Made by a program: the position numbers and the translations under genes. This document shows positions 1-63,510 of a stretch of DNA of 63,510 nucleotides, one piece after another. The notes under the pieces were generated by a model. It ran no database searches. It was not told where the DNA came from and saw only the letters and a list, made by a program, of their open reading frames with translations. Source of the stretch: a bacterium. Its GTDB lineage: Bacteria > Patescibacteriota > Minisyncoccia > Phycocordibacterales > UBA2100. Numbering within the stretch: the stretch's first letter is position 1; the number at the start of each line of letters is the position of its first letter. Where the stretch lies: the NCBI GenBank assembly GCA_030674455.1, contig JAUSGQ010000065.1, forward strand, positions 1-63,510. The letters run 5' to 3'.

Positions 1-2
1 CC

Positions 3-119
3 ACCAACACGCTCGACGGTTCCTTCAAGAAAGCAAAGACTGCGATTGCCGTTCACTCCGGCCTCACGCACGCTCGGCAGATTAAACTTGCGCGTTCAAT
101 TCTTTTTGCGCGCGGGTAG
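3..119 (+). CDS. 3' end of an unidentified gene that starts upstream of the window (partial)
   Basis: Frame 3 is open from the window edge to TAG at 117-119 (...LDGSFKKAKTAIAVHSGLTHARQIKLARSILFARG*). No family recognised. Confidence 0.2.
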   Translation, partial: TNTLDGSFKKAKTAIAVHSGLTHARQIKLARSILFARG

Positions 120-172
120 CATCACATTTGTCCATTAAGCCTAAATTCTACGCGCCAAATGGCCATAGAAAT

Positions 173-370
173 TTAACAATACTTCGCGCGAATTTCAGCA
201 AGAGTTTTTCCCTTTCGAGTATCTTTAATTGCCACTTTCAATTTCCTTTTCGCGGATGTGGTCAGTTCAAGCCCAAAGTCAGGGTCGCCGAGAATCTCCT
301 GGATTGAATCAGCAATAACAGCCCGCAAGGCGGGGTCAATATTCCTTTTTTGCAACTCTTTAACAGACAT
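173..370 (-). CDS. small hypothetical protein (65 aa)
   Basis: Track ORF 173..412. The internal ATG at 370 (MSVKELQKRNIDPALRAVIADSIQEILGDPDFGLEL...) avoids overlap with the rny stop at 396. Family not recognised. Confidence 0.4.
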   Translation of the reverse strand: MSVKELQKRNIDPALRAVIADSIQEILGDPDFGLELTTSAKRKLKVAIKDTRKGKTLAEIRAKYC

Positions 371-395
371 TGCGCCAGTATAACATAACCTGCTT

Positions 396-1925
396 TTATC
401 TCGCGTATTCAATAACTCTCGTCTCTCGTATTACTGATACTTTTATCTCACCCGGGTATTGCAAATCGGCTTCGATTTTGTCGGCTATGTCACGCGCGAG
501 CTTGCGGGCGTCGAGGTCGGTGATTTCTGCAGGTTTTACGATAACGCGGATTTCGCGGCCTGCGGCGATTGCGTAGGTCTTTTCAACTCCCGGCATTTTA
601 TTGGCAATTGCTTCAAGTTCTTCAAGCCGCTTGATGTAATTCTCGACGGAATCGCGGCGCGCACCGGGGCGGCCGCCGGAAATGGCGTCTGCCACCTGCA
701 CTATCATTGATTCAGGCGTTTCGTACGGATATTCCTCGTGATGCGCCTGCATTGCTTTAACGACATCTTCTCCCACGCCGAATTTCTGCAGAATTCTTCT
801 GCCGATTTCCACATGCGTGCCGGTCACTTCGTGGTCAACCGCTTTTCCGATGTCGTGCATCAAGGCTCCTGCGCGTGCGACGGCCGGATTTGCGCCGAGT
901 TCTTCGGCGAGCATTCCGGCCAAGTGCGCAACTTCTACGGAATGGTCAAGTACATTTTGGCCATAGCTTGTGCGGAAATAAAGGCGACCCAATATCATGA
1001 GCAACTTCGGGTCGAGATTCGGAACGCGCGCTTCGTAGGCGGCTTCCGTGCCTTTCTTCTTGATTATGGTATTTATTTCTGCTTCTGCCTTCACGACCGC
1101 TTCCTCGATTTTTGCGGGTTGTATCCTTCCGTCCAGTATCAAATTCTCAAGCGCTATTCGCGCTATCTGGCGGCGAATCGGGTCGTACGAAGAAAGCGTA
1201 ATAGTTCCGGGCGTATCGTCCACGATGACATCAACGCCTGTCGCGCGCTCGAACGCGCGGATGTTGCGGCCTTCCTTACCTATGATTTTTCCTTTTATTT
1301 CATCGTTAGGAAGCGCCATCGTCGTTGCGAGTACGTCGGATACGACCGAATTGCCGAGGCGGTGGACAGACGTCGTCAGGATTTCCTTTGCTCTTTGTTC
1401 GAGCTTTTCGTTGCCGGTCAGTTCCAGTTTGCGCATCCGGCTCTCAATATCCTTTTCATATCGTTTCTCTATGGACGATATGAGTTCGTTCCGCGCTTGT
1501 TCGGCGGTAAGTCCGGCGGTTTTTTCAAGCTGTTCCTGTTGGGCGCGCACCAGTTCCTCGGCTTTTTCCCTGGTTTTTTGTATCTCCTCGCCTTTTTTGG
1601 CGAGAGCTTCCTGTTCGGCGTCGTTGTTCGACTGGCGTTTATCAACAAGCTCCTCTTTGCGTACGAGGCGCTCTTCTGTCTGCTTCAATTCGCGCTCGCG
1701 CTCCTTGAATTCATTCGTCAGTTGTGCGGCTTTCTCTGCGCCTTTCTTTTCGGCCTCCTCGATGATGCGCTTCGCCTTGACTTCCGCGTCAAGCGTCATC
1801 TGCCGGACAATGATTTCCATTGAGCCGCGCTTTCCCAAACTGATAATGAATCGGAGGTAGTATCCGAGTCCAATGCCTATAACGCCCGCGAGGGCGACGA
1901 GAAGAAGGGCTATTTTTAATTCCAT
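396..1925 (-). CDS. rny: ribonuclease Y
   Basis: N-terminal TM helix (MELKIALLLVALAGVIGIGLGYYL), a long charged coiled coil, KH motif GKIIGKEGRNIRAFE, and HD domain HSVEVAHLAG...MHDIGKA. The track start at 1943 is TTG, so the ATG at 1925 is preferred. Confidence 0.9.
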   Translation of the reverse strand: MELKIALLLVALAGVIGIGLGYYLRFIISLGKRGSMEIIVRQMTLDAEVKAKRIIEEAEKKGAEKAAQLTNEFKERERELKQTEERLVRKEELVDKRQSNNDAEQEALAKKGEEIQKTREKAEELVRAQQEQLEKTAGLTAEQARNELISSIEKRYEKDIESRMRKLELTGNEKLEQRAKEILTTSVHRLGNSVVSDVLATTMALPNDEIKGKIIGKEGRNIRAFERATGVDVIVDDTPGTITLSSYDPIRRQIARIALENLILDGRIQPAKIEEAVVKAEAEINTIIKKKGTEAAYEARVPNLDPKLLMILGRLYFRTSYGQNVLDHSVEVAHLAGMLAEELGANPAVARAGALMHDIGKAVDHEVTGTHVEIGRRILQKFGVGEDVVKAMQAHHEEYPYETPESMIVQVADAISGGRPGARRDSVENYIKRLEELEAIANKMPGVEKTYAIAAGREIRVIVKPAEITDLDARKLARDIADKIEADLQYPGEIKVSVIRETRVIEYAR

Positions 1926-2245
1926 ACGCGTAGGTGACCCCAACGCGCATCTGTAATTTTTAGACTACGACAAAAGAGCTGTGTGAATAGTTCATTAACA
2001 CAGGCATAGTTTTATTAAATTTCAATGCGAATCCAGATGCGAGGCGAGGATGCAAATTCATAAATATTAATTGGTGTACATGAAGAGTATACCACGTAAA
2101 TCGCAAGCTCCAAGCCCTAAATCTCAAAAACCAAACAAAATCTCAATAATTAAACTCTTAAACTCCAAAACGCACACAGTTTATTTTTCTGGAATTTATA
2201 TACTGGAGCTTGTTTGGGGCTTGGAGCTTGAGTTTTGGAGCTTAT

Positions 2246-2845
2246 TTATGTCAGCACCTTATCCACAATGCCGTATTTCAAGGCTTCTTCGGCCGTCATG
2301 AAGAAGTCGCGGTCTACATCCGTCTCGATTTTCTTCAGTGTTTGCCCTGTATTTTTGGCCATCATTTTGTTCAAGCGGTCGCGGGTAGCGAGGATGTGCT
2401 GGGCGGTAATCGCGATGTCCGATGCCTGCCCTTCAGCGCCTCCCAAGGGCTGGTGGATCATGACCTCCGCGTTGGGCAGAATGAAGCGCTTTCCCTTTTC
2501 TCCGGAAGAGAGCAGCCACGCCGCGCCCGATGCCGCCATACCGACACAAACGGTAGAAACAGCCGGTTGGATGTGGTTCATCGTGTCTATCATTGCGAGC
2601 GTTGCCGAAACAGAACCGCCGGGAGAGTTGATGTAGAGGGAGACATCCCTTTTAGGGTCTTCTGAAGCGAGGAAGAGAAGCTGGGCGATTATCAAATTTG
2701 CGGTCTCGCTCTCGATTGGGCCACCCAAGAATATAATCCGCTCTTTGAGAAGGCGGGAAAAAATATCGTACGCGCGTTCGCCGAAAGAACTTTTCTCGAC
2801 GACCATGGGAACCAGCATTTGCGCACGGGGTGTTTCTTTTGTCAT
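2246..2845 (-). CDS. clpP: ATP-dependent Clp protease proteolytic subunit
   Basis: [47 protein letters not shown] and MIHQPLGG are typical ClpP motifs with the Ser-His-Asp context. Confidence 0.95.
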
Positions 2846-2879
2846 ATCGACATCATAGCAACTTCTTTTTAAGAATCAA

Positions 2880-4046
2880 TTATTTCTTTGCCTCAAGCGA
2901 CTCCAGGAATTTCAAAACTGCTTCGTTGCGCATCGCGTGGGCAATGTGGGCCCTCAAGGCTTCAGGGGCGGCGTCTTTGTAATGCTTTTTTGCGTGTTCC
3001 ACTTCTTGCGCGAGTTGCGCCTCATCAGGTTCGATTTTTTCGATGCGGGCGATTTCGCCGAGAATGAGGCGTGTTTTTGCGCGCGTGTCGGACGGCGCTT
3101 TCCATTCCGTGAGAATTTGCTCCCACGTCTTTTTTATTTGCGCTAGATATGCCTCAAGAGTCATTCCAGCTCCCGCGAGGTCATCTTTGAGCCGCGCCTC
3201 CATTTCATTTATTTCGTATTCCCGCAGTATCGCCGGATAGTTAATTTTAGAATTCTTAACGAGCTCTTCAATTATCGCCTGGCGCCGAGTGTCGGTTGCT
3301 TGCCGTTCTTTTTCGGCCTTCATGTTCTCGCGCACTTTTGTATGGAAGTGGGCGATGCTTTCATAGCCGATGCTGATGGCGAAAGCATCATCAAGTTGCG
3401 GCAAATCTTTCTCCTCCATGGCGCGCGATTCATCCGCGGCCTCCGCCGGCTTTTTGCCAGCCTCCACTTTTTCAATACGGGCGCGTTCTCTGCGCAGGTG
3501 AGTCATCGCTTTTGCATGTTCCTCATCCGAAACGGTGGCTTCTTTCTTATCTTTTAGGTGCTTCTTTGCGATTTCTTTGTAATCAGGGAGCTTGATTTCG
3601 GGGGCAAGTGCGGCGCGCGCCGTAAACGAAAGCGGCTTGCCTTCTTCCGGAGCATTGATAGTTACGTGGGGCGTTTGCACGATGGGTAATTTTTGCGAAG
3701 CCAAGATTTCCGGCAATTCATGCTGGACCGCATCTTCCGCCGCATGCCTAAGGATTGCCGGCTCACCGTAGACGCGGATTATTTCCGATTCGGGTGCGTG
3801 TCCCGGTCGGAACCCGTCAAGTTTTGCGGTTTTCTGAATTTCTTTTACTGCGTTATCGCGGTATGTAAGAAGAATCTCGGTCGGAATTTCCGCTTTCACT
3901 TCAACTTCCCAGCGTTCGGTGTCGCGCTCAATTTTTACGGTCGTTTCCGCAGGATTATTTTTTGTGGCGGTTTTTGTTTCGGCCGATGAGTCAGGCATCG
4001 GGGCCGAGCCACGAATCTGCTGATTCGCCTGTTGACGGTCAGACAT
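2880..4046 (-). CDS. tig: trigger factor, apparently lacking the central PPIase domain
   Basis: Ribosome-binding N-domain motif LDGFRPGHAP. The C-domain starts at LPQLDDAFA...VRENMKAEKE only about 23 aa after the end of the N-domain. Confidence 0.85.
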   Translation of the reverse strand: MSDRQQANQQIRGSAPMPDSSAETKTATKNNPAETTVKIERDTERWEVEVKAEIPTEILLTYRDNAVKEIQKTAKLDGFRPGHAPESEIIRVYGEPAILRHAAEDAVQHELPEILASQKLPIVQTPHVTINAPEEGKPLSFTARAALAPEIKLPDYKEIAKKHLKDKKEATVSDEEHAKAMTHLRRERARIEKVEAGKKPAEAADESRAMEEKDLPQLDDAFAISIGYESIAHFHTKVRENMKAEKERQATDTRRQAIIEELVKNSKINYPAILREYEINEMEARLKDDLAGAGMTLEAYLAQIKKTWEQILTEWKAPSDTRAKTRLILGEIARIEKIEPDEAQLAQEVEHAKKHYKDAAPEALRAHIAHAMRNEAVLKFLESLEAKK

Positions 4047-4110
4047 CGGTATTTCTTATCATACTTTTCATTTTAGAGCGAGGAGACAAATCAGTCTTTC
4101 TAATTATTCA

Positions 4111-4148
4111 AATCCCAATACTTAGTTAATTAACTAAGTATCGGGATT
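4111..4148. terminator. 38-nt near-perfect palindrome after the 117-aa gene
   Basis: AATCCCAATACTTAGTTAA/TTAACTAAGTATCGGGATT with one G-U type mismatch. It lies between the stop at 4176 and the tig start at 4046. Confidence 0.5.
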
Positions 4149-4175
4149 ATTCCGACTCAATTCCTCGGTAATTTC

Positions 4176-4529
4176 TTACAGCGCTCCCGCGCTTGCGACT
4201 TGCGCTTCGTTCAATCGGTCTATGTTCATTGCTTGAATGTCTGCATTGATTGCCGCGGTCTCGTCGGATGTTTGCTGGGCAGGAAGGCCTGCGGTGGCGT
4301 CGCTCTCTGATTCCGAAGTTTCATTTCCCAGGATAAGCGGCGGGGGATTATTATCTACATTATTCAATTGTGCTCCCCAGAAGTAAAACGCTCCTATGGC
4401 AAGCAAGATGATAATAATTATAGCACCGACAATCGAACCCGCGCCGGAACGGGAAACCGCCACCTGCGGTGCCACTGGCTGAGACGTTGCCGATGTATTT
4501 GCTTCGTTCACTTTATTGAATTCATCCAT
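4176..4529 (-). CDS. hypothetical single-pass membrane protein
   Basis: ATG start and one strong TM helix (IVGAIIIIILLAIGAFYFW). No recognisable domain. Confidence 0.5.
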   Translation of the reverse strand: MDEFNKVNEANTSATSQPVAPQVAVSRSGAGSIVGAIIIIILLAIGAFYFWGAQLNNVDNNPPPLILGNETSESESDATAGLPAQQTSDETAAINADIQAMNIDRLNEAQVASAGAL

Positions 4530-4553
4530 ATGATGTGTTTAGGATACCACTAA

Positions 4554-5318
4554 TTAATTACTTGTCTGAGCCGACTCGGTTTCAGCAGAGGGTTCAGTAG
4601 ACGTTGTGGCGGGAGATTTCTTTTGCTTCAATCTTTCGATCACGGTGAGCGCCTTTCCCGCTTTATCAAGGGCGTTGTGTGCCGCCTTCATGCTTGCGTT
4701 CACTTGCTTAACTGCGGCTTCAACCCGGGCGCGCAGCTCTTTTGCTTGGCCCGACTGGTCTTGCGCGCGCAGGTCAGCCAGTTTCTGCGCATCGGCCTTA
4801 ACTTGCTCAATGGCTGTTTGAGCCCGTGCCAATGCCGCCTCGGCTTTGGTCGTATCGGCTCCTGCGGACTTCATTTTAGCTATCCGGGATTGTATCCTCG
4901 TTACCAAGTTATCAAATTGCTTTATGGCAACTACATATCGTTGCTCAATTTTTCCCACGTTCTTGCGTGCAAGTTCCTTTTTTTGTTCAATGATTTTCGT
5001 CGAACTGGCCTTGCGCGCTTGAATGAGCGCCTTTGTATTCTGAACGGCATTTCTTTCTATTGCACGGCGTTCAGCCGATGAGGATGCTACCTGCATTTGT
5101 GCCTTAGTTCCTGTTCGCAGGTCTTTCACGCTGGTTTTGAAATTCGCTTGTACATCCTTTAACGCCCCCTTAAGGTCTGCACGCTTTTCTCTAATAACCG
5201 TCGCGCGTGCGGGAGCCGGCGCAGAGCCGGCGGCTTGCGATGTTTCTTCTGCAAAGGCAATACCTGAAAATGCGAGAAGCGCGGTCACAGTTACTACAGC
5301 AGGCGATGGATATCTCAT
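4554..5318 (-). CDS. secreted alpha-helical/coiled-coil protein (hypothetical)
   Basis: Signal peptide MRYPSPAVVTVTALLAFSGIAFA, then an A/K/Q/E-rich helical sequence. Confidence 0.55.
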   Translation of the reverse strand: MRYPSPAVVTVTALLAFSGIAFAEETSQAAGSAPAPARATVIREKRADLKGALKDVQANFKTSVKDLRTGTKAQMQVASSSAERRAIERNAVQNTKALIQARKASSTKIIEQKKELARKNVGKIEQRYVVAIKQFDNLVTRIQSRIAKMKSAGADTTKAEAALARAQTAIEQVKADAQKLADLRAQDQSGQAKELRARVEAAVKQVNASMKAAHNALDKAGKALTVIERLKQKKSPATTSTEPSAETESAQTSN

Positions 5319-5428
5319 GGCGTTATTAAATTAGGCTGAATAAATTAAAGGATTCTAACTACCGAAAGTGTACCACTGCGCGGCAGGCGCGCTTGCGGGG
5401 GTGTGCAAAACTGGCGAAGGTGGGCAAT

Positions 5429-5464
5429 GTCAACAATAACTCACGGCCGTGAGCTATTGTTGAC
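5429..5464. repeat. palindrome with CTCACGGCCGTGAG core
   Basis: GTCAACAATAACTCACGG/CCGTGAGCTATTGTTGAC with one mismatch. The same core occurs at 9261-9298 and in both cassette terminator modules. Confidence 0.8.
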
Positions 5465-5560
5465 ATGCGCAATGGCGCGGAACTGGTCGTATTGTCAAAC
5501 AGATTGAAATGCATTACACTCCGCGGCATCAATATTAATCATTTATTCATTATATACGAT

Positions 5561-7561
5561 ATGCAGTCAACGATTTTCTTGTGGACAGTTGTTTCAGGTC
5601 TGGTGACGCTCGCGTTCAGCGGGTATCTAGCGATGCAGGTTTTGAGCCTCGCGGATGGCAGCAAGAAAATGACGGATATTGCCGATGCGATTAAAGAAGG
5701 GGCAAACGCATACCTCGTCCGGCAATACAAGGTGGTGGCTTTGGTCGCGGTAATCTTCTTTCTTTTCCTCGGATATTTCATTACATGGCTCGCGGCCATC
5801 GGATTTCTTATCGGCGCTTTTGTGTCTGCGCTTTCAGGCTATATCGGCATGGCAGTTGCTGTGCGCGCGAATGTCCGCACGGCAGAGGCGGCGCGCAAGG
5901 GAATTCCCGCTGCACTTAGCGCTGCGTTCCGCGCCGGCTCGGTTACCGGTCTCACCGTTGCCGCTCTCGCGCTTCTCTCCATCACTATATTCTACTGGGT
6001 AACGGGTGATTTGGGGGCTATGGTTGGCCTTGCTTTCGGCGCGTCGCTCATCTCGGTCTTCGCGCGACTTGGCGGAGGAATTTTTACAAAAGGCGCCGAT
6101 GTGGGTGCTGATTTGGTAGGCAAAATTGAGGCCGGAATTCCCGAGGACGACCCGCGCAATCCGGCGGTTATCGCAGACAACGTGGGCGACAACGTAGGCG
6201 ACACAGCAGGCATGGCGGCGGACCTTTTTGAAACGTATGTCGTCTCGGCAGTCGCTGTTATGCTTCTCGGTTCGCTTCTTCTTCCGAACTTCCCAGGAGC
6301 CATTATGTTTCCGCTTGCACTCGGCGCCGTGGCGCTTATCGCGTGCGCACTTTCAACGTTCGTAGTCCGCGGGGGAACCGAGAATTCCATCATGTCGGTC
6401 CTCTATCGCGGGCTCATCGTCTCGGCCGTGCTTTCGGTGGCCGCGTTCTACCCGCTGACGAAAATAATCATGGAGGGGAACGGTTCGTTCAACGTCATGA
6501 ATCTTTTCTACTGCGCTCTCATCGGAATCGGCGTAACTATCGGCATGTTCATCATCACCGATTACTACACGAGCAAGAACTACAATCCGGTTAAATCAAT
6601 CGCGAAGGCATCTACCACAGGACATGGCACCAACATCATCACCGGGCTCGGCGTTTCAATGGAGGCAACCGCTCTTCCGGTCTTGCTTATAACAGGCAGC
6701 ATTCTTCTGGCATTTTACCTTGCCGGTCTTTATGGAATCGCGATTGCCGTCATGGCGATGCTTTCTCTGACGGCTACCGTTATCGCCATCGATGCGTTCG
6801 GTCCGATTACCGACAACGCCGGAGGCATCGCGGAAATGTCGGGACTCTCTTCCGATGTGCGCGCGGTAACCGATCAGCTCGACGCTGTCGGCAATACGAC
6901 CAAGGCAGTAACAAAGGGATACGCCATCGCATCGGCAGGGCTTGCTGCGACGGTTTTGTTCGCCTCATACACGCAAGAAATTTCGAACCTCGCTTCGGGC
7001 GCTCTCACTTTTGATTTGAGCAACCCAACCGTTCTCGCGGGGCTTCTCATAGGAGGATTGCTCCCGTACCTTTTCTCGGCGTTCGCGATGAGCGCTGTCG
7101 GCAAAGCCGGACACGCTGTCGTTGAAGAAGTGCGCCGACAGTTCAAGGAAATTCCCGGAATTATGGAGGGAACCGCGAAGCCCGATTACGGCAAGGCGGT
7201 GGAAATTGTAACGGCTGTCGCGCAGAAGCTAATGATTGTGCCGGCGCTTCTTCCGGTTCTTGTGCCGATTTTGGTGTTTTGGCTCCTTGGCTTGCAGGCG
7301 CTCGGCGGACTTTTGGTAGGGGTGATTGTTACCGGACTTTTCGTCGCGATTTCGATGACTTCCGGAGGCGCCGCGTGGGACAACGCGAAGAAATATATTG
7401 AAGATGGAAACTACGGCGGGAAAAAGGGACACGCTCATGCCGCGGCGGTTACCGGCGACACGGTGGGCGACCCCTACAAAGATACTGCGGGACCTGCGAT
7501 TAACCCGATGATTAAAGTGGTGAATATTGTGGCGCTTCTATTAGTTAGCTTTTTACGATAG
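5561..7561 (+). CDS. hppA: membrane-bound proton/sodium-translocating pyrophosphatase
   Basis: [38 protein letters not shown] and [14 protein letters not shown], with many TM helices. The ATG at 5561 is preferred over the track start at 5465, which abuts a palindrome. Confidence 0.95.
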
Positions 7562-7587
7562 GTTATAGCATCTTCAATTAGCCATTT

Positions 7588-7686
7588 CGTCATTGCGAGG
7601 AATGAGGAGGGTACGACGAATGCAATCCAGGTCTAAAGAACTCCTGGATTGCTTCCCGCCACGCTATGCTCACGGTCGCAATGACA
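7588..7686. repeat. nested hairpin repeat (GTCATTGCGAG...GCAATCCAGG...CCTGGATTGC...TCGCAATGAC)
   Basis: Outer arms at 7589-7599 and 7676-7685, inner arms at about 7622-7631 and 7643-7652. A related half-element lies at 58805-58865. Confidence 0.7.
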
Positions 7687-7724
7687 GGTGATGGTGTGTT
7701 TAATTTTTGTTAAATGCCACTTGA

Positions 7725-8972
7725 TTATTCGGTTTTTCCTTCAGCAGACTCTTCTTTCTTTTCTACCGGCTTTTCCTCCGCAGTTTCAGAAACGATTTTT
7801 GCTTCGCCCTCTACTTTTTCGGATTCAGCGACTTGTGTGCCTCCCGCGGAGCGGATGTCTATCTTCCAGCCGGTCAAGCGCGCGGCAAGCCGCACATTCT
7901 GGCCGCCGCGGCCAATCGCAAGCGATTGCTGGTCTTCCGCTACCTTCACGACCGCGCGGGCTTCGTCCTCAAAGAGTTGGATTTCCAGAACTTGCGCCGG
8001 TTTCAGAGATTCCTGCACGAATTCCGACGGTTTTTCAGACCACTCGACGACATCAATTTTTTCTCCGCCGAGTTCGGATGTAACGACGGCGACGCGCACC
8101 CCGCGCTGCCCTACGAGGGCTCCCACAGGGTCAACGTGGTCGTCTTTCGAGAACACCGCGATTTTTGCGCGGCTTCCCGGCTCGCGGACGATTGCCTTCA
8201 CTTCGACGACTCCTGATGCCATTTCCGGCACTTCCGCTTCAAATAGTTTTGTTAAGAATTTCGGGTGCGAACGCGACAAGCGGATGAAAGTTCCGCGCAC
8301 GCCTTCATCGACGTGCAAAAGCAGGGCGCGCACGCGCTCTCCTTGACGGTATCGTTCGCCCGGTATTTGTTCCTCGTAGGGGAGAATAGCTGTCGCGCGG
8401 CCGAGGTCAACATATAAATTGCCTCGCTCGAATCTTTGCACATGCCCCGTTACAACCTCGCCTTCCCGTTCTCCGAATTCAGAAATTATTGAAGCGCGTT
8501 CTGCCTCGCGGACTTTCTGCATAACAACTTGCTTGGCGGCTTGCGCCGCGATGCGGCCGAAATCCTCATGCGCTTCGAGAGGGAATGAGATTTCTTCGTC
8601 GAGTTGCGCGTCCTTTTTGATGCGGCGCGCGTCTTCGAGCATGATGTGCTGTTCGGGATTGAAGCGGGAGCGGTGGTCCGCCTCCGCTTCGCTACGGCGT
8701 GACACGTCCTCCTCACCTTTATCCTCGCCCTCCTCGTCCGGAGTTCTGACCAGAGTTTTATCAACGACGATTTTTGCCTGGCGGAATTCCATGTCGCCGG
8801 TTTCCGCATTGAACGTGGCGCGGATAATTTGCCCGCGCTTGCCGTATTCGCGGCGGTAGGCCGCGGCGAGCGCGGTTGAAAGCGCGTCAATCACAGACTC
8901 GCGCGAAATACCGCGCTCGTGCTGCAGTTCATCCAAAGCTGAATTAAGGGTTTTTAGGTCGAGTAGAGCCAT
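7725..8972 (-). CDS. nusA: transcription termination/antitermination factor NusA
   Basis: N-terminus LNSALDELQHERGISRESVIDAL, an S1 domain (GEVVTGHVQRFERGNLYVDLG), and two KH domains (PVGALVGQRGVRV; AIGRGGQNVRLAARLTGWKIDI). Confidence 0.95.
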   Translation of the reverse strand: MALLDLKTLNSALDELQHERGISRESVIDALSTALAAAYRREYGKRGQIIRATFNAETGDMEFRQAKIVVDKTLVRTPDEEGEDKGEEDVSRRSEAEADHRSRFNPEQHIMLEDARRIKKDAQLDEEISFPLEAHEDFGRIAAQAAKQVVMQKVREAERASIISEFGEREGEVVTGHVQRFERGNLYVDLGRATAILPYEEQIPGERYRQGERVRALLLHVDEGVRGTFIRLSRSHPKFLTKLFEAEVPEMASGVVEVKAIVREPGSRAKIAVFSKDDHVDPVGALVGQRGVRVAVVTSELGGEKIDVVEWSEKPSEFVQESLKPAQVLEIQLFEDEARAVVKVAEDQQSLAIGRGGQNVRLAARLTGWKIDIRSAGGTQVAESEKVEGEAKIVSETAEEKPVEKKEESAEGKTE

Positions 8973-9260
8973 GTTAGATATTGTTATGAGCGAAGCGAAT
9001 TAGAATATCTTACACCCAGCACCTTTGTTTCATTAGGAAACGAAGGTGCTGGGTTAAGAAAAATATATTTCACTGCGTTCCATTATTTTTTTAAAAAAAG
9101 CGTCCGGCTGGTGCCGGAACTTACTTAATTAACATAGTCGATAATGACGTCCATGTCAACCTTATATGGTGCAAGTCAATAAAGGATCAGAATTCGCGAA
9201 ATTAGAGCGAGGTTTGAGATGATGAGAATGAAATTTCGCATCCCGAACTCGCTTTTAGCA

Positions 9261-9298
9261 GTTCCACAATCTCTCACGGTCGTGAGAGATTGTGGAAC
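9261..9298. repeat. perfect 18+18 palindrome with CTCACGGTCGTGAG core
   Basis: GTTCCACAATCTCTCACG gt CGTGAGAGATTGTGGAAC, downstream of the minus-strand PLP gene. Confidence 0.85.
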
Positions 9299-9335
9299 AT
9301 AGAGATATGTTTGTATATTGAGACGCGCGGCAAAG

Positions 9336-10475
9336 TTATCCCTTGAGCGCATTTGCGAGGTCTTCAATCAAATCTTCCGCGTCTTCGATTCCGGCTGAAA
9401 TGCGCACGACTTCTTCCGTTATGCCGGAGTTTTTAAGGCCGTCTTTGCCCATCGAAGCATGGCTCATGAACCACGGAGCTTCTATCAGCGATTCCACTCC
9501 ACCAAGCGACACCGTCAGGGAAAAATATTTCAATTTCTTAAAGAATGTTTTTAGCGGCACCTTTGCTGTATCAAGCTCAAACGTGACAATGCCGCCGAAA
9601 CCGGTCATTTGCTTTTTTATCAGGTCTTGCTGCGGATGGCTCCCCAGCCCGGGATAATACACGCGCTTCACATTCTTGTTGCTTTCCAAAAATTCCGCAA
9701 TTGCTTGCGCATTTTTCTGATGCGCTTCCATGCGCAGTGCCAGGGTCTTCACTCCGCGCGAGACAAGCCACGAGTCAAATGGCGAACCGGCAACCCCCGT
9801 GGCATTCACCAAGAAATTTCCGCGCTCCTGCAGTTCCTTGGTGGAATATACGATAGCGCCCCCCACAACGTCGCTGTGGCCGTTCAAATATTTCGTTGTC
9901 GAGTGAATCACAATGTCAACGCCAAGTTCCAATGGTTTCTGGAAGTAAGGGGACAAGAAAGTATTGTCAGCTACCGTCAGGATTTTATTGTTCTTCGCGA
10001 TGGCCACGACGCCCGCGATATCGGTAATGTGGAGAAAGGGGTTCGACGGCGTTTCTATCCAAATCATTTTGGTTTCCGGCGTTACGCTCTCTTTCACCGC
10101 ATCCAAGTCAGTCATGTCTATGAAGGTAAATTTGTAGCCAAGCGGTTTTAGAACCTGGTCGAACAAGCGATATGTTCCGCCGTAGATATCGGTATTTGCG
10201 ACTATGTGGTCGCCTGGTTTCAATAGAAGCATGACAGTTGTGGTTGCCGCCATGCCGGTAGTGGTTATTGAGCAGCCGACTCCGCCTTCGAGCGCGGCGA
10301 TATTTTCTTCGAGCGCAGTGCGCGTTGGATTCCCGCTGCGCGTGTAGTCGTAGCCTTTGTTTTTCCCGAGTTCATCGAAAGAAAAAACCGAAGTAGCATA
10401 AATAGGCGTCGTAACCGCGTTGAAGGTCGTATCCTTTTTCGTGCCCGTGTGTACTGCTTTTGTACGAAACTTCAT
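9336..10475 (-). CDS. Cys/Met-metabolism PLP enzyme (cystathionine beta-lyase/gamma-synthase family)
   Basis: MKFRTKAVHTG..., TTPIYATSVFSF, and the PLP-lysine context HSTTKYLNGHSDVVGG. The 379-aa size fits the MetB/MetC class. Confidence 0.85.
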   Translation of the reverse strand: MKFRTKAVHTGTKKDTTFNAVTTPIYATSVFSFDELGKNKGYDYTRSGNPTRTALEENIAALEGGVGCSITTTGMAATTTVMLLLKPGDHIVANTDIYGGTYRLFDQVLKPLGYKFTFIDMTDLDAVKESVTPETKMIWIETPSNPFLHITDIAGVVAIAKNNKILTVADNTFLSPYFQKPLELGVDIVIHSTTKYLNGHSDVVGGAIVYSTKELQERGNFLVNATGVAGSPFDSWLVSRGVKTLALRMEAHQKNAQAIAEFLESNKNVKRVYYPGLGSHPQQDLIKKQMTGFGGIVTFELDTAKVPLKTFFKKLKYFSLTVSLGGVESLIEAPWFMSHASMGKDGLKNSGITEEVVRISAGIEDAEDLIEDLANALKG

Positions 10476-10528
10476 GCAGATACTGTATCAGATTTCGGAG
10501 TTTTGAGAAACCGCAGATTTACGCTGAT

Positions 10529-10591
10529 GCAAAATACCCAAGGTCTCACCTCAAATACAAAATTCCCGAGGAGAGACCTTGGGTATTTTGC
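10529..10591. promoter_or_regulatory. 19-bp-arm perfect inverted repeat in the divergent met promoter region
   Basis: GCAAAATACCCAAGGTCTC (10529-10547) pairs with GAGACCTTGGGTATTTTGC (10573-10591) across a 25-nt loop. TATAAT at 10602-10607 follows, and the metA ATG is at 10624. Confidence 0.6.
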
Positions 10592-10623
10592 AGAAGACCC
10601 TTATAATTCATACTCGCACTGAT

Positions 10624-11610
10624 ATGACGCTTATTATCGACAAGAAACTTCCTGCTTACACCTACCTCGAACGCGAGCAGGTTTTGGAGATGCCTACGGA
10701 CGAAGCCGAGAAGCAGGACATTCGCCCGATGGAAGTCGGAATATTGAATCTCATGCCGAGCGCGGTCGTGGAGAGGACTGAAGTTCAGCACTTGCGATTG
10801 CTGGCAAACACGCCGCTGCAAATACGCCCAACGTTCATTTATTTCGATACGCATAAATCGCGTTCCAAGCAGGACCACTTCAATGAGTTTTACAAAACCA
10901 TTTCGGAAGTAAAAAAAGCGGGATTGGATGGTCTCATACTGACGGGCGCGAATCTTGAAGACCGGGCATTTGAAGATGTTCTCTACTGGAAGGAACTCGT
11001 TGCTCTCATGGATTGGGCGCACGAAAGTGTCACCTCCACGATATATAGCTGCTGGTCTGCGCAGGCAAAGCTCTATCAAAAATATGGAATTCCTCCGCAC
11101 AAGTACCAAAAGAAAGTATTCGGTATTTTTGAGCATCAAGTACTCCATAAAAGAGGCTCTCCGTTTCTGGCGGGAATGGACGACGAGGTCTTAATTCCAC
11201 AATCGCGATGGCGCGGGGCCGAGAGTAAGGACTTTGCAGGACGCGACGAATTTGAAATTCTTATAGAGAGCAAAGACGCTGGGCCGATAGGTTCGATATC
11301 GGCAGGCCAAGCCACGAAATCTGCTGATTCGCCTGTAGTCGGGCCGCATATGGTCGCCGGGCGCGGAGGTCGGGAAATATATGTGCAAGGGCATCCGGAA
11401 TATTCACGTAACGATATTGCGGATGAATATTTCCGAGACAAATCCGCTGGAATAGAAATCAACACGCCGCGGAATTATTTCCCCGGAGGCGACGAGACCA
11501 AAACACCGATGAGAAATTGGAGCGCGAACGGGCAGGTATTCTATTCCAACTGGATAAACTGGGTGTATCGCACGACGAACGTGGACGTGAAAAAGCCCCT
11601 AATGGACTAA
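10624..11610 (+). CDS. metA: homoserine O-acyltransferase (MetA family)
   Basis: The N-terminus MTLIIDKKLPAYTYLEREQVLEM and ILNLMPSAVVERTEVQHLRLL match the MetA pattern. ATG at 10624. Confidence 0.9.
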   Translation: MTLIIDKKLPAYTYLEREQVLEMPTDEAEKQDIRPMEVGILNLMPSAVVERTEVQHLRLLANTPLQIRPTFIYFDTHKSRSKQDHFNEFYKTISEVKKAGLDGLILTGANLEDRAFEDVLYWKELVALMDWAHESVTSTIYSCWSAQAKLYQKYGIPPHKYQKKVFGIFEHQVLHKRGSPFLAGMDDEVLIPQSRWRGAESKDFAGRDEFEILIESKDAGPIGSISAGQATKSADSPVVGPHMVAGRGGREIYVQGHPEYSRNDIADEYFRDKSAGIEINTPRNYFPGGDETKTPMRNWSANGQVFYSNWINWVYRTTNVDVKKPLMD

Positions 11611-11612
11611 AT

Positions 11613-11658
11613 AAAATTGAGGTTTAACCTCAAGACCTTGAGGTTAAACCTCAATTTT
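11613..11658. terminator. 46-nt perfect palindrome between convergent genes
   Basis: AAAATTGAGGTTTAACCTCAAG ac CTTGAGGTTAAACCTCAATTTT. Each arm is itself internally palindromic. Confidence 0.7.
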
Positions 11659-11672
11659 CTCCGAAGGTCGGG

Positions 11673-13202
11673 CTAGAGCTGGTCTAGCGCGCGTTTCATT
11701 CTCTCTATAATTACAGCTTCGGGTTCTGTGCCGCAGGAAACGCGGATGAGATTGCGGTCCACTCCGCACTTTTCGGCGAACGGCAATTCGTCGTAATGAG
11801 CAATCATAGTGTAAGGACAAATGAGCGTGTAGTTCGTGCCGAGGCTCGGGCCTTTGCAAAATTCCAGCGAGTCATACAGTCTCGGTGTTTTGGAGCCGTC
11901 TTTGAGGACGAACGAGAGAAGCGAACAGTTGCCGCCGCCGGGCTTTCGGAAATAATCGTAGACGCCGCGCGAATCATTCGAGGAGTGATAGACGTGAGAA
12001 ACCTTAGGGTGGCCGGATAAGAATGTATTAAGGGAGTCGCCATTCTTGCTTTGGGTGCGCACGCGCTCCGCAAAATTCCGGGAATGCTCCTCCAAAATGA
12101 TGGCGTCGAGAAGGTACAGTTCGTTATCGTTATATTCGTCAAGAAATTTCTTGAAGGCCGGATAAAATTCGGAGTTTCTTTTTAGAATAACGCTTCCGGC
12201 CAAAACATCTCCCGTGCCGGAAAATGCTTTGGTCAAACTTGTTACCGCCACATCCGCAATGCGAAACACATCAATATTCACGGATGTCGCGGCAGTATCA
12301 TCAATAATTATCGGTATTTTTCTTTTCTCTTCCACGGCAATCGCTGCAATTCGCCGCAAATCTATGCTTTTGAGGAGAGGATTGCTGGGAATTTCCGAAA
12401 ATATGCCTGCGAGAGATTCCGCTTTAATGATTTTACGGAAATTATCGTAGTCGTCGTCAGTTACAAACGGCAGGAAATGCACGCCTGCACCGAAGTATTC
12501 CTGAATTTTTAGCGTGTCGACGTATGGGAAATCAAGCTGCGCAGTTTTCAGCCCCGGAAGAATCGCCGAGATCGTTCTGTGTACGGCATAAATCGCGGCC
12601 ACTCCCGAAGGAAACAAAAATACATCGTCTGCATCCTGCCCTGTGACTTCTGCGAGGCGTTCTTTAATTGTCTCTGCGGCTTTTTTGCCGTTCTCTATCA
12701 CATCACGCTCCAGAGATTTTCCATGAAGCGCACTTTCTGCCTGCCGAATGCTTAGAATCTCACCGCAAAAGCGCCAATAGAGGCGCGCGGTTGAATAATC
12801 ATCTTTGGAAAAGAAAGTTACGCCGAGTTTTTCCGGGCCGTATTCAATGACGCGCGTTTTGCTTTGGTCGATAGGGTCGGTATCGGCACCTGTAGACGGC
12901 CGATATTTCTTGATGAACTGCGCGCAGCGCTCCGCATGAATTCTGCGCGGAAAAACCAGCGCCCGCTCTTCCGTTCTCGCGAGCTCTTTTTCTATCTTTT
13001 CAATTAATTTTGAAACGATAGGGTTGATAAAAAAACGAGGGTAGCCGCTTTGGAGTTTGTTGATAACCGCCGGATCTTTTTCTTCGTATCCGATTATGGA
13101 TTTCCACGTCGGCAAGCAAACCGACACGCCATATGGAGTGGGCGGAATCGGAGTCCCCAAGTCTTCGGGACGCCACAGCGGGTCAGTTAATAGGTTTCGC
13201 AT
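11673..13202 (-). CDS. PLP-dependent transsulfuration-family enzyme with a long N-terminal extension (cystathionine gamma-synthase-like)
   Basis: SLTKAFSGTGDVLAGS lysine motif, aminotransferase-fold length, and an N-terminal region LQSGYPRFFINP. The exact activity cannot be assigned. Confidence 0.7.
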   Translation of the reverse strand: MRNLLTDPLWRPEDLGTPIPPTPYGVSVCLPTWKSIIGYEEKDPAVINKLQSGYPRFFINPIVSKLIEKIEKELARTEERALVFPRRIHAERCAQFIKKYRPSTGADTDPIDQSKTRVIEYGPEKLGVTFFSKDDYSTARLYWRFCGEILSIRQAESALHGKSLERDVIENGKKAAETIKERLAEVTGQDADDVFLFPSGVAAIYAVHRTISAILPGLKTAQLDFPYVDTLKIQEYFGAGVHFLPFVTDDDYDNFRKIIKAESLAGIFSEIPSNPLLKSIDLRRIAAIAVEEKRKIPIIIDDTAATSVNIDVFRIADVAVTSLTKAFSGTGDVLAGSVILKRNSEFYPAFKKFLDEYNDNELYLLDAIILEEHSRNFAERVRTQSKNGDSLNTFLSGHPKVSHVYHSSNDSRGVYDYFRKPGGGNCSLLSFVLKDGSKTPRLYDSLEFCKGPSLGTNYTLICPYTMIAHYDELPFAEKCGVDRNLIRVSCGTEPEAVIIERMKRALDQL

Positions 13203-13243
13203 ACCCGGTTAGTATAAACGAAATGAACGGAATTTCCGATGTT

Positions 13244-13367
13244 ACCCCGTTAGAAGTTTCGGAAGTCAGGAATAGCATCAACCGAAGATTTCTTTATCAG
13301 AATTATCAAATCTCTTTGGTCAAGCATTTTATGAAACGGAAGCATCGCTTCCTACTTCTAACGGGGT
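13244..13367. repeat. 124-nt element bounded by 14-bp inverted repeats
   Basis: ACCCCGTTAGAAGT (13244-13257) pairs with ACTTCTAACGGGGT (13354-13367). Confidence 0.7.
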
Positions 13368-13398
13368 GTTATAATTCAATGGCGCATGGCCTCTCTGC

Positions 13399-13436
13399 TT
13401 TTACATTTTTGACTTTTGATTTTTACATTTTGACTT
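13399..13436 (+). promoter_or_regulatory. two direct repeats TTTTACATTTT(T)GACTT just upstream of pilB
   Basis: 13399-13415 and 13421-13436, period 22 nt, ending 6 nt before the ATG at 13443. Confidence 0.5.
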
Positions 13437-13442
13437 AATTTT

Positions 13443-15182
13443 ATGTATATCTCCGACACCCATTTAAAAACATTTCTCGCGGATGCGGGACTTGTCTCGC
13501 AGAAGGATTTTGACGTGGCAGAACGGGAAGCAAAGGGAAAGGGAAAGCAAGTCGGCGAGGTTCTTGTCTCAAAAAGCGCAATAGGCGAGGACGAACTTCG
13601 CAGAACATACGCGTACATTCTCGGAATCCCGTTCGTTTCGCTTACCGGAACAAAAATAAAATTCGAAACGCTCTCTCTCATACCCGAACCGGTCGCGCGG
13701 CGCAACAATATCATCGCCTACAACCGCCGCGGCGACGAACTCGAGGTCGCGATGCTCGACACGGATGACCTGGCAGCGATTGATTTCATAAAAAAGACAA
13801 CGCACCTCAAGATTTTGTCGCGCCTTACTGACGTGGCATCGGTGAAATTCGCGCTCAAAGAATACCAGCAGTCGCTCAAAGATAATCTCGGCGATGTAAT
13901 CGAGCGGGAAACCGTTGCGCTTCTAAAATCCGCTCCGGAAAATAAAGAAGAGGACTTGCGCCAGGTTGCTGAAGGAGTGCCAGCCGTGCGAATCGTAGAT
14001 ACGCTCATCCGCCATGCCAATGCGCAGGGCGCCTCCGACATCCACATCGAGCCCTTGGAAGAATCACTCCTCATTCGCTATCGCATAGACGGAATTTTGC
14101 ATGACGCGATGGAACTTCCGAAACATGCCGCGAACGCGATAACGGCTCGCGTAAAAGTTTTGGCGAATATGAAACTCGATGAGCACCGCCTGCCGCAGGA
14201 CGGCCGCTTCGGCGCGGAGTCCGGAGGCGACAAAATATCATTTCGCGTTTCTGTTCTGCCCACATACTTTGGAGAGAAAATAGTGATGCGGCTCTTGCGC
14301 GACAATATTTCCGGATTCACGCTTGAATACATCGGTTTTCACGGGCTCGCTCTGGAGCGCATGCATGAAGCGATGCGAAGTACAACGGGCATGATCCTTG
14401 CCACAGGCCCAACAGGCGCGGGAAAGTCGACGACCCTATACACGCTCTTGGACCTCGTCAACACTCCTAACGTGAATATTTCGACGATTGAGGACCCCAT
14501 CGAATATCAGATGGCGCGTGTCAATCAAACGCAGGTCCGTCCCGAAATCGGTTTTACATTTGCGAACGGTTTGCGTAGCCTCGTACGCCAAGACCCCGAC
14601 ATCATCATGGTCGGCGAAATTCGCGACAAGGAAACCGCATCGCTCGCGATAAACGCCGCGCTCACCGGACACCTCGTTCTCTCTACGCTGCACACGAACT
14701 CTGCGGCAGGCGCTATCCCGCGGCTTTTGGACATGGGTGTTGAGCCGTTCCTTCTCGTTTCAACTCTGCGCGTGATTGTCGGACAGCGCCTGGTGCGGAA
14801 ACTCTCGCCCGACCGCGAGAAGTACGAGCTTTCGCGCAACGAGCAGATGCAGCTTGAGAAAGAAGTTGATGCCGGCGCAGTCTTGCGCTCGCTCAAAGAA
14901 GAAAAAGCGGTCCCCAAGGAAGCCACATGGAAAAATGTTCCGTTCTATCGCCCAAAGGAAACTGCAGAATCTCCATCCGGCTATTCGGGGCGGATCGGAA
15001 TTCACGAAGTTCTTCCCGTAACCTTGACCATTAAAGAATTGATAATGGCGAGCGGAACAGGCGATGCACTCGAAAAACAGGCGCGCTCGGAGGGGATGCT
15101 CTCGATGAGCGAGGACGGGATATTTAAAGCGGCGCAGGGAATTACTACAATTGAAGAAGTGCTTCGTGTTATTACGGAGTAA
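13443..15182 (+). CDS. pilB: type IV pilus / type II secretion assembly ATPase (PilB/GspE family)
   Basis: T2SSE_N-like N-terminus, Walker A GPTGAGKSTT, DPDIIMVGEIRD and LVLSTLHTNSAAGAI. Confidence 0.9.
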   Translation: MYISDTHLKTFLADAGLVSQKDFDVAEREAKGKGKQVGEVLVSKSAIGEDELRRTYAYILGIPFVSLTGTKIKFETLSLIPEPVARRNNIIAYNRRGDELEVAMLDTDDLAAIDFIKKTTHLKILSRLTDVASVKFALKEYQQSLKDNLGDVIERETVALLKSAPENKEEDLRQVAEGVPAVRIVDTLIRHANAQGASDIHIEPLEESLLIRYRIDGILHDAMELPKHAANAITARVKVLANMKLDEHRLPQDGRFGAESGGDKISFRVSVLPTYFGEKIVMRLLRDNISGFTLEYIGFHGLALERMHEAMRSTTGMILATGPTGAGKSTTLYTLLDLVNTPNVNISTIEDPIEYQMARVNQTQVRPEIGFTFANGLRSLVRQDPDIIMVGEIRDKETASLAINAALTGHLVLSTLHTNSAAGAIPRLLDMGVEPFLLVSTLRVIVGQRLVRKLSPDREKYELSRNEQMQLEKEVDAGAVLRSLKEEKAVPKEATWKNVPFYRPKETAESPSGYSGRIGIHEVLPVTLTIKELIMASGTGDALEKQARSEGMLSMSEDGIFKAAQGITTIEEVLRVITE

Positions 15183-15191
15183 TAACACGAA

Positions 15192-15226
15192 GTATTCTGT
15201 ATACGGTATTCCGTATTCTGTATGAT
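15192..15226 (+). repeat. five GTATNNN heptads (array contains the ATG of the next gene)
   Basis: GTATTCT GTATACG GTATTCC GTATTCT GTATGAT with an exact 7-nt period. Confidence 0.9.
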
Positions 15227-15581
15227 TCAAAGGTTTACTGACCTGCATGCATGGCAAGAAGCGCATAAATTGGTACTTTTGGTGTATAAAATCACGCGTT
15301 CATATCCGCGCGAAGAACAATTTGGATTGGTGAATCAGAGCAGACGCGCAGTAGTTTCAATAACATCAAACATCGCGGAAGGATTTGGGCGTAGCACAAG
15401 AAAAGACAAAGTTAATTTTTACATGATGGCGCGTACCTCGCTGACAGAATTGCGCAATCAAATAATCATTGCTCGCGACCTCATGTATATTGACACAAAG
15501 ACAGATGAACAATTTTGCGTTTCCGCTGAATCAGTAGCAAAACTTATATCTGGACTTGAGCGCTCTGCGTCAGATAAATAA
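15222..15581 (+). CDS. four-helix-bundle protein (23S rRNA intervening-sequence protein family)
   Basis: FTDLHAWQEAHKLVLLVYKIT...FGLVNQSRRAVVSITSNIAEGFGR...FYMMARTSLTELRNQ matches the family signature known from memory. Confidence 0.85.
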   Translation: MIQRFTDLHAWQEAHKLVLLVYKITRSYPREEQFGLVNQSRRAVVSITSNIAEGFGRSTRKDKVNFYMMARTSLTELRNQIIIARDLMYIDTKTDEQFCVSAESVAKLISGLERSASDK

Positions 15582-15593
15582 TGTTTTGTATTT

Positions 15594-15626
15594 ATACCGA
15601 ATACAATATACAGAATACGGTATACT
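15594..15626 (-). repeat. five inverted heptads (ATAC cores every 7 nt)
   Basis: ATAC cores at 15594, 15601, 15608, 15615 and 15622. This is the inverted partner of the 15192-15226 array. Confidence 0.9.
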
Positions 15627-15632
15627 TAAGGC

Positions 15633-16850
15633 ATGCGCTTTGCTTATACTGCCGAAAAAAATGACGGCGAAGTTTACAAGGGAATAGCCCAAGCGCAGGA
15701 CCGTTTTGAACTGTACGAAATAATTCGGCGCGAGGGAGCGCACATAATCTCCATTAATGAAGAAGTGAATCGCGGGGTTTTTAGTTTTTCATACTGGAAC
15801 GCCAAACTATCCAGCGTTTCGGAATACGAGAAAATTCTATTCGCGCGAAATTTGGGCGCCATGCTCGGCGCGGGATTATCGCTTGCACGCGCGCTGTCGG
15901 TCATGGAGAGACAGATAAAAAATCCGAAAATGTCGAACATCGTATCCGAACTATCGAGCGATGTGCGCAGAGGGGAGTCATTTCACGCATCGCTCGCAAA
16001 ACACCCTGCCGCGTTCAGCAAGCTCTTGGTTGCAATGGTACGCGCTGGCGAAGAAGGAGGAGATCTGCCCGCATCGCTCACGACCGTCGCCGACCAGATG
16101 GAGCGCATGTACAGTCTGAAAAAGAAAATCCACGGGGCTCTGATATATCCTTCGATCGTCGTATTGGCCATGGTGGGCATTACCATACTCATGATGATTA
16201 AAGTCGTGCCGACTCTGGCGCAAACGTTCTTAGAAATGAAGATCGCATTGCCAATGTCTACGCAAGTAATAATTTCCATAAGCAACTTCTTAGTGCAATA
16301 CACAGTGTTGGCGCTCGTATTAATTTTCGGAATATTTGCAGCTGTGTATTTTTCGCTCCGAACGTCGGTCGGCAAACGTCTTGGCGATTTCGTATCATTA
16401 CACCTGCCGATCATAGGAACGCTCACGCGGGAAGTTAATGCGGCGCGAACTTCGCGCACGCTGGCTTCTCTTCTTGCTTCCGGCGTTGATGTGCTGACAT
16501 CTCTCGATATAGCCGGCGAAGTCGTGCAAAACTCCTACTTTCAAAAAGTTATTCGCGACGCGCGGATAGCCGTGGGACAGGGCCAGCAATTGTCGGCAAT
16601 TTTTGCCAAACGCGACGATCTATATCCGACCTTCGTGGGAGAGATGATGTCGGTTGGTGAGGAGACTGGACAAACCGGTGAAATGTTAAAACGTCTCGCT
16701 CTCTTTTACGAGGATGAAGTGGACCGAAAGACAAAGGACATGTCGACGGTTATTGAACCGTTTCTTATGGTCTTTATTGCTGCGGGAGTCGGATTTTTTG
16801 CCGTCTCGATGATAAGCCCCATATATTCTTTGTCGGAACACATCGGGTAG
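15633..16850 (+). CDS. pilC: type IV pilus platform protein (PilC/GspF family)
   Basis: Two GspF-type repeats (LARNLGAMLGAGLSLARAL; TSRTLASLLASGVDVLTSL) and three TM segments. Confidence 0.9.
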   Translation: MRFAYTAEKNDGEVYKGIAQAQDRFELYEIIRREGAHIISINEEVNRGVFSFSYWNAKLSSVSEYEKILFARNLGAMLGAGLSLARALSVMERQIKNPKMSNIVSELSSDVRRGESFHASLAKHPAAFSKLLVAMVRAGEEGGDLPASLTTVADQMERMYSLKKKIHGALIYPSIVVLAMVGITILMMIKVVPTLAQTFLEMKIALPMSTQVIISISNFLVQYTVLALVLIFGIFAAVYFSLRTSVGKRLGDFVSLHLPIIGTLTREVNAARTSRTLASLLASGVDVLTSLDIAGEVVQNSYFQKVIRDARIAVGQGQQLSAIFAKRDDLYPTFVGEMMSVGEETGQTGEMLKRLALFYEDEVDRKTKDMSTVIEPFLMVFIAAGVGFFAVSMISPIYSLSEHIG

Positions 16851-16866
16851 GGCACAGGAGTATACC

Positions 16867-16985
16867 GTATATGGTATTCAGTATTCTGTATAAGAATCAC
16901 AGCAGAAGCGACTCGCGCGCATTTCATACGGAATACGGAATACGGAATACGGAATACTCTCCTCGGGCGCGCCGCGCCCGAGGAG
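16867..16985 (+). repeat. heptad array / spacer / inverted heptad array / GC hairpin module 1
   Basis: GTAT cores at 16867, 16874, 16881 and 16888. ATAC cores at 16926, 16933, 16940, 16947 and 16954. Perfect 13+13 hairpin at 16959-16985. Confidence 0.9.
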
Positions 16986-18733
16986 TGACTCTCATCGACA
17001 CGCTCGTTGCAAGCGCTCTCATGCTCGTCGTGTTTGTGGGAATAGCGGGAGTCTTTAAGTTGAGCGTCGACGTGATTACGAACAACAAGGCGCGCGCCGG
17101 AGCAATCGCACTGGCGAACGAGCGAATGGAGGACATTCGTTCTCTGTCGTATGCATTGGTGGGAACTGTCGGAGGAATTCCTTCGGGCTCCATAGCACAA
17201 TCGGACACAGTGGTTCAGAACGCAATTACATATACGCGCCGTACCACCGTTATGTATGGAGACGACCCCTACGACGGGCTTGGTGCTGCGGACACCAAAC
17301 CGGCGTCGGCTCCGACATCGCTCGATTACAAAATAGCGCGCGTGGACGTGGCGTGGGAATCGCGCACCGGCACTCGGCACCTGACATTTGTGACGAGAAT
17401 AGAGCCGACGAACGGCATTGAAACGCCATGTCCTGTGACCGCGCCCTGCGGAACGCTCGCAATTTCCGTTTATAACGCTTCAACAGAACCGATATCCAAT
17501 GCTAGCGTGCGCATAGTGAATTCCGGCACGAGTCCGATTGTCGACACTACTATCTACACAAACTCTCTGGGAGAAATGGCGCTCGGCGGCGTCCCGGCGG
17601 CGTCCGGATATGAAGTTACCGTTACAAAATCGGGGTACAGCACCGACCGCACATACAATCCGACATCGCAAAATACCAATCCGACGCCGGGTCCGTTTAC
17701 GGTTTCTTCCAATCAAACGACTTCAGGAACATTCCGAATCGACCTTCTCTCAAGCTTGACGGTCAACACGTATTCGTTGAGCACGAACAGTTGGACGGAT
17801 TTTTTTTCCGACGAGAGCAAAATAAATTGGCAGACCACGACGAACATTGCGGTCTCGGGGAATCAGGCGCGATTCGCGGGTAACCAGCCGTGGCTCCTGC
17901 CGGCAGATTTGTACTCGCAGACCATCACGCCGGTGGCGCTTACGCGGTGGGGAACATTCAGCTGGAATGATACCCGTCCATCGGAAACCACTATTACATA
18001 CCAGGTCTATTATACCGACGGCGCTGTTACAGCTCCGATCCCGGACAATATTCTCACCGGAAATATTGCGGGATTCTCGACGGAATCAACTACTTCTGTT
18101 GATTTGAGTGCAATTCCCGCGGACGAATACCCGAGCCTCATACTTGAAGCGTATCTTGTGGCGCAAAACCCGAACGCACCCTCTCCGTCGATACAAGATT
18201 GGAGTTTGACGTATGACAGCGGACAGGGAATTGCGATTCCATTTACTCTCCGCGGCGCAAAAACCATCGGAAGCGGACCAAGCGGCACTGTTTATAAATA
18301 TAGTCAGTTGCATACGACGAATTCTTCGGGAACGTTTTCTCTGCCCGCTATCGAATGGGATACATATACGATGTCGGTTGCCGCATCCACCGGCTACGAT
18401 ATTTCCACTTCTTGTCCGACGCAGCCGATAGCTCTAGAGCCGAATTCTTCAACAACGACACTGCTGTATCTTTCACCGCACACGACAAATTCCCTGCTGG
18501 TGGATGTGAAGAACGGCACGGGAGCGTATCTTTCCGGCGCAACGGTGGAAATCAAGAAGGGAAGCGCTACCCAGGATAAAACTGCGGATGCTTGCGGACA
18601 GGCATTTTTTGGAGGTCTCACGAACGGACAATATACGGTGACTGTCACAGAAGACGGATACGTGACATCAACAACACCGAGTGTAGATGTGACTAATTAC
18701 TCGACGGTTTCGGTAATTATGGAAAGTATTTAG
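16871..18733 (+). CDS. large pilin-like protein with prepilin-type N-terminus and CarboxypepD_reg-like beta domains
   Basis: G|VTLIDTLVASALMLVVFVGIAGVF class-III signal core. Repeats of the type ISVYNAS...VRIVNSG and LLVDVKNGTGAYLSGATVEIKKG. The start is at an ATG inside the heptad array. Confidence 0.75.
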   Translation: MVFSILYKNHSRSDSRAFHTEYGIRNTEYSPRARRARGVTLIDTLVASALMLVVFVGIAGVFKLSVDVITNNKARAGAIALANERMEDIRSLSYALVGTVGGIPSGSIAQSDTVVQNAITYTRRTTVMYGDDPYDGLGAADTKPASAPTSLDYKIARVDVAWESRTGTRHLTFVTRIEPTNGIETPCPVTAPCGTLAISVYNASTEPISNASVRIVNSGTSPIVDTTIYTNSLGEMALGGVPAASGYEVTVTKSGYSTDRTYNPTSQNTNPTPGPFTVSSNQTTSGTFRIDLLSSLTVNTYSLSTNSWTDFFSDESKINWQTTTNIAVSGNQARFAGNQPWLLPADLYSQTITPVALTRWGTFSWNDTRPSETTITYQVYYTDGAVTAPIPDNILTGNIAGFSTESTTSVDLSAIPADEYPSLILEAYLVAQNPNAPSPSIQDWSLTYDSGQGIAIPFTLRGAKTIGSGPSGTVYKYSQLHTTNSSGTFSLPAIEWDTYTMSVAASTGYDISTSCPTQPIALEPNSSTTTLLYLSPHTTNSLLVDVKNGTGAYLSGATVEIKKGSATQDKTADACGQAFFGGLTNGQYTVTVTEDGYVTSTTPSVDVTNYSTVSVIMESI

Positions 18734-18850
18734 TATATGGTATTCCGTATTCAGTATAAAAAAGGCCGCAAAAGCGAATCGCCCGCATTTCATACCGTAT
18801 ACCGTATACAGAATACAAAATACTGTGCGCGTGCGCTTCGCGCCTGCGGA
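18726..18850 (+). repeat. heptad/hairpin module 2
   Basis: Same architecture as module 1, with a weaker GC-rich segment at 18824-18850. Confidence 0.85.
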
Positions 18851-19420
18851 ATGACCCTGATAGAAACAGTAGTCGGAATTGCGGTTCTAATTATCGTGTT
18901 TCTTGCGCTCACATCCTCGCTCCTATATTTCTATCGCACGAACAGGTACGCAATCGAACAATCGAGCGCGGTCACTTCTGCACAGCGGGGAATTGATAAG
19001 GCAATTCGCACTATCCGCGAGGCGAGCTATTCGAGCGAGGGAGCGTTTCCTATTGTTTCAATCTCTGCCAATGACTTCGTGTTCTATGCCGACGTTGATT
19101 CGGACCCATTGATAGAGAAAATCCACTACTATATTTCAGGCACATCCCTAATGCAGGGGGCTGTAGACGCGACCGGCGACCCGCCTGCATACACCGGTGC
19201 CGAAGTAGCATCGATGATTTCGGATTACGTGCACAATATAGACCAGGGTATCCCCATGTTCCATTATTTTGATGCGAACGGTACTGCAATAACCGATTAC
19301 CAAAACCAATGGGCGAACGTGCGTTTTGTGAAAGCGAGCATCGTAGTAAATGTTGACCCCAACAAACTTCCGAATCAAATGACTCTTAGTTCATCCGCGG
19401 CGCTGAGGAACCTGAAATAA
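18737..19420 (+). CDS. pilin-like (pseudopilin) protein
   Basis: G|MTLIETVVGIAVLIIVFLALTS is a classic prepilin cleavage/methylation motif with Glu at +5. Confidence 0.75.
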   Translation: MVFRIQYKKGRKSESPAFHTVYRIQNTKYCARALRACGMTLIETVVGIAVLIIVFLALTSSLLYFYRTNRYAIEQSSAVTSAQRGIDKAIRTIREASYSSEGAFPIVSISANDFVFYADVDSDPLIEKIHYYISGTSLMQGAVDATGDPPAYTGAEVASMISDYVHNIDQGIPMFHYFDANGTAITDYQNQWANVRFVKASIVVNVDPNKLPNQMTLSSSAALRNLK

Positions 19421-19549
19421 TAGTATGCAGTATTCAGTATTCAGTATTCGGTATAAGAAGAGAGACAAGAAATGCGATGCATCCGTATTTCATACTGAAT
19501 ACTGTATACAGAATACGGAATACTCCCCGCGGGCGCTACGCGCCCGCGG
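19421..19549 (+). repeat. heptad/hairpin module 3
   Basis: A GTATTCA/GTATTCG array, an inverted ATAC array, and a 10+10 hairpin at 19527-19549 with a TAC loop. Confidence 0.85.
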
Positions 19550-21062
19550 TGTGACGGTGATACTCGTTCTCGCATTCATGGGAGTTTTTGCGCTGATTAC
19601 CGGAAGTATCGCGAGTTACGTTCTTGAGCAGGGAAAATACGGTCGCGCGCTTTTTGCGCGCGAACAGGCGCTCCACATTGCCGAAGCCGGTCTCGAATAT
19701 TACAAGTGGTGGCTTGGCCGCCAGCCCTCAAGCGTCCTTACAACCGGTGTCGGCCTGGTTTCACCATCCACATACACCGTGAACGACCCCGAAGGCGGAA
19801 CATTAGGAAGCGCGGTCATAACCGCGACGCCATCTTTGCAATGCGGAGCTGTGCAATGGATAGACCTCGCGTCCCGCGGAACCTCAAATTCATCCGTCGG
19901 TTTTCCCCGAACTCTCCTAGCCCGCTATATGAAGCCCTCCGTCGCGGAGTATTCGTACCTGTTCAATAATACGGTCTGGATAGGCAGCACGGATTCTGCA
20001 ATCGGCCCGCAACACGCAAACAATGGTTTCCGCATGGATGGATCGAGTAATTCCACCATTTCCTCTGCTGTCTCACAGGTATATTGCGACGGTACCGCGG
20101 CTTCTCTTGGTTGCAATGGCGTCTCGCCCAACCCCGGTCCAGGATTAAAAAATGGCGTCTTCGGATTGAGTTTAAATCAAGCTCTCTGGCAGTATGGAAT
20201 TCCACCTATTGACTTCCCCGGCATGGCTGTCAGTTTCCCAACGCTTAAAAACTATGCTTCACAAAACTCAAGCGGCGGAATCATGCTGGGCAAGAATTCC
20301 GTAATCCAGGGTTCCCGAACATGGACGTGGAACCCGCCAACCGAAGTTGGCGGTGCGGAGACGAACGGGTATCACCTCGTCTTCAAATCGGATGGCACAG
20401 TTGACATTTATCGAGTCACCGCGACGAACGGCAACAATACGATATACAGCGGAAATATTTCATATGGCTCTACTGGCGCTACGGTATGGAAATACACCTA
20501 TCCGGTCATTGCAACGCAATCACAAATATTTGTAGCTAACGTATTGGTTCCATCTGATTGTTCACTCATATTCTCACAGGCCAAAACGTGGATTGACGGT
20601 ACGGTAAAAGGAAAAGTCACCCTCATTGTGGCCGACCCCGACACCTCGTTTGTTCCGGATATTATTATCAATGACAATATTTCGTATACCACGAACGACG
20701 GCTCGAGCGGGCTCACGGCAGTTGCTGAGGGTTCTATCAGGATTGGCCTCGTAGTACCCGACACGCTTTCGGTGCGGGGAATTTTTGTTGCCCAGACCGG
20801 CAACTACAGTCGCGATTATTACTATCCCGCAACTGGATATCTCCCATCGGCCTATTATCCATACGCGACACGTACTCGTCTTAATTTGACCGGAACCGTA
20901 GTGTCAAACCAACGCGCAGCGCTTTGTTACGGGGGTACTCCGTGTGTGTCCGGATTCAACAATAGAACCAACGCGTACGACAGAGTACTCGCATCCTCTC
21001 CGCCTCCATTCACGCCTGCTACAAGCGCCGATTACAAACTGTCGTTGTGGCGCGAACAGTAA
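19425..21062 (+). CDS. PilX-N-like pilus-associated protein
   Basis: Hydrophobic N-terminus G|VTVILVLAFMGVFALITGSIASYV followed by ALHIAEAGLEYYKWWL (PilX_N-like). No Glu at +5. Confidence 0.65.
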   Translation: MQYSVFSIRYKKRDKKCDASVFHTEYCIQNTEYSPRALRARGVTVILVLAFMGVFALITGSIASYVLEQGKYGRALFAREQALHIAEAGLEYYKWWLGRQPSSVLTTGVGLVSPSTYTVNDPEGGTLGSAVITATPSLQCGAVQWIDLASRGTSNSSVGFPRTLLARYMKPSVAEYSYLFNNTVWIGSTDSAIGPQHANNGFRMDGSSNSTISSAVSQVYCDGTAASLGCNGVSPNPGPGLKNGVFGLSLNQALWQYGIPPIDFPGMAVSFPTLKNYASQNSSGGIMLGKNSVIQGSRTWTWNPPTEVGGAETNGYHLVFKSDGTVDIYRVTATNGNNTIYSGNISYGSTGATVWKYTYPVIATQSQIFVANVLVPSDCSLIFSQAKTWIDGTVKGKVTLIVADPDTSFVPDIIINDNISYTTNDGSSGLTAVAEGSIRIGLVVPDTLSVRGIFVAQTGNYSRDYYYPATGYLPSAYYPYATRTRLNLTGTVVSNQRAALCYGGTPCVSGFNNRTNAYDRVLASSPPPFTPATSADYKLSLWREQ

Positions 21063-21089
21063 GCCATCTCAAAAAACTGACCCGATAGA

Positions 21090-21287
21090 CTAAAAAGCTC
21101 CATCGGGTGGCGGTGGCTCACATCCTCCTCCGTCGGGCGGAGGGTCAACGTGTGTGGGGTCATTCCCGCCGTTGTTGTTATCAGAGTTGTCTGACGGTGG
21201 GGGGTCGGGAATCCACAAGTAGGTGACCACAAACTCGTAGCCATCTTCCCTGGTTCCTGTTTTTATTTTGTTCACTGAAATCCACAT
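21090..21287 (-). CDS. possible small Pro/Asp/Gly-rich protein (65 aa)
   Basis: The ATG is the first triplet of the 21285-21322 palindrome. Composition is odd, so it may be non-coding. Confidence 0.25.
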   Translation of the reverse strand: MWISVNKIKTGTREDGYEFVVTYLWIPDPPPSDNSDNNNGGNDPTHVDPPPDGGGCEPPPPDGAF

Positions 21288-21322
21288 CAGCTACTTCATG
21301 CCATGGCATGGAGTAGCTGATG
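21285..21322. promoter_or_regulatory. palindrome with ATGCCATGGCAT core (copy 1)
   Basis: CATCAGCTACTtcATGCCATGGCATggAGTAGCTGATG. Confidence 0.75.
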
Positions 21323-21410
21323 TTAAAGAAATCATGGAATTACGAAATAATACATCGCTGGCATAATACGAATTTAAAATAATCCGCTTTTTTGAGATTC
21401 TTAACGAATT

Positions 21411-21977
21411 CTAGCGGAGATTAAAGTGCTTCTTAATCCAGCCGTCGTTTTCTATTGTTTCGACTACAGCATACAAAACATCTTTGCCGATTCGCATATC
21501 CGCTTTAAGAAGAGTAATGAGTTCCTCGCAGTCATAGGGGAATACCCACACGCTGTTCTGAAGCCGCAAAAAACCGCACTCTCGGATAAACGCTCGCACT
21601 CGCTCTCTGTCTGCCTTGCGCCTTTGCGATATGTCGAACATGACGATTCGGTACCTTTTATCCCATCGTTTTTTGCGCGCCGACATTAGCCGGGTTCTCT
21701 CTTGTTCAATCGCGAGCGCGCGAGCGCCCTCATCGGTAATTTCAAGGAATTTCTTTCCTTTTCTTTCCACAAAGCGGACAAATCCCCGCACAACAAGCCG
21801 CGAGACTGCAGTGCGCGCCTGAAAAGCGAGTTGATAGCGCTTCTTTCCCATCAATCGCGGGAAAGCTTGGAAAATGTTCGGAGCAATCATTGTTATGGCG
21901 ATAATTCCTGCGATTTCCACGGTTGCAAGTACGGCACTCTGGACATATCCGAGCCGCCGCAATTTTCGTGCCTTCAT
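21411..21977 (-). CDS. wHTH regulator with PaaX-C/Cas2-fold-like C-terminal domain
   Basis: C-terminal motif RYRIVMFDISQRRKADRERVRAFIRECGFLRLQNSVWVFPYD. Start chosen at MKARKL (21977), with the ATG at 21992 as an alternative. The track start at 22142 reads through the upstream palindrome. Confidence 0.7.
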   Translation of the reverse strand: MKARKLRRLGYVQSAVLATVEIAGIIAITMIAPNIFQAFPRLMGKKRYQLAFQARTAVSRLVVRGFVRFVERKGKKFLEITDEGARALAIEQERTRLMSARKKRWDKRYRIVMFDISQRRKADRERVRAFIRECGFLRLQNSVWVFPYDCEELITLLKADMRIGKDVLYAVVETIENDGWIKKHFNLR

Positions 21978-22002
21978 CTCCACATTTCCCATATTGGCTA
22001 TT

Positions 22003-22038
22003 CTATGCCATGGCAGAGAGTAGCCAATGTTTAACTTC
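22003..22038. promoter_or_regulatory. palindrome with ATGCCATGGCA core (copy 2)
   Basis: ATTGGCTAttctATGCCATGGCAgagagTAGCCAAT, 11-26 nt upstream of the regulator start. Confidence 0.75.
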
Positions 22039-22179
22039 ATGCGCATGTGGATAATTACATGTTGATAATCAAATGCATAAGACCAATGCCTGCAAGGTGG
22101 GCCAGTGTACACAAACTGTATAAATAACAGATATTTTTTCAAAAACAGTGTGTTACAATCACTTTCATAACAAATCTAT

Positions 22180-22941
22180 ATGGCTGGAAAAACTATCGTC
22201 GTCGCAAATTGGAAGATGAAGCCGGCGACGTTCCGCGATGCAAAGAAACTCTTTGACGCGACAAAGAAAGTTGCGGAGAAATGCCCGAAAGTTTCTTTGA
22301 TAGTTGCGCCGCCGTCGCTCTACTTGCACGAGATTGCCTCCAAATATCGAGGGAAGCGGATTTCTTTTGGCGTGCAGAACGCCCATGCAGAATTAAGCGG
22401 CGCGTTTACGGGAGAGATTTCGTTGGCGCAGGCAAAAGATGCAGGTGCGCAGTACGCGCTTGTGGGTCACTCGGAGCGTAGAGCGGCGGGAGAAACGAAC
22501 GAAGAGACCGGAAAGAAAGTAGCCGCTGCATTGGCGCAGAAAATAACGCCGATTTTGTGCATTGGCGAGAGGGAGCGTGTTTCGGGAGGCGAGCATTTCA
22601 GTATTATCGCGGAGCAGTTGCGTGCTGGTCTTGCCGATGTTTTGCCGGCAAAGATTTCCAAGGTCATCGTCGGCTATGAGCCGGTATGGGCTATCGGGGG
22701 CGAGACTACGATGAGCCCCCGCGAGATGCATTCGATGTCAATTTTCATCAGAAAAACGATAGTCGGCATTTACGGGGACATAGGACATTCCACAAAAATC
22801 CTCTACGGAGCGTCCGTGGGAGAAAAAAACGTGCTTGCGATGTTGCGCGAGGGAAACGTGCGCGGATTTATCGTCGGACACGTGAGTACCGACCCCGAAA
22901 GGTTTGCAACTCTGTTAAAAGTAATTCAGAATGAGGATTAA
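22180..22941 (+). CDS. tpiA: triosephosphate isomerase
   Basis: VVANWKMK, VGHSERR and YEPVWAIGG. Confidence 0.95.
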   Translation: MAGKTIVVANWKMKPATFRDAKKLFDATKKVAEKCPKVSLIVAPPSLYLHEIASKYRGKRISFGVQNAHAELSGAFTGEISLAQAKDAGAQYALVGHSERRAAGETNEETGKKVAAALAQKITPILCIGERERVSGGEHFSIIAEQLRAGLADVLPAKISKVIVGYEPVWAIGGETTMSPREMHSMSIFIRKTIVGIYGDIGHSTKILYGASVGEKNVLAMLREGNVRGFIVGHVSTDPERFATLLKVIQNED

Positions 22942-22943
22942 GT

Positions 22944-24083
22944 ATGCGTTGCATAGATGAATTGCCGGCAGAAGAGCTTAAAGGAAAGCGCGTACTCGTT
23001 CGTTCCGATTTTAATGTGCCTTTGAGCGCGGATGGAGAAGTCGGCGATGTTTTTCGGTTGCGGCGCGGCTGGGAAACAATTGAGTATCTTTCTAAGCGCG
23101 GTGCGAGAGTCATCATTATTTCTCACATCGGGCGCGACCCGGAGCAGTCAATCGAGCCGGTCGCCAGGGCGCTCAAAAGATTCGGCGAGGTAGTTTATGT
23201 TCCCGACATTACCGGTGCCTCCGCGAAGGGCGCCGCGAGCGCGATGCGCGATGGTGAAATTTTGCTGCTGGGAAATCTTCGCAGCGACCCTAGAGAAAAG
23301 AAGAATGATGAAGCGTTTGCGCGCGAGCTCGCAAGCCTCGCGGATATTTTCGTGAGCGACGCGTTCGCGGTTTCTCATCGCGAAGACGCTTCTCTCGTAG
23401 GAATTCCGAAATTTTTGCCGAGCTATGCAGGTCTGCTTTTGCGCGACGAGATTACGCATCTCACAGAGGCACTCGAGCCGCCGCAGCCCTCAATCGCGAT
23501 AATAGGCGGGGCGAAATTCGAAACGAAGGACCCCATTGTTCGGCTGTTTCTTGAGAAATACTCGCATGTCTGCGTCGTGGGGGCCATCGCCAGCGATTGT
23601 CTTAAGGGAAACGGATTTCCGGTGGGTCGCTCACGCGTTTCCGAGCATATGCCGGCTCCGGAAGTTTGCAGCAATCAGCTTTTGCTCACACCGGTGGACG
23701 TGACGGTTGAAGATTCCGAAAAGCACGTATCGGTAAAGAAACCGAAAGACGTTCTACCGGACGACAAAATCGTTGACATCGGGCCGGAAACAGTTGCCGC
23801 TCTCGCCCCGCATATTGCGGAAGCGAAATTCATAACGTGGAACGGGCCGACAGGAATCTTCGAAGAGGGATTCATTTCCAACACGAGCGCAATCGCAGTT
23901 CTCATTGCCAAGCGTATAGAAAAAGGAGGCGCGCACTGCGTCATAGGCGGAGGCGACACGATTGCCGCGCTCAAAGAATCCGGCGTGCCGGAAGAAAAAT
24001 TGGGATTTTTCTCCACGGGCGGAGGAGCAATGTTAGAATTTCTACTCAAAGGAACGCTTCCTGCAATAGAAGCATTAGGGTAG
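22944..24083 (+). CDS. pgk: phosphoglycerate kinase
   Basis: RVLVRSDFNVPL, ISHIGRD, GGAKFETK and STGGGAMLEFL. Confidence 0.95.
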   Translation: MRCIDELPAEELKGKRVLVRSDFNVPLSADGEVGDVFRLRRGWETIEYLSKRGARVIIISHIGRDPEQSIEPVARALKRFGEVVYVPDITGASAKGAASAMRDGEILLLGNLRSDPREKKNDEAFARELASLADIFVSDAFAVSHREDASLVGIPKFLPSYAGLLLRDEITHLTEALEPPQPSIAIIGGAKFETKDPIVRLFLEKYSHVCVVGAIASDCLKGNGFPVGRSRVSEHMPAPEVCSNQLLLTPVDVTVEDSEKHVSVKKPKDVLPDDKIVDIGPETVAALAPHIAEAKFITWNGPTGIFEEGFISNTSAIAVLIAKRIEKGGAHCVIGGGDTIAALKESGVPEEKLGFFSTGGGAMLEFLLKGTLPAIEALG

Positions 24084-24087
24084 GTTA

Positions 24088-24122
24088 GTGAATACATTGA
24101 GATGTCATCTCAATGTATTCAC
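24088..24122. terminator. 35-nt palindrome between convergent pgk and HIT genes
   Basis: GTGAATACATTGAGATG t CATCTCAATGTATTCAC. It overlaps the HIT stop codon. The same core occurs at 29233-29253. Confidence 0.7.
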
Positions 24123-24535
24123 TGTGGCAGGTGCGCTTTGATTTCTTTCTGAACTGAAACGGCCTCTCCTTCTTTATATGGCGACTGGCTCCAGAGCTTG
24201 AAGCCGTCTCCTTTGAATCGCGGAATTATGTGGACATGCAGATGGTCAACGACTTGCCCCGCGTGTTCGCGATTATTCATATTGATGTTGATGCCGTCGG
24301 CCTTGACGGCTTTTTCAATGACTGGAGCAAGTTTGCGAACCGTTTTTGTTACCGCCAACCAGTCCTCAACTGCCGAATCAAATATGTTTCTCGAATGATT
24401 TTTCGGCACAACGAGCGTGTGCCCGCGGTTTACGGGACGAATGTCCAAAAATGCGAACGTCGCGTCGTCCTCATATATTTTGAATGAGGGAATTTCGCCT
24501 TTTACAATTTTGCAGAAAATGCATTCGGCGCTCAT
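24119..24535 (-). CDS. HIT-family (histidine triad) protein
   Basis: CIFCKIVKGEIP and HLHVHIIPR. The ATG at 24535 is preferred, because the track TTG start at 24583 reads into the heptad array. Confidence 0.9.
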   Translation of the reverse strand: MSAECIFCKIVKGEIPSFKIYEDDATFAFLDIRPVNRGHTLVVPKNHSRNIFDSAVEDWLAVTKTVRKLAPVIEKAVKADGININMNNREHAGQVVDHLHVHIIPRFKGDGFKLWSQSPYKEGEAVSVQKEIKAHLPQ

Positions 24536-24542
24536 ATATGAA

Positions 24543-24604
24543 GTATACCGTATACTGTATGCCGTATACATACTGAATACCAAATACTAAATACCAAATA
24601 TAAA
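24543..24604. repeat. GTATNNN x4 directly abutting ATACNNN x5 heptad arrays
   Basis: GTAT cores at 24543, 24550, 24557 and 24564. ATAC cores at 24570, 24577, 24584, 24591 and 24598. The array sits in the divergent HIT/recJ spacer. Confidence 0.9.
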
Positions 24605-24605
24605 T

Positions 24606-26279
24606 ATGGAATTATCTGAACTGGTGCGAACCCTGCTGAATAAACGGGGAATCGAATCCGACGAGGCGATGGCGGCATTTCTCGCTCCCAACTATGACTC
24701 CCATACTCATTCGCCGTTTCTTTTGGAAGGAATGGATAGGGCGGTCGTTCGAATACTTTCGGCGATAACGCGCGGAGAGCGCATCGCTATTTACGCCGAT
24801 TTTGATTGCGACGGCATTCCCGGCGCCGCGGTGCTCTCGGATTTTTTCGCGAAGATACAATACGGAAATGTTGAAACATATCTGCCGCATCGCGACCGCG
24901 AGGGTTACGGGTTTCACATTGAGGCGATAGAAGCGCTCGCGGCGCGGGAAGTGAAATTAATAATCACAGTGGATGTGGGAACAAACGCGACTGAAGCAGT
25001 GGCTCGCGCAAAGGAACTAGGCATTGATGTTATCGTAACTGACCACCACGAAGTTATCGGGACTCTGCCTCAAGCGGTTGCTATTCTCAATCCGAAAATC
25101 TCTCCATATCCCTTTCAGCATTTGTGCGGAGCTGCTGTCGCTTTCAAACTTGTGCAGGCGCTGTTAATTGAAGGGCGCAAGCACAGTACTCCGCATTTCC
25201 ACGATATTCCCGTGGGGTGGGAAAAGTGGCTCTTGGATTTAGTCGGCATCGCGACGATTGCCGACATGGTTCCGCTTACAGGCGAGAACAGAGCGCTCGC
25301 ACACTTCGGGCTCGCGGTTCTCCGCAAGTCGCCCCGCCCCGGCATCATCGCGTTATGCAATTGTTTGCGGTTGCGCAAAAACGAAATTACTGAAGACGAC
25401 ATCGGTTTTTCATTTGCTCCGCGCATCAATGCAGCATCGCGCATGGACGAGCCGGATTTGGCGCTGCGGCTTTTGACGACGCGCGATTCGCAAGAAGCGG
25501 ACAAACTTGCTATGCATCTTGAGAGACTGAACACGAGCCGAAAGGGAATCGTGGGAGGCGTCGTGCGTGAAGCAAAACGGCGCGTTCGCGAGCGCTTCGG
25601 GGCGGATGAACGCGTTGTCGTGTTGGGCGACACGGATTGGAAACCGGCGCTTTTGGGGCTCGCGGCGAATTCCGTGATGGAAGGGCGAAGCGGCATTGTT
25701 TGCCTGTGGGGGCGCGACGCGCAAGGTCGGCTCAAGGGCTCCTGCCGCTCCGACGGAAGCATTTCCGTTGTCGAACTTTTTGCGAATTCAGGCGATGCGC
25801 TTCTGGAATACGGAGGGCACAATGCAGCGGGCGGATTCTCTGTCTCTCACGAGCGCGTACACACTCTTCACGAGGAACTGGTTCTCGCGTCAAAGGATTT
25901 GTGGAACAAGACAAAGGAAAATATCGAGTCAAAGTCAGACGCGCGCGCCGCGCTTTCCGAAGTAACCCCTGCCTTATTCAAGGAGCTTTCTTGTATGGCA
26001 CCGTTTGGAATGGGAAATCCAAAACCGGTGTTTCTCGTCACAGGCGCCACGGTTTCAGCCGTTAACACATTCGGACGGACAAAAAATCATATTGAAGTCT
26101 TGCTTTCGTGCGCGCGTACAGGAGTTACCGCGCGCGCGTTCGATTTTTTCAAGACGGCCGACTCATTCACTCACGCGCCGCAAAAAGGCAATAACGTGAA
26201 CATTCTCGCGACAATCGAGCGCGACTCTTTTCGCGGAGGGCTCGCGCTTCGCATTGTTGATATTGTTCCGGCTACCTAA
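24606..26279 (+). CDS. recJ: single-stranded-DNA-specific exonuclease RecJ
   Basis: DHH-family motifs IYADFDCDGIPG and VTDHH, plus a DHHA1 region (GGHNAAGGFS). Confidence 0.9.
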   Translation: MELSELVRTLLNKRGIESDEAMAAFLAPNYDSHTHSPFLLEGMDRAVVRILSAITRGERIAIYADFDCDGIPGAAVLSDFFAKIQYGNVETYLPHRDREGYGFHIEAIEALAAREVKLIITVDVGTNATEAVARAKELGIDVIVTDHHEVIGTLPQAVAILNPKISPYPFQHLCGAAVAFKLVQALLIEGRKHSTPHFHDIPVGWEKWLLDLVGIATIADMVPLTGENRALAHFGLAVLRKSPRPGIIALCNCLRLRKNEITEDDIGFSFAPRINAASRMDEPDLALRLLTTRDSQEADKLAMHLERLNTSRKGIVGGVVREAKRRVRERFGADERVVVLGDTDWKPALLGLAANSVMEGRSGIVCLWGRDAQGRLKGSCRSDGSISVVELFANSGDALLEYGGHNAAGGFSVSHERVHTLHEELVLASKDLWNKTKENIESKSDARAALSEVTPALFKELSCMAPFGMGNPKPVFLVTGATVSAVNTFGRTKNHIEVLLSCARTGVTARAFDFFKTADSFTHAPQKGNNVNILATIERDSFRGGLALRIVDIVPAT

Positions 26280-26302
26280 AGAATGGTGATAAAATCACTT
26301 TT

Positions 26303-26353
26303 GTGGAAAAAATAATTATATATACCGATGGGGGAGCGAGAAATAATCGCTAG
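26303..26353 (+). pseudogene. relic 5' fragment of a divergent rnhA allele
   Basis: VEKIIIYTDGGARNNR* compared with intact MTRLVIYTDGGARNNPGP. Seven of the 10 shared codons differ, and all differences are synonymous. Confidence 0.55.
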
Positions 26354-26465
26354 GCCACCTGGGAAACCCACGGTTTTCCCATTCCTTCCTCCACGGGAAA
26401 ACAATTGTTTTCCTGACCCCTTTCAAGGCCCCGGATTATTTTGTGATGTATAGTTAAGCGATAAT

Positions 26466-26882
26466 ATGACAAGGCTTGTAATCTATACAGATGGTGGTGC
26501 ACGAAACAATCCGGGGCCCGCTGGCGCGGGAGCTGTCATCATTGATGGCGCCAAAAAAATCGAAATAAAGAAATTTCTCGGCAATCAGACTAATAATTGG
26601 GCAGAATACGAAGCGGTTGCGCTCGCACTTGCGGAGGCAAAAAAGCGCGGGTTTGCAAAACGCGCAATTGAAGTGCGGCTCGACAGCCAGCTTGTCGCCG
26701 AACAGCTCTCGAATCACTACCAGATAAAGGAGGAAACGCTCTGGCCGCAGTATATGAAAGTACACAATCTACTGGTCGCGAATTTTCCGGACGCGGTTTT
26801 TAATTATGTTCCCAGAGAGCAAAATAAAGAAGCAGACCGGCTTGTGAACGAAGCAATCGATGAAGCGAATTCCCCGAGGTAA
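26466..26882 (+). CDS. rnhA: ribonuclease HI
   Basis: IYTDGGARNNPGPAGAGAVI, TNNWAEYEAVALAL and NKEADRLVN. Confidence 0.9.
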   Translation: MTRLVIYTDGGARNNPGPAGAGAVIIDGAKKIEIKKFLGNQTNNWAEYEAVALALAEAKKRGFAKRAIEVRLDSQLVAEQLSNHYQIKEETLWPQYMKVHNLLVANFPDAVFNYVPREQNKEADRLVNEAIDEANSPR

Positions 26883-26920
26883 CTCCTCACCGAAGGGGAG
26901 GTGTTTCCTCGGGGAATTTC
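26867..26920. terminator. hairpin AATTCCCCGAGG...CCTCGGGGAATT overlapping the rnhA stop
   Basis: 12-bp arms at 26868-26879 and 26907-26918 with an inner CTCC...GGAG stem. Confidence 0.6.
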
Positions 26921-26924
26921 TTAA

Positions 26925-28433
26925 ATGAGCACAAACATCCTCTTCGCAATCATCCTCGGATTTCTTGCAGGAGTTTTCGCGCGCTCTTTTCTTTTGCTTG
27001 GATATTCTGTCGCCGGATTTGCGGCGCTCCTTGCCGCAGCTGCGTTCGTTTTCGCATATATCGATGAGGGGAAAAGAAAATCACTCATAATTATCGCAGT
27101 CGCGCTTATCTCGTTCGCGGGAGGAATCTCTAGGATGAATAGCGCGGTGCTTGTGGGCGACCCGATACTCACTTCACGCATTGATGAAAAAGTTACGATT
27201 GAAGGAGTAGTTGCCGAAGAGCCGGATGTGCGCGAAAGCAACATCCGCATTTCGCTCCATGCGGACAATCTTGTATTTGCCGGAACAACGACTCCAGTCA
27301 ACGCCGGAATTCTCGCTATCGCCCCTCTCAATACGGTCGTGAAGTACGGCGACCGCATCCGCGCAAAAGGAACGCTACGGCTTCCGCAAGCGTTTGAAAT
27401 CGGTGAAGGACGGCAATTTAATTATCCGGAATACCTCGCTAAAGATGGAATCGGATACGAACTTGCATTCGCCGAGGTCGAAAAGATTTCCGGCGGACAC
27501 GGAAACATAATTAAAGAATCGGCGATTTGGATTAAGCAGAAATTCTTGGAAGGCCTGGGACTAGCGCTTGTAGAGCCGCAGGCGGGTCTCGGAGGCGGCC
27601 TCACAGTGGGTGACAAGCGCGGACTGGGAAAAGATTTATCGGATACTTTTATTACCGTCGGGCTTATCCATGTTGTCGTCCTGTCCGGCTACAACATCAT
27701 GCTAGTCATGAACGGCGCTGCGAAAGTTTTCTCGCGTGCGCCGCGATTATTCAGACTGTTCCTCTCTGGATTCATCGCGATACTTTTTGCGCTCATGACG
27801 GGCGGCGCTTCCTCGTCGGTCCGCGCCGCCGCGATGGCGATGATAGGAGTTATCGGCCGAGCGACAGGTCGGTTATATCTCGCGACGCGCGTTCTTGGGA
27901 TCGTTGCCCTCGCCATGGTCATGTGGAATCCGTTTATCCTCGCGTTTGATTTGGGATTTCAGCTGTCGGTTCTCGCGACACTTGGTCTCATTTGGTTCAC
28001 GCCGATTTTCTCCGTTCGCTTACAATGGATTACCGAAAAGTTTGCTTTGCGCGAAATTGCCTCCTCAACGCTCGGCACACAGCTCGCTGTTCTTCCTCTG
28101 CTTCTGTATCAAAACGGCCAGCTTCCTCTTTTTTCGCTTCCGGCGAATTTGCTCGCGCTCATCGCCGTTCCTTCGGCAATGGCCGCTTCAACAATTGCAT
28201 CCATAGGCGGTCTTGTTGCGGACGCCCTACCTGCACTGAGCGGAGTCGAAGTGTTGATTGCATTCCCAGCATACCTTCTTCTCACCTACATTATTGAAGT
28301 CGCAAAATTCTTCGCGTCGCTCCCGTTCGCTTCTGTTGGAATAGGAGCATTCAGCGCGTGGTGGATGTTTCTTGCATACGCGGTGATGATTGGAGGACTT
28401 GCATTTATAAAAAAACGAACGGCAGGAGGATAA
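26925..28433 (+). CDS. comEC: ComEC/Rec2 DNA-uptake channel, N-terminal part (DUF4131 plus competence domain)
   Basis: Multi-TM protein with TVGLIHVVVLSGYNIMLV and GASSSVRAAAMA competence-domain motifs. It lacks the MBL domain. Confidence 0.85.
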   Translation: MSTNILFAIILGFLAGVFARSFLLLGYSVAGFAALLAAAAFVFAYIDEGKRKSLIIIAVALISFAGGISRMNSAVLVGDPILTSRIDEKVTIEGVVAEEPDVRESNIRISLHADNLVFAGTTTPVNAGILAIAPLNTVVKYGDRIRAKGTLRLPQAFEIGEGRQFNYPEYLAKDGIGYELAFAEVEKISGGHGNIIKESAIWIKQKFLEGLGLALVEPQAGLGGGLTVGDKRGLGKDLSDTFITVGLIHVVVLSGYNIMLVMNGAAKVFSRAPRLFRLFLSGFIAILFALMTGGASSSVRAAAMAMIGVIGRATGRLYLATRVLGIVALAMVMWNPFILAFDLGFQLSVLATLGLIWFTPIFSVRLQWITEKFALREIASSTLGTQLAVLPLLLYQNGQLPLFSLPANLLALIAVPSAMAASTIASIGGLVADALPALSGVEVLIAFPAYLLLTYIIEVAKFFASLPFASVGIGAFSAWWMFLAYAVMIGGLAFIKKRTAGG

Positions 28434-28476
28434 TTCCTACTCCCCCGTTTGCAACAGTAATTTCTTGTTTCAAAAA

Positions 28477-29070
28477 TTATTTCACGTCCGCAAATCGCTT
28501 CTCCATTACATCCCAATTCAAATTCTTGAAAAATGCGTCGATATATTTTCCTTTGCCTGCCGCTCCGTAATCAAGAATGAATGCGTGTTCCCACACATCA
28601 AGCGCCAAGATTATCGGAAGCGTGACGAAATGCCCCTGATGCTGTTCGCCGGTGAAGCCGGTGAGCAATTCTTTTGCCTCGGGGTCGTAATAGAGAATCG
28701 CCCAGCCGGGGCCGCGCATGCTGCCTATCATTTTCATGACCTTCTCGACGTCGAGCGGCTTATAGGTTTCCTCAAGCGCTTTTGCAAGAGGACCATTTAC
28801 ACTGAGCGGATTCGAAGTGCCTTCGAATTGTGTGAAGTAATGCTCGTGGAGCCGCATGCCGCCGAATTCAAATGAGCGGCGCCGCACGAGTTCCGAAATA
28901 GCATGCGCGTACTTCTCCGAGTCACTCATCGCAAGTTCTGCAATTTGTTTGGAAATTGCGTTAAAATTTTTCACATACCCTTCGTACAGACCGATGTGCT
29001 GTTTGACCGATTCGTCGGAAATCCCATCGAGCGATGGCAAGCTAAATTTCTTGGGTTCGTATATGTGCAT
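28477..29070 (-). CDS. Fe/Mn superoxide dismutase
   Basis: The LPSLDG...HIGLYEGYV N-domain, EHYFTQF, and LALDVWEHAFILDY metal-ligand motif. The ATG at 29070 is preferred over 29121. Confidence 0.9.
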   Translation of the reverse strand: MHIYEPKKFSLPSLDGISDESVKQHIGLYEGYVKNFNAISKQIAELAMSDSEKYAHAISELVRRRSFEFGGMRLHEHYFTQFEGTSNPLSVNGPLAKALEETYKPLDVEKVMKMIGSMRGPGWAILYYDPEAKELLTGFTGEQHQGHFVTLPIILALDVWEHAFILDYGAAGKGKYIDAFFKNLNWDVMEKRFADVK

Positions 29071-29078
29071 ATTAAGGC

Positions 29079-29106
29079 AGGTTATAGGGAATAGGTTATA
29101 GGTGTT
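29079..29106. repeat. AGGTTNN heptad array (near-identical copy at 47963-47990)
   Basis: AGGTTAT AGGGAAT AGGTTAT AGGTGTT, immediately upstream of sod. Confidence 0.85.
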
Positions 29107-29185
29107 AGTAAATTCTCGCATTTCAATTGTAACATCGCTTCATGAAGTTCCTATGACGTCGCCCGAATAGCCAAATATTAGGTGT

Positions 29186-29219
29186 CATCGTAGGAAATGC
29201 GGCCGCATTTCCTACGATG
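29186..29219. repeat. 34-nt perfect palindrome with AAATGCGGCCGCATTT core
   Basis: CATCGTAGGAAATGCGG/CCGCATTTCCTACGATG. The same core occurs in the 48773-48814 palindrome. Confidence 0.85.
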
Positions 29220-29232
29220 ATATGCGTAATTT

Positions 29233-29253
29233 CATTGAGATGACATCTCAATG
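29233..29253. repeat. palindrome CATTGAGATG a CATCTCAATG
   Basis: Same core as at 24088-24122. Confidence 0.8.
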
Positions 29254-29289
29254 TATTGCGTTTTGGTCTTTACGTCTTACATTTGCAGC

Positions 29290-30144
29290 ATGCGCCAGAG
29301 CGTGAAAATCACGGGGTACGCGATTCTAACTCTCTTGTTCCTCACCGCTTGCATTTGGTATGCCGTAATCCGAGAATCTCGCGGTGGCCTCCTCGAAGTT
29401 TCTTTCTTAGATGTAGGCCAGGGAGATTCAATATTTATCGATGCGCCAAGCGGAAGACAAGTACTTATTGACGGCGGAGCGAGCGGAGCAGTATTGCGTG
29501 AGCTTTCAAAAGTAATTCCATGGTACGACCGGACAATCGACGTTGTAATCCCGACACATCCTGATTCCGACCACATTGGCGGACTCGTTGATGTCCTTCA
29601 GCGATACAAAATAGGAACTATTGTTCACTCGGATGTGGAAGGGGATACCGCGACCGCGAAAGCGCTTGAAGATGAAATAGCACGAGAGGGAGCGAAGCAG
29701 ATAATCGCGCGGCGCGGACAAATAATAGATTTTGGAAGAGGCGCATACATTGAGATACTTTTTCCCGACAGAAGCGTTACTAATGTAGACACGAATACCG
29801 GATGCGTTGTTGCACGCCTCGTCTACGGAAAAACATCATTCATGTTCTCGTGCGATGCGCCGAAAGGAATAGAAAATTATCTGGTGAGTTTAGACGGCGC
29901 TAATTTGCAATCGAATGTATTGAAAGCAGGACATCATGGTTCCAAAAATTCTTCGTCCGAACTCTTTGTCGGATTTGTAAATCCAACCTACGGAATTTTC
30001 TCGCGCGGATGCAAGAACAAATACGGCCATCCCGCGCCGGAAGTCGTTGCGCTCTTTGAGCGCTTCGGAATTCCGACGCTGGACACATGCAAAGACGGCA
30101 CAATTACCTTCATGTCGGATGGATTAACCGTCAAGGAGATTTAA
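29290..30144 (+). CDS. stand-alone ComEC-type metallo-beta-lactamase domain protein with N-terminal TM helix
   Basis: LDVGQGDSIFIDAP, HPDSDHIGG and AGHHGSKNSS. Confidence 0.85.
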   Translation: MRQSVKITGYAILTLLFLTACIWYAVIRESRGGLLEVSFLDVGQGDSIFIDAPSGRQVLIDGGASGAVLRELSKVIPWYDRTIDVVIPTHPDSDHIGGLVDVLQRYKIGTIVHSDVEGDTATAKALEDEIAREGAKQIIARRGQIIDFGRGAYIEILFPDRSVTNVDTNTGCVVARLVYGKTSFMFSCDAPKGIENYLVSLDGANLQSNVLKAGHHGSKNSSSELFVGFVNPTYGIFSRGCKNKYGHPAPEVVALFERFGIPTLDTCKDGTITFMSDGLTVKEI

Positions 30145-30147
30145 ATA

Positions 30148-30193
30148 AAAAAGTTACCATTAATGCACATATGTGCATTAATGGTAACTTTTT
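30148..30193. terminator. 46-nt perfect palindrome with A5/T5 ends (bidirectional terminator)
   Basis: AAAAAGTTACCATTAATGCACAT/ATGTGCATTAATGGTAACTTTTT, between convergent genes. Confidence 0.75.
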
Positions 30194-30214
30194 CTAACGA
30201 CCAATTTAAGTAGT

Positions 30215-30457
30215 CTAAATTAGCTCGGCCTTTTTCAAGGTCAGATGCGCACCTCGTTTTTTCATTGTTTTTAGGCCCTTTGCGGAAACCATAATCGTCA
30301 TTTTCTTGCCTAGTTCGGGAATGAAAAAAGTCTTCTTCTGAAGGTTGACGTGGCGGCGGCGTTTTCCTGTAGGGTTGAACTTGGTCGCGCGGACGCGATT
30401 AGAATACCCTCCGCCTACGATACCGGTTTTACCAGTGATGTCACATTTTCTTCCCAT
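30215..30457 (-). CDS. rpmB: 50S ribosomal protein L28
   Basis: MGRKCDITGKTGIVGGGYSNRVRATK...VSAKGLKTMKKRG. ATG at 30457. Confidence 0.85.
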   Translation of the reverse strand: MGRKCDITGKTGIVGGGYSNRVRATKFNPTGKRRRHVNLQKKTFFIPELGKKMTIMVSAKGLKTMKKRGAHLTLKKAELI

Positions 30458-30589
30458 ATGAGCGCGCATACTATCGTGTACAAGGTGAAAAGTCAAAAAA
30501 ACGCTGCTTTCTGATATACCCAATGAGATAACCACATTAAATATTCCCAACACGTTTAACTTTGCTATCTCACGGGGTATACTCCTTCC

Positions 30590-31216
30590 ATGGAAATTTT
30601 AGACGCAGTTTTTCTTGTCGCCATAATAATGTTCTCGGCCGTTATACATGAGTTGATGCACGGGGTAGCGGCGAATAAGCTAGGCGACCCGACGGCGCGG
30701 CTCATGGGACGATTGACTCTAAATCCAATTGTGCATCTGGACATGTTCGGCTCCATTCTCCTGCCTATCGTACTTACACTCACAAATTCGCCGATACTCT
30801 TCGGTTGGGCGAAACCAATTCCATACAATCCATACAATTTGCGCCCCGGCCGTTTCAGCGAGGCAATCGTTGCAGCTGCCGGTCCGGTTTCAAATCTTGT
30901 AATTGCACTTGTAGGCGGAGTAATCATTCGCACGGGAACTCTTGCAGCAGGACAGAACGACGTCGTGTTCCTTATCGTTGTCGTCAATGTCATGCTGTTT
31001 CTTTTCAATCTCATGCCAATTCCGCCACTGGATGGTTCAAAAGTTCTTTCGGCTCTTTTGCCCCGCTCGCTGGCTATCGGGTACGACCAGTGGAGGAACC
31101 GAATGGAAAGCAACCCTTTTATGGGAATGGGAATCGTTCTGGTCATCATTCTGCTGTTGGGCGGCGCGTTCGGCAATCTCGTCTATTCGCTGGCGCATCT
31201 GGTTGCGGGGATATAA
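30590..31216 (+). CDS. site-2 protease family (peptidase M50) membrane metalloprotease
   Basis: HELMHG zinc motif, multiple TM helices, and NLMPIPPLDGSK. Confidence 0.85.
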   Translation: MEILDAVFLVAIIMFSAVIHELMHGVAANKLGDPTARLMGRLTLNPIVHLDMFGSILLPIVLTLTNSPILFGWAKPIPYNPYNLRPGRFSEAIVAAAGPVSNLVIALVGGVIIRTGTLAAGQNDVVFLIVVVNVMLFLFNLMPIPPLDGSKVLSALLPRSLAIGYDQWRNRMESNPFMGMGIVLVIILLLGGAFGNLVYSLAHLVAGI

Positions 31217-31245
31217 TTTTTGTTCAATTGATACCAACTACGAGT

Positions 31246-31791
31246 ATGGCAAGTAATGAAGGAATGAGCCCGGGTCGTAGGAAATTTCTTATTGGTACTG
31301 CCGCGGCTTTGGGAACAGCCGCAGTGGGCGGGGCATTTTTTGTAAAAGGCAAAAAGGAGCCAACGGAGGAGGAGAAATTCTTTGATGCAGTTCCTGATTC
31401 AAAGGATATCAGGAAAACTCCGGAACAAATACAAGACTTTCTGACAATGGCCCGATCAAAACAGAATTCCAAAGCCGGTTTGCAGGTTAAGCCGCACATA
31501 TGGATGGATTTCAATTCTCAGATATTTATCAATCAGTACCGTGAGCAAATACGATTTGACCCTGATAAAGGCAAATTAAACATAAGCTTAAATAACGGTG
31601 TCGGAATTGAACCGCTAGAATTGCAGCAAGATAAAGTAGAAGCGGTTTCGTGTTTTATGTCAGATGGTAATACGGTCCGTTTTTATATCGTGGACAAGGA
31701 TGGAAAGGGCGGAGAGCGCATAACGGTAAGAGTCACACGAGATGGCACCGGACTTGCAAGAGATCTATTTCGTGAGGATGTTGCCGAATAG
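31246..31791 (+). CDS. hypothetical exported protein with twin-arginine-like signal
   Basis: MASNEGMSPGRRKFLIGTAAALGTAAVGGAFF. The upstream part of track ORF 30805.. overlaps the M50 gene and was discarded. Confidence 0.55.
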   Translation: MASNEGMSPGRRKFLIGTAAALGTAAVGGAFFVKGKKEPTEEEKFFDAVPDSKDIRKTPEQIQDFLTMARSKQNSKAGLQVKPHIWMDFNSQIFINQYREQIRFDPDKGKLNISLNNGVGIEPLELQQDKVEAVSCFMSDGNTVRFYIVDKDGKGGERITVRVTRDGTGLARDLFREDVAE

Positions 31792-31854
31792 ATTGCATCT
31801 TGGGGCGATTCATAGTACATTTCCCCTGCGCGCAGGGCGCGCATTTCATTTCTA

Positions 31855-32271
31855 ATGTCTACAATCAATCAACTAACGCGCAAGGGGCGCAAACAGAAGA
31901 CGTGGCGAACGAAGACCATCGCTCTTTCGCGCGGTTTTAATACCATCGAAAATCGCCCCAGCTACTTTAATGCACCATTCAAGCGCGGCGTTTGCACGCG
32001 CGTGACGACGAAGACGCCTCGTAAGCCGAACTCTGCAATCCGAAAGATTGCCCGTGTTCGCCTCACCAACGGCATGGAAATCACCGCATATATTCCGGGC
32101 GAAGGCCACGCTTTGCAGGAACACTCTGTCGTCCTAGTGCGCGGCGGGCGTGTGAAAGACATCGGTTTGCGCTACACGATTGTGCGCGGAAAGCTTGATG
32201 CGACAGGCGTTGATGCGCGCCGCCGAGGCCGTTCCCGATATGGAGCGAAACTGCCCAAAGTTAAGAAATAA
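31855..32271 (+). CDS. rpsL: 30S ribosomal protein S12
   Basis: PTINQL-type N-terminus, [19 protein letters not shown] and [13 protein letters not shown]. Confidence 0.97.
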
Positions 32272-32287
32272 AAACCAAATTCTAATT

Positions 32288-32360
32288 TGCAATTCGCAAA
32301 TGAAATACCAATTATCAAAATCACATATTTTTTGCAAATTGAAACTTGCAAACTGCAAAT
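32288..32360. repeat. TGCAA-core heptad words in the rpsL-rpsG spacer (inverted arrangement)
   Basis: (T/C)GCAA cores at 32288 and 32295, then at 32333, 32347 and 32354. Spacings within each group are multiples of 7. Confidence 0.75.
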
Positions 32361-32369
32361 TCTGAATCT

Positions 32370-32831
32370 ATGAGAAGGCCTACAAAAAGAAAGAATATTG
32401 TTGCGCCCGATTCCGTTTACGGCTCCTTCAAGGTTGCCAAGCTCATTAACTACGTAATGGAATGCGGTAAGAAAGACACGGCTCGCAAAATCGTTTACAA
32501 GGTCATGGAGGAACTCAAGAAAGACGGCGACCCCGTTACAATTCTGGAAGAGGCACTCGAAAAGGCAAGCCCGTCAGTTGAGGTGCGCTCGCGCCGCGTG
32601 GGAGGCGCAAACTATCAGGTGCCGCGCGAAGTACGCCCCGAACGCCGACTCGCTCTCGGCATGCGCTGGATGGTGGAGGCAGCCGAAGGAACGAAAGGAA
32701 AGCCGATGGCCGTGAGCTTGCTGAACGAAATCCGCTCCGCGCACAAAGGAGAGGGTGCAGCCGTCACAAAAAAGGAAACAACGCACAGAATGGCCGAAGC
32801 CAACAAGGCCTTCGCGCACTTCACCTGGTAA
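32370..32831 (+). CDS. rpsG: 30S ribosomal protein S7
   Basis: VEVRSRRVGGANYQVPREVRPERR and KKETTHRMAEANKAFAHF. Confidence 0.95.
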   Translation: MRRPTKRKNIVAPDSVYGSFKVAKLINYVMECGKKDTARKIVYKVMEELKKDGDPVTILEEALEKASPSVEVRSRRVGGANYQVPREVRPERRLALGMRWMVEAAEGTKGKPMAVSLLNEIRSAHKGEGAAVTKKETTHRMAEANKAFAHFTW

Positions 32832-32853
32832 CAGGATTTGCAGGAATTTTCTC

Positions 32854-32895
32854 GAATCATCTTCAAATGTCCGGCCGGACATTTGAAGATGATTC
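32854..32895. promoter_or_regulatory. 42-nt perfect palindrome with ATGTCCGGCCGGACAT core
   Basis: GAATCATCTTCAAATGTCCGG/CCGGACATTTGAAGATGATTC, between the rpsG stop and the stop of the minus-strand regulator. Confidence 0.85.
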
Positions 32896-32915
32896 GACTG
32901 ATGCCGTCCTCACTT

Positions 32916-33470
32916 CTAAAGTCGAAACAATTTGCGCAATCGTTCCTCTCCCTCAATGTGGTCCAGAACTCCGTACAAGACGTAACGAGACAGTTGCGAT
33001 TCCGCCTTTATTAACTGGATGAGCTCATTGCATTCGTGTGGAAATATCCAAACGCTTTGCTGAAGCTTTACAAAACCCGCCCGCTTCAGGATGTCACGTA
33101 TCTTACGTCGTAACGGGGCATATATCTCAGGAATGTCGAAAATCGCTACACGCCATTTATGGTCCCATTTCTGGGTTTTAAGAAGACCAAATGTCTTTGA
33201 GACTGTCTCCCCGAGTGCGGTCCGACCGTTGTCTGTAATTGAGAGACGTGCTCCCGCAGAGTTAATGTAATTGAGTTCAATCAAACGATCGAGCGCGCGT
33301 TTTCGTCTATGCCGATATGCCGCACGTTCATGCGCGAGTTTATAGAAACGCCTTGTTGACCGAGCAGAAAGCAAGAAGCCGTAGAGAATATCTCCAAGAG
33401 ATAGTTCGGAAAGTATTTCGCGCTCTATTGCACCGAGCCCGTGCGTTTTGTGTTTTCCTGAGCGACGCAT
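32916..33470 (-). CDS. wHTH regulator with PaaX-C/Cas2-fold-like domain (paralogue of 21411..21977)
   Basis: KWRVAIFDIPEIYAPLRRKIRDILKRAGFVKLQQSVWIFPHE. The ATG at 33470 is preferred, because the track start lies inside the upstream palindrome. Confidence 0.7.
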   Translation of the reverse strand: MRRSGKHKTHGLGAIEREILSELSLGDILYGFLLSARSTRRFYKLAHERAAYRHRRKRALDRLIELNYINSAGARLSITDNGRTALGETVSKTFGLLKTQKWDHKWRVAIFDIPEIYAPLRRKIRDILKRAGFVKLQQSVWIFPHECNELIQLIKAESQLSRYVLYGVLDHIEGEERLRKLFRL

Positions 33471-33517
33471 GATGTCATCATGACATGTCCGGCCGGACAA
33501 TCAATGATGACATGTGG
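33470..33517. promoter_or_regulatory. imperfect palindrome with the same ATGTCCGGCCGGACA core
   Basis: GATGTCATCATGACATGTCCGG/CCGGACAATCAATGATGACATG. Confidence 0.7.
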
Positions 33518-33565
33518 ATGGGGGATATGTCTCGCGCGTCGCGTGATATTATTGCAAAATAGCTT

Positions 33566-34336
33566 ATGGCTTACGCGGTTCTGGAGAAGACGCTCGATTA
33601 TTTTTTGCACCCGAAGAACTCGTGGCTGTACGGACATGATGTGCAACGGGCGATGACTGCTTTTTCCGGCTCGCCCGACCCTTTACCAGTGCATGGATTG
33701 GATTTCTTTATCGATTGGTTCGCCTTTGATTTTCAATTTCGGCCGGATAAGAATCTTTTGAGGTACGCAGGCGAATCAAACCCCATGCAATTCGGCGATG
33801 ATGAGCTCGCGGCTCTTCGAGAAATTGCCGAGAACAATCGCTACGATTTCTTTGAAGCCATTTCCTTCGGCAAAAAAATTCCTACCGAACTCAAATCAGT
33901 TCGCGACGGAAATTCGTATGTACTTTCCACGGAGAATAGGATACGGAAGGTTCGGGTCGGAGAAGTAGTCGTGTGCCGCATCGGGCGGGTAGGCGACGCG
34001 TGGCATCTCATGATGGATCAGGGAGTCGGTATGTATCGGCCGGGTGCGCGCGATAGGCGGCACATGCGCAAGGATTTTCCCGTATTCAATTCGCAGGTCG
34101 TATGGCGGGAAATCGTTTCTGCCAACGCTGTTCTTCTCGATGCTGAAGCAATGCCCGACGGAGAGATGCTTGTTTCGGGCTTTGCTCCTGGAAATTCTCA
34201 TCAAGAAGACGACGATTGCCCGATTTGCCGGGCGATGAGAAAAGCGAAAGCAGAAAAGCGCAAACTCACGCACCAGGAACTGACGGATGCTTTCGCCGAG
34301 GCGAATAAAGAAAAAGACAAGAAAAGCAAAAACTAA
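33566..34336 (+). CDS. hypothetical protein with C-terminal CPICR / Lys-rich tail
   Basis: ATG start and a 256-aa ORF with coding-like composition. No family recognised. Confidence 0.5.
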   Translation: MAYAVLEKTLDYFLHPKNSWLYGHDVQRAMTAFSGSPDPLPVHGLDFFIDWFAFDFQFRPDKNLLRYAGESNPMQFGDDELAALREIAENNRYDFFEAISFGKKIPTELKSVRDGNSYVLSTENRIRKVRVGEVVVCRIGRVGDAWHLMMDQGVGMYRPGARDRRHMRKDFPVFNSQVVWREIVSANAVLLDAEAMPDGEMLVSGFAPGNSHQEDDDCPICRAMRKAKAEKRKLTHQELTDAFAEANKEKDKKSKN

Positions 34337-34370
34337 ATCCGCCACACCTCTAAGATTATGCTCGAGGAAT

Positions 34371-34416
34371 GCATATGACTCTAGCTTACCCGGCCGGGTA
34401 AGCTAGAGTCATATGC
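34371..34416. terminator. 46-nt perfect palindrome with CCCGGCCGGG centre
   Basis: GCATATGACTCTAGCTTACCCGG/CCGGGTAAGCTAGAGTCATATGC. Confidence 0.7.
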
Positions 34417-34531
34417 CGATGGACAAGCCGTGGCCCATGGGCTCGGTTTCAATCGATGTCCTCGTCTCTTCACTTTTTATAAATTTGCGGTATTATCCCT
34501 GCACGCCTCGGGCGTTTTTTATTTAACTACT

Positions 34532-34639
34532 ATGGCAAGAGACTACCCATTGGAGAAAGTCCGTAACTTCGGAACCCCGATACCGCAGCGCTACGCGCTG
34601 GCTACGGGGCAGGTCATCGCCCACAATTACACAATATGA
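34532..34639 (+). pseudogene. relic fusA 5' end, readable as a 35-codon uORF whose TGA overlaps the fusA ATG
   Basis: MARDYPLEKVRNFG + 13 inserted codons + VIAH..., compared with intact MSRDYPLEKVRNFGIIAH. ATGA overlap at 34636-34639. Confidence 0.55.
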
Positions 34640-36777
34640 GCAGGGATTATCCATTAGAGAAAGTAAGAAATTTTGGGATTATAGCGCATATCGACGCGGG
34701 GAAGACGACTACTTCCGAGCGCATTCTTTTTTATACCGGAATGTCGCACAAAATCGGCGAGGTGCATGAAGGCAACACGGTAACCGACTGGATGGAGCAG
34801 GAGCGCGAGCGCGGCATCACCATCACCGCCGCCGCCATTACCTGTTTCTGGGTCCCAACCTATCGGGGCGCAGATATTTCCGCGAAAGTGCGGTTCAATA
34901 TTATTGATACCCCCGGCCACATCGACTTCACTTCGGAAGTAAAGCGTTCAATGCGCGTCCTCGATGGCGCAGTCGTCGTGTTCGACGGCGTTGCCGGCGT
35001 GGAGCCGCAATCAGAAACCAACTGGCGCTACGCCGAGGAAGCCGAAGTGCCGCGCATTTGCTACATCAACAAGCTCGACCGCACCGGCGCGTCGTTCGAG
35101 AAATCGTACGCGAGCATTTTGGAGCGGCTCTCAACCAAAGCAGTGCGCATGCAAATTCCTATCGGGCTCGAAGACAAATTCGAGGGCGTTGTGGATTTGC
35201 TCACGATGAAGGCGTTTCACTTTGAAGGAGAAATGGGTGCCCAAGTTGTCGCAGGCGAAATTCCGGCGAACCTGAAAGACGAGGCCGAAATACTCCGACA
35301 CGAACTCGTTGAAAGAATCGTCGAAAACGACGACGCACTCATGCAGGAATATCTTGAAGGAAAGGAAATAGCGGTAGATGTTCTGAAGAAAGCGCTTCGT
35401 AAGGCCGTCGTTGAGAACAAAATCTTTCCGGTCTACACCGGTTCGTCTCTCAAAAATAAAGGGGTGCAGCTGGTCTTGGACGGCGTCGTGGATTATCTTC
35501 CGAGCCCGCTCGATTTGCCTGCGGCAAAGGGCCACAATCCCGACACAATGGAGCCGGAGACCAGAGTTTCCGACGATGCGGCGCCTTTTGCCGCGCTCGT
35601 CTTCAAACTGCAGGTTGACCCGTTCGTCGGCGCGCTCTCATTCTTCCGCGTTTACTCGGGCTCCATCAAAGCCGGTGATTTTATATACAACGCGACCACG
35701 CGAAAGAAGGAGCGATTGGGACGCATCGTTCGTTTGCAGGCAGACAAGCGCGAGGATTTGAAGGAGGTGTTCGCGGGAGAAATTGCCGCCGGTGTCGGAC
35801 TCAAAGAAGTGAAAATAGGCCAGACGCTCTGCGATGAGAACCACCCGATTATTTTGGAAGCAATCATATTCCCCGAGCCGGTCATATCAATGCGCATCGA
35901 GCCGAAGACGAAAGTCGACCAGGAGAAAATGGGCATGGCGCTCTCGCGTCTTTCCGACGAAGACCCGACGTTCCGCGTCGCTTCCGACCCCGAAACTCTT
36001 GAAACTATTGTTTCCGGCATGGGCGAGCTTCACCTCGAAATTATCGTTGACCGCATGCGCCGAGAATTTGGCGTCGAAGCTACCACCGGCAAACCGCAAG
36101 TCGCATATCGCGAAACGGTGCAAGGTTCTGCCGACGTGGAGTACAAGCACATCAAACAGACAGGCGGCCGCGGCCAGTACGGCCACGTGAAAATCCGCGT
36201 GAAGCCGATGGAACCGCTCGTTGAAGGTAAGAAATTGAAGAACAACGTTGACCGGGAAGACCACTTCGAATTCATCAACGCCATCAAAGGAGGCGTTATT
36301 CCGCAGGAATACATTCAGCCGGTGAAGAAGGGAATAATAGAAGCAATGGAACGCGGCATTCAGGCGGGATTCCCTGTAGTAGATGTTTCAGTGGAACTCT
36401 ACGACGGCTCCTACCACGATGTCGACTCTTCAGAAATCGCTTTCAAACTCGCCGCAATCAACGCGATGCAGGAGGCGATGCGCCAGGCGAAGCCGGTACT
36501 CCTCGAGCCGATTATGAAACTGGAGGTTGTTACGCCTGAGAAGTTCATGGGCGATGTCACAGGAAGCATCAACTCAAAGCGCGGCCAGATAGAAGCGATG
36601 GGCGAGCGCGGGCAAGTGAAAGTCATCACCGCGAAAGTCCCGCTCTCCGAGCTTTTCGGCTTCACGACGCAGCTGCGCTCTCTCACGGAAGGCCGCGCTG
36701 TTCCGAACTTGGAATTTTCTCACTATGCGATAGTGCCAAAGAATGTGGCGGATGAAATTGTTGCTTCACGGAAGTAA
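34636..36777 (+). CDS. fusA: elongation factor G
   Basis: NFGIIAHIDAGKTT, DTPGHIDF and NKLDR, with EF-G domains IV/V. Confidence 0.97.
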   Translation: MSRDYPLEKVRNFGIIAHIDAGKTTTSERILFYTGMSHKIGEVHEGNTVTDWMEQERERGITITAAAITCFWVPTYRGADISAKVRFNIIDTPGHIDFTSEVKRSMRVLDGAVVVFDGVAGVEPQSETNWRYAEEAEVPRICYINKLDRTGASFEKSYASILERLSTKAVRMQIPIGLEDKFEGVVDLLTMKAFHFEGEMGAQVVAGEIPANLKDEAEILRHELVERIVENDDALMQEYLEGKEIAVDVLKKALRKAVVENKIFPVYTGSSLKNKGVQLVLDGVVDYLPSPLDLPAAKGHNPDTMEPETRVSDDAAPFAALVFKLQVDPFVGALSFFRVYSGSIKAGDFIYNATTRKKERLGRIVRLQADKREDLKEVFAGEIAAGVGLKEVKIGQTLCDENHPIILEAIIFPEPVISMRIEPKTKVDQEKMGMALSRLSDEDPTFRVASDPETLETIVSGMGELHLEIIVDRMRREFGVEATTGKPQVAYRETVQGSADVEYKHIKQTGGRGQYGHVKIRVKPMEPLVEGKKLKNNVDREDHFEFINAIKGGVIPQEYIQPVKKGIIEAMERGIQAGFPVVDVSVELYDGSYHDVDSSEIAFKLAAINAMQEAMRQAKPVLLEPIMKLEVVTPEKFMGDVTGSINSKRGQIEAMGERGQVKVITAKVPLSELFGFTTQLRSLTEGRAVPNLEFSHYAIVPKNVADEIVASRK

Positions 36778-36787
36778 TTTAGCCGCC

Positions 36788-37270
36788 TTATTTAGTCGCC
36801 TTATCGTTCTTCGCTTCCATAGTAGGAAGGTGCGTTTCAAGCGCCTTTAGTACCCCATTATTTAATTGCTTTTCATTGAATTGAATTGCCCCGAGAACAT
36901 ATTCAAGGAGTTCTCGGACAGGTTCTGCAAGCCGCGGCGCTTCTTCCCCCGCAATATTTAATTGTTTTTGTCTTTGAACCAAGATTCCTTGGGCTATTCC
37001 GTATATATGTGGCACAGCGGAACCGTCTGGCAATTTTAAAAATATTCTTTTCAATTTCTCAAAACCAGGATCATACGCCGTTGATTTTCCCTCTGACAAC
37101 AATTGGTGACCACCTGCCCCACCAAATGCGGCGGCGACAATAGGCAATCCGTGCTCCAAAAAAGCACGTCGCTTTTCACTTTTCACCCTTGCCGCCTTTT
37201 CTTGGTTTGCTTTTGTTGCCGCTGGCGTAACCTCCATTCCTTTGTTTTCCATATACCTAAAGTATATCAT
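36788..37270 (-). CDS. hypothetical protein
   Basis: 160-aa ORF with several possible ATG starts (37270, 37252, 37237). No family recognised. Confidence 0.45.
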   Translation of the reverse strand: MIYFRYMENKGMEVTPAATKANQEKAARVKSEKRRAFLEHGLPIVAAAFGGAGGHQLLSEGKSTAYDPGFEKLKRIFLKLPDGSAVPHIYGIAQGILVQRQKQLNIAGEEAPRLAEPVRELLEYVLGAIQFNEKQLNNGVLKALETHLPTMEAKNDKATK

Positions 37271-37358
37271 CAGCGCTGGGAATTCTGGCAGCCGCCCAGC
37301 ACTGGAAGAGAAGCCCGCGCCATTTCCGACGGTTAGAGTGAATCGGCCCGTCTACAGG

Positions 37359-37410
37359 CGAATTAGCAAATTCGTGGCTCGGCCCGAATTAGCAAATTCG
37401 TGGCTCGGCC
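37359..37410 (+). promoter_or_regulatory. perfect 2 x 26-nt tandem repeat, each unit containing the palindrome CGAATTagcaAATTCG
   Basis: CGAATTAGCAAATTCGTGGCTCGGCC at 37359-37384 and 37385-37410, 90 nt upstream of the A2M start. Confidence 0.8.
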
Positions 37411-37499
37411 ATAAACTTTGCTGGCCGATAGGCCGTCAGAAATGGCGCGGGGATAAAGCAGTTTTGAATTGAGAAAAAACTGCTACTGTATGTGGGTCT

Positions 37500-40400
37500 A
37501 TGGACCCTGTGCCAAACCGCATTTCAACCGAGCCTGTTTTGCATCCAGACGTTGCCCCCATCGGCACGCCGCAACATCATTATCGGTGGAAGAAGGTCGT
37601 GATTTTCGGCATCGTTCTAATTCTATTTCTTGCCGGCATTCTCGCTAAGAGTATTTTGGGAGGGACATCGTTCTCTACTCCAAAAACAAATTACGTTCCT
37701 GTCTATACGCTCGTGAATGAAAAGATTTCCGAACACGGTGCAATAATAATTAATTTACCCAAGGGAGTCTCTCAAAAGGGAGCGGAAACAAAAGTATCTT
37801 TTGACCCCGGTATTGCAGGAGAGTGGATTGAATCAGATTTGCCGAACGCGGTAGTGTATAAACCCGCCGCCGCGCTCGCACTCGGCAAGCATTACAACGT
37901 TGCCCTCGCGACGGACGCGGGCGCAATCAAGAAAGATTTCTTGGTTGATGAAGACCCGCGCGTTGTGAGCGTTTTCCCCGATTCAAATGCGGAGGCGGAG
38001 CTCGCTTCGGCAATTACGGTTGTCTTTAACAGGCCGATGGTTCCACTTACGACACTCTCTGAATTGGATAAAAAAGATGTCCCGGTTTCCGTTTCTCCGG
38101 CGACACCCGGAAAATTCAAATGGATAAGCACGCGGACTCTGCAATTTATTCCCTCAGCGACGCTATATGGCTCCTCTCATTACACGGTAACCGTCAATCC
38201 AGGATTCATTTCAATGGACGGGATTTCGGTCGCGCCTAAAACGTTTTCATTTAGGACAAAACAACTTCGTCTTAACAGCTCGACATCCGGCACTATCGTC
38301 TATAACGAGCCCATCAATTTCTATTTCAACCAGCCGGTAGATATACAGAAAACTTCCGGAGAAATAAAGGTCATAAATAACGCAACAAATGCCCAGATAG
38401 AATTTGTCGCAAGCTACGGCACTTCTTATATTTGGGACGCGAATAATAATTCCGAAAGAGAAGTTCAGGACAAATCTATCGTCAGTATTCTCCCCAAGAA
38501 TTCCAAGAACGGCCATTCAAACGTGTGGGACTTTTCGACTCCCTATACCGCTACGATAAAAACTGCGTACCCGATTGGCGGGGACATAGCGCTTACCGGT
38601 AATGTTCCGCCTCTAACGGTCGGCGCGCCCCCCGGATCCATTGGTTTTGCACCGCTTGTGCCGGGTGGAAGGTATCCATACCCTGTGCCGCAATCGTTTA
38701 ATAATCCTGGTATGGTTCCGCCACAATTGCCGAGTGTCTTTCCGGGAAACTCTGGAGGTTCGGCCGCGATTGCAACGGTGACCACAAGTCCAGTATTGAA
38801 AAGCGTTACCGTCCTTTCCGAAAATACCACCCTGGCCTCGCCCCAGCTTTTTGACCCTACCGGGACCACGACCTTTTCTTTTTATGAAGACATAGACAAA
38901 GAGAAGAGTGGCATAAACGCCAAGGGATTAAAGAATATCGAGTACGGCGAGAAATGCGAGGAAGAAAACAGCGAGGGATATTATTCGAAATCCTGTAAGA
39001 AAGTTAAAGACAAATCACAGCTCATCTTTACTTTTGATGCCTCTGTATACGCGAGTGGAGAAAAAGTGCCGGTTACATTTGAACGCCTGATAAACGCAGG
39101 CGGATACCAGGTGAATACTGAGCCAATCGTTACGGAGCTCACGGTGTACCCGCAGTTGCGCATAACCTCGACTACGCCTGCAAACAATACCGATGGAGCG
39201 AGCGTAAAAGATTTAATCCTCTGCACCAACACTCCCCTGAAAGAATTGGACGGAAAGAAATTTCACGCTGCATTCAAAGCCAACAAGTACATGGTTTTTG
39301 GACGAAAGGATAACCCCTATTTACAAACAAATAATTATTGGGAAAAACCGCGGCCATGCGCTATCGGCGATTACGTAAACAGAATTCATTACGGCCTTCA
39401 TCCGGAGCAGGCGTATGCCATAAATGCCTCTATCGAAGATGTGTTCGGGCAGAAAGCGAATACGCAACTTTCTTTCACGACTGGAAAAGCGCCCAAATTC
39501 TATCTGCGATTCCAGAGTTTGCAGAAAATCTACAATGTCACAACGCCCGAACGCACGAAACTCACGTATGCTACGGAGAATTTCGATTACGTTGACCTTT
39601 CTATATGCAAAGTGAGCGCCGATTCAATGGTTCGCATTCTTGCGGCGCAACCGAGCGACACGAGCACTGCGTCAAATGGCTCCCTTCCGTGCCTCATTTC
39701 GCAATACAAGCAGATTCCGCTGAAACCCGACCAGTGGGTGAACCAATATTTCCAAATAGACCTAAAGGATTATTTTCCGGACCCGCGCGGGCAGTTCATT
39801 CTTTCCTACAGCCATCCGCAGTATGTGAACCGGGAAGGCCTGCCGCTCTACGCGAGAACGTATTTGAGCGTTACTAACTTGGCCGTTGTGGAAAAGCGCG
39901 TTAAATGGTCTTCCTATGACAATCTGCCTGATGTGCCAAGCACAGTCGACCCCGCAACGCGCGGTTCCGTTTACTGGGTGAGCCGGATGCATTCAATGGA
40001 GCCAGAAAATGCGGCATCGGTGAACGTATACAAATCGGGCGGAGCGGATAGATGGGGCAACAACAATACGACAGTGCCGCCCATACTTGCGCTATCGGGT
40101 GCCACGAATGCAAGTGGTTTCGGAGAGTTTCCACTCATTGCGGATGTCGTTGGTGCTGCTGTCATGAGCGGTCCGTCTACAGGTGCCGACGCTAACTCCG
40201 TCGGCCAGGAATCGGCGGTGGTATCCACGTGGGTGGACACAATAAGCAATAACAGTTGGCGGAATGCATATCAGAACGAGAAGATGTATGTGTATACCGA
40301 CAGACCTATTTATCGGCCCGGCCAGGAAGTCTTTATTAAAGGCTTGTACCGATTGGACTTTGACGGGGTTTTTGAAGTATTCCGCGATGCCGATGTAAAA

Positions 40401-43400
40401 CTGCAAGTCACCAACAGCAAGGGAGAAATAATACTGACGCAAAAGTTGCCAGTGAGCTCGTACGGCACGATTTCCACGAGTGTTAATCTTCCAGCGGACG
40501 CGCCGCTGGGTTCGTACAGTATTAACGCGGGAGGAAGCGGGTACGCATTCTTTGATGTTGCCGAATATGTGGGTGCTGCGTTTGAAGCAAAGGCAGAAAC
40601 AGATAAAGAAGAATACATAGCCGGAGATACGGTCAACTTCAAGATATCGGGCAAATATTATTTTGGAGTTCCGCTTGACGGCGGGTTGCTCGATTACAGC
40701 TTGACCTCGCAAAACTTTTACTTCGACCGCTACACGGACGAATACTTCAACTTCGGGGGAAATTGGTACTCGTGCTACGACTGCGGATACGGCGACACGT
40801 ATCTGAAGAGCGGCAAAGTCCAACTCGACGCAGAGGGGAGAGCGAGTATCGCGCAACAGCTTGATTTCGATGACCTCTTTACGGATGACGCGCGCGAGCA
40901 GAGCAAGATATTCGTTCTGCACGGAACGATAAAAGACAAGCAGGGCAAATCTGTCAGTTTCCAAAAATCATTCATAGTACACCGCGGAGATTTCTATATG
41001 GGAGTCAAAGCCGACCCCTCGTTTACGGGAACGAATCAGCCGGTCGTGATTCGCGCGAAAACCGTGGACGTGGAGGGAAAGCCTAAATCAAAATCCGGAA
41101 TTACCGTGGTGGTGAATAAGGTCACATGGGATTCAAACAAGCGTCAGGAAGTCGACGGGGGATATTACAATCGCGCGGAACAGGTTTTGACACCGGTTAT
41201 CACCAAGAGTTTCTCGACAAACGGTTCTGGTGATGATTCCGCAGAGATAAAGTTGAAAGACCCGGGGCAGTACGCGATAGTAGCCACCGCCAAAGATGGA
41301 AAAGACAACGAAATAAAAGGTACGAGCGAAATATATGTGTATGGGGAAGGAACGGTAGATGTGCGCCCGACCAACAACGCGACACTCGAATTAAAAGCAG
41401 AAAAGAAAGATTTGAAAGTCGGGGAACGCGCCAAACTCATCATCCAATCGCCGTATCCGCGCGCGAAAGCTCTTATCTCAATAGAGCGCGGCCGAATATT
41501 CACCTACGAAGTAGTGAATATCGAGAGAAACATGTACGAATACGAATTCCCAATCACCGAAGATTACGCACCGAACGTTTTCGCATCAGTCGTTTTATTA
41601 TCGTCCGGCCCGGAGGTCAAATACGGACAGATTGAATTCACCGTGGACCGCAAGGCGAAAGAACTGACGATAGATATTAAGCCCGGCAAGCTCTCGTATT
41701 TGCCTGGGGAGAAAGTAACGCTTAACGTGACGACGAAAGACGCGAAAGGGAATCCGGTGCCTGCGAATGTCTCTCTTGCGGTAGCGGATTTGAGCGTACT
41801 CGCGCTCAAGGGCAATCCGAAAAAGGACCCGCTTCTGTTCTTCTATGACGGTTTACCGCTTACAGTAACGACGGAAACGAATGTGAAGAACCTGCTTCAG
41901 GAGGCGGAAATTCCGACAGGCACAAAAGGCGGCGACGGAGGGAACCCTGCAGACCTCGCGACGCGCAAGCGCGGTGAATTTAGAGATACCGCGTTTTGGC
42001 AGGCGGATGTCGTTACAAACGCGCAAGGGATGGCGACAGTCACGTTTACCCTGCCGGACAATCTGACAAGGTGGCAAGTGGAATCGGTCGGCATTACGAA
42101 AGACACGAAGCTTGGCGTGCGCTACCAGGAAATCACTGCTCAAAAGGGGGTGATGACCATACCTCAGAAGCCGCGATTCATTGTGCCGGGCGATGAATTC
42201 ATGATAGGGGCAAAAATATTTAACCAGACTCTAAATTCTCAGACGCTTGAAATTTCTCTAGAAAGCAAGACGCTTGAATTACTTGATGCGCGAAAAACGA
42301 AAAAGACCATACAGGCAGGTGCTACAGAAGCGATATATTTCAAAGTGAAAGCGCCGGAGAATTTCACCGACGGCATACACGCGTTCATACTCTCCGCGAA
42401 AAATAACGATTACAACGATACGGTCGAACAGAATATTTCAATAACGCGGAACACCACGTATGAATCTACCGCGACAGCGAATTCCACAAGCGCCCTGAAT
42501 GAATCAGGGTATCTATTTCTGCCGGATGGCGTTCTCAAAGACAGGGGAGGGCTCACGATAAAAACGAGCGCCACACTCGCGGTGTATCTCTCCGACGCGC
42601 TACAGTATCTTTTCTCGTATCCGTACGGATGTTCTGAACAGCTCGCGAGCCGGCTTTCCTCGATGGCGATTACAAAGAAGGCGCTCGCGATTCCGAATGT
42701 TAGTACGCAGTTTAAATTCCCAACGGTAACGTTCAACGGAACAGAATACACGGTGGACCAGGCGGTGAACAAGGGACTGGCGCAGCTCTACGACAGCCAA
42801 ACAGTCGACGGCGGATTTTCGTATTACAAAGGCCTTCAGGCCGACCCGTATCTTTCCATGCACGTTCTCAATACTTTGATAGATATAGAGAAGGCGGGCT
42901 ACAACGTGCGGCAAGACGTAATTAGCAGAGCGGTCACGTATTTGTACGGGCAGGTACTGTACGTGAATAATCCGCAGAACACCATCGCGAATGATACCGA
43001 CACACTTATTTTTGCCGCCTACGCGTTATCGCGCGCCGATGGCGTTTCCGCGTCTTTCTCGGCACTAATGAATAAAATCGTCGGACGCGCAACTGTGCAA
43101 TACCTTTCAGATTCTGCGGGAAGCCAGGCGCTAGGGTACTTGGCGCTTGTGGCGGCTAGGGGCGGTACGAGCGAGTCTTTTAAAAATACCGTGTTCTCAA
43201 CTCTTATCAATAAAGTTGATATTGATTCCCGCGGGGCCTACGTAAAACAGAATGTGAAGAATATCAGCTGGCGATATTACGAAACCGCGGAAAAAGACAC
43301 CGCCCTTTTCCTCAAAGCACTCGTCGCGGATAAGCGCGAGTATTCGCAGACGGCCAATATTTTGCGCTGGCTCCTCGCGAGCAGAGCGAAAGACGGCTCA

Positions 43401-44288
43401 TGGGGTTCCACGAATACATCTGTCGCTGTCATTGACGCGATGTCGGATTACCTCTCGTGGAAGCGCGAGACGGAATCAGAATTTACTCTCGCGACCACCC
43501 TCGATGGGGGCGCGGTAAACTCCACAAAGTTCGATAAGAAAAATATTCTATCAACGATAGAAACTTTCCTGCCGATATCAAAAATCAGTGCAGGCATTAA
43601 TCACGTGCTTGCGTTTACAATAACTAACAATAATTCGCTTCCGAATACTTTCTACTACGACTTGAGCCTCAAATATTATTTGCCCGTACAGCAAATTGCA
43701 CCGAGAGACGAAGGCGTTGCCATCACGCGCGAGTTCTACAGTTTGACGGATAAGCTGAATGCCCGCCCGCTTCAAAGATCTAAAGTGGGGGACGTGGTTC
43801 GCGGAGTTCTCACCATCATATCTGCGAAACCGCGCAATATGTTCGCGATTGAAGATTATATTCCTGCGGGTTTTGAACTTGTGGATTTCAACCTAGCGAC
43901 GGAAGACCAAAGTTCAATTGACGCCGGATCAGGCGCGCCGCCGAGCGAGCGAAGGTCGCCATACGGCGCAGGACTGCAAACCAAGTCACTCGCATCCTCG
44001 TTCTGGAGCTGGAAAGGAATACGCGGATTGTTCAGCAAATCTCCGGTAGTTGAAGTCTCAGGCTCTCCGACCGTGTATCAAAAGTTCAACCCGGAATTCA
44101 AAGAAATGCACGATGACCGGCTATTCCTCTTCTCGCAAAACGTCCCCGCAGGAGCGTACACATACGAGTACTACATCCGCGCGACGACACCGGGTACTTT
44201 CAGCCATCTTCCGGCGATAGCGAGCGACCTGTACTTCCCCGAGAACTTCGGCCGAACCGCCGGGTCCGTGTTTACTGTCCTGCAGTAA
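37500..44288 (+). CDS. alpha-2-macroglobulin family protein (2262 aa), membrane anchored
   Basis: N-terminal TM helix, MG-type Ig repeats, FWQADVVTNAQGMATVTFTLPDNLTRWQV, thioester-type motif YPYGCSEQLAS (CSEQ at 42630-42641), DGSWGSTNTSVAVIDAM and FAIEDYIPAGFELVD. Confidence 0.9.
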   Translation: MDPVPNRISTEPVLHPDVAPIGTPQHHYRWKKVVIFGIVLILFLAGILAKSILGGTSFSTPKTNYVPVYTLVNEKISEHGAIIINLPKGVSQKGAETKVSFDPGIAGEWIESDLPNAVVYKPAAALALGKHYNVALATDAGAIKKDFLVDEDPRVVSVFPDSNAEAELASAITVVFNRPMVPLTTLSELDKKDVPVSVSPATPGKFKWISTRTLQFIPSATLYGSSHYTVTVNPGFISMDGISVAPKTFSFRTKQLRLNSSTSGTIVYNEPINFYFNQPVDIQKTSGEIKVINNATNAQIEFVASYGTSYIWDANNNSEREVQDKSIVSILPKNSKNGHSNVWDFSTPYTATIKTAYPIGGDIALTGNVPPLTVGAPPGSIGFAPLVPGGRYPYPVPQSFNNPGMVPPQLPSVFPGNSGGSAAIATVTTSPVLKSVTVLSENTTLASPQLFDPTGTTTFSFYEDIDKEKSGINAKGLKNIEYGEKCEEENSEGYYSKSCKKVKDKSQLIFTFDASVYASGEKVPVTFERLINAGGYQVNTEPIVTELTVYPQLRITSTTPANNTDGASVKDLILCTNTPLKELDGKKFHAAFKANKYMVFGRKDNPYLQTNNYWEKPRPCAIGDYVNRIHYGLHPEQAYAINASIEDVFGQKANTQLSFTTGKAPKFYLRFQSLQKIYNVTTPERTKLTYATENFDYVDLSICKVSADSMVRILAAQPSDTSTASNGSLPCLISQYKQIPLKPDQWVNQYFQIDLKDYFPDPRGQFILSYSHPQYVNREGLPLYARTYLSVTNLAVVEKRVKWSSYDNLPDVPSTVDPATRGSVYWVSRMHSMEPENAASVNVYKSGGADRWGNNNTTVPPILALSGATNASGFGEFPLIADVVGAAVMSGPSTGADANSVGQESAVVSTWVDTISNNSWRNAYQNEKMYVYTDRPIYRPGQEVFIKGLYRLDFDGVFEVFRDADVKLQVTNSKGEIILTQKLPVSSYGTISTSVNLPADAPLGSYSINAGGSGYAFFDVAEYVGAAFEAKAETDKEEYIAGDTVNFKISGKYYFGVPLDGGLLDYSLTSQNFYFDRYTDEYFNFGGNWYSCYDCGYGDTYLKSGKVQLDAEGRASIAQQLDFDDLFTDDAREQSKIFVLHGTIKDKQGKSVSFQKSFIVHRGDFYMGVKADPSFTGTNQPVVIRAKTVDVEGKPKSKSGITVVVNKVTWDSNKRQEVDGGYYNRAEQVLTPVITKSFSTNGSGDDSAEIKLKDPGQYAIVATAKDGKDNEIKGTSEIYVYGEGTVDVRPTNNATLELKAEKKDLKVGERAKLIIQSPYPRAKALISIERGRIFTYEVVNIERNMYEYEFPITEDYAPNVFASVVLLSSGPEVKYGQIEFTVDRKAKELTIDIKPGKLSYLPGEKVTLNVTTKDAKGNPVPANVSLAVADLSVLALKGNPKKDPLLFFYDGLPLTVTTETNVKNLLQEAEIPTGTKGGDGGNPADLATRKRGEFRDTAFWQADVVTNAQGMATVTFTLPDNLTRWQVESVGITKDTKLGVRYQEITAQKGVMTIPQKPRFIVPGDEFMIGAKIFNQTLNSQTLEISLESKTLELLDARKTKKTIQAGATEAIYFKVKAPENFTDGIHAFILSAKNNDYNDTVEQNISITRNTTYESTATANSTSALNESGYLFLPDGVLKDRGGLTIKTSATLAVYLSDALQYLFSYPYGCSEQLASRLSSMAITKKALAIPNVSTQFKFPTVTFNGTEYTVDQAVNKGLAQLYDSQTVDGGFSYYKGLQADPYLSMHVLNTLIDIEKAGYNVRQDVISRAVTYLYGQVLYVNNPQNTIANDTDTLIFAAYALSRADGVSASFSALMNKIVGRATVQYLSDSAGSQALGYLALVAARGGTSESFKNTVFSTLINKVDIDSRGAYVKQNVKNISWRYYETAEKDTALFLKALVADKREYSQTANILRWLLASRAKDGSWGSTNTSVAVIDAMSDYLSWKRETESEFTLATTLDGGAVNSTKFDKKNILSTIETFLPISKISAGINHVLAFTITNNNSLPNTFYYDLSLKYYLPVQQIAPRDEGVAITREFYSLTDKLNARPLQRSKVGDVVRGVLTIISAKPRNMFAIEDYIPAGFELVDFNLATEDQSSIDAGSGAPPSERRSPYGAGLQTKSLASSFWSWKGIRGLFSKSPVVEVSGSPTVYQKFNPEFKEMHDDRLFLFSQNVPAGAYTYEYYIRATTPGTFSHLPAIASDLYFPENFGRTAGSVFTVLQ

Positions 44289-46515
44289 CGTGAACAAGAA
44301 TGTGGGCAATCGTTCCATCACGGCTCACCGCTTTTATTGTGTAGTCAATCGCCTCTCTCGGAGAGAACATAATTCTATTTCCGTCTCCTAAGAATTCACC
44401 GTTTGCATACCACTCAACATTTTCGGGCGAGACGAGGGGAATCTGCGTTCGCGACTCCAGAAGATACGTGTCGCCATCTTGCGGAGACATAATGAGCGAT
44501 TCGTCGGGCAGGAGGTTGCGATGTTCCGCTATCACATCTCCGCGGAGCCCGAAATCAATACTGTCATTTACCGAAACGTCTTGCACGAGAGAAAAATCGA
44601 GCGGTGTTTTCTTGTTGTAGTCCGAATTCATGAGCAACTGCATCGCGTCGTGCCAGATTGCGCCTGCTCCCGATTGGCCTGTGACGTGGCGCAGGGGAGT
44701 GTTGTCTGGATTTCCATACCACACGACGACGAGAAAATCAGGCGTGTAGCCGACTGTCCAGCTATCGTGGTAATCCTGCGACGTGCCCGTCTTCACGGCG
44801 TAATTGGATTGCGACAAATTCAGACTGCTCGCAAGCCCGAACTGCTGAACCCCGGTGATGCGGTCATTCAATACTTTTGTCACGAGTTCCGCGAGCGCGG
44901 GCTCGGCCACTTTCTTATCGCCCGTGAACGGCGACATCGGCGCAGCAATCATCGGCGTGGTGGTGCCGCTTAAGTACAGGCGCAGAGGTTTGAGCACGCC
45001 TTCGCCGGGAAAGAGGCTCAAATAGTGCGCGAGCGTGAGCGGGTCCATCTCGAGCGCTCCCAATGCGATGCCGTATTGATACGTGTCGAGGTCTTGCAGG
45101 GGCTTGAAGCCCAGCGTGTGTTCGAGAAAATCATAAAAATTAGTGAGCCCGATAAATTGCAATACTTTGACAGTCGGTACATTGAGGCTATTCGAAAGCG
45201 CGCTGTGCAGAGTAATCCATCCGCGGTATTGGCCGTCATAATTTTTCGGATACAGCGGGAACCCGCTGCCGATACCAAATTTGTATTCGCGGTCGTTTAC
45301 GAGGGTGTAGGGGCGCAGGCCTTTTTCAAATCCCTCCAGATAGATAAATGGTTTCGCCGTCGAGCCTATGGCTCGCGGCTGAAGCGCCATATTTATTTGA
45401 TGGCCGGACTCATAACCTTTTGTATCCGGCGTGCCGACGATAGAAAGAACCTCATTTTCAGGAAGCTTCAAAACCACAATCGCGCCGCTTCGCGCACCCG
45501 CGTCCCAGCCACGCTCCACATGTCTCTTTAGTATGTTCCTCAGCTTATCCGTCAAGTCTGCGTCAAGCGTTGTCCTGCATGTCACTGCGCACTTCACTCC
45601 CATCGAAGAAAGCTCGAAATCTTTAACGGGCGCGTAGTCATGCTCTTTTGTTATGTGCGCCAAGCTCGGATCGAATTCCACACCAACGCGAAGCGCGAGA
45701 TTACGCGACGCGCGTGCATTTTCTTCACGCCACGGGTTTTGGATGCTGGGGCTTGAGAGCGTCGCGAGTAGCATGGAAAGCTTTGTGTCATCAAGCTCCG
45801 CGAGCGGCTTTCCGAAATATAATTCGCTCGCCTCGCCGAGTCCCTGCACCTGATTGCCCATGTAAACGGTATTTCCGTACATCGTCACTATCTGCGTTTT
45901 TGTATTAAATAATTCGAGAGCGAGCGCGTAGAACATTTCCAAAATCTTGTTGCTAATCGACCGCTCCTGCTCATGCCAGAGCAGGTTTTTCACCAATTGC
46001 TGGGTGATGGTACTCGCGCCTCCAATTGCATCGCCAGTGACGTATCGAAACGTCGACCGCGCGGTACTCAAAGGATTAATCCCCGGATGATAGTAAAAGA
46101 ATTGGTCCTCCTTTTTGATGAGCAGTTCCAACACGCGCGGGGGGAAAACTTCTGCGTATCGCCCGTAAGCGTCTTTTGCATTCGGAAAGAGAGTTAGTAA
46201 TTGCCCGTTTCTGTCTTGGATTGCCACGGATTCAAGGTTCCTATAATTAGAAATGAGGCGTTGATTAGCGGCACTAAATAGTAGGAAAATGGCGATAATT
46301 GCAACCGCCACAAGTGAAAGAAATCGTTTGCGCCTCCGGTTGTCGCGCATCAATGCGGAGAACCTGTTTTTAATATCATTCAAGGAATGAAGATATCGTT
46401 TCGCTACTGTTTTCACCCATGAAGTATAGCGCCCATTTTCTTCCGCTGTTCTGGCATTGCGCGGGCTTTTTTGCTTGACGTGGAAATGCGGTCTGATACT
46501 ATTGTTCGACTGCAT
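44272..46515 (-). CDS. pbpC: penicillin-binding protein 1C-type bifunctional transglycosylase/transpeptidase
   Basis: GT51 motifs EDQFFYYHPGINP and GASTITQQLVKNL. Transpeptidase motifs STAKPF, SNS and KTGTS. A C-terminal beta domain is present. Confidence 0.9.
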   Translation of the reverse strand: MQSNNSIRPHFHVKQKSPRNARTAEENGRYTSWVKTVAKRYLHSLNDIKNRFSALMRDNRRRKRFLSLVAVAIIAIFLLFSAANQRLISNYRNLESVAIQDRNGQLLTLFPNAKDAYGRYAEVFPPRVLELLIKKEDQFFYYHPGINPLSTARSTFRYVTGDAIGGASTITQQLVKNLLWHEQERSISNKILEMFYALALELFNTKTQIVTMYGNTVYMGNQVQGLGEASELYFGKPLAELDDTKLSMLLATLSSPSIQNPWREENARASRNLALRVGVEFDPSLAHITKEHDYAPVKDFELSSMGVKCAVTCRTTLDADLTDKLRNILKRHVERGWDAGARSGAIVVLKLPENEVLSIVGTPDTKGYESGHQINMALQPRAIGSTAKPFIYLEGFEKGLRPYTLVNDREYKFGIGSGFPLYPKNYDGQYRGWITLHSALSNSLNVPTVKVLQFIGLTNFYDFLEHTLGFKPLQDLDTYQYGIALGALEMDPLTLAHYLSLFPGEGVLKPLRLYLSGTTTPMIAAPMSPFTGDKKVAEPALAELVTKVLNDRITGVQQFGLASSLNLSQSNYAVKTGTSQDYHDSWTVGYTPDFLVVVWYGNPDNTPLRHVTGQSGAGAIWHDAMQLLMNSDYNKKTPLDFSLVQDVSVNDSIDFGLRGDVIAEHRNLLPDESLIMSPQDGDTYLLESRTQIPLVSPENVEWYANGEFLGDGNRIMFSPREAIDYTIKAVSRDGTIAHILVHVTAGQ

Positions 46516-46671
46516 TCATGCGCCTTCCTGCCTGTGCGTGTGCGCCTGACTGCGAGCGTGTCCGCTCAGGCAGGCACGCAGACAGGTTGTATTGTCGGCG
46601 TTTTGACGTGTTAGTTAGTTTGCAAGTTAAAAATTATTAGTATTAATTATTAGTCAGTAAATAAAAATAAT

Positions 46672-47868
46672 ATGGCAGAATTTAATCGAACAAAGCCGCA
46701 CGTAAACGTCGGCACAATCGGTCACGTCGACCACGGAAAGACCACTTTGACTGCGGCGATTTTGCACGTCCTCTCGAAGGCGGGCAATGGATACTCGGCG
46801 ACCGTCAAAGGTGTTGACGACATCGACAAGGCGCCTGAAGAGAAAGCGCGAGGCATTACTATCTCGCTCTCTCACTCCGAATACGAGACACCAACTCGCC
46901 ACTACGCGCACGTGGACGCTCCCGGCCACGCCGACTATATAAAGAACATGATTACCGGCGCCGCACAGATGGACGGCGCGATTTTGGTTGTTGCCGCGTC
47001 CGACGGCGTGATGCCGCAGACTCGCGAGCACATCTTGCTCGCCCGTCAAGTCGGCGTGCCGAAGGTCATCGTGTTCCTCAACAAAGTCGACCAAGTTGAC
47101 GACAAAGACCTCGTTGACCTCGTCGAGGAAGAGGTGCGAGAGCTTCTCACTAAATACGAATTTGACGGCAAGAACACCCCTGTTATCCGCGGTTCAGGCC
47201 TTAAGGCGCTTGAAACTCCGGAGCCGGGCAACGAGTGGTCGGGCAAGGTGATGGAACTCATCAAGGCGCTCGACGAGTTTATTCCGATACCGAAGCGCGA
47301 AATCGACAAGCCGTTTTTGATGCCAATCGAAGACGTGTTCTCAATTGAAGGACGCGGCACTGTAGTCACCGGCCGTATTGAACGCGGAGCCATAAAGGTT
47401 GGCGCGGAAGTTGAGATCGTCGGCATCGTCGACACCACGAAGACGATTGTCACCGGAATTGAAATGTTCAACAAATCGCTCCAGGAAGGGCAGGCAGGCG
47501 ACAACGCCGGAGTACTTTTGCGCGGAACGAAGAAAGACGACGTGCACCGCGGCCAAGTTCTTGGCGCGCCGGGTACAGTGAAGCCGCACACAGAATTTGA
47601 GTCGGAAGTTTACATCTTGACCAAAGAGGAAGGAGGCCGTCACACGCCGTTCTTCACCGGATACAAGCCGCAGTTCTACATGAGAACGACAGACGTTACC
47701 GGCGAAGTGACGCTTAAGGAAGGCGTTGAAATGGTTATGCCTGGCGACACCGTTACATTCAAAGTGAAACTCGTGGGCCCGATCGCAATCGAGGAACAAC
47801 AGCGCTTCGCGATTCGTGAGGGAGGTAAAACAGTTGGCGCTGGTGTAGTGACTAAGGTTGTAGCTTAA
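46672..47868 (+). CDS. tuf: elongation factor Tu
   Basis: [18 protein letters not shown] and NKVD, with a full-length match to the EF-Tu pattern. Confidence 0.98.
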
Positions 47869-47904
47869 CCTTCCGCGCCGCGCCCTCCGAAGCTTTAGCG
47901 AAGG

Positions 47905-47958
47905 AGGGAAGGAGGCAAGACGGTTGGAGCGGGGGTAGTTACCAAAGTAGTGGCATAG
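47905..47958 (+). pseudogene. relic tuf 3' end (17 codons plus stop)
   Basis: [17 protein letters not shown] repeats the tuf C-terminus. 15 of 18 codons differ and none changes the amino acid. Confidence 0.6.
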
Positions 47959-47962
47959 GAGC

Positions 47963-47990
47963 AGGTTATAGGGAATAGATTATAGGTGAT
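47963..47990. repeat. AGGTTNN heptad array, near-copy of 29079-29106
   Basis: AGGTTAT AGGGAAT AGATTAT AGGTGAT (25/28 identical). Confidence 0.85.
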
Positions 47991-47997
47991 AGAAAGA

Positions 47998-48025
47998 GAA
48001 AAACCCGCCTTAAGGCGGGTTTTTC
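47998..48025. terminator. 28-nt perfect palindrome with A/T runs
   Basis: GAAAAACCCGCCTT/AAGGCGGGTTTTTC. Confidence 0.75.
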
Positions 48026-48057
48026 TAGAGGTCTCTCCTCGAGAATTTTGCATTTGA

Positions 48058-48131
48058 GGTTCCCGAGGTGACTCCTTGGCATTTGCCTGCCTGCGCCGAG
48101 GCTTCTGCGGGCAGGCAAGGTGTCTCCTCGG
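48058..48131. repeat. structured element with arms GTTCCCGAGGTGACTCC / GGTGTCTCCTCGGGAAC
   Basis: It has an inner hairpin TTGCCTGCC...GGCAGGCAA. The same arm sequences occur at 60405-60494. Confidence 0.7.
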
Positions 48132-48200
48132 GAACGGGCCATTTCGTTGTTGCTTTTTTTGTTCCGATAGTGCATACTCTGCGGGTTCATTTCAATTCAT

Positions 48201-48647
48201 ATGCCGGACGCAACAGCAAAAAAACCTGCGCGCCGCGCGCCGCGCGCAAAGGCCGCAAGTAAAAAAGCGGCACCTGCCCCATCAGCGCAAGCCGCTTCCC
48301 CCTCTTCTCGCAAGACAGCACACTCTGGAAAAGCAGAGGCGCCCAGCCGCCTACGCATTCGCGTCCGCGCCTACGAGCACGGCATTTTGGATTCTTCGGT
48401 CAAACAAATTATAGACACAGCCGCTAGGTACAATGCCGAAATCGTCGGCCCCGTTCCGCTTCCGATAGACATAAAGAAATACACCGTGAACCGCGCCGCG
48501 TTTATCGATAAAGACTCGCGCGAGCAATTTGAGATGCGCATTCACAAAAGAATGATAGATATTTTGAATCCTGCACCGAAAGTAATCGAAGCCCTTTCAA
48601 ACATAGACCTTCCATCCGGCGTGAATATTGATGTCAAGATGATGTAA
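48201..48647 (+). CDS. rpsJ: 30S ribosomal protein S10 with a ~46-aa basic Ala/Lys/Pro-rich N-terminal extension
   Basis: The core LRIRVRAYEHGILDSSVKQIIDTA...GPVPLP...FEMRIHKRMIDI is preceded by MPDATAKKPARRAPRAKAASKKAAPAPS.... There is no alternative in-frame start. Confidence 0.9.
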   Translation: MPDATAKKPARRAPRAKAASKKAAPAPSAQAASPSSRKTAHSGKAEAPSRLRIRVRAYEHGILDSSVKQIIDTAARYNAEIVGPVPLPIDIKKYTVNRAAFIDKDSREQFEMRIHKRMIDILNPAPKVIEALSNIDLPSGVNIDVKMM

Positions 48648-48659
48648 GGGGTACTCAAA

Positions 48660-48746
48660 GACCCGCTTGTTTTTGACGGAGCCCAAACCCGTACCGTCTA
48701 CAGGTACACATCCCTACCCGATGTGCCCGTCAAAAACAAGCGGGTC
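48660..48746. repeat. 20-bp perfect inverted repeat enclosing a 47-nt loop with an inner hairpin
   Basis: GACCCGCTTGTTTTTGACGG (48660-48679) pairs with CCGTCAAAAACAAGCGGGTC (48727-48746). Inner stem GTACC...GGTAC. Confidence 0.8.
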
Positions 48747-48772
48747 ATTTCGCTTAGGTTGAGAAGAGAAAC

Positions 48773-48814
48773 GTATTGCTTTAGCAAATGCGGCCGCATT
48801 TGCTAAAGCAATAC
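48773..48814. repeat. 42-nt perfect palindrome with AAATGCGGCCGCATTT core
   Basis: GTATTGCTTTAGCAAATGCGG/CCGCATTTGCTAAAGCAATAC. Confidence 0.85.
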
Positions 48815-48898
48815 TCTAATACCTGCACGATGACATATCTCATGAGCGGGTGATGTAGGGGAAAGATACGGGCGCCCATTCTTTTTACGATTCTTCAG

Positions 48899-49528
48899 CT
48901 ACGAAATGCTGTACTCCTCAAGCGCGCGTTTTATTTTCTCGTCAGGCACTTCGAACCCCGGTTTGAACACGACTGGTTCGGCATAATTGATGTCGTCAAA
49001 ATATGAGAGCTGCTCGCGCAACAATCGCGAATTGAATTCGTTCCCGAACAACTTTTCCGTATGCCAGACGATTTCCGCAAGCGTGTGATATTCGCGCAGA
49101 ATGAAATACATGTCTACATAATCCTTCCATTTTGCTCGCTGGCCGAGCGCGAATGCTTTCATCGCGGCGAGCGTCAGAAGCGACGGCATTGCGATGTACG
49201 AGCCGAAGCGCTCCGTGTACGGTATCCGATACTCGAAGTGATAGAACGTAACCTGTACGCCGCGCGCCTTGAACGTGAACTCGCTACCTTTTTCACGTAT
49301 GACCGTATCTATAAACGCGTGCCGTTTGAATCGCCGTTTAAGTGTTGGAATATCGAAATCGTAATCGGGTTTCTTCGTGAACAGGTCAAAATCGATTGAT
49401 TCCCGATGCCCGATATGCAGGGCCACCGCAGTTCCGCCGACCAAGCCAAAATCTTTCGAGAACGGCTTTACCGCCGACAGAAGCTCTGTCTGTCCCTGCA
49501 CGAGAATTTCTTTATGCCATTTTGACAT
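48899..49528 (-). CDS. nucleotidyltransferase AbiEii/AbiGii-type toxin family protein
   Basis: FGLVGGTAVALHIGHRESIDFDLF and a DUF1814-like layout. ATG at 49528. Confidence 0.8.
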   Translation of the reverse strand: MSKWHKEILVQGQTELLSAVKPFSKDFGLVGGTAVALHIGHRESIDFDLFTKKPDYDFDIPTLKRRFKRHAFIDTVIREKGSEFTFKARGVQVTFYHFEYRIPYTERFGSYIAMPSLLTLAAMKAFALGQRAKWKDYVDMYFILREYHTLAEIVWHTEKLFGNEFNSRLLREQLSYFDDINYAEPVVFKPGFEVPDEKIKRALEEYSIS

Positions 49529-49790
49529 GTTTGTTGAAGTAGAGAGCAAAGTAATGGGCGGTTTCCGGATAATAATTGCCCCGCTGTCTTCCCGTAATCA
49601 TTTGCTTGCGGAATATCCGCGCGACTTTCTCCATGCCGAGGATTTTGATAAGCTCCTGCACGTCGTTCCAATTTCCGTAGTTGAGCGTGTGTTCCACAAT
49701 CGATTCCTCATTGAGCGCGCGGTAGTCCTTGACGTACCAGATAAGGTGCTTGCGTTTTGTTATGAAAGCGTAAAGTTCGTCGCTTAACAC
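49512..49790 (-). CDS. small protein upstream of and overlapping the AbiEii-like gene (candidate antitoxin)
   Basis: GTG start, 92 aa, and a 17-nt overlap with the toxin start. It does not look like a full-length AbiEi. Confidence 0.5.
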   Translation of the reverse strand: MLSDELYAFITKRKHLIWYVKDYRALNEESIVEHTLNYGNWNDVQELIKILGMEKVARIFRKQMITGRQRGNYYPETAHYFALYFNKHVKMA

Positions 49791-49891
49791 ATTTATATTA
49801 TACCACGTTTTCGGCTCTTGCGGCTAACCCCCGAGAAGTTTTTGGACTATATCGGAGGCCACATTGGTGTTTTTTATTATCACTATCAGAC

Positions 49892-49931
49892 TGTGGACAA
49901 CGCCGACCATGGCGATTGCGGGTGTATAATT
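49892..49931 (+). promoter_or_regulatory. cassette promoter module copy 1
   Basis: TGTGGACAACGCCGACCatGGCGATTGCgGGTGTATAATT. TATAAT at 49925-49930 lies 7 nt before the ATG at 49938. Confidence 0.6.
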
Positions 49932-49937
49932 GATGCG

Positions 49938-50447
49938 ATGGATTTAAAGAAAAGTTTTATAGTGTTATCGGCAATCCTCGTTCTGCTGGCCATTCTTGTC
50001 GCCGGAGCATTTCTAATGCAACGAACACAGCAGCAGCCACAGAACATCAATTTCGTGGGTACAGTTACGGACAAGAAAGAAAACGCAATAACCGTGGACC
50101 GTTTAGAGATTGCGGATAACGATTTGAAAAAAACTACAATTGTTCCGCAGACCGTTGAAATCACAGAAACAACAAAGTTTGTTCAGCGTGTCTTAAAAGA
50201 CAAAGAGCAGGTGAGACGTGAATTTGCGTCTAGTACGCCAAGCTCTCGCGCAAGCAATCCCATTTCTTTTTTTACGGAGAAGCCTTCCACTTTTGACAGT
50301 GTCGCGATTGGTGCAAAAGTTGCGGTAACAGCCAGTGAAAATGCTTTTGGGAGCACTCCTTCCGCTCTTGAAGTAAAAGTTCTGCCGGAGGAATTTAGTG
50401 TTACTGACCCGCTCGGGATTCCGCGCGCAGCACAATCAGAGAGATAA
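49938..50447 (+). CDS. hypothetical membrane-anchored protein
   Basis: MDLKKSFIVLSAILVLLAILVAGAFLM signal/anchor. Start chosen directly after the promoter module. Confidence 0.5.
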   Translation: MDLKKSFIVLSAILVLLAILVAGAFLMQRTQQQPQNINFVGTVTDKKENAITVDRLEIADNDLKKTTIVPQTVEITETTKFVQRVLKDKEQVRREFASSTPSSRASNPISFFTEKPSTFDSVAIGAKVAVTASENAFGSTPSALEVKVLPEEFSVTDPLGIPRAAQSER

Positions 50448-50448
50448 C

Positions 50449-51198
50449 ATGAAAAAATACTATTTCCTATTGCTGATTGCTTTTGCCTTTCTTCCGCTTT
50501 TCAGCGAAGCGGAAAATTACCCCTACACAGCGCCGGGTACATACACTTTCACTGTTCCCGCAGGCGTTTCAACTGTTACAGCTACGATTGCCGGTGCCGG
50601 CGGCGGCGGAGGAGGGGCAACTATGTCGGGTGACTATTGGACCGGCGGCGGCGGAGGCTCCGGCGGATACGTTACACAGGACATCTCTGTTACTGCGGGA
50701 CAACAACTTACTATCGTTGTAGGGGCTGGCGGCTGTGCAGGCCGTTACTATTATTTTGGTACAGACCGATGGGCCGAAACCGGAGTTGATTGGACATCTG
50801 CCACATATCATGGATGCCCTGCCGGACAGTATTCAGGCGGAAACGGCGGTGCTAGCTCGGTAGGTTCTGTTAGTGCAGCCGGCGGACACGGCGGAGATGT
50901 TGGCCTTGAGGAATGGGGACTTGATCATAATGACGGTGCCGGAGGTTCGCCAAGCGGAGTTGCCGGTACTCCAGGAGTGGTGTATCAGCCCGCGCCGTAC
51001 TCAAGTGAGTTGTGGTATCGCTATTGTGACGAAGTCCCCGATGGAAAAGGTCCTGGCGGCTACAACGGGTTGGGAGGTACTGGCGGCGACGGCATGGGAT
51101 GCAGCAATGGCACTGCGCAATATGGACAGAATGGCTCTGTCAATCTGACTTGGACAGCAGATATTCCAACGCCTACGGTGACGCTGCAGTTCCAATAG
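50449..51198 (+). CDS. secreted glycine-rich protein
   Basis: Signal peptide MKKYYFLLLIAFAFLPLFSEA, then YTFTVPAGVSTVTATIAGAGGGGGGA...GGGGGSGGYV...LTIVVGAGG. Confidence 0.65.
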   Translation: MKKYYFLLLIAFAFLPLFSEAENYPYTAPGTYTFTVPAGVSTVTATIAGAGGGGGGATMSGDYWTGGGGGSGGYVTQDISVTAGQQLTIVVGAGGCAGRYYYFGTDRWAETGVDWTSATYHGCPAGQYSGGNGGASSVGSVSAAGGHGGDVGLEEWGLDHNDGAGGSPSGVAGTPGVVYQPAPYSSELWYRYCDEVPDGKGPGGYNGLGGTGGDGMGCSNGTAQYGQNGSVNLTWTADIPTPTVTLQFQ

Positions 51199-51354
51199 AG
51201 ATGTTCAGATGCGAGACAAAATCCGCTGGGTAAACCTGCGGATTTTGTGATGTATGCACGGGTGTATTTAGTGTTCCTTATTACTCACGGTCGTGAGGAA
51301 TAAGGAACAGCAGAGAGACATACACTAACTGTGCGCGGGCGCGCACAGTTAGTG
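51178..51354 (+). repeat. cassette terminator module copy 1 (three hairpins)
   Basis: Includes the last codons of the gene. The 93-nt block 51262-51354 is identical to 52835-52927. Confidence 0.9.
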
Positions 51355-51428
51355 GGTGGTAGTTGGTGAAAAAATGAGCGAATGTTGCGTCATTTGTCAG
51401 CCGAAGGAAGCCGAATTCGCGACCCGTA

Positions 51429-51468
51429 TGTGGACAACGCCGACCTCGGCGATTGCTGGTGTATAATT
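51429..51468 (+). promoter_or_regulatory. cassette promoter module copy 2
   Basis: 37/40 identical to 49892-49931. TATAAT at 51462-51467 lies 7 nt before the ATG at 51475. Confidence 0.6.
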
Positions 51469-51474
51469 AGGGGG

Positions 51475-52098
51475 ATGAATTTAGATTCCAGGAAAATTGC
51501 CGCAGCATTGTCATTCGCTCTTGCAATGCCGTTGATTGCTTTTGCGCAAGGAAGTGCGTCGGCTCCAACCGCCGATAGTCAGGCACCTCAAACAAGCGAT
51601 ATCTTTTCCTTCGTTCTCGACAAAGGTATCTACACATGGGGGGACCCGATAACAATCATTCTTTCTCTTTCACCCGAAGGTGAACAGGCGGAAAAAAAGA
51701 GCGCTCTTCTTTTTGACGCTGACATCAAAAACACAGCCGGAGTAGCGTGCGCTGTAATTACGAAAGACCATCCGGTCCGTAGCGAAGCCCCTGTTCTCCA
51801 GCCATTTCCCACGGAGAAGGATTCATATAAATTTGTGTTACCGAATAGAAAAGGATGCGCGGGGCCATCGACGGTTAACATTGCGCTAAAAACGCAAGAC
51901 AATTCGCAAGTCGCTATTACGAGCGTTCCCGTATCAATGCTAGAGTCGGCGACAGCGCCGACGGTATGGACGGATAAACCGTTGATACAGCAAAAAGATA
52001 CAACAAGCTCTATCCCGATAATTCCGACTGCCATACTCCTGTTCGCTGCACTTTGCGTAGCCGGGTATGTTGCGTGGCGGAAAAAGAGATATCAGTAA
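51475..52098 (+). CDS. hypothetical secreted protein with C-terminal TM anchor
   Basis: Signal peptide MNLDSRKIAAALSFALAMPLIAFA and C-terminal IIPTAILLFAALCVAGYVAWRKKRYQ. Confidence 0.55.
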   Translation: MNLDSRKIAAALSFALAMPLIAFAQGSASAPTADSQAPQTSDIFSFVLDKGIYTWGDPITIILSLSPEGEQAEKKSALLFDADIKNTAGVACAVITKDHPVRSEAPVLQPFPTEKDSYKFVLPNRKGCAGPSTVNIALKTQDNSQVAITSVPVSMLESATAPTVWTDKPLIQQKDTTSSIPIIPTAILLFAALCVAGYVAWRKKRYQ

Positions 52099-52134
52099 AC
52101 TAGAAGTCAGGAATTCACAAAATAAACTCTCATT

Positions 52135-52776
52135 ATGTTCACAGAAAATCGTTCATCGCTTAACGACCGGAAGCTATCCATAGCGTTGATTCTCTTTTCA
52201 TCAGCAATCCTTTTAGCGTGGGGATTCGCAAGCGCGGCATCTCGAACTTGGACATATGGCGACTGGACACGAGATTGTCAGGTAGTAACAAAAGGTGTTG
52301 ACGGGCTATATTACGATTCTGAAGGCGCGGTGGTAACTATAGGCAATGGGTGGACGGTATCAGAACCATTCACGGATGAAAACGGTACGACTTACACCAT
52401 CTGCGGACCTGAATATTACATAACTAGTGCAACATTCAATGCCTCCACCGACAAGGATACGTACACTCCAGGCGAGACAGTTACAGTTTCCGTCAGTGCA
52501 GATAATGGATGGTATGGTAGCGGGGGCACAGCTGTAGGGGTAGCAGCTGCCTTCGGAGGAACACAAGTTGCCCAGTGTTCTTTGACTAATGTCTGTAGCG
52601 CCTCGGGGTCTTTTACCGCCCCAGCAGCGAATGGTACTTACACCATTCAACTGAGTGGATGCACTGTCACCTCTGAATATTGTGCCAATTCCACTATGGC
52701 TATAACAGTCGAGTCGCCTCCGCCATCTCCGCCAGAATCGGGGGGGACGCCTTCGGTGACGCTTCGATTCGAATAG
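52135..52776 (+). CDS. hypothetical secreted protein
   Basis: N-terminal anchor/signal LSIALILFSSAILLAWGFASA. The C-terminus SVTLRFE parallels TVTLQFQ of the 50449 gene. Confidence 0.55.
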   Translation: MFTENRSSLNDRKLSIALILFSSAILLAWGFASAASRTWTYGDWTRDCQVVTKGVDGLYYDSEGAVVTIGNGWTVSEPFTDENGTTYTICGPEYYITSATFNASTDKDTYTPGETVTVSVSADNGWYGSGGTAVGVAAAFGGTQVAQCSLTNVCSASGSFTAPAANGTYTIQLSGCTVTSEYCANSTMAITVESPPPSPPESGGTPSVTLRFE

Positions 52777-52927
52777 AGATGTTCGAATGCGAGGCAACAT
52801 CCGCAGTTCATGCGGATTTTGAGATATATGCTCGCGTGTATTTAGTGTTCCTTATTACTCACGGTCGTGAGGAATAAGGAACAGCAGAGAGACATACACT
52901 AACTGTGCGCGGGCGCGCACAGTTAGT
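52755..52927 (+). repeat. cassette terminator module copy 2
   Basis: See 51178-51354. Confidence 0.9.
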
Positions 52928-52951
52928 GTATGAGAGGAAAACAGGGGTAAG

Positions 52952-53086
52952 CTATTCAAACAAATCGACGTGCGAGCCGGTGCGAGCGAGAAGAACTTCT
53001 GTATCCGTAACATCATAAATCAACAGCCAATTCGGACCGATGTGGCATTCCCAGAATCCCAGCCACTCTCCGGTTAAAGACTTCCG
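52952..53086 (-). pseudogene. 5'-truncated YafQ/RelE-type toxin remnant
   Basis: The C-terminal part LTGEWLGFWECHIGPNWLLIYDVTDTEVLLARTGSHVDLFE matches the YafQ pattern. The N-terminal half is absent at the IS boundary. Confidence 0.6.
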
Positions 53087-53089
53087 GCC

Positions 53090-53665
53090 AGAACTCCCTG
53101 CGCTTGTGCGCAGGGATGAATGGCCGCAGATGCAATACAATAGGTATGCATGTCTCGCACACCGGATATCAAATCAAAAGAAGGACTATGGCTTTGGTAT
53201 CACAATGTCTCGGAGTGCTACTATCATATACAAATTACGGTAAAGTATCGGAAGTCGTTGTTTGACGAACCGGTACAGAAGCTCATGCTCCAAATCGTGA
53301 GCGGGTTCAAGGAGCGTTACGCCATCGATATTCACGAAATCGGATTCGACCAGAACCATGTCCACCTGCTGTGCCGTTTCCTCCCCAAATACAGCGGAGG
53401 CCAAGTCATCAAGCTCATCAAATCAATTACAGCAAGCCAGCTATTCAAATTCATACCCAAACTCAGGAAAGAGCTGTGGGGAGGGGAATTCTGGACGGAC
53501 GGCTACTACATCGCCACAATCTCCGGCAAGGGAGACAAGCGCGTGATTGAAAGGTACATCCGAAACCAGGGACGCGAGAAAGATATTCCCCAGCTTCGAC
53601 TCTTCACGCTCGACTAACCATTGGCATCCAGACGTCAACGCCCTGCGCTTGTGCGCAGGGTGGGT
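53090..53665 (+). mobile_element. IS200/IS605-family-like (Y1 transposase) element bounded by identical hairpins
   Basis: CCCTGCGCTTGTGCGCAGGG occurs at 53096-53115 and again at 53641-53660, flanking the tnpA gene. Confidence 0.7.
53150..53617 (+). CDS. tnpA: IS200-like Y1 (HUH) transposase / REP-associated tyrosine transposase-like
   Basis: YHIQITVKYRKSLF, QNHVHLLCRF (HUH) and WTDGYYIATISG (catalytic Tyr region). Confidence 0.85.
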   Translation: MSRTPDIKSKEGLWLWYHNVSECYYHIQITVKYRKSLFDEPVQKLMLQIVSGFKERYAIDIHEIGFDQNHVHLLCRFLPKYSGGQVIKLIKSITASQLFKFIPKLRKELWGGEFWTDGYYIATISGKGDKRVIERYIRNQGREKDIPQLRLFTLD

Positions 53666-54120
53666 TTACGGACATTCCCGTGCAGATATGCCAGTTCCAC
53701 CAGATCAAGCAGGTAACGAAGTACCTGACTCGACGCCCCGATACGGAGGCGGGAAAAGAATTGCGAACGCTGATACTAACGCTCACCGATGTTGACGAAA
53801 AAACATTCACCGACGCGCTTAATGCATGGCACGCGAAGTGGGGCGGCTACATAGAGGAAAAGACTGTCAACTCATTCGTTACGGGAAAACAGAAGTGGTA
53901 CTACACACATGGCAGAGTGCGCTCTGCATACCGCTCAATTAAAAGCAATCTCCCCTACCTGTTCACCTATTTGAAATACCCTGAACGGAACATTCCGAAC
54001 ACCACCAATGACCTTGATGGTTCTTTTTCCGCGCTCAAGAAGAAGTTGGCCGCGCATCATGGACTACGGCGCGACCGACGCTACAAAGTTATCTCCCAAT
54101 TGTTAAAAAACGCGCGCTAG
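53661..54120 (+). pseudogene. C-terminal fragment of a DDE transposase (IS256/Mutator- or ISL3-like)
   Basis: DIPVQICQFHQIKQV and IPNTTNDLDGSFSALKKKL resemble the C-terminal half of such transposases. The N-terminal catalytic part is missing. Confidence 0.55.
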
Positions 54121-54182
54121 ATTCAGCAACCCGTTTCTTTCTTTAAACCGAAATACGCAAGGACCACCCTTATATTCCCTGA

Positions 54183-54212
54183 AACCTAAGACCTAGAACC
54201 TACAACCTTCCT
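54183..54212. repeat. AACCT-core heptad array
   Basis: AACCT, GACCT, AACCT and AACCT at 54183, 54190, 54197 and 54204. Confidence 0.85.
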
Positions 54213-55170
54213 AAATGCTCACGCTAGCCGAATTATTTCCCTCGTTCGATTCCTTTACTTCGTTTACCGGATCAAGTGATACAGAAAAGAGTCCGCCGGG
54301 GACTGCATTCTTGAAACGCAGCATGTTCTCGATGCTTGCTCCGGGAGCGAGAGATGTTTGCGCGGGCGAAGTGTATGGATACATCGGAGATGTCGGCAGT
54401 TGTGCCGTAAAGTACCACGGGCCGGTGGATGAGCCGCTCGCATTTGTGATCAAAAAACGCACCGCGACTAGGTCATTCGGCGATACGGGTTCGCGAGGAA
54501 TTATGTTGCCGCTTATCGGGTCGATAACGCCCGTGGACAAAATTCGCACAGAAAGGTCGGCAACTCCTGTAGTCGAGGGAGCTGTAATTGTTTGCGGTTG
54601 AGTCTCAACTGCAGGAGCCGATTCTGTTACGGGGCTCGTCTCTACCGGAGCAGTGCCCGCTCCTACAACCGTTACAGTGGCATTGCCTTGCGGCTGCGCC
54701 ACGGTTTTGCCCGGGGTGACGGGCGCGCTCGATATGAAAATAACAGAAAGCGGAACCTTGACGGTGGATGTTCCGGTGAGGTACGGAGTGACTGCGAACT
54801 TGTTATCGGTCGAGAGCATTGTGTAGCCGACTCCGCATGGAATGACAATTTGCTTGTTGTCGGGCGAGGTCGTTTTGAATTGAAAACCCTCGCGGCACTG
54901 GTAGAGGAATGCGTATGTCCCCGTACCTGCAGGGTTGTATTTCCAGGAAACGGTGAACTGTTCGCCGGAGGGAATGTTCTTGGTGGGCACCGTTAATTTT
55001 ATAGATTTTGAAGAAGAAAGGATTGACGAAAAGGATGAGAACCATGAGCCGGAAAATAATGCCAGATTACTGGCTCCCCAAACGATTATTCCAATGAGTA
55101 TTACGAGACCCGCTACCGCGAGTATATTTGAAAACATTCCTGACTTCTCCGGCACGGGTGTTTCAGCCAT
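54211..55170 (-). CDS. membrane-anchored protein with C-terminal CARDB-like domain
   Basis: N-terminal TM helix. C-terminus ADLSVRIL...VAVRFLITNASGSSTGPWYF...SLDPVNEVKESNEGNN. Confidence 0.65.
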   Translation of the reverse strand: MAETPVPEKSGMFSNILAVAGLVILIGIIVWGASNLALFSGSWFSSFSSILSSSKSIKLTVPTKNIPSGEQFTVSWKYNPAGTGTYAFLYQCREGFQFKTTSPDNKQIVIPCGVGYTMLSTDNKFAVTPYLTGTSTVKVPLSVIFISSAPVTPGKTVAQPQGNATVTVVGAGTAPVETSPVTESAPAVETQPQTITAPSTTGVADLSVRILSTGVIDPISGNIIPREPVSPNDLVAVRFLITNASGSSTGPWYFTAQLPTSPMYPYTSPAQTSLAPGASIENMLRFKNAVPGGLFSVSLDPVNEVKESNEGNNSASVSI

Positions 55171-55265
55171 GGCGGTTATTATTATACATATGCGTACCTT
55201 GTCAATTAGTCATTTTTCTTGTACTCTCATACTCTCATGCTAATTACAAGATAGCCGATGTCATC

Positions 55266-55295
55266 ACCCAGTAGGTCATTCTGCTGAATGAGGTG
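55266..55295 (+). promoter_or_regulatory. 30-nt motif shared with 58969-58998
   Basis: ACCCAGTAGGTcATTCTgCTGAATgAGGTG, 99 nt upstream of khpA. Confidence 0.5.
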
Positions 55296-55393
55296 CCGAC
55301 CATCAATCGGTCGGCAAAACGACGTTGACCGCGTATCAATAGTCTTGTATCCTCACAGTAATTATAAGTTCAACCTAAGATAGCAAGCCAGAT

Positions 55394-55753
55394 ATGGAAC
55401 AAGACCAGCAGTTTTTGGAGTATGTCGTTAAGGCATTGGCCGACCATCCGGAGGATGTAAAAATTACTCGTACCGTTGATGAAATGGGTGTATTGCTTGT
55501 GCTTTCCGTCCACAAGGACGACATGGGAAAGATTATCGGACGCTCGGGACAGACGGCGAAAGCGATTCGCACAGTTCTACGAGTAGTCGGTATGAAGAAC
55601 GACGCGCGCGTAAACCTGAAAATCGAAGAGCCGGAAGGAAGCGAGCGGACGCCTCGCAGAAGCGAAAATGCAGGCGCGAGCGCTGCACCCGCAGAGCCAT
55701 ACGTGCGCGACACTACAGTTGAGGATGTGATACGAGACCTGAAGGCAGAATGA
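55394..55753 (+). CDS. khpA: KH-domain RNA-binding protein (KhpA/YlqC-like) with C-terminal tail
   Basis: FLEYVVKALADHPEDVKI...GKIIGRSGQTAKAIRTVL. Confidence 0.8.
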   Translation: MEQDQQFLEYVVKALADHPEDVKITRTVDEMGVLLVLSVHKDDMGKIIGRSGQTAKAIRTVLRVVGMKNDARVNLKIEEPEGSERTPRRSENAGASAAPAEPYVRDTTVEDVIRDLKAE

Positions 55754-55840
55754 GCGTATAGCGAATAGCGTTTAGCGTATAGAGGCAAACAACTGCGAAT
55801 TTTGTATTTCCTAAACGCTCTACGCTAGTCGCTAATCGCT
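55753..55840. repeat. AGCGNNN x5 / spacer / inverted CGCT x4 heptad arrays
   Basis: AGCG at 55753, 55760, 55767 and 55774 (AGAG at 55781). CGCT at 55816, 55823, 55830 and 55837. Confidence 0.9.
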
Positions 55841-55846
55841 ACCTTT

Positions 55847-56500
55847 ATGCTCCATTTCCACATCATCACCCTGTTTCCCGAATCAATCGAGCCGTATCTC
55901 AAGAGCTCGATTATTGGGCGCGCGATAGAAAAAAAACTCATAAAAGTTTCTTATTACAACCCAATAGAATTCACTCGCACTAAATACGGCCGCATAGACC
56001 AGCGACCCTACGGCGGCGGCCCCGGAATGGTACTTGAGCCGGAGGCAGTCTTAAGAGCGGCGCAGAAAGCCATGTCAAGGCGAGGCCTTGACAAAAAAAG
56101 CATCGAGAAGATTTTCTTCTCGACTGACGGAGCGTTGTTTGATGAGGCGATGGCGAAAAAGCTTTCAAAAAAGAAAAATATTCTGCTTATTTGCGGACGG
56201 TACGAAGGCGTGGACGCGCGCGTGCCAAAAATCCTGCGCGCGAAACCGATTACAGTCGGACCATATGTATTAACAGGCGGGGAATTACCGGCGGCAACTG
56301 TGATTGACGCAGTCGCAAGATTCGTTCCGGGAGTTCTTGGCAAAGCGGAATCATTGGAGCGTTCCAGAGTTTCCAGCCCCGAGGTCTACACCCGCCCCGA
56401 AATCCTAGTTTGGAAAGGTAAGAAATACCGAGTCCCGAAAGTATTATTGTCCGGTAACCATGCCGACATAAACGCCTGGAAAACGCGGCGAAAGAAGTGA
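55847..56500 (+). CDS. trmD: tRNA (guanine37-N1)-methyltransferase
   Basis: HIITLFPE, DQRPYGGGPGMVL, CGRYEGVDARV and LTGGELPA. Confidence 0.95.
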   Translation: MLHFHIITLFPESIEPYLKSSIIGRAIEKKLIKVSYYNPIEFTRTKYGRIDQRPYGGGPGMVLEPEAVLRAAQKAMSRRGLDKKSIEKIFFSTDGALFDEAMAKKLSKKKNILLICGRYEGVDARVPKILRAKPITVGPYVLTGGELPAATVIDAVARFVPGVLGKAESLERSRVSSPEVYTRPEILVWKGKKYRVPKVLLSGNHADINAWKTRRKK

Positions 56501-56513
56501 GAATTGACTCTAT

Positions 56514-56541
56514 AACCTAAAACCTACTGCCTAGAACCTGC
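56514..56541. repeat. AACCT heptad array
   Basis: Cores at 56514, 56521, (56528) and 56535. Confidence 0.85.
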
Positions 56542-56641
56542 CCACCGTTATCCCCAGCCCAAAAATAAGCCATTGGGTCTCGTGTATTATGTATTAAGAT
56601 TAGAACCAGAACCTTTCTTTATTAACTGTAATTAAAGCTTG

Positions 56642-56684
56642 TTCCTAAAACCTAGAACCTGGCATCTATAACCTATTCCTGCCT
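56642..56684. repeat. AACCT heptad array
   Basis: Cores at 56642, 56649, 56656, (56663) and 56670. The array ends at the ATG at 56685. Confidence 0.85.
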
Positions 56685-58607
56685 ATGTCAACGAATTCAT
56701 TCCGTTTTGCAATCGCATCCCCAATAATCCTTTTTGTGATGATAGTACTTTTGATAATTCCCACTCCTTCCCGCGCAATAGTTTCTCCCTCGGGTGCAAA
56801 TGGTCGGCAGCTTCCATCGTGGCAAGTCCCAACAAATTTGACCGCATGCGATGGTTTTTTTAGTAATTTCTTTGGTAATCTGACGGGTTATTGTTCTGCA
56901 CAGCAAGATGCGATAAATCAAACGATATTACGAACTGGCTCAGCCCCTGCCAATTCAAATTCAGGAGGAGGTTTTATTAGTGGCGCAAACGCAGCGCCAT
57001 CACCTACCACACCACGAATAGCATTTCCAGTAACGAGAACACTAAATGTGGTCAAAAGTCCAAGTACAGCATCGGCAACCAATCTCAATGAAGAGTATAT
57101 TACTCTAGCTAATGATAATCCGGTTAAATTCCAGAGTATGGTGGTAGATTCGTGCAATGCGAATTACGATAAAGCGTGCAATTCTACTGAACTGAGGGCG
57201 TATTATGCTGAGAACAGAGATGCAATTATAGCTCCAGCCCCAGCAACCAGTCCAGCTTTCACCATCAGCATGTCCGAATTACAAAACGATGCAAAGTCCG
57301 TTTGTGCCGACCCCGCTTATCGCTATCCAGACGAGTCCCAAGCCGTATGTCAGCAGGTTTACATAACAGACTATCTGGACGCTAACAAAGGAGTTCTTTC
57401 AACAGCCCCAGCCGCACCTCCAGCTGATTCTGTCTCAGTCCAAGTTCCAAGCTACTATTGGGATTCATCCTCTGGAAAAATTTGGAAAGATAATACTGTA
57501 ATAGGTAATACAGATACCGTGCCTGTTTACGATCAAGCCGAAGCGCAAAAGATTATCAATGTGCTCTCACGAGGATCCGGCTACACATACACGTTACCAG
57601 CAACAGCTCCTCGGACAATCGTCCCCGGGCCGGCCATAGATGGAGATACGGCGTATTACTCAATCGGAGACATGCGGCTGATGTATAACGCGTGCGATGG
57701 CGACAGAAATCCAGATACGTGCAAAGCAAACTTGAGGAACCAATTCAGTTTTGATCCAACTTCTTGTCAACCTGGAGATTTTAAGTGTATCGCCGAGCAA
57801 ACAACTATGCAGGAAAATGCAGATGCGGAGGCATATCCATCCGAAGCTTCAACACGCGCTGCAGAAACACAGGCACTCCTTGAGCGAGCTTGGAACATGC
57901 CACCAGAATCATCACGGCCATGCGAGACATGGATGGGTGGAGATGGATGCGCCACAGAAGCTGATGCTGTGCAAGCATTTAGGGAATCCTGCGATTCGCA
58001 AAACCAAACGTCTTTCCTGTTTTTCTTCTCGCGAGTTGATACAGCAGCATCGGCAAGTTGTGTTCAAGATTTACAAAGACAGGCAGGATTCTCACAGCCT
58101 CCTGCACCTGTGTCAGAGCAAGGCATACAGGCAGTGCAGCCAACTCTCCTAGGTTCCAGTTATCCAAATCCTTTGGACGGAGACAATCTAAACACTCAAC
58201 AAACTTCATCGGGTTCAGGCACTGGTGTTACAGACATCCTTTCGAATTTTTGGGGTGCAATAAAAAGCATTGGGCAGTCCCCAGAGCAATCAACATCAGC
58301 ACAACCAGTAACCATTGATCCTAATCGAGAATATCCGGACGGTACTTTAAACGGCATTCCGCTTGATTTCGGTGTCGGTGATGATCAATCTTCTGAGAGT
58401 ATCGAAGCTGATGTTCAAGCTCATTTGCAATCGGTTTCTGAACAGCAGGCTGCCGAAGTACCCGCTGGTGAGACTGACCAGACTGACGAGTCAGGTGGCC
58501 CATTTCCCGGCGCAGCGGATCCTTTGGAGTCTAACTGGTGGTGGTCTCCAAACGTTATCAATGCGTATCCTTCCGGATATGTGCCAGGCTATTCCGAGCA
58601 AGAATAG
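56685..58607 (+). CDS. large Cys-containing secreted/anchored orphan protein (640 aa)
   Basis: N-terminal TM/signal IASPIILFVMIVLLIIPTPSRA. No recognisable domain. Visibly more AT-rich than the neighbouring genes. Confidence 0.6.
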   Translation: MSTNSFRFAIASPIILFVMIVLLIIPTPSRAIVSPSGANGRQLPSWQVPTNLTACDGFFSNFFGNLTGYCSAQQDAINQTILRTGSAPANSNSGGGFISGANAAPSPTTPRIAFPVTRTLNVVKSPSTASATNLNEEYITLANDNPVKFQSMVVDSCNANYDKACNSTELRAYYAENRDAIIAPAPATSPAFTISMSELQNDAKSVCADPAYRYPDESQAVCQQVYITDYLDANKGVLSTAPAAPPADSVSVQVPSYYWDSSSGKIWKDNTVIGNTDTVPVYDQAEAQKIINVLSRGSGYTYTLPATAPRTIVPGPAIDGDTAYYSIGDMRLMYNACDGDRNPDTCKANLRNQFSFDPTSCQPGDFKCIAEQTTMQENADAEAYPSEASTRAAETQALLERAWNMPPESSRPCETWMGGDGCATEADAVQAFRESCDSQNQTSFLFFFSRVDTAASASCVQDLQRQAGFSQPPAPVSEQGIQAVQPTLLGSSYPNPLDGDNLNTQQTSSGSGTGVTDILSNFWGAIKSIGQSPEQSTSAQPVTIDPNREYPDGTLNGIPLDFGVGDDQSSESIEADVQAHLQSVSEQQAAEVPAGETDQTDESGGPFPGAADPLESNWWWSPNVINAYPSGYVPGYSEQE

Positions 58608-58631
58608 GGAGAATATCTGTCAATTATTCTC

Positions 58632-58787
58632 ATGAAACCCACAGGCTCGTTCATCCGCTTCGCGCTCGGGTTTCTCGCTTTCATCGGCGTGAGTTTTGCC
58701 GTAACTATTACGCTGGATAAATACGCCTCATCACAGGATTCTGCGCAAACGGCGGCGGTACAATCGGCTTTGTCTGGAAGCCAGTGA
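58632..58787 (+). CDS. possible small membrane protein (51 aa)
   Basis: MKPTGSFIRFALGFLAFIGVSFAVTITL.... It falls below the ORF-track size cut-off and was read directly from the sequence. Confidence 0.3.
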   Translation: MKPTGSFIRFALGFLAFIGVSFAVTITLDKYASSQDSAQTAAVQSALSGSQ

Positions 58788-58804
58788 TAATCAAAGGGAT
58801 GATT

Positions 58805-58865
58805 CCTGGCTGGATTGCTTCGCGTTGCTCGCAATGACGATGTCTTTCTGGATTGCTTCGTTGTA
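58805..58865. repeat. CTGGATTGCTTCG...GCTCGCAATGAC repeat (related to 7588-7686)
   Basis: CTGGATTGCTTCG occurs at 58810 and 58848, and TCGCAATGAC at about 58829. Confidence 0.6.
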
Positions 58866-58968
58866 TATCCAGATAGCTTCGACGCTCGACTATGACGTGT
58901 TGACTCGATCTATTTATTCAGTAGAATGCATCGCGTAAGGCTAGAGACAGCGAGCATGGGCAGGTGCT

Positions 58969-58998
58969 ACCCAGTAGGTGATTCTACTGAATCAGGTG
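58969..58998 (+). promoter_or_regulatory. 30-nt motif shared with 55266-55295
   Basis: ACCCAGTAGGTgATTCTaCTGAATcAGGTG, 123 nt upstream of rplJ. The CAGTAG/CTACTG stem is preserved via a G-U pair in the other copy. Confidence 0.5.
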
Positions 58999-59056
58999 TC
59001 AGGTGCTAGGTGTCAGGAAATTCCTGGAACCTAAAACCTGGAACCTGGAACCTGTT
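58994..59056. repeat. AGGTGNN x3 facing NNAACCT x4 heptad arrays
   Basis: AGGTG at 58994, 59001 and 59008. AACCT at 59028, 59035, 59042 and 59049. Confidence 0.9.
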
Positions 59057-59120
59057 CCTGTCAGGCTTGCCAAGGTCGTTCTTAGTTGCCTTGCATTATC
59101 AGAATAGTTTTTGTATTGCA

Positions 59121-59624
59121 ATGGCAAAAACAAAAGAGGAGAAGGGAAAGATAATAGACAAACTGGAAAATGCGTTCAAAAACGCTTCTTCTTCAGTTCT
59201 GGTCCACTTCACAAAAGTCACCGTGGCGGAAGAATCCGCGATGCGCAGAAATCTGCGCGCGGATGGCATTTCATATACCGTGGCAAAGAAGACGCTTATT
59301 CGGCGCGCGCTAGACAAGCTTGGCTTGAAGCACGATGACGTGGAACTCCAGGGAGAAGTGGCGATGGTGTACGACTCATCAAAGGAGGGCGACCCGACAG
59401 CCGTCGCTCGCAAGGTCTTGGAATTCGTCAAGAAACTGGGGGCCGAAAAGCTCTCGATTCTTTGCGGGACATTTGAGGACAGATTTGTCGGACAGACTGA
59501 AATGCGCGAAATCGCGACCATCCCGTCGCTTCATACGTTGCGCGGTATGTTCGTGAATGTCATCAGCTCGCCTATGCGCGGACTCGTCGTGGCGTTAAGT
59601 GCAATTGCGGAGAAGAAAGCATAG
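59121..59624 (+). CDS. rplJ: 50S ribosomal protein L10
   Basis: MAKTKEEKGKIIDKLENAFKNASSSVLVHFTKVTVAEESAMRRNLR. The ATG at 59121 is preferred over the track start inside the heptad arrays. Confidence 0.9.
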   Translation: MAKTKEEKGKIIDKLENAFKNASSSVLVHFTKVTVAEESAMRRNLRADGISYTVAKKTLIRRALDKLGLKHDDVELQGEVAMVYDSSKEGDPTAVARKVLEFVKKLGAEKLSILCGTFEDRFVGQTEMREIATIPSLHTLRGMFVNVISSPMRGLVVALSAIAEKKA

Positions 59625-59639
59625 GTATTAACAGGAATT

Positions 59640-59770
59640 TGCAAAACCCAATTTGCAATTTGGCAAACAAAATCCCAAAACCTCAATACCCAAAAGACGA
59701 AGTTTGAGAATTGTAATTTGTAATTTCTTTGCAAATTGATTTTTGGAGCTTGCAAATTAGCAATTAACAA
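59640..59770. repeat. NGCAA/CCCAA heptads followed by inverted TTG heptads in the rplJ-rplL spacer
   Basis: Cores at 59640, 59647, 59654, 59661, about 59668, about 59675, 59682 and 59689. TTG cores at 59711 and 59718, and at 59729, 59736, 59743, 59750, 59757 and 59764. Confidence 0.8.
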
Positions 59771-59782
59771 TAATTGAAATAT

Positions 59783-60214
59783 ATGTCCGAAGATACAAAG
59801 ATAACAGCAGGAGCAGAGCCAGTGGTAGAGCAAGTGGCTGAAGTTCCTGCGAAGTTCAAGAAGCTCGTAGAGGAAGTAGAAAAGATGACGGTCTTGGAAT
59901 TAAACGAACTGGTTAAAGTTCTCGAAAAGAAATTCGGCGTGTCGGCGCAAGCTGCAGCCGCCGGCCCCGCCTCCGCCCAGGCTTCGGCGGGCGAGGAAGA
60001 GAAAAGCGAGTTCAATGTTGAACTCACAGCAGTCGGCGAGCAGAAAATCGCAGTCATCAAGGTGGTGAAGGAAGTTCTCGCACTTGGCCTCAAGGAAGCG
60101 AAAGACCTAGTAGAAAGCGCCCCCGCGATGCTGAAGGAGGGTGTAAAGAAAGAAACAGCAGACGAGTGGAAAAAGAAGATTGAGACAGCGGGTGGAAAAG
60201 TTACGTTGAAGTAA
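59783..60214 (+). CDS. rplL: 50S ribosomal protein L7/L12 with ~20-aa N-terminal extension
   Basis: [42 protein letters not shown] and GGKVTLK*. Confidence 0.9.
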
Positions 60215-60278
60215 CTTTTCGGCCGGAGCAGCGACGGCTGCGAGGCGGGGACGCGCACATTTTCAGCAGAAAATGATG

Positions 60279-60302
60279 CGTGGAAAAGTCACTTTGAAAT
60301 AA
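60279..60302 (+). pseudogene. relic copy 2 of the rplL 3' end
   Basis: (R)GKVTLK* with synonymous changes and its own compensated hairpin AAAGTCACTT tgaaat AAGTGACTTT. Confidence 0.5.
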
Positions 60303-60373
60303 GTGACTTTGGCGCACGCGGGCTCATTTGTGCGACGGCGCGAATGACGTCGAAATCAGTAGATTTCGACGAT

Positions 60374-60397
60374 GGCGGTAAAGTTACGCTGAAATAA
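60374..60397 (+). pseudogene. relic copy 3 of the rplL 3' end
   Basis: GGC GGT AAA GTT ACG CTG AAA TAA encodes GGKVTLK*. Confidence 0.5.
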
Positions 60398-60404
60398 TCA
60401 AAAT

Positions 60405-60494
60405 TCCCGAGGAGACACCTCCCCGTAGGTGAGAAGTCACCTCGAACAAAATCCACGAGACACCTCCCCCAGGGGTGAGGAGTCACCTCGGGAA
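60405..60494. repeat. structured element with the same arms as 48058-48131
   Basis: TTCCCGAGGAGACACC (60405-60420) pairs with GGAGTCACCTCGGGAA (60479-60494). It contains two ~35-nt direct sub-repeats. Confidence 0.7.
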
Positions 60495-60560
60495 CCGGAC
60501 TCACCTCGGAAATGGAAAAATAACGCCGAAATACGTCTTTTTTCGGAATCCAAAGAGATT

Positions 60561-60598
60561 TTCTGCGTAAATCTGCGTTTGTTCTGCGTAAATCTGCG
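60561..60598 (+). promoter_or_regulatory. direct repeat TTCTGCGTAAATCTGCG x2 (period 21) upstream of the wHTH gene
   Basis: Copies at 60561-60577 and 60582-60598. TAGTAT lies 6 nt before the ATG at 60633. Confidence 0.55.
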
Positions 60599-60632
60599 AG
60601 CCACGATGTGGCTATTGTGGTAGTATCGGCGC

Positions 60633-61268
60633 ATGGGGAAGGACTTTCTTGAGAAATTCATCGGAAATCACACGCGTGCGCAAGTTGTCCGAGTTTTTAT
60701 ATTTGCTCCAAATGAGCGCATGACAGTCGCGCAAGTTGCGAAACGTTCGAGTGTCGGCGCGCCTGCTGTCGGCAAAGAGATAAAAGTTTTGGAGGAAATG
60801 GAGGTCATAGTAAAAGAAAAAAGCCCTAGAGTTCAGAACAAAAAATCTACCAAACGCGGGAAAGGACGTCGTTCCCCTAAACAGGAAATAGCATGGATCC
60901 TCAATCTGCAATTCAAATATTTGCGCGCCCTTTCCTCATTTGTACATGAAGTTTCTCCGATCCGGTACGACAATATTTTGAATGCGCTAAAAACTACCGG
61001 CCGCCTCTCCGTTGTCATAGCGTCCGGTTGCTTGACGGGCGATATCACGCGCCCGGTAGACCTGATAGTTGTGGCAGATAACTTGAACGAGAGCCGACTT
61101 GAGCATGCCATACGGTCGCTTGAACCGCTTTTCGGACGAGAACTACGATATTCGACCTTCGGAACGATGGAATTTACATACCGCCTTACTATTCACGACC
61201 ATCTGCTCCGCGATATTTTGGATTATCCGCATAAGGTTCTGCTTGACCGCGCAGGCGCTCTTAAGTAG
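60633..61268 (+). CDS. hypothetical protein with N-terminal wHTH-like region
   Basis: RAQVVRVFIFAPNERMTVAQVAKRSSVGAPAVGKEIKVLEEMEVI resembles an ArsR/MarR-type wHTH. The C-terminal domain is unassigned. Confidence 0.5.
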   Translation: MGKDFLEKFIGNHTRAQVVRVFIFAPNERMTVAQVAKRSSVGAPAVGKEIKVLEEMEVIVKEKSPRVQNKKSTKRGKGRRSPKQEIAWILNLQFKYLRALSSFVHEVSPIRYDNILNALKTTGRLSVVIASGCLTGDITRPVDLIVVADNLNESRLEHAIRSLEPLFGRELRYSTFGTMEFTYRLTIHDHLLRDILDYPHKVLLDRAGALK

Positions 61269-61417
61269 CAGGAGCAGTACGCAAAAAGTGCCTTTTTTTG
61301 GCTATCCACACACTGGCCGCGAGCCCCCGTTCGCGCCCATTTACGGTGCTATCATTGATGCCATACGAGGTCGAAATCGTTATACGAGTTATTATTAACA
61401 TTTATAAGGCGTAAAAT

Positions 61418-62107
61418 ATGATAGTTACACAATCAGCAAGCGTGGTTCAGACATCGCTGCAGAATCTGTGGTGGGTCGTCGTGCAATTCTTGCCGGCAAT
61501 TCTGGTGGCAGTAGTTGTTTTTGTCATCGGCTGGGTAGTCGGCATTATTCTGTATCGCGTAGTCGAACAGATAGTAAAGGTATTGCGCATTGACGACGCT
61601 CTGAAAGCGACCGGCGTCAATGAAGCCGCGAAAAGCGCGGGCTTCAATTTGGATATCGGCCGTTTTCTGGCCACGTTGGTCAAGTGGTTCATAGTAATCG
61701 TATTCCTGATGGCGTCCCTCGATATTCTGGGCCTCAGTCGGGTTACCATATTCCTGCAGCAGGTGGTTTTGCTATATCTCCCGCAGGTAATCGTTGCGGT
61801 AATTATCCTCATCATCACGGCAATTGTCGCAGAGGTGGTAAGAAATTTGGTTTCTACTTCCGCTCGCGCTACGGGCGCGCACGCGGCGAATCTCGCTGGC
61901 GCGGTGGCCAAGTACGCGATTTGGATTTTCGGCATTCTCGCAGCCTTGAACCAGCTCAATGTCGCGTCTGAATTCGTGACAACCTTGTTCCAAGGATTTG
62001 TGGTTGCATTCGCACTTGCTTTCGGCTTGGCATACGGGCTCGGAGGCAAAGAAGCGGCGGCTCGCACGATAGAGCGCATCCGTTCGGAAATTGCGCACCG
62101 CTCGTAA
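61418..62107 (+). CDS. conserved-TM-helix repeat membrane protein (mechanosensitive-channel-related)
   Basis: Repeated TM helices each followed by an amphipathic segment (LPAILVAVVVFVIGWVVGIILYRVV; LPQVIVAVIILIITAIVAEVV). Confidence 0.6.
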   Translation: MIVTQSASVVQTSLQNLWWVVVQFLPAILVAVVVFVIGWVVGIILYRVVEQIVKVLRIDDALKATGVNEAAKSAGFNLDIGRFLATLVKWFIVIVFLMASLDILGLSRVTIFLQQVVLLYLPQVIVAVIILIITAIVAEVVRNLVSTSARATGAHAANLAGAVAKYAIWIFGILAALNQLNVASEFVTTLFQGFVVAFALAFGLAYGLGGKEAAARTIERIRSEIAHRS

Positions 62108-62200
62108 TTGTTTCTTCAGAAATAATTTCGAAGAAACGCGCCCCTACGGGGCGCGTTTCTTTTGCTACACCTCAATGTGCTAACGGGGTACAATGTTCCA

Positions 62201-62893
62201 ATGCAATGCGTAATTCTTGCGGCGGGGAAAGGAACCCGAATGGGGGACTTGTCGAAAACGCTACCCAAGCCGCTTTTGGAAGTGTCCGGAAAAACTCTGC
62301 TTGAACATAAATTTGACGTGTTGCCGGAGGAGGTGGATGAAATTGTTTTAGTCGTTGGCTATTTGGGAAACCTGATACGCGAACGATACGGCGAAAATTA
62401 CAAAGGAAAGAAAATATCATACGCCGAGCAGGGCTCTATCAATGGCACGGCTGGAGCATTGTGGAGCGCTCGCGAAATTCTACGGGACAAGTTTATCGTC
62501 ATGATGGGTGATGATTTATACGGGAAGCGCGACGTAGGGCGCGCGTGCAAAAGCAGTACATGGCTCATCTTTGCAATGGAGCTTTCAGAACCGCGCGGCG
62601 GGAAAATACTCGCGAGCGGCGGCAAAGTCGAAGACATCATTGAAAGCGACGAACACAACTCGCCAGGACTTGTTTCGACAAATTTGTTCTCCTTGGATGT
62701 TCGGCTTTTCGAACATGAAATGGTTCCAAAAAGCGAGGGCTCCGCAGAATTCGGTCTTCCGCAAACGGTTCTCGCGGCCTCCCGTAAATCCGGAATATCT
62801 CTTGAACTCGTCCAAACCAATAGCTGGATACAAATTTCGTCTCCGGAAGACCTCGAATATGCAGAGAAAGTCATCGGGAATTTCGATGTTTAA
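62201..62893 (+). CDS. sugar-phosphate nucleotidyltransferase
   Basis: MQCVILAAGKGTRMGDLSKTLPKPLLEV is the G-x-G-T-R-x signature. The ATG at 62201 is preferred over the track TTG at 62162. Confidence 0.8.
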   Translation: MQCVILAAGKGTRMGDLSKTLPKPLLEVSGKTLLEHKFDVLPEEVDEIVLVVGYLGNLIRERYGENYKGKKISYAEQGSINGTAGALWSAREILRDKFIVMMGDDLYGKRDVGRACKSSTWLIFAMELSEPRGGKILASGGKVEDIIESDEHNSPGLVSTNLFSLDVRLFEHEMVPKSEGSAEFGLPQTVLAASRKSGISLELVQTNSWIQISSPEDLEYAEKVIGNFDV

Positions 62894-62978
62894 TCTGCAT
62901 ATTGGTCATGAAATTGGCATGAAATCGGTTAGACCGATTTCCAATCGGGTTATCCACGAAAGATGGCGTTAACACTGG

Positions 62979-63007
62979 TTGACACACAATAGCGCGTCCG
63001 CTATACT
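62979..63007 (+). promoter_or_regulatory. sigma70-type promoter (TTGACA, 17 nt, TATACT)
   Basis: TTGACA at 62979-62984, an exact 17-nt spacer, and TATACT at 63002-63007. It lies about 370 nt upstream of the 23S 5' end. Confidence 0.6.
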
Positions 63008-63081
63008 CTTCATCACATATGGTAATCACTTCAAGTCTCCCAAAAGTGGCGTAGGTAGCCAGCCAAAAGCTGCGCAACCCA

Positions 63082-63103
63082 TGCCGCTCTTAAGCGGCTT
63101 TTT
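63082..63103 (+). terminator. GCCGCT cttA AGCGGC hairpin plus T6 (terminator-like, contains a boxA-like GCTCTTAA)
   Basis: Stem at 63082-63097 and T run at 63098-63103. Confidence 0.45.
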
Positions 63104-63375
63104 TGATGTCTATATGCATTGTCCTTCGAAGCCCTCGCGAAGAAGGAGTGCTCGTTGAAAACTGAAGAGCGACAAAAAAGAACCCGCCGTCGCGTAAAGC
63201 TATGGCGGGCGAAGAAGAATTCAAACAAAAGTGTTGATGCGGTTTCGACTGCATCAGCGCAGGAACTCATACCGTATCGTCTACGGTATGGGCAACAAAA
63301 ATCCCACACACGTTTGTAGCGTGTGCGGGTAATCCGAACCCGAAGGCAGCGGTGCCTACGGAACGGATTCAACGC

Positions 63376-63510
63376 GGTTCTCAGAATTCCTTACGGGAGT
63401 TCTGAGTAAGGGCGTGCGGTGGATGCCTTGACTCTAAAGGGCGATGAAGGACGCGGCTTAGCTGCGATACGCTTCGGGGAGGTGCTATGCAACCTGCGAT
63501 CCGAAGATTT
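63376..63510 (+). rRNA. rrl: 23S rRNA, 5' end (partial, continues beyond the window)
   Basis: GGTGGATGCCTTGACTCTAAAGGGCGATGAAGGACGCGGCTTAGCTGCGATA matches the conserved 23S 5' domain (E. coli GGTGGATGCCCTGGCAGTCAGAGGCGATGAAGGACGTGCTAATCTGCGATA). The exact 5' end is uncertain (63376-63396). Confidence 0.85.

Follow-up and report, generated by a model that had tools for sequence, protein, structure and literature searches.

In the erp loci of Borrelia burgdorferi, surface-protein operons of unrelated families share a conserved 5' promoter/operator and are simultaneously co-expressed via common DNA-binding proteins, and recombination among the flanked genes is described in literature cited by the same source (PMC9112904). 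The locus described here, located in a 63,510-nt stretch of DNA (hereafter the window) from an uncultured groundwater bacterium of the CPR type, resembles them in that unrelated surface-protein operons lie behind one conserved 5' region. Whereas the erp loci, with their upstream homology box and erp operator, are found as copies on many cp32 prophage plasmids and have known regulators (BpaB, BpuR and EbfC), two tandem chromosomal copies are present here, and, unlike in Borrelia, the two cassettes also share their 3' end and the joints lie inside coding regions.

Integron cassettes are usually promoterless single genes with one imperfect attC hairpin (RYYYAAC and GTTRRRY cores) and are IntI-dependent. 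They are likewise tandem units of unrelated cargo, each with a conserved hairpin-forming 3' element, but each unit of the present locus comes with a promoter of its own, holds two genes and forms three separate near-perfect hairpins. No attC site was found at the cassette boundaries, the module end GTTAGTG not fitting GTTRRRY, and no IntI integrase was found among the ten neighbouring ORFs. REP/BIME, Correia and similar elements number tens to hundreds per genome. They are similarly hairpin repeats located after genes and possible terminators or mRNA stabilisers, and one of the hairpins described below, hairpin 2, is part of such a family. In contrast to these elements, the 93-nt block that contains it is present in ~2 copies and is embedded in a longer duplicated segment with coding sequence; further dispersed copies, of which a REP or MITE element would have many, were found neither in the window nor in the source metagenome.

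Leaderless, -10-only promoters occur in Actinobacteria and Deinococcus. The 5' region shared by the two cassettes is like them in having TATAAT ~7 nt from the start, without a Shine-Dalgarno (SD) motif and without a conserved -35 hexamer, whereas in this lineage such promoters are predicted from positional enrichment alone. To our knowledge, the gene expression signals of CPR bacteria/Patescibacteria are almost unstudied, and a predicted promoter/operator of ~55 nt that is conserved between genomes and was apparently copied before an unrelated operon offers a comparative handle on them.

Two adjacent operons with shared ends and unrelated cargo

The two adjacent two-gene operons, named here cassettes 1 and 2, encode unrelated cell-surface or secreted proteins and lie on the forward strand in a variable island after rpsJ. 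AbiEii and DUF6922 genes precede them, and a truncated yafQ-like gene and an IS200-type tnpA follow, in agreement with the toxin-antitoxin pair and IS debris reported in the initial annotation. The genome sequence examined directly amounts to these 63.5 kb; copy number beyond them was taken from k-mer depth and non-branching unitigs.

Each cassette begins with a 5' module (copy 1, 49892-49946; copy 2, 51429-51483). The first 40 nt (49892-49931 and 51429-51468) are identical at 37 positions, and the likeness extends past the ATG and two further codons (47/55 identical); no shuffle of the window yielded a match like this pair. Each cassette ends with a 3' module (copy 1, 51169-51354; copy 2, 52747-52932), which contains the last 10 codons of the second gene and three hairpins. 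The 3' likeness begins at 51169 and 52747, 30 nt 5' of each stop codon and slightly earlier than initially annotated, the repeats being otherwise found again as claimed. The 3' modules are ~84% alike overall (51169-51354 against 52747-52928), with 84% over the first 58 nt, then an indel of 4 nt within the hairpin 1 loop, and finally a distal block of 93 identical nucleotides (51262-51354 and 52835-52927). Outside this block the flanks of the two cassettes differ by 8-16%. Since 93 identical bases would have a probability of ~1e-7 at 16% divergence (our own arithmetic), the block must have a separate, more recent history. The cassettes are separated by a unique spacer of 74 nt (51355-51428), which matches neither the sequence upstream of copy 1 nor that downstream of copy 2. 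No convincing homology was detected when the spacer and the sequence past hairpin 3 were compared with the other copy or with the corresponding locus of a close relative (contigs L076/L077; EF-Tu 98% and S10 91% identical).

The arrangement could be an assembly artefact, the 93-nt repeat being mis-resolved and cassette 2 lying elsewhere or on a separate 1.57-kb circle, but this is extremely improbable. Logan unitigs (k = 31) break within the repeat and leave the link from cassette 1 to the spacer unconfirmed; one of them, L001 (51325-52865), assembled independently from the same run, agrees with cassette 2 at every base, which alone does not prove the link across the repeat. However, k-mer depth is equal for cassette 1, cassette 2 and both flanks (37.6, 38.0 and 38.2, respectively). 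Reads can also span the repeat, because it is shorter than a normal read and the copies differ just upstream, and the shared modules and unrelated cargo would stand even if the link were wrong.

The first protein of cassette 1, P1 (49938-50447, 169 aa), has an N-terminal membrane anchor, a beta-rich ectodomain and no known family, and is 62% identical to a 178-aa protein at the same position in L076. P2 (50449-51198, 249 aa), which starts 1 nt past the P1 stop, combines a signal peptide with a glycine-rich domain resembling those of phage fibres, and its orthologue P0003 is 57% identical. The relation of P2 to phage-fibre domains, raised as a possibility in the initial annotation, is apparent by Pfam (Gly_rich_2, PF21722; 38.9 bits against a gathering cut-off of 24.3; profile positions 1-216 of 226), by PHROG tail-fibre families (1e-7 to 1e-3) and by predicted fold, the top PDB matches of the AF2 model (pLDDT 79) being the cyanophage Pam3 fibre (7ypx, E 1.6e-6) and the Bxb1 tail tip (9d93). 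P2 differs from phage fibres in being a small cellular protein that is secreted and has a signal peptide, and in being encoded in a chromosomal operon with no phage genes near.

In cassette 2, P3 (51475-52098, 207 aa) has a signal peptide, an Ig-like (MG-type) beta-sandwich and a C-terminal membrane anchor, and its first three codons derive from the 5' module. Its AF2 model (pLDDT 68.5) matches the fold of alpha-2-macroglobulin MG and GbpA domains, and the homologues P0042 and P0043 are 43% and 49% identical, respectively. P4 (52135-52776, 213 aa) carries either a signal peptide or an anchor, together with a beta-rich domain for which MG2-like Pfam matches are weak, and the 3' module takes in the final 10 codons of its gene. 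P1 and P4 are near-orphans in a word-indexed protein search. The four proteins share nothing except the nine C-terminal residues TP(T/S)VTL(Q/R)F(Q/E) of P2 and P4, so that their dissimilarity, as initially stated, holds apart from this tail. As the initial annotation held, the conserved parts are the non-coding flanks, which are predicted expression signals, and the cargo is non-homologous.

The 5' module as a predicted leaderless promoter

A perfect TATAAT is present in both copies (49925-49930 and 51462-51467) and in L076, and its end is separated from the ATG (49938 and 51475) by exactly 7 nt in both. Copy 1 carries TGTGGACAA and the imperfect dyad CAACGCC-N6-GGCGATTG upstream of this -10 hexamer. 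The L076 module is conserved at 33 of 40 positions and reads TGTGGACAACGC-N7-GGCGATT-NN-GGGTGTATAATT, followed by 7 nt and ATG; across the three loci, the dyad arms are kept and the spacer between them is variable. A consensus scan for a -35 hexamer near TTGACA at 16-18 nt reported none at the 5' module, where the best candidate is CCGACC (3/6 at 16 nt) and TGGACA, 25 nt upstream, is too far. Within the window, TANNNT is found 4-12 nt before the start in 22 of 53 crude gene calls, as against 10.8% of all ATGs (p 9e-9); an SD-like motif is present in no more than seven of the 53 calls.

The constant TATAAT distance in three loci, the conservation of the dyad arms and the enrichment of -10-like motifs with few SD motifs suggest that the 5' module is a promoter with a candidate operator, the imperfect dyad, for a leaderless mRNA whose transcription would begin at the ATG or directly beside it. 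The leaderless spacing of the -10 box, noted in the initial annotation, is kept in the orthologous L076 locus and fits the enrichment at starts elsewhere. The geometry of the module favours leaderless mRNAs, which, to judge from the rest of the window, would be the norm.

The module could also be coding, with translation starting at the GTG within TGTGGAC and adding a conserved N-terminal peptide (VDNAD.GDC.CII) before the signal peptide. The frame is open through the module in the three loci and the gene caller used the GTG in L076, but chance alone would leave a frame of 15 codons open in about half of all cases (our own arithmetic), and the recorded gene calls for the window's own copies begin at the ATG (169 and 207 aa). 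An acidic extension of 15 residues before a signal peptide would be atypical, the differences between the copies are mostly non-synonymous and clustered in the dyad spacer, and in all three loci TATAAT lies exactly 7 nt from an ATG that opens a normal signal peptide. We consider this reading very improbable and regard the module as a predicted promoter.

Hairpins of the 3' module

Three stem-loops fold in both copies of the 3' module (MFE -85 and -94 kcal/mol; z -7.8 and -9.7 against shuffles). In copy 1, hairpin 1 (51216-51248) is followed by TTTTG, hairpin 2 extends from 51272 to 51309 and hairpin 3 from 51323 to 51354, or from 51319 if imperfect outer pairs are included. In copy 2, hairpins 2 and 3 are located at 52846-52883 and 52893-52932, respectively, and 20-24 nt separate the module end from the stop codon of the yafQ-like remnant, which is convergent. 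The stem of hairpin 1 (ATCCGC...GCGGAT, then TTTTG) is the same in both copies; its free T run of 3-4 T varies with the stem end chosen and narrowly fails either the T rule of the intrinsic terminator scan (5 T in 8) or its loop limit. A U-run is absent after hairpins 2 and 3. Long palindromes are present 3-40 nt past many stop codons within the window, and long hairpins, not hairpin-plus-U-run terminators, mark most of its gene ends and are this genome's usual gene-end signal.

A scan of GTDB-representative genomes with the hairpin 2 box revealed a family of hairpins in related genomes; the window's own genome is absent from the matches and is therefore not a representative. These relatives sit just past gene ends, in unrelated contexts, and compensatory changes indicate that they keep the pairing: 92% of positions are paired as against 83% in shuffles, six pairs are altered on both sides, and none of 500 shuffles equals the family. 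Only this hairpin of the module belongs to a wider family. A search of Rfam, at the gathering cut-off and at E ≤ 1, gave only a sub-threshold match to a miRNA hairpin. The strong folds, the TTTT(G) after hairpin 1, the palindromes past stop codons in the window, and the pairing and position of the hairpin 2 family suggest that the 3' end comprises a terminator hairpin of near-canonical form and, past it, two long palindromic hairpins, with a predicted function in termination.

That the 3' block is instead a REP- or MITE-like palindromic element, mobile or selfish, that came to lie behind both operons and was perhaps moved by the neighbouring IS200-type Y1 transposase, appears improbable. The block is 100% identical in surroundings that are 84% alike, hairpin 2 has its family across several related genomes in unrelated contexts, and the Y1 transposase gene is situated 220 nt downstream of 3' module copy 2. 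However, the 3' homology sets in within the coding regions, 93 nt ahead of the identical block, so that the block was not inserted independently at unrelated sites. Depth, moreover, points to ~2 copies in the genome, whereas the IS is present ~3 times and has its own end hairpin (53085-53126), unlike those of the module, and no relatives of hairpin 3 were found in any of the loci retrieved. IS200/IS605 ends were also considered for the modules and rejected, the IS hairpin being distinct and the 5' and 3' modules being unlike each other.

Origin of the shared flanks

L076/L077 carry orthologues of P1 and P2 at the same site after rpsJ, and cassette 2 is absent from this locus. The P2 orthologue ends in ...PTVNLFFSQ, and a hairpin of the hairpin 2 type then follows. 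Since the 5' module with its geometry and a similar P2 tail are found at cassette 1 in this relative, the flanks are native to cassette 1. P3-family genes of three other contigs (L078, L079 and L080) have a conserved GTTATCCAC box and their own TATAAT or TATACT 9-10 nt from the ATG, in the pattern GTTATCCAC-N28-32-TATAAT/TATACT, whose place is taken here by 5' module copy 2. P4 is homologous to the gene after the P3-family gene in L080 (E 1e-8), and its N-terminus resembles that of the gene following the P3-family gene in L078. By these comparisons, P3-P4 is a gene pair conserved in other genomes, where the predicted promoter differs. For the tail of P4, nucleotide homology through the stop codon suggests a replacement, both homologous contigs ending before the P4 C-terminus.

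We favour, with a probability of about 0.6, the explanation that the control regions of cassette 1 were grafted once onto cassette 2 and that both operons are co-expressed. Cassette 1 (P1-P2) would be the resident operon with its native flanks, and the ends of cassette 2 (P3-P4) would have been replaced here by copies of these flanks, namely a 5' piece from -46 to +9 around the start codon and a 3' piece made of the last 10 codons of P2 and 156 nt of 3' untranslated sequence. Sequence comparison places both inner joints in frame, just inside the first and last genes of cassette 2. Later, the distal 93 nt of both 3' ends would have been made identical, most simply by gene conversion. The two unrelated surface-protein pairs would then share their start, regulation and termination signals and would be co-expressed; as judged from sequence, co-regulation of the two operons is the likeliest consequence, and it would pair unrelated surface proteins, one of them glycine-rich and phage-fibre-like. 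Possible orders of events are a duplication followed by replacement, or an insertion followed by patching; either needs at least two illegitimate joints and is not a simple path, which counts against grafting.

The unitig of the 93-nt block has a k-mer depth of 54 as against 38 for the flanks, which indicates ~2 genome copies, and no other contig of the source metagenome or two sister runs reached 80% likeness to the 5' module or hairpin 3. The grafting thus looks like a single local event rather than an ongoing exchange system. The window, the source metagenome, the sister runs and scans with exact patterns yielded no further copy of the 5' module, the hairpin 1 region or hairpin 3. In JGI metagenome contigs, the exact pattern of the 5' core, ACAACGCCGACCNNGGCGATTG, gave six matches, all by chance and without TATAAT or TGTGG context, the pattern being so strict that the L076 variant of the module would escape it. 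Similarly, viral contigs contained no match to the exact 5' core or the stop-codon-proximal 3' core. As these public scans used exact patterns, diverged copies could have been missed.

The initial annotation had interpreted the block as a cassette system for swapping or diversifying surface proteins, with further module copies in the genome or pangenome as the check. Such a system at the population level, with the modules as handles for homologous recombination by which surface-protein operons are swapped, added or lost between strains, is unlikely. It would account for unrelated cargo between shared flanks, for the inner joints in frame, for the 8-16% by which the flanks differ beyond the 93-nt block, as they would if cassette 2 had come, flanks included, from a diverged donor, and for the position in an island that varies from relative to relative. 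If a circular or incoming cassette recombined at the 3' module (Campbell-type), two direct module copies would be left, and the order 3' module, spacer, 5' module, cargo, 3' module fits such a single crossover. However, depth gives ~2 copies, no third copy or alternative cargo was found in the three metagenomes, the JGI scan or the two viral scans, and, with exact patterns or at least 80% likeness, no other strain or locus was found to have different cargo between these flanks. In the one further genome that carries the 5' module, orthologous cargo lies behind it, the P3-P4 relatives use another promoter, and the equal depth of both cassettes and their flanks gives no sign of variants that lack or exchange a cassette. 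An alternative named in the initial annotation, a simple recent tandem duplication with divergence of the cargo, is excluded by the contrast between unrelated cargo and flanks that are 84-100% alike, even though the modules were, as that alternative supposes, found only here.

Somewhat more doubtful still is the idea that short portable flanks, consisting of a leaderless promoter/operator of ~55 nt and a multi-hairpin 3' end, serve as recombination handles in this CPR lineage and let whole surface-protein operons be grafted, in frame, at a hot spot behind rpsJ. If true, they would be an operon-level counterpart of gene cassettes without a dedicated recombinase, first sampled here. On the preferred explanation of a single grafting, the finding is modest, being a single occurrence with predicted expression roles, and would provide a clean natural case of rewiring by copying both operon ends.

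Two short motifs were also considered. GTTCCTTATT as a DNA-uptake sequence was rejected, its core occurring almost only as inverted pairs. A relation to DnaA boxes of TGTGGACAA, the reverse complement of TTGTCCACA, and of GTTATCCAC in the P3-family promoters is a weak lead: DnaA boxes with at most one mismatch occur 20 times in the window against 13.6 expected, and GTTRTCCAC occurs three times against 0.6 expected, two of these being the duplicated copies.

Shared flanks around unrelated cargo

Cassette 1 (genes P1, 49938..50447, and P2, 50449..51198) and cassette 2 (P3, 51475..52098, and P4, 52135..52776) stand in tandem and, as the initial annotation had recognized, share a 5' and a 3' module around unrelated proteins, the only sequence common to any of P1-P4 being a nine-residue C-terminal tail in P2 and P4. 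The two copies of the 40-nt 5' module (49892-49931 and 51429-51468) are identical at 37 positions. No third copy was found within the window, and window shuffles gave 0 matches. The similarity runs past the 40 nt to 49946/51483 and thus covers the ATG and two further codons (47/55 identical). In both copies 7 nt separate TATAAT from the ATG, as described earlier, and a consensus scan detected no canonical -35 box at the module. The arms of an imperfect dyad, CAACGC / GCGATTG, are conserved around a variable spacer of 6-8 nt centred ~30 nt before the ATG, and we regard this dyad as a candidate operator. That the 5' module is coding sequence is very improbable.

Over the whole window, a -10-like hexamer TANNNT precedes 22 of the 53 crude gene calls, its end 4-12 nt from the start codon, compared to 10.8% of all ATGs (p 9e-9), and an SD-like motif was found at only 7 of the 53, which suggests that the mRNAs of this genome segment are mostly leaderless or carry very short leaders. 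The best inference for the cassettes, given this enrichment, the few SD motifs and the TATAAT-7 nt-ATG geometry preserved in three loci, is a transcript that is leaderless or nearly so. A DnaA-box-like 9-mer was also observed in the 5' module as TGTGGACAA, the reverse complement of TTGTCCACA (49892-49900 and 51429-51437), and again at 62949-62957; there the 23S rRNA gene is preceded by a canonical promoter, whose -35 box (TTGACA) lies 22 nt downstream of the 9-mer. In native P3-family promoters of other genomes it occurs upstream of the -10 box as GTTATCCAC (L078 3-11, L079 ~604-612, L080 ~246-254). The statistical support for its recurrence upstream of promoters is weak.

At the 3' side the similarity sets in at 51169/52747, 30 nt ahead of each stop codon. 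The first 58 nt of the modules are 84% alike, the loop of hairpin 1 differing by a 4-nt indel, and a block of 93 nt (51262-51354 and 52835-52927) is identical without a mismatch. By our own arithmetic, 93 identical bases beside 16% divergence have a chance of ~1e-7, so that this block appears to have a later origin, by homogenisation or acquisition. Both 3' modules are predicted to fold into three stem-loops (-85 and -94 kcal/mol, z -7.8 and -9.7). Hairpin 1, a G+C-rich stem of 6-9 bp followed by TTTTG, comes close to a classical intrinsic terminator, falling narrowly below the criteria of a simple terminator scan. No U-run follows hairpins 2 and 3, both of them long palindromes that are nearly perfect.

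P1 carries a membrane anchor at its N-terminus and belongs to no known family. P2, the glycine-rich protein whose comparison with phage fibres had been proposed, has a Gly_rich_2 domain (38.9 bits, cut-off 24.3) besides its signal peptide and matches PHROG tail-fibre families. Its predicted AlphaFold structure (pLDDT 79) most closely resembles the cyanophage Pam3 fibre (E 1.6e-6) and Bxb1 tail-tip proteins, with the ALK/LTK glycine-rich domain next in rank. P3 combines an Ig-like MG-type sandwich with a signal peptide and, at its C-terminus, a membrane anchor. In P4 a signal peptide or anchor is joined by a beta-rich domain, whose MG2-like matches are weak. Each operon would therefore encode one membrane-anchored protein (P1, P3) and one bearing a signal peptide or anchor at its N-terminus (P2, P4).

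Origin of the flanks

The sole close homologues of P2 (P0003, 57%) and P1 (62%) stand together in loci L076/L077 of a related MAG, whose EF-Tu and S10 are 98% and 91% identical to those of the window, and at the same site, after rpsJ and a DUF6922-AbiEii pair. Upstream of this orthologue lies TGTGGACAACGC-aagcaga-GGCGATT-at-GGGTGTATAATT, 7 nt and the ATG, identical to the window copy at 33/40 positions with the differences mainly in the middle of the dyad. The orthology of cassette 1 reaches ~40-60 nt further upstream, and the segment common with cassette 2 begins sharply at 49892. The C-terminal tails are also alike (...PTVNLFFSQ in P0003, ...PTVTLQFQ in P2), and a hairpin of the hairpin-2 type follows ~140 nt behind P0003. 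As the 5' module and the tail accompany orthologous cargo in this relative, both are, on sequence comparison, native to cassette 1. No cassette 2-like sequence was found behind the orthologue, the next gene being that of a PemK toxin.

An exhaustive profile-free search for P3 homologues recovered P0042 (43%), P0043 (49%), P0046 and P0048. In L080 a P4 homologue (E 1e-8) directly follows the P3-family gene, and in L078 the following gene starts MYLENQSS..., comparable to MFTENRSS... of P4, so that P3-P4 is a conserved pair. The upstream regions of the P3-family genes can be aligned with one another (the GTTATCCAC box, 28-32 nt, TATAAT or TATACT, 9-10 nt, ATG), and the 5' module is absent from them. 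The N-terminus of P3 in the window, MNL-DSRK..., compared to M-SSK... or M-VPK... in its relatives, is consistent with its first three codons deriving from the 5' module. With these flanks native to cassette 1 and different ones around the relatives of P3-P4, the flanks of cassette 1 appear to have been copied on to a foreign operon, the inner joints lying in frame within the coding regions of P3 and P4.

We therefore favour, with a probability of roughly 0.6, a one-off event in which the promoter/operator and 3' end of cassette 1 would have been grafted on to the P3-P4 operon, the distal 93 nt of the 3' ends being subsequently equalised by gene conversion. Two unrelated surface-protein operons would thereby have come under common regulation and termination. 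The proposal that the modules are shared expression signals is supported by inference.

Copy number and comparison with known systems

The initial annotation had likened the arrangement to a system for swapping or diversifying surface proteins, and further module copies were sought. By fuzzy search of all retrieved loci, the 5' module was found in the L076/L077 orthologue besides its two copies in the window, and nowhere else; hairpin 1, hairpin 3 and the 3' core next to the stop were not found outside the window. Neither the source run, with its 7.5 million contigs, nor two sister runs contained another contig resembling the 5' module or hairpin 3 at 80% or more. With the hairpin 1 region the same test recovered copy 1 alone, showing that it tolerates indels poorly. 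A JGI metagenome scan gave six matches, all by chance, and two viral scans none, exact patterns being used that diverged copies could escape. Swapping or diversification is thus unsupported, and a population-level cassette system, for which no further copy or other cargo was found, is unlikely.

The sequence comes from a groundwater metagenome and was found in one run alone and in none of RNA. Mis-assembly is extremely improbable, the unitig depth being 37.6 in cassette 1, 38.0 in cassette 2 and 38.2 in the downstream flank; the depths gave no sign of variants without one cassette. The 93-nt block has a depth of 54, indicating that each genome contains about two copies, not many. It has its hairpin nature in common with REP-like elements but not their copy number, and a REP/MITE-like origin seems quite unlikely.

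The closest functional analogue of the shared 5' module is the Borrelia erp operator (upstream homology box), which is conserved before unrelated surface lipoprotein genes and underlies their co-expression (PMC9112904). The erp system differs in being plasmid-borne, multi-copy and confined to the 5' end. Integron cassettes have the tandem layout and a conserved 3' hairpin element in common with the window cassettes, which however lack attC cores, have no integrase among their neighbours and possess their own promoter per unit.

Gene-end palindromes and neighbouring elements

Long palindromes with 18-26 bp arms, an apex that is often CGGCCG or CGGTCG and no T-run sit 3-40 nt past the stop codons of many window genes, often between convergent genes (for example the perfect palindromes at 11613-11658, 24087-24123, 30148-30193, 32852-32897, 34371-34416 and 48773-48814), and look like an ordinary gene-end signal of this genome. 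The hairpin 2 family, TGTTCCTTATT-N5-CGGYCG-N5-AATAAGGAACA, occurs just beyond gene ends in unclassified bacteria and in MAGs labelled Kaiserbacteria and Saccharibacteria; one of these genomes shares the sample with that of the window. In 11 distinct members the variable inner stem preserves its pairing by double changes: 92% of its cells are paired, compared to 83% in shuffles, with 6 pairs altered on both sides, and 0/500 shuffles did as well; the conserved outer stem belonged to the search pattern and carries no weight here. A role of the core motif as an uptake sequence is argued against by its occurrence almost only in inverted pairs. In two other genomes (L013 6185-6223, L003 418-456) the 3' arm of a family member contains TATAAT (…TATAATAAGGAAC), and after exactly 7 nt comes the ATG of a real ORF, so that the same hairpin may end one gene and promote the next.

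The gene order is tuf, rpsJ, AbiEii/DUF6922 (minus strand), cassette 1, cassette 2, a yafQ-like toxin gene cut by an IS200-type element, a CARDB protein gene, khpA and trmD. The yafQ/ParE-like remnant (52952-53140, minus strand) retains its last 42 codons. The IS200-type element (53074-about 53790; tnpA 53150-53617, own end hairpin 53085-53126) is present in about three genomic copies (depth 110 versus 38). No rplC was found within 15 kb after rpsJ, khpA, trmD, rplJ, rplL and the 23S rRNA gene being there instead. In the related MAG (L076 1089-13519, compared to window 48201-63510), an 11-kb accessory island with toxin-antitoxin genes, surface proteins and a 1034-aa protein separates rpsJ from rplC-rplD.

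A second, unrelated shared module precedes four or five consecutive genes (15179-15643, 16847-17035, 18713-18901, 19410-19555 and 24530-24587; families D1-D4, copies 64-80% alike) and has the heptamer GTATTCN / GAATACN arrayed in both orientations ahead of a G+C-rich hairpin (16959-16985, for instance). Distant loci of the window also have two short intergenic repeats in common (families D9 and D6), one of 35 nt (91%; 29077-29111 and 47961-47995) and one of 32 nt (88%; 24088-24119 and 29226-29257), and one of the two is placed between tuf and rpsJ.

Follow-up and report, generated by a model that had tools for sequence, protein, structure and literature searches.

Heptad arrays with complementary arms in the khpA-trmD spacer of a Candidatus Kaiserbacteria contig and their likeness to the arms flanking S23p genes

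Background

What fills the space between khpA and trmD in a contig of Candidatus Kaiserbacteria, a CPR bacterium? In the stretch of DNA analysed here (63,510 nt, hereafter the window) this spacer carries two facing arrays of 7-nt units. A sequence-only reading of the window had proposed that the arrays could pair into a long hairpin, that the same layout recurs at other operon junctions with other words, and that no known class of element fits. It offered as possible roles either RNA processing and translation control or the binding of a modular protein, and these are still the two leading readings. To our knowledge, the heptamer repeats of cyanobacteria have been without explanation since 1990, and we know of no function of PF05635 proteins found since rRNA intervening sequences were first described. 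In this work, we describe the khpA-trmD element, its counterparts in the window and in relatives, and the arrays that bracket S23p (PF05635) genes.

Results

The element between khpA and trmD

The ORFs on both sides encode KhpA (PF13083) and TrmD (PF01746), and the two arrays together occupy everything between the khpA stop and the trmD start. All core positions reported before were recovered: AGCG at 55753, 55760, 55767 and 55774 with AGAG at 55781 in the 5' array, and CGCT at 55816, 55823, 55830 and 55837 in the 3' array. The parts of the element are as follows.

55751..55753, plus strand: khpA stop codon TGA, its last base being base 1 of the first AGCG heptad
55753..55787, plus strand: 5' arm, AGCGTAT AGCGAAT AGCGTTT AGCGTAT AGAGGCA
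55788..55811, plus strand: loop, with GCGA in the centre and GTATTTC at the 3' end
55812..55843, plus strand: 3' arm, TAAACGCT CTACGCT AGTCGCT AATCGCT ACC, with CGCT cores complementary to the 5' arm
55847..55849, plus strand: trmD start codon ATG, 3 nt beyond the 3' arm

Tandem Repeats Finder reported 55753-55782 (period 7, 4.3 copies) and 55823-55841. The element folds into an interrupted hairpin of 24 bp (stems of 4+6+6+5+3 bp with 1x1 and 2x2 internal loops between them) at a minimum free energy of -37.7 kcal/mol (z -4.0), and an equally good fold was obtained in 0 of 200 shuffles. The 5' arm supplies TAG in all three frames. The loop, 24 nt long, holds no ORF, and its motif is also present in the loops of elements built from other words.

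The element has the terminal complementary arms of an S23p or intervening-sequence type cassette; it contains no PF05635 ORF and is situated between protein-coding genes, not in helix 25 or 45 of 23S rRNA. At the gathering threshold Rfam gave no match on any array of the window, the sole match being the 5' end of a 23S rRNA gene of which only the first 113 nt are included. No tRNA or tmRNA was found in the window. Exact-protein lookup of TrmD returned no matching record, and in genome and metagenome scans by tblastn the closest relative reached at most 83%; the data on strain-level variation therefore come from relatives, not from the target itself.

Period-7 excess and anatomy of the arrays

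The window holds 23 period-7 segments where dinucleotide shuffles predict 0.25, an excess of about 90-fold. Period 8 gave one segment and periods 9-14 almost none, with 8 against 1.65 for period 6 and 27 against 16 for period 4. Kaiserbacteria loci (808 kb) are enriched as well, with 15.9 arrays per 100 kb when exact 4-mers at 7-nt spacing are counted, compared with 1.6-2.9 arrays per 100 kb at periods 5, 8, 10 and 11. A weak period-7 excess was also noticed in unrelated phyla. The excess over shuffled controls that the earlier reading called for was thus obtained in the window. The layout it described was confirmed too: arms are inverted, the period is shared and each locus has its own word, with no fewer than four unrelated words within the 63 kb. 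The period is not 7 nt everywhere, as had been stated: relatives also have period-9 arrays, and some S23p genes are flanked by period-8 ones.

Variation within arrays clusters in three contiguous columns (0.77 against 0.68 under uniform decay, p=1e-12). Arms of Kaiserbacteria consist of 3 units in 51 cases, 4 in 48, 5 in 26, 6 in 2 and 7 in 1, which sets a limit of about five. Identical arrays were present in five independent assemblies, population variants of one close relative (L161-L163 among them), and for this reason the arrays are not an assembly artefact. CRISPRs had been set aside before, and rightly: the units are 7 nt long and contiguous.

All 32 elements tested form hairpins, with 15-46 and mostly 20-35 Watson-Crick pairs. 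Sense and antisense strands fold alike (sense more stable in 14 of 32; G-U pairs 67 versus 76), hence folding gives no sign of whether the structure is one of RNA or of DNA. The variable bases contribute almost no pairing (25.3 pairs in register versus about 21 at ±7), and the stems are rows of 4-5 bp helices with regular internal loops. The long hairpin that had been predicted is therefore present in the target as a 24-bp fold, but really as such a row of short helices, and some other pairs are weak. AU-rich elements fold at z -1.1 to -2.1 only, and their stems are poor canonical RNase III substrates.

Placement follows the gene borders closely. In 25 of 31 elements the arrays reach exactly from the stop of the preceding gene, -13 to +7 relative to the first core, to the start of the next one, 0 to +13 past the last core. 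Of 29 elements, 25 have more G than C in the 5' arm (p=1e-4), the same polarity as in S23p cassettes. Loops of ORF-less elements measure 20-40 nt.

Further heptad elements of the window

The other sites listed by the sequence-only reading were all present, and the set of elements outside the target and the S23p cassette is given below.

2143..2243, minus strand: AAACTCC/GGAGCTT inverted pair directly past the clpP stop, among the few with a C-rich 5' arm
13396..13436, plus strand: single TTTTGAC-type array, ending 6 nt 5' of the pilB ATG
16860..16960, plus strand: GTAT/ATAC element of 5+5 units with a 31-nt loop, enclosing the start (ATG at 16871) and the leader-coding part of a pilin-like ORF
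18726..18826, plus strand: GTAT/ATAC element in the leader region of a second pilin-like ORF
19422..19526, plus strand: GTAT/ATAC element in the leader region of a third pilin-like ORF
24543..24604, plus strand: GTAT/ATAC pair without a loop, ending at the recJ ATG (24606)
29079..29108, minus strand: single array that reads CTAnnnC on this strand and stops 9 nt 5' of the probable sodA start
32270..32367, plus strand: TTGCAA-word arrays filling the whole rpsL-rpsG spacer
47963..47992, strand not assigned: single AGGTTAT-type array downstream of tuf, a near-identical copy of the array at 29079
54178..54208, strand not assigned: single ACCTnnn array adjoining the stop of the minus-strand ORF 54211-55170
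56514..56539, plus strand: single AACCTnn array right past the trmD stop
56644..56684, plus strand: single CCTAnnn array running up to the ATG at 56685, without a partner arm
58992..59057, plus strand: tight AGGTG/ACCT pair 5' of rplJ (-35 kcal/mol, z -4.4)
59640..59771, plus strand: TTGCAA/CAAA-word arrays filling the whole rplJ-rplL spacer

Most elements lie between co-directional genes, as had been noted, with three pairs within the 5' ends of pilin-like ORFs as exceptions. The inverted-pair layout likewise applies to most of them and not to the single arrays at 29079, 47963, 54178, 56514 and 56644, for which the hairpin model gives no explanation. Arrays described by the word TGCAA/TTG are present, TGCAA being part of the self-complementary TTGCAA. 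The recJ-proximal pair folds weakly (24538-24610, z -1.1) because its cores alone pair. A GC-rich palindrome (16960-16986) directly follows the element at 16860..16960.

Orthologous spacers and their turnover

Orthologous khpA-trmD spacers keep the layout and use at least nine different words. Two relatives (L083 and L084) whose TrmD proteins are 95% identical have different words here, and their nucleotide similarity ends exactly at the TAG and the ATG. Close relatives also differ by a concerted change of whole arms, ATACGGA x4 versus ATACGAT x4. The arms change in concert, and their turnover is much faster than that of the flanking genes. In some relatives the khpA stop and the trmD start overlap and no spacer exists; in others the spacer holds a plain long hairpin. 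A conserved single (ACTACNN)x5 array forms the khpA 5'UTR in at least eight relatives. Few Shine-Dalgarno sites were seen, a count that rests on crude start calls and is indicative only.

Heptad arrays flank S23p genes

One S23p gene is present in the window, and it sits in the loop of a heptad-armed cassette between pilB and pilC:

15192..15226, plus strand: 5' arm, GTATnnn x5, with the S23p ATG inside the last unit
15222..15581, plus strand: S23p gene (PF05635 23S_rRNA_IVP, TIGR02436 four-helix-bundle protein), in the loop
15594..15628, plus strand: 3' arm, ATACnnn x5, with the pilC ATG at 15633

The cassette is also found at the pilB-pilC site of one close and one more distant relative, and in a further relative (L091) an S23p gene lies in the loop of the khpA-trmD spacer itself. 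All five GTAT elements of the window are within 10 kb of this GTAT-type S23p gene.

Flanking heptad arrays were observed at almost all of about 24 S23p genes examined, about 18 of the pairs being inverted; the sample covered CPR phyla, cyanobacteria, Bacteroidota and one true 23S intervening sequence of Azospirillum, whose S23p gene Rfam places within the 23S rRNA gene and which has heptad arms. Heptad-armed S23p genes occurred in Woese-, Moran-, Levy-, Blackburn- and Doudnabacteria, a Flavobacterium MAG, Nostoc, Trichormus, Picosynechococcus, Geminocystis and Riemerella plasmids. By a strict criterion a period-7 array flanks 15 of 18 S23p genes, against a background of 1.3% per 80-nt window, which establishes the association. 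At a few cyanobacterial genes the flanking arrays are direct, not inverted, and some have 8-14 units. The repeat word tracks S23p lineage, being common to 13 of 20 nearest neighbours (p<=5e-5), and the mean likeness of GTAT-arm S23p proteins to each other is 0.54 versus 0.53 to GATTC-arm ones. Comparison of the short loops with both ends of the S23p gene left the 3' motif TTTTGTATTT as the sole shared part.

The family is abundant, with more than 2,200 clusters at E≤1e-10 in one word-indexed search. The solved homologue 2GSC has five chains and is described as a toroidal homopentamer (PMC4990558), and S23p is kin to Avd, which serves diversity-generating retroelements as an accessory protein (PMC10053308). 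In the Coxiella 23S intervening sequence, GACAGAT heptamers stand directly 5' of the S23p ATG, RNase III cuts at the first of them, and the protein is apparently not produced (PMC4990558). Apart from this Coxiella observation, our literature search did not find a general S23p-heptad association described.

Discussion

Known systems with related features

The sequence-only reading could name no known class for these arrays, and in this it did not hold: the stems flanking PF05635 genes, in 23S intervening sequences and in operon cassettes, match them, and short tandemly repeated repetitive (STRR) hairpins are similar (PMC2670836). Intervening sequences with an S23p ORF (Coxiella, Leptospira, Brucella, Xanthomonas) have a stem of complementary ends whose loop may hold S23p, likewise the window cassette 15192-15628, and that of Azospirillum has heptad arms as the window elements do. 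Arm heptads and polarity of the target match the arms flanking S23p genes, and intervening sequences without an ORF are also known (PMC11270868). The window elements differ in residing in mRNA spacers and ORF 5' ends instead of rRNA helices 25 or 45, and the target stem is broken into successive helices of 4-5 bp, whereas an intervening-sequence stem is near-perfect over 28 bp. Excision by RNase III is known for rRNA intervening sequences (PMC4990558) and is putative for the target.

The cyanobacterial STRRs share with the window arrays the tandem 7-nt units, the intergenic position, the many loci per genome and the intercistronic hairpins, and the cyanobacterial S23p genes examined carry such flanking heptamer arrays. 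Elhai et al. in 2008 and Vioque in 1997 reportedly described 'small dispersed repeats inside heptamer repeats'. STRRs belong to heterocystous cyanobacteria and are often longer, more perfect arrays of a few genome-wide consensus units, whereas the arrays of the CPR host have at most five degenerate units, a locus-specific word and at least four words. A part in stabilising the transcript or in coupling translation was proposed for the 7-bp STRR hairpins that separate hupS from hupL (PMC2670836); our literature search found no paper tying STRRs to S23p.

Direct TAACTGA heptamers of marine Beggiatoaceae, some cyanobacteria and Bacteroidetes occur in sets of 2-6 a few nt 5' of start codons, and the genomes concerned are poor in Shine-Dalgarno sites (PMC4679880). 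They resemble the single arrays at 56644 and 13396 and the khpA 5'UTR arrays of relatives, but comprise one genome-wide word that is nearly always direct, in contrast to the many words and mostly inverted pairs seen here. Early mRNA of phage T7 has intercistronic hairpins with internal loops, which RNase III cuts to give separate mRNAs; these lack heptad periodicity, and of the two only the T7 hairpins have demonstrated cleavage.

Proposed explanation

We propose that the khpA-trmD arrays belong, as a member without a gene, to a family of stem-loop cassettes with heptad arms, akin to intervening sequences and STRRs, an assignment we are as ready to accept as to doubt. The full cassette consists of about five heptads, a PF05635 gene exactly filling the loop and about five complementary heptads; it occurs as the classical intervening sequence in 23S rRNA genes and also between operon cistrons in CPR bacteria, cyanobacteria and Bacteroidota. 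The ORF-less form has the arms, their 5'-to-3' polarity and a loop of 20-40 nt; it may derive from the cassette, or the cassette may have arisen when an ORF entered a hairpin already present. In the transcript the arms would pair via their 4-5 nt cores, so that the insert is extruded as an interrupted hairpin whose base sets the upstream stop beside the downstream start, and we suggest that insertion is tolerated at stop-start junctions because the hairpin base joins the two. As in rRNA intervening sequences, RNase III may cleave this stem and thereby separate the cistrons. The most likely role would accordingly be that of an extruded RNA hairpin bridging stop and start, perhaps cleaved by this enzyme; pairing at the RNA level, processing and translational coupling are all conditional on this model. 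Such a cassette would link the spacers of CPR bacteria to the heptamer repeats of cyanobacteria and to the intervening sequences of rRNA.

A wider and more tentative version, which we think possible though doubtful, joins S23p genes and flanking arrays in one cross-phylum cassette system. Here the S23p pentamer would read the array of about five heptads that belongs to its lineage. Both the cassette and its miniatures lacking the ORF would invade rRNA helices, junctions of stop and start codons, and regions for cleavable leader peptides.

Alternative explanations

TRAP and HutP recognize arrays with a short constant core and non-conserved spacers, and in the sites of HutP, which fall into two blocks, UAG recurs at 7-nt intervals. 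The main rival to our proposal, S23p binding to the arrays, is modelled on them: the arrays would be sites for a ring-shaped multimeric nucleic-acid binder, most plausibly the S23p homopentamer with one heptad per subunit, arm complementarity would be secondary, and binding in trans would account for arrays that are single or lack an ORF. The near-constant bracketing of S23p genes, the five-chain toroid of 2GSC (PMC4990558), the stop of Kaiserbacteria arms at five units, and a core with free, unpaired spacer bases in each unit are consistent with this idea. So are the agreement of word with S23p lineage in different genera and at different insertion sites (p<=5e-5), the existence of single arrays with a conserved word, the closeness of the window's five GTAT elements to the GTAT-type gene, and the kinship with Avd (PMC10053308). 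We nevertheless consider it unlikely. The window has at least four unrelated words versus one S23p gene, words at one orthologous site switch between near-identical genomes, and some cyanobacterial arrays have 8-14 units. GTAT-arm S23p proteins are also no closer to each other than to GATTC-arm ones, the Coxiella protein is apparently not made (PMC4990558), and binding by S23p is putative. TRAP and HutP moreover use one fixed core per protein, whereas heptad arms are mutually complementary and their cognate protein is putative.

The arrays might instead be neutral by-products of heptanucleotide slippage and template switching, functionless and without a true tie to S23p. Heptanucleotides form the top class of 5-11 nt repeats in most genomes, with slippage proposed as the source (Mrazek 2007, as cited in PMC4679880), and concerted shifts of whole arms, rapid word turnover, relatives with no spacer, equal folding of both strands and the weak period-7 excess in unrelated phyla would all agree with such an origin. 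We find it improbable all the same, as the sharp five-unit limit is unlike the geometric distribution of slippage and cores are kept while spacer bases vary beyond uniform decay. Polarity is consistent relative to gene direction, elements fit precisely from stop to start, five population variants have identical arrays, the S23p association is strong and lineage-specific, and a conserved unpaired word stands 5' of khpA.

That the arrays are intrinsic terminators, attenuators or phase-variable repeats switching trmD is very improbable. A stable hairpin does lie immediately 5' of a gene, and in Haemophilus the heptamers of the hmw1A 5'UTR together with RNase III control expression (PMC12721329). 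In the target, however, the stem is followed by CCTTTATG with no U-tract, a scan gave no terminator-like match at the hairpin, and the position is within a conserved operon junction; termination is rejected on this basis. Phase variation is rejected too: unit number is constant across the population variants of the relative, whose arrays are identical, and the units are degenerate and limited to about five. The earlier reading had excluded ordinary terminators and microsatellites, and we agree.

REP/REPIN-like miniatures moved by a Y1 (RAYT or IS200-type) transposase on single-stranded DNA hairpins, suggested by extragenic or gene-edge hairpin elements of about 100 nt with two inverted halves (in REPs presumed mobile; PMC3116915, PMC3733652), by sharp borders of element replacement and by a Y1 gene at 53150-53617, are the least credible source, since that transposase, the window's only one, is an IS200-type element bracketed by its own unrelated direct hairpins (CCCTGCGCTTGTGCGCAGGG) without heptads or any further copy in the window, the gene associated with the arrays is S23p and no transposase, and the heptad elements have neither high-copy near-identical families, their words varying by locus, nor a GTAG or CGTC head, which bears out the earlier exclusion of REPs.

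Two minor ideas were also dropped. That arrays merely supply stops in all frames is true of the target and many khpA-trmD relatives, but is not general, because the GTAT family fails it; stacked target-site duplications are rejected because most pairs are inverted, not direct.

Implications

Returning to the cassette proposal, if the arrays belong inherently to the S23p cassette and are specific to its lineage, then S23p function and the origin of the heptamers become one testable problem, that of whether S23p binds or acts on the arrays and how the unit moves. If true, the wider version given above would provide a single account of 23S intervening sequences, STRR repeats and CPR hairpins, and a first function for PF05635, a very large orphan family. 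CPR genomes, with seemingly few Shine-Dalgarno sites, would gain candidate intercistronic control or processing elements, and the sites concerned belong to core operons: rpsL-rpsG, rplJ-rplL, khpA-trmD, rpoB-rpoC and the pilus operon. If the elements are only tolerated selfish inserts, the arrays would mark transcript sites that accept about 100-450 nt of extra structured RNA. Annotators would gain, if the proposal is true, a simple signature for inserts, whether in operons, in rRNA genes or in the 5' ends of ORFs. Current gene calls in the window carry the pilin ORFs through the hairpins.

Structure of the khpA-trmD element

Between khpA and trmD, at 55753-55843, two arms of heptads, each repeating a constant word, face each other across a loop in the following arrangement.

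55394-55753: KhpA ORF (PF13083), upstream flank
55753, 55760, 55767, 55774: AGCG cores
55816, 55823, 55830, 55837: CGCT cores
55847-56500: TrmD ORF (PF01746), downstream flank

From the khpA stop codon TGA the sequence reads GCGTAT, AGCGAAT, AGCGTTT, AGCGTAT, AGAGGCA; after a 24-nt loop it continues with TAAACGCT, CTACGCT, AGTCGCT, AATCGCT, ACCTTT up to the trmD ATG. On re-reading, every AGCG and CGCT position of the sequence-only reading was confirmed, and each of the other array sites that it listed in the window was present. Both arms were assigned period 7 by Tandem Repeats Finder. In the predicted fold of the spacer, stems of 4+6+6+5+3 bp alternate with 1x1 and 2x2 internal loops (MFE -37.7 kcal/mol, z -4.0), and a terminator scan detected no terminator-like site there.

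Excess of period 7 and properties of the arrays

The seven-nucleotide period had been proposed as a real signal, and it exceeded shuffled controls: a lag-7 self-match scan of the window gave 23 segments vs 0.25 in dinucleotide shuffles. The same scan left periods 8-14 nearly empty (a single segment, at period 8) and gave 8 segments vs 1.65 shuffled at period 6 and 27 vs 16 at period 4. Beyond both target arms, Tandem Repeats Finder reported ~17 period-7 arrays in the window. By its TrmD relatives the window was assigned to Candidatus Kaiserbacteria (CPR/Patescibacteria; loci of relatives L001-L031 and L081-L123), and loci of other phyla (L032-L080 and L124-L160) served as the control set. With an array defined as an exact 4-mer recurring at 7-nt spacing at least three times, the excess extended to the 808 kb of Kaiserbacteria loci, with 15.9 arrays per 100 kb vs 1.6-2.9 for periods 5, 8, 10 and 11, and 4.4 period-7 arrays per 100 kb in the controls. 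Kaiserbacteria arrays comprised three units in 51 cases, four in 48, five in 26, six in two and seven in one, i.e. with a sharp cap at five. Differences between units were concentrated in three contiguous columns above the uniform-decay expectation (0.77 vs 0.68, p=1e-12).

All 32 elements folded into interrupted hairpins with 15-46, mostly 20-35, Watson-Crick pairs. Sense and antisense strands were equally stable (G-U counts 67 vs 76). A register scan yielded 25.3 pairs in register, ~21 at ±7, 16-17 at ±14 and 8-10 elsewhere. The cores supply the pairing, and a hairpin can shift register by entire heptads. Stability varies with the word, with z of -4.0 for AGCG, -4.4 for AGGT and between -1.1 and -2.1 where the word is AU-rich. 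The 5' arm is richer in G than in C in 25 of 29 elements, a polarity matching that of the S23p cassettes described below, and 25 of 31 elements (all sites) reach from the stop codon of one gene to the start codon of the next gene on that strand.

Turnover of the word in orthologous spacers

Relatives keep the spacer plan of 3-5 units, the first of them overlapping the stop codon, a 15-40 nt loop and 3-5 complementary units that lead up to the ATG, while the word varies from genome to genome.

Words of the khpA-trmD spacer
AGCG: window, L101
GTAGC: L003, L004, L008
CTAG: L005, L026, L106
CCACTAG: L002, L084, L091
CAGCT: L007, L031, L108
ACAG: L083, L110
CGTAG: L085
GAATCA: L087
GGGAC: L009
AAATCC: L023
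period-9 units instead of heptads: L001, L082, L103

The period-9 spacers are inverted arrays of ATGTTGTAG or CGTTGTAGA units (about 9900-10000 in L001), and this layout is present in the closest relative of the window. Other relatives have a stop/start overlap or a long non-heptad hairpin. The latter, ~150 nt upstream of trmD in L010, L011, L013, L020, L022, L030, L088, L090, L093, L095, L104, L107, L109 and L114, is conserved both in its flanks (GCGCTCGGCG...CGCCTCGC) and at its centre (TTTTCTGCTGAAAA or CCGTCGCTATCTGCC...); its hosts are more distant Kaiserbacteria, and it makes a second, unnamed structured spacer type at this junction.

The word does not track the TrmD tree: L083 and L084, with TrmD proteins 95% identical, have different words, and the ~85-88% nucleotide identity of their flanks stops exactly at TAG and returns at ATG. 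Their loops have AAATCCAA in common although the arms differ. Loops of elements with different words also share G(C/T)ATTTC adjoining the 3' arm (relatives: L003, L004, L005, L008, L031, L084).

G(C/T)ATTTC in the window
55804-55810
16919-16925
18785-18791
19485-19491
29120-29126

In a close relative (S23p 97% identical) the same elements recur at matching positions, and entire arms have turned over in concert (ATACGGA x4 vs ATACGAT x4); three population variants of this relative have identical arrays.

Pilin leaders and single arrays

Three pilin-like ORFs start within a 5' heptad arm.

16871-17000: leader region of a pilin-like ORF
18737-18860: leader region of a pilin-like ORF
19425-19560: leader region of a pilin-like ORF

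Relative to L161 and L162 the pilin-leader elements differ by indels of 3, 39 and 30 nt, all multiples of three, as expected if these hairpins are translated within a cleavable prepilin leader. Hairpin and a GC-rich perfect palindrome (e.g. 16960-16986) together code for a leader of 38-42 aa with RARG|VT(L/V) at its end.

Some arrays have no partner arm, among them a conserved (ACTACNN)x5 array in the khpA 5'UTR, present in at least eight relatives.

ACTACNN arrays at khpA
L016 9601-9632
L031 7133-7171
L089 128-159
L104 417-447
L106 1187-1218
L108 1540-1571
L110 1851-1868
L114 about 1850

This 5'UTR consists almost entirely of the five units, behind a TGnTATACT promoter. Conservation of the word across genomes without a complementary partner points to possible direct recognition of the single-stranded array. 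Two single arrays in the window, 29079-29108 (upstream of sodA, minus strand) and 47963-47992 (downstream of tuf, adjoining a terminator-like hairpin at 47995-48020), agree at 27/30 bases 19 kb apart. In L022 (15332-15412) and L093 (14019-14099) two ORFs of ~1,100 and 1,250 aa, likely rpoB and rpoC from size and order, have a CAATT/AATTG heptad hairpin as their entire spacer.

Cassettes with S23p

At 15192-15628, between pilB and pilC, a 119-aa S23p ORF (PF05635, 23S rRNA intervening-sequence protein) is preceded by five GTATnnn units and followed by five ATACnnn units, and in L091 an S23p gene (42% identical) lies inside the loop of the khpA-trmD heptad hairpin itself. Further S23p genes were gathered by protein search and their flanks read.

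Flanks of S23p genes
GTAT/ATAC arms: Woesebacteria, Moranbacteria, L171, L191 (L191 again between pilB and pilC)
GATTC/GAATC arms: a Flavobacterium MAG, Levybacteria, Blackburnbacteria
TCAGGAG/CTCCTGA: Nostoc punctiforme, Trichormus
GGGAGTA/TCCCTAC: Nostoc edaphicum
AAGGGAA/TTCCCTT: Geminocystis
AAGGTT/AACCTT: Riemerella
heptad arms, ORF within the 23S rRNA gene (placement by Rfam): Azospirillum

Around a few cyanobacterial genes the arrays are direct or do not match (L175, L181, L182), and one gene has a period 8 array (L180). Under a strict criterion, a period-7 array lies in a flank of 15 of 18 genes, vs 1.3% of random 80-nt windows. The word is shared with the nearest S23p relative 13 times out of 20 (permutation mean 1.7, p≤5e-5), so ORF and arms move together or co-evolve. 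The S23p cassette ends, just before the 3' arm, in TTTTGTATTT (cf. G(C/T)ATTTC). CRISPR-Cas operons host two S23p cassettes with flanking arrays, one between cas10 and cmr3 (L176, Picosynechococcus plasmid) and one between cas6 and cas4 (L182, Pseudanabaena plasmid).

Interpretation

On the best-supported reading, the target belongs to a heptad-armed cassette family as one of its ORF-less forms, S23p being present in the full members. Judging by where the target lies, the arms would base-pair in the transcript and loop the insert out, which would keep stop and start of the adjacent cistrons side by side. By analogy with rRNA intervening sequences, RNase III processing of the hairpin is plausible, a case weakened by the interrupted stems. 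The Coxiella intervening sequence is reported to have GACAGAT heptamers just before the S23p ATG, the first of these repeats being the site of the RNase III cut (PMC4990558).

In the main rival reading, S23p would bind, as a pentamer, arrays of about five heptads. A solved homologue (2GSC) is a pentamer, and the link of word to S23p lineage, the five-unit cap, the unpaired spacer bases between cores and the occurrence of single arrays all favour such binding, while many words within one genome and rapid word swaps speak against it. A purely mutational origin would agree with concerted turnover but not with the five-unit cap, the consistent polarity, the stop-to-start placement or the S23p link.

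According to a passage in PMC4679880 citing Mrazek 2007, heptanucleotide repeats are the commonest long simple repeats in prokaryotes. STRR heptamers of cyanobacteria form intercistronic hairpins (PMC2670836), Beggiatoaceae have TAACTGA repeats upstream of start codons (PMC4679880) and CPR rRNA insertions contain S23p ORFs (PMC11270868). The literature searched describes neither a general S23p-heptad cassette nor heptad hairpins of this kind in CPR.

Other features of the window

53085-53665: IS200/IS605-type element with Y1 transposase ORF (PF01797), 53150-53617
53096-53115, 53641-53660: direct copies of hairpin CCCTGCGCTTGTGCGCAGGG bracketing the transposase
63396-63510: 5' end of a 23S rRNA gene at the window edge, the gene lying mostly beyond it

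The transposase hairpins are unrelated to the heptads, and the window holds no further CCCTGCGCTTGTGCGCAGGG copies. Shine-Dalgarno-like 4-mers at -20 to -4 of called starts (window and Kaiserbacteria loci) are rarer than in random 17-mers (13% vs 21%, with crude start calls), which suggests little Shine-Dalgarno use there. A perfect 26-nt tandem duplication (CGAATTAGCAAATTCGTGGCTCGGCC x2) occupies 37359-37410, just upstream of a 2262-aa ORF (37500-44288).
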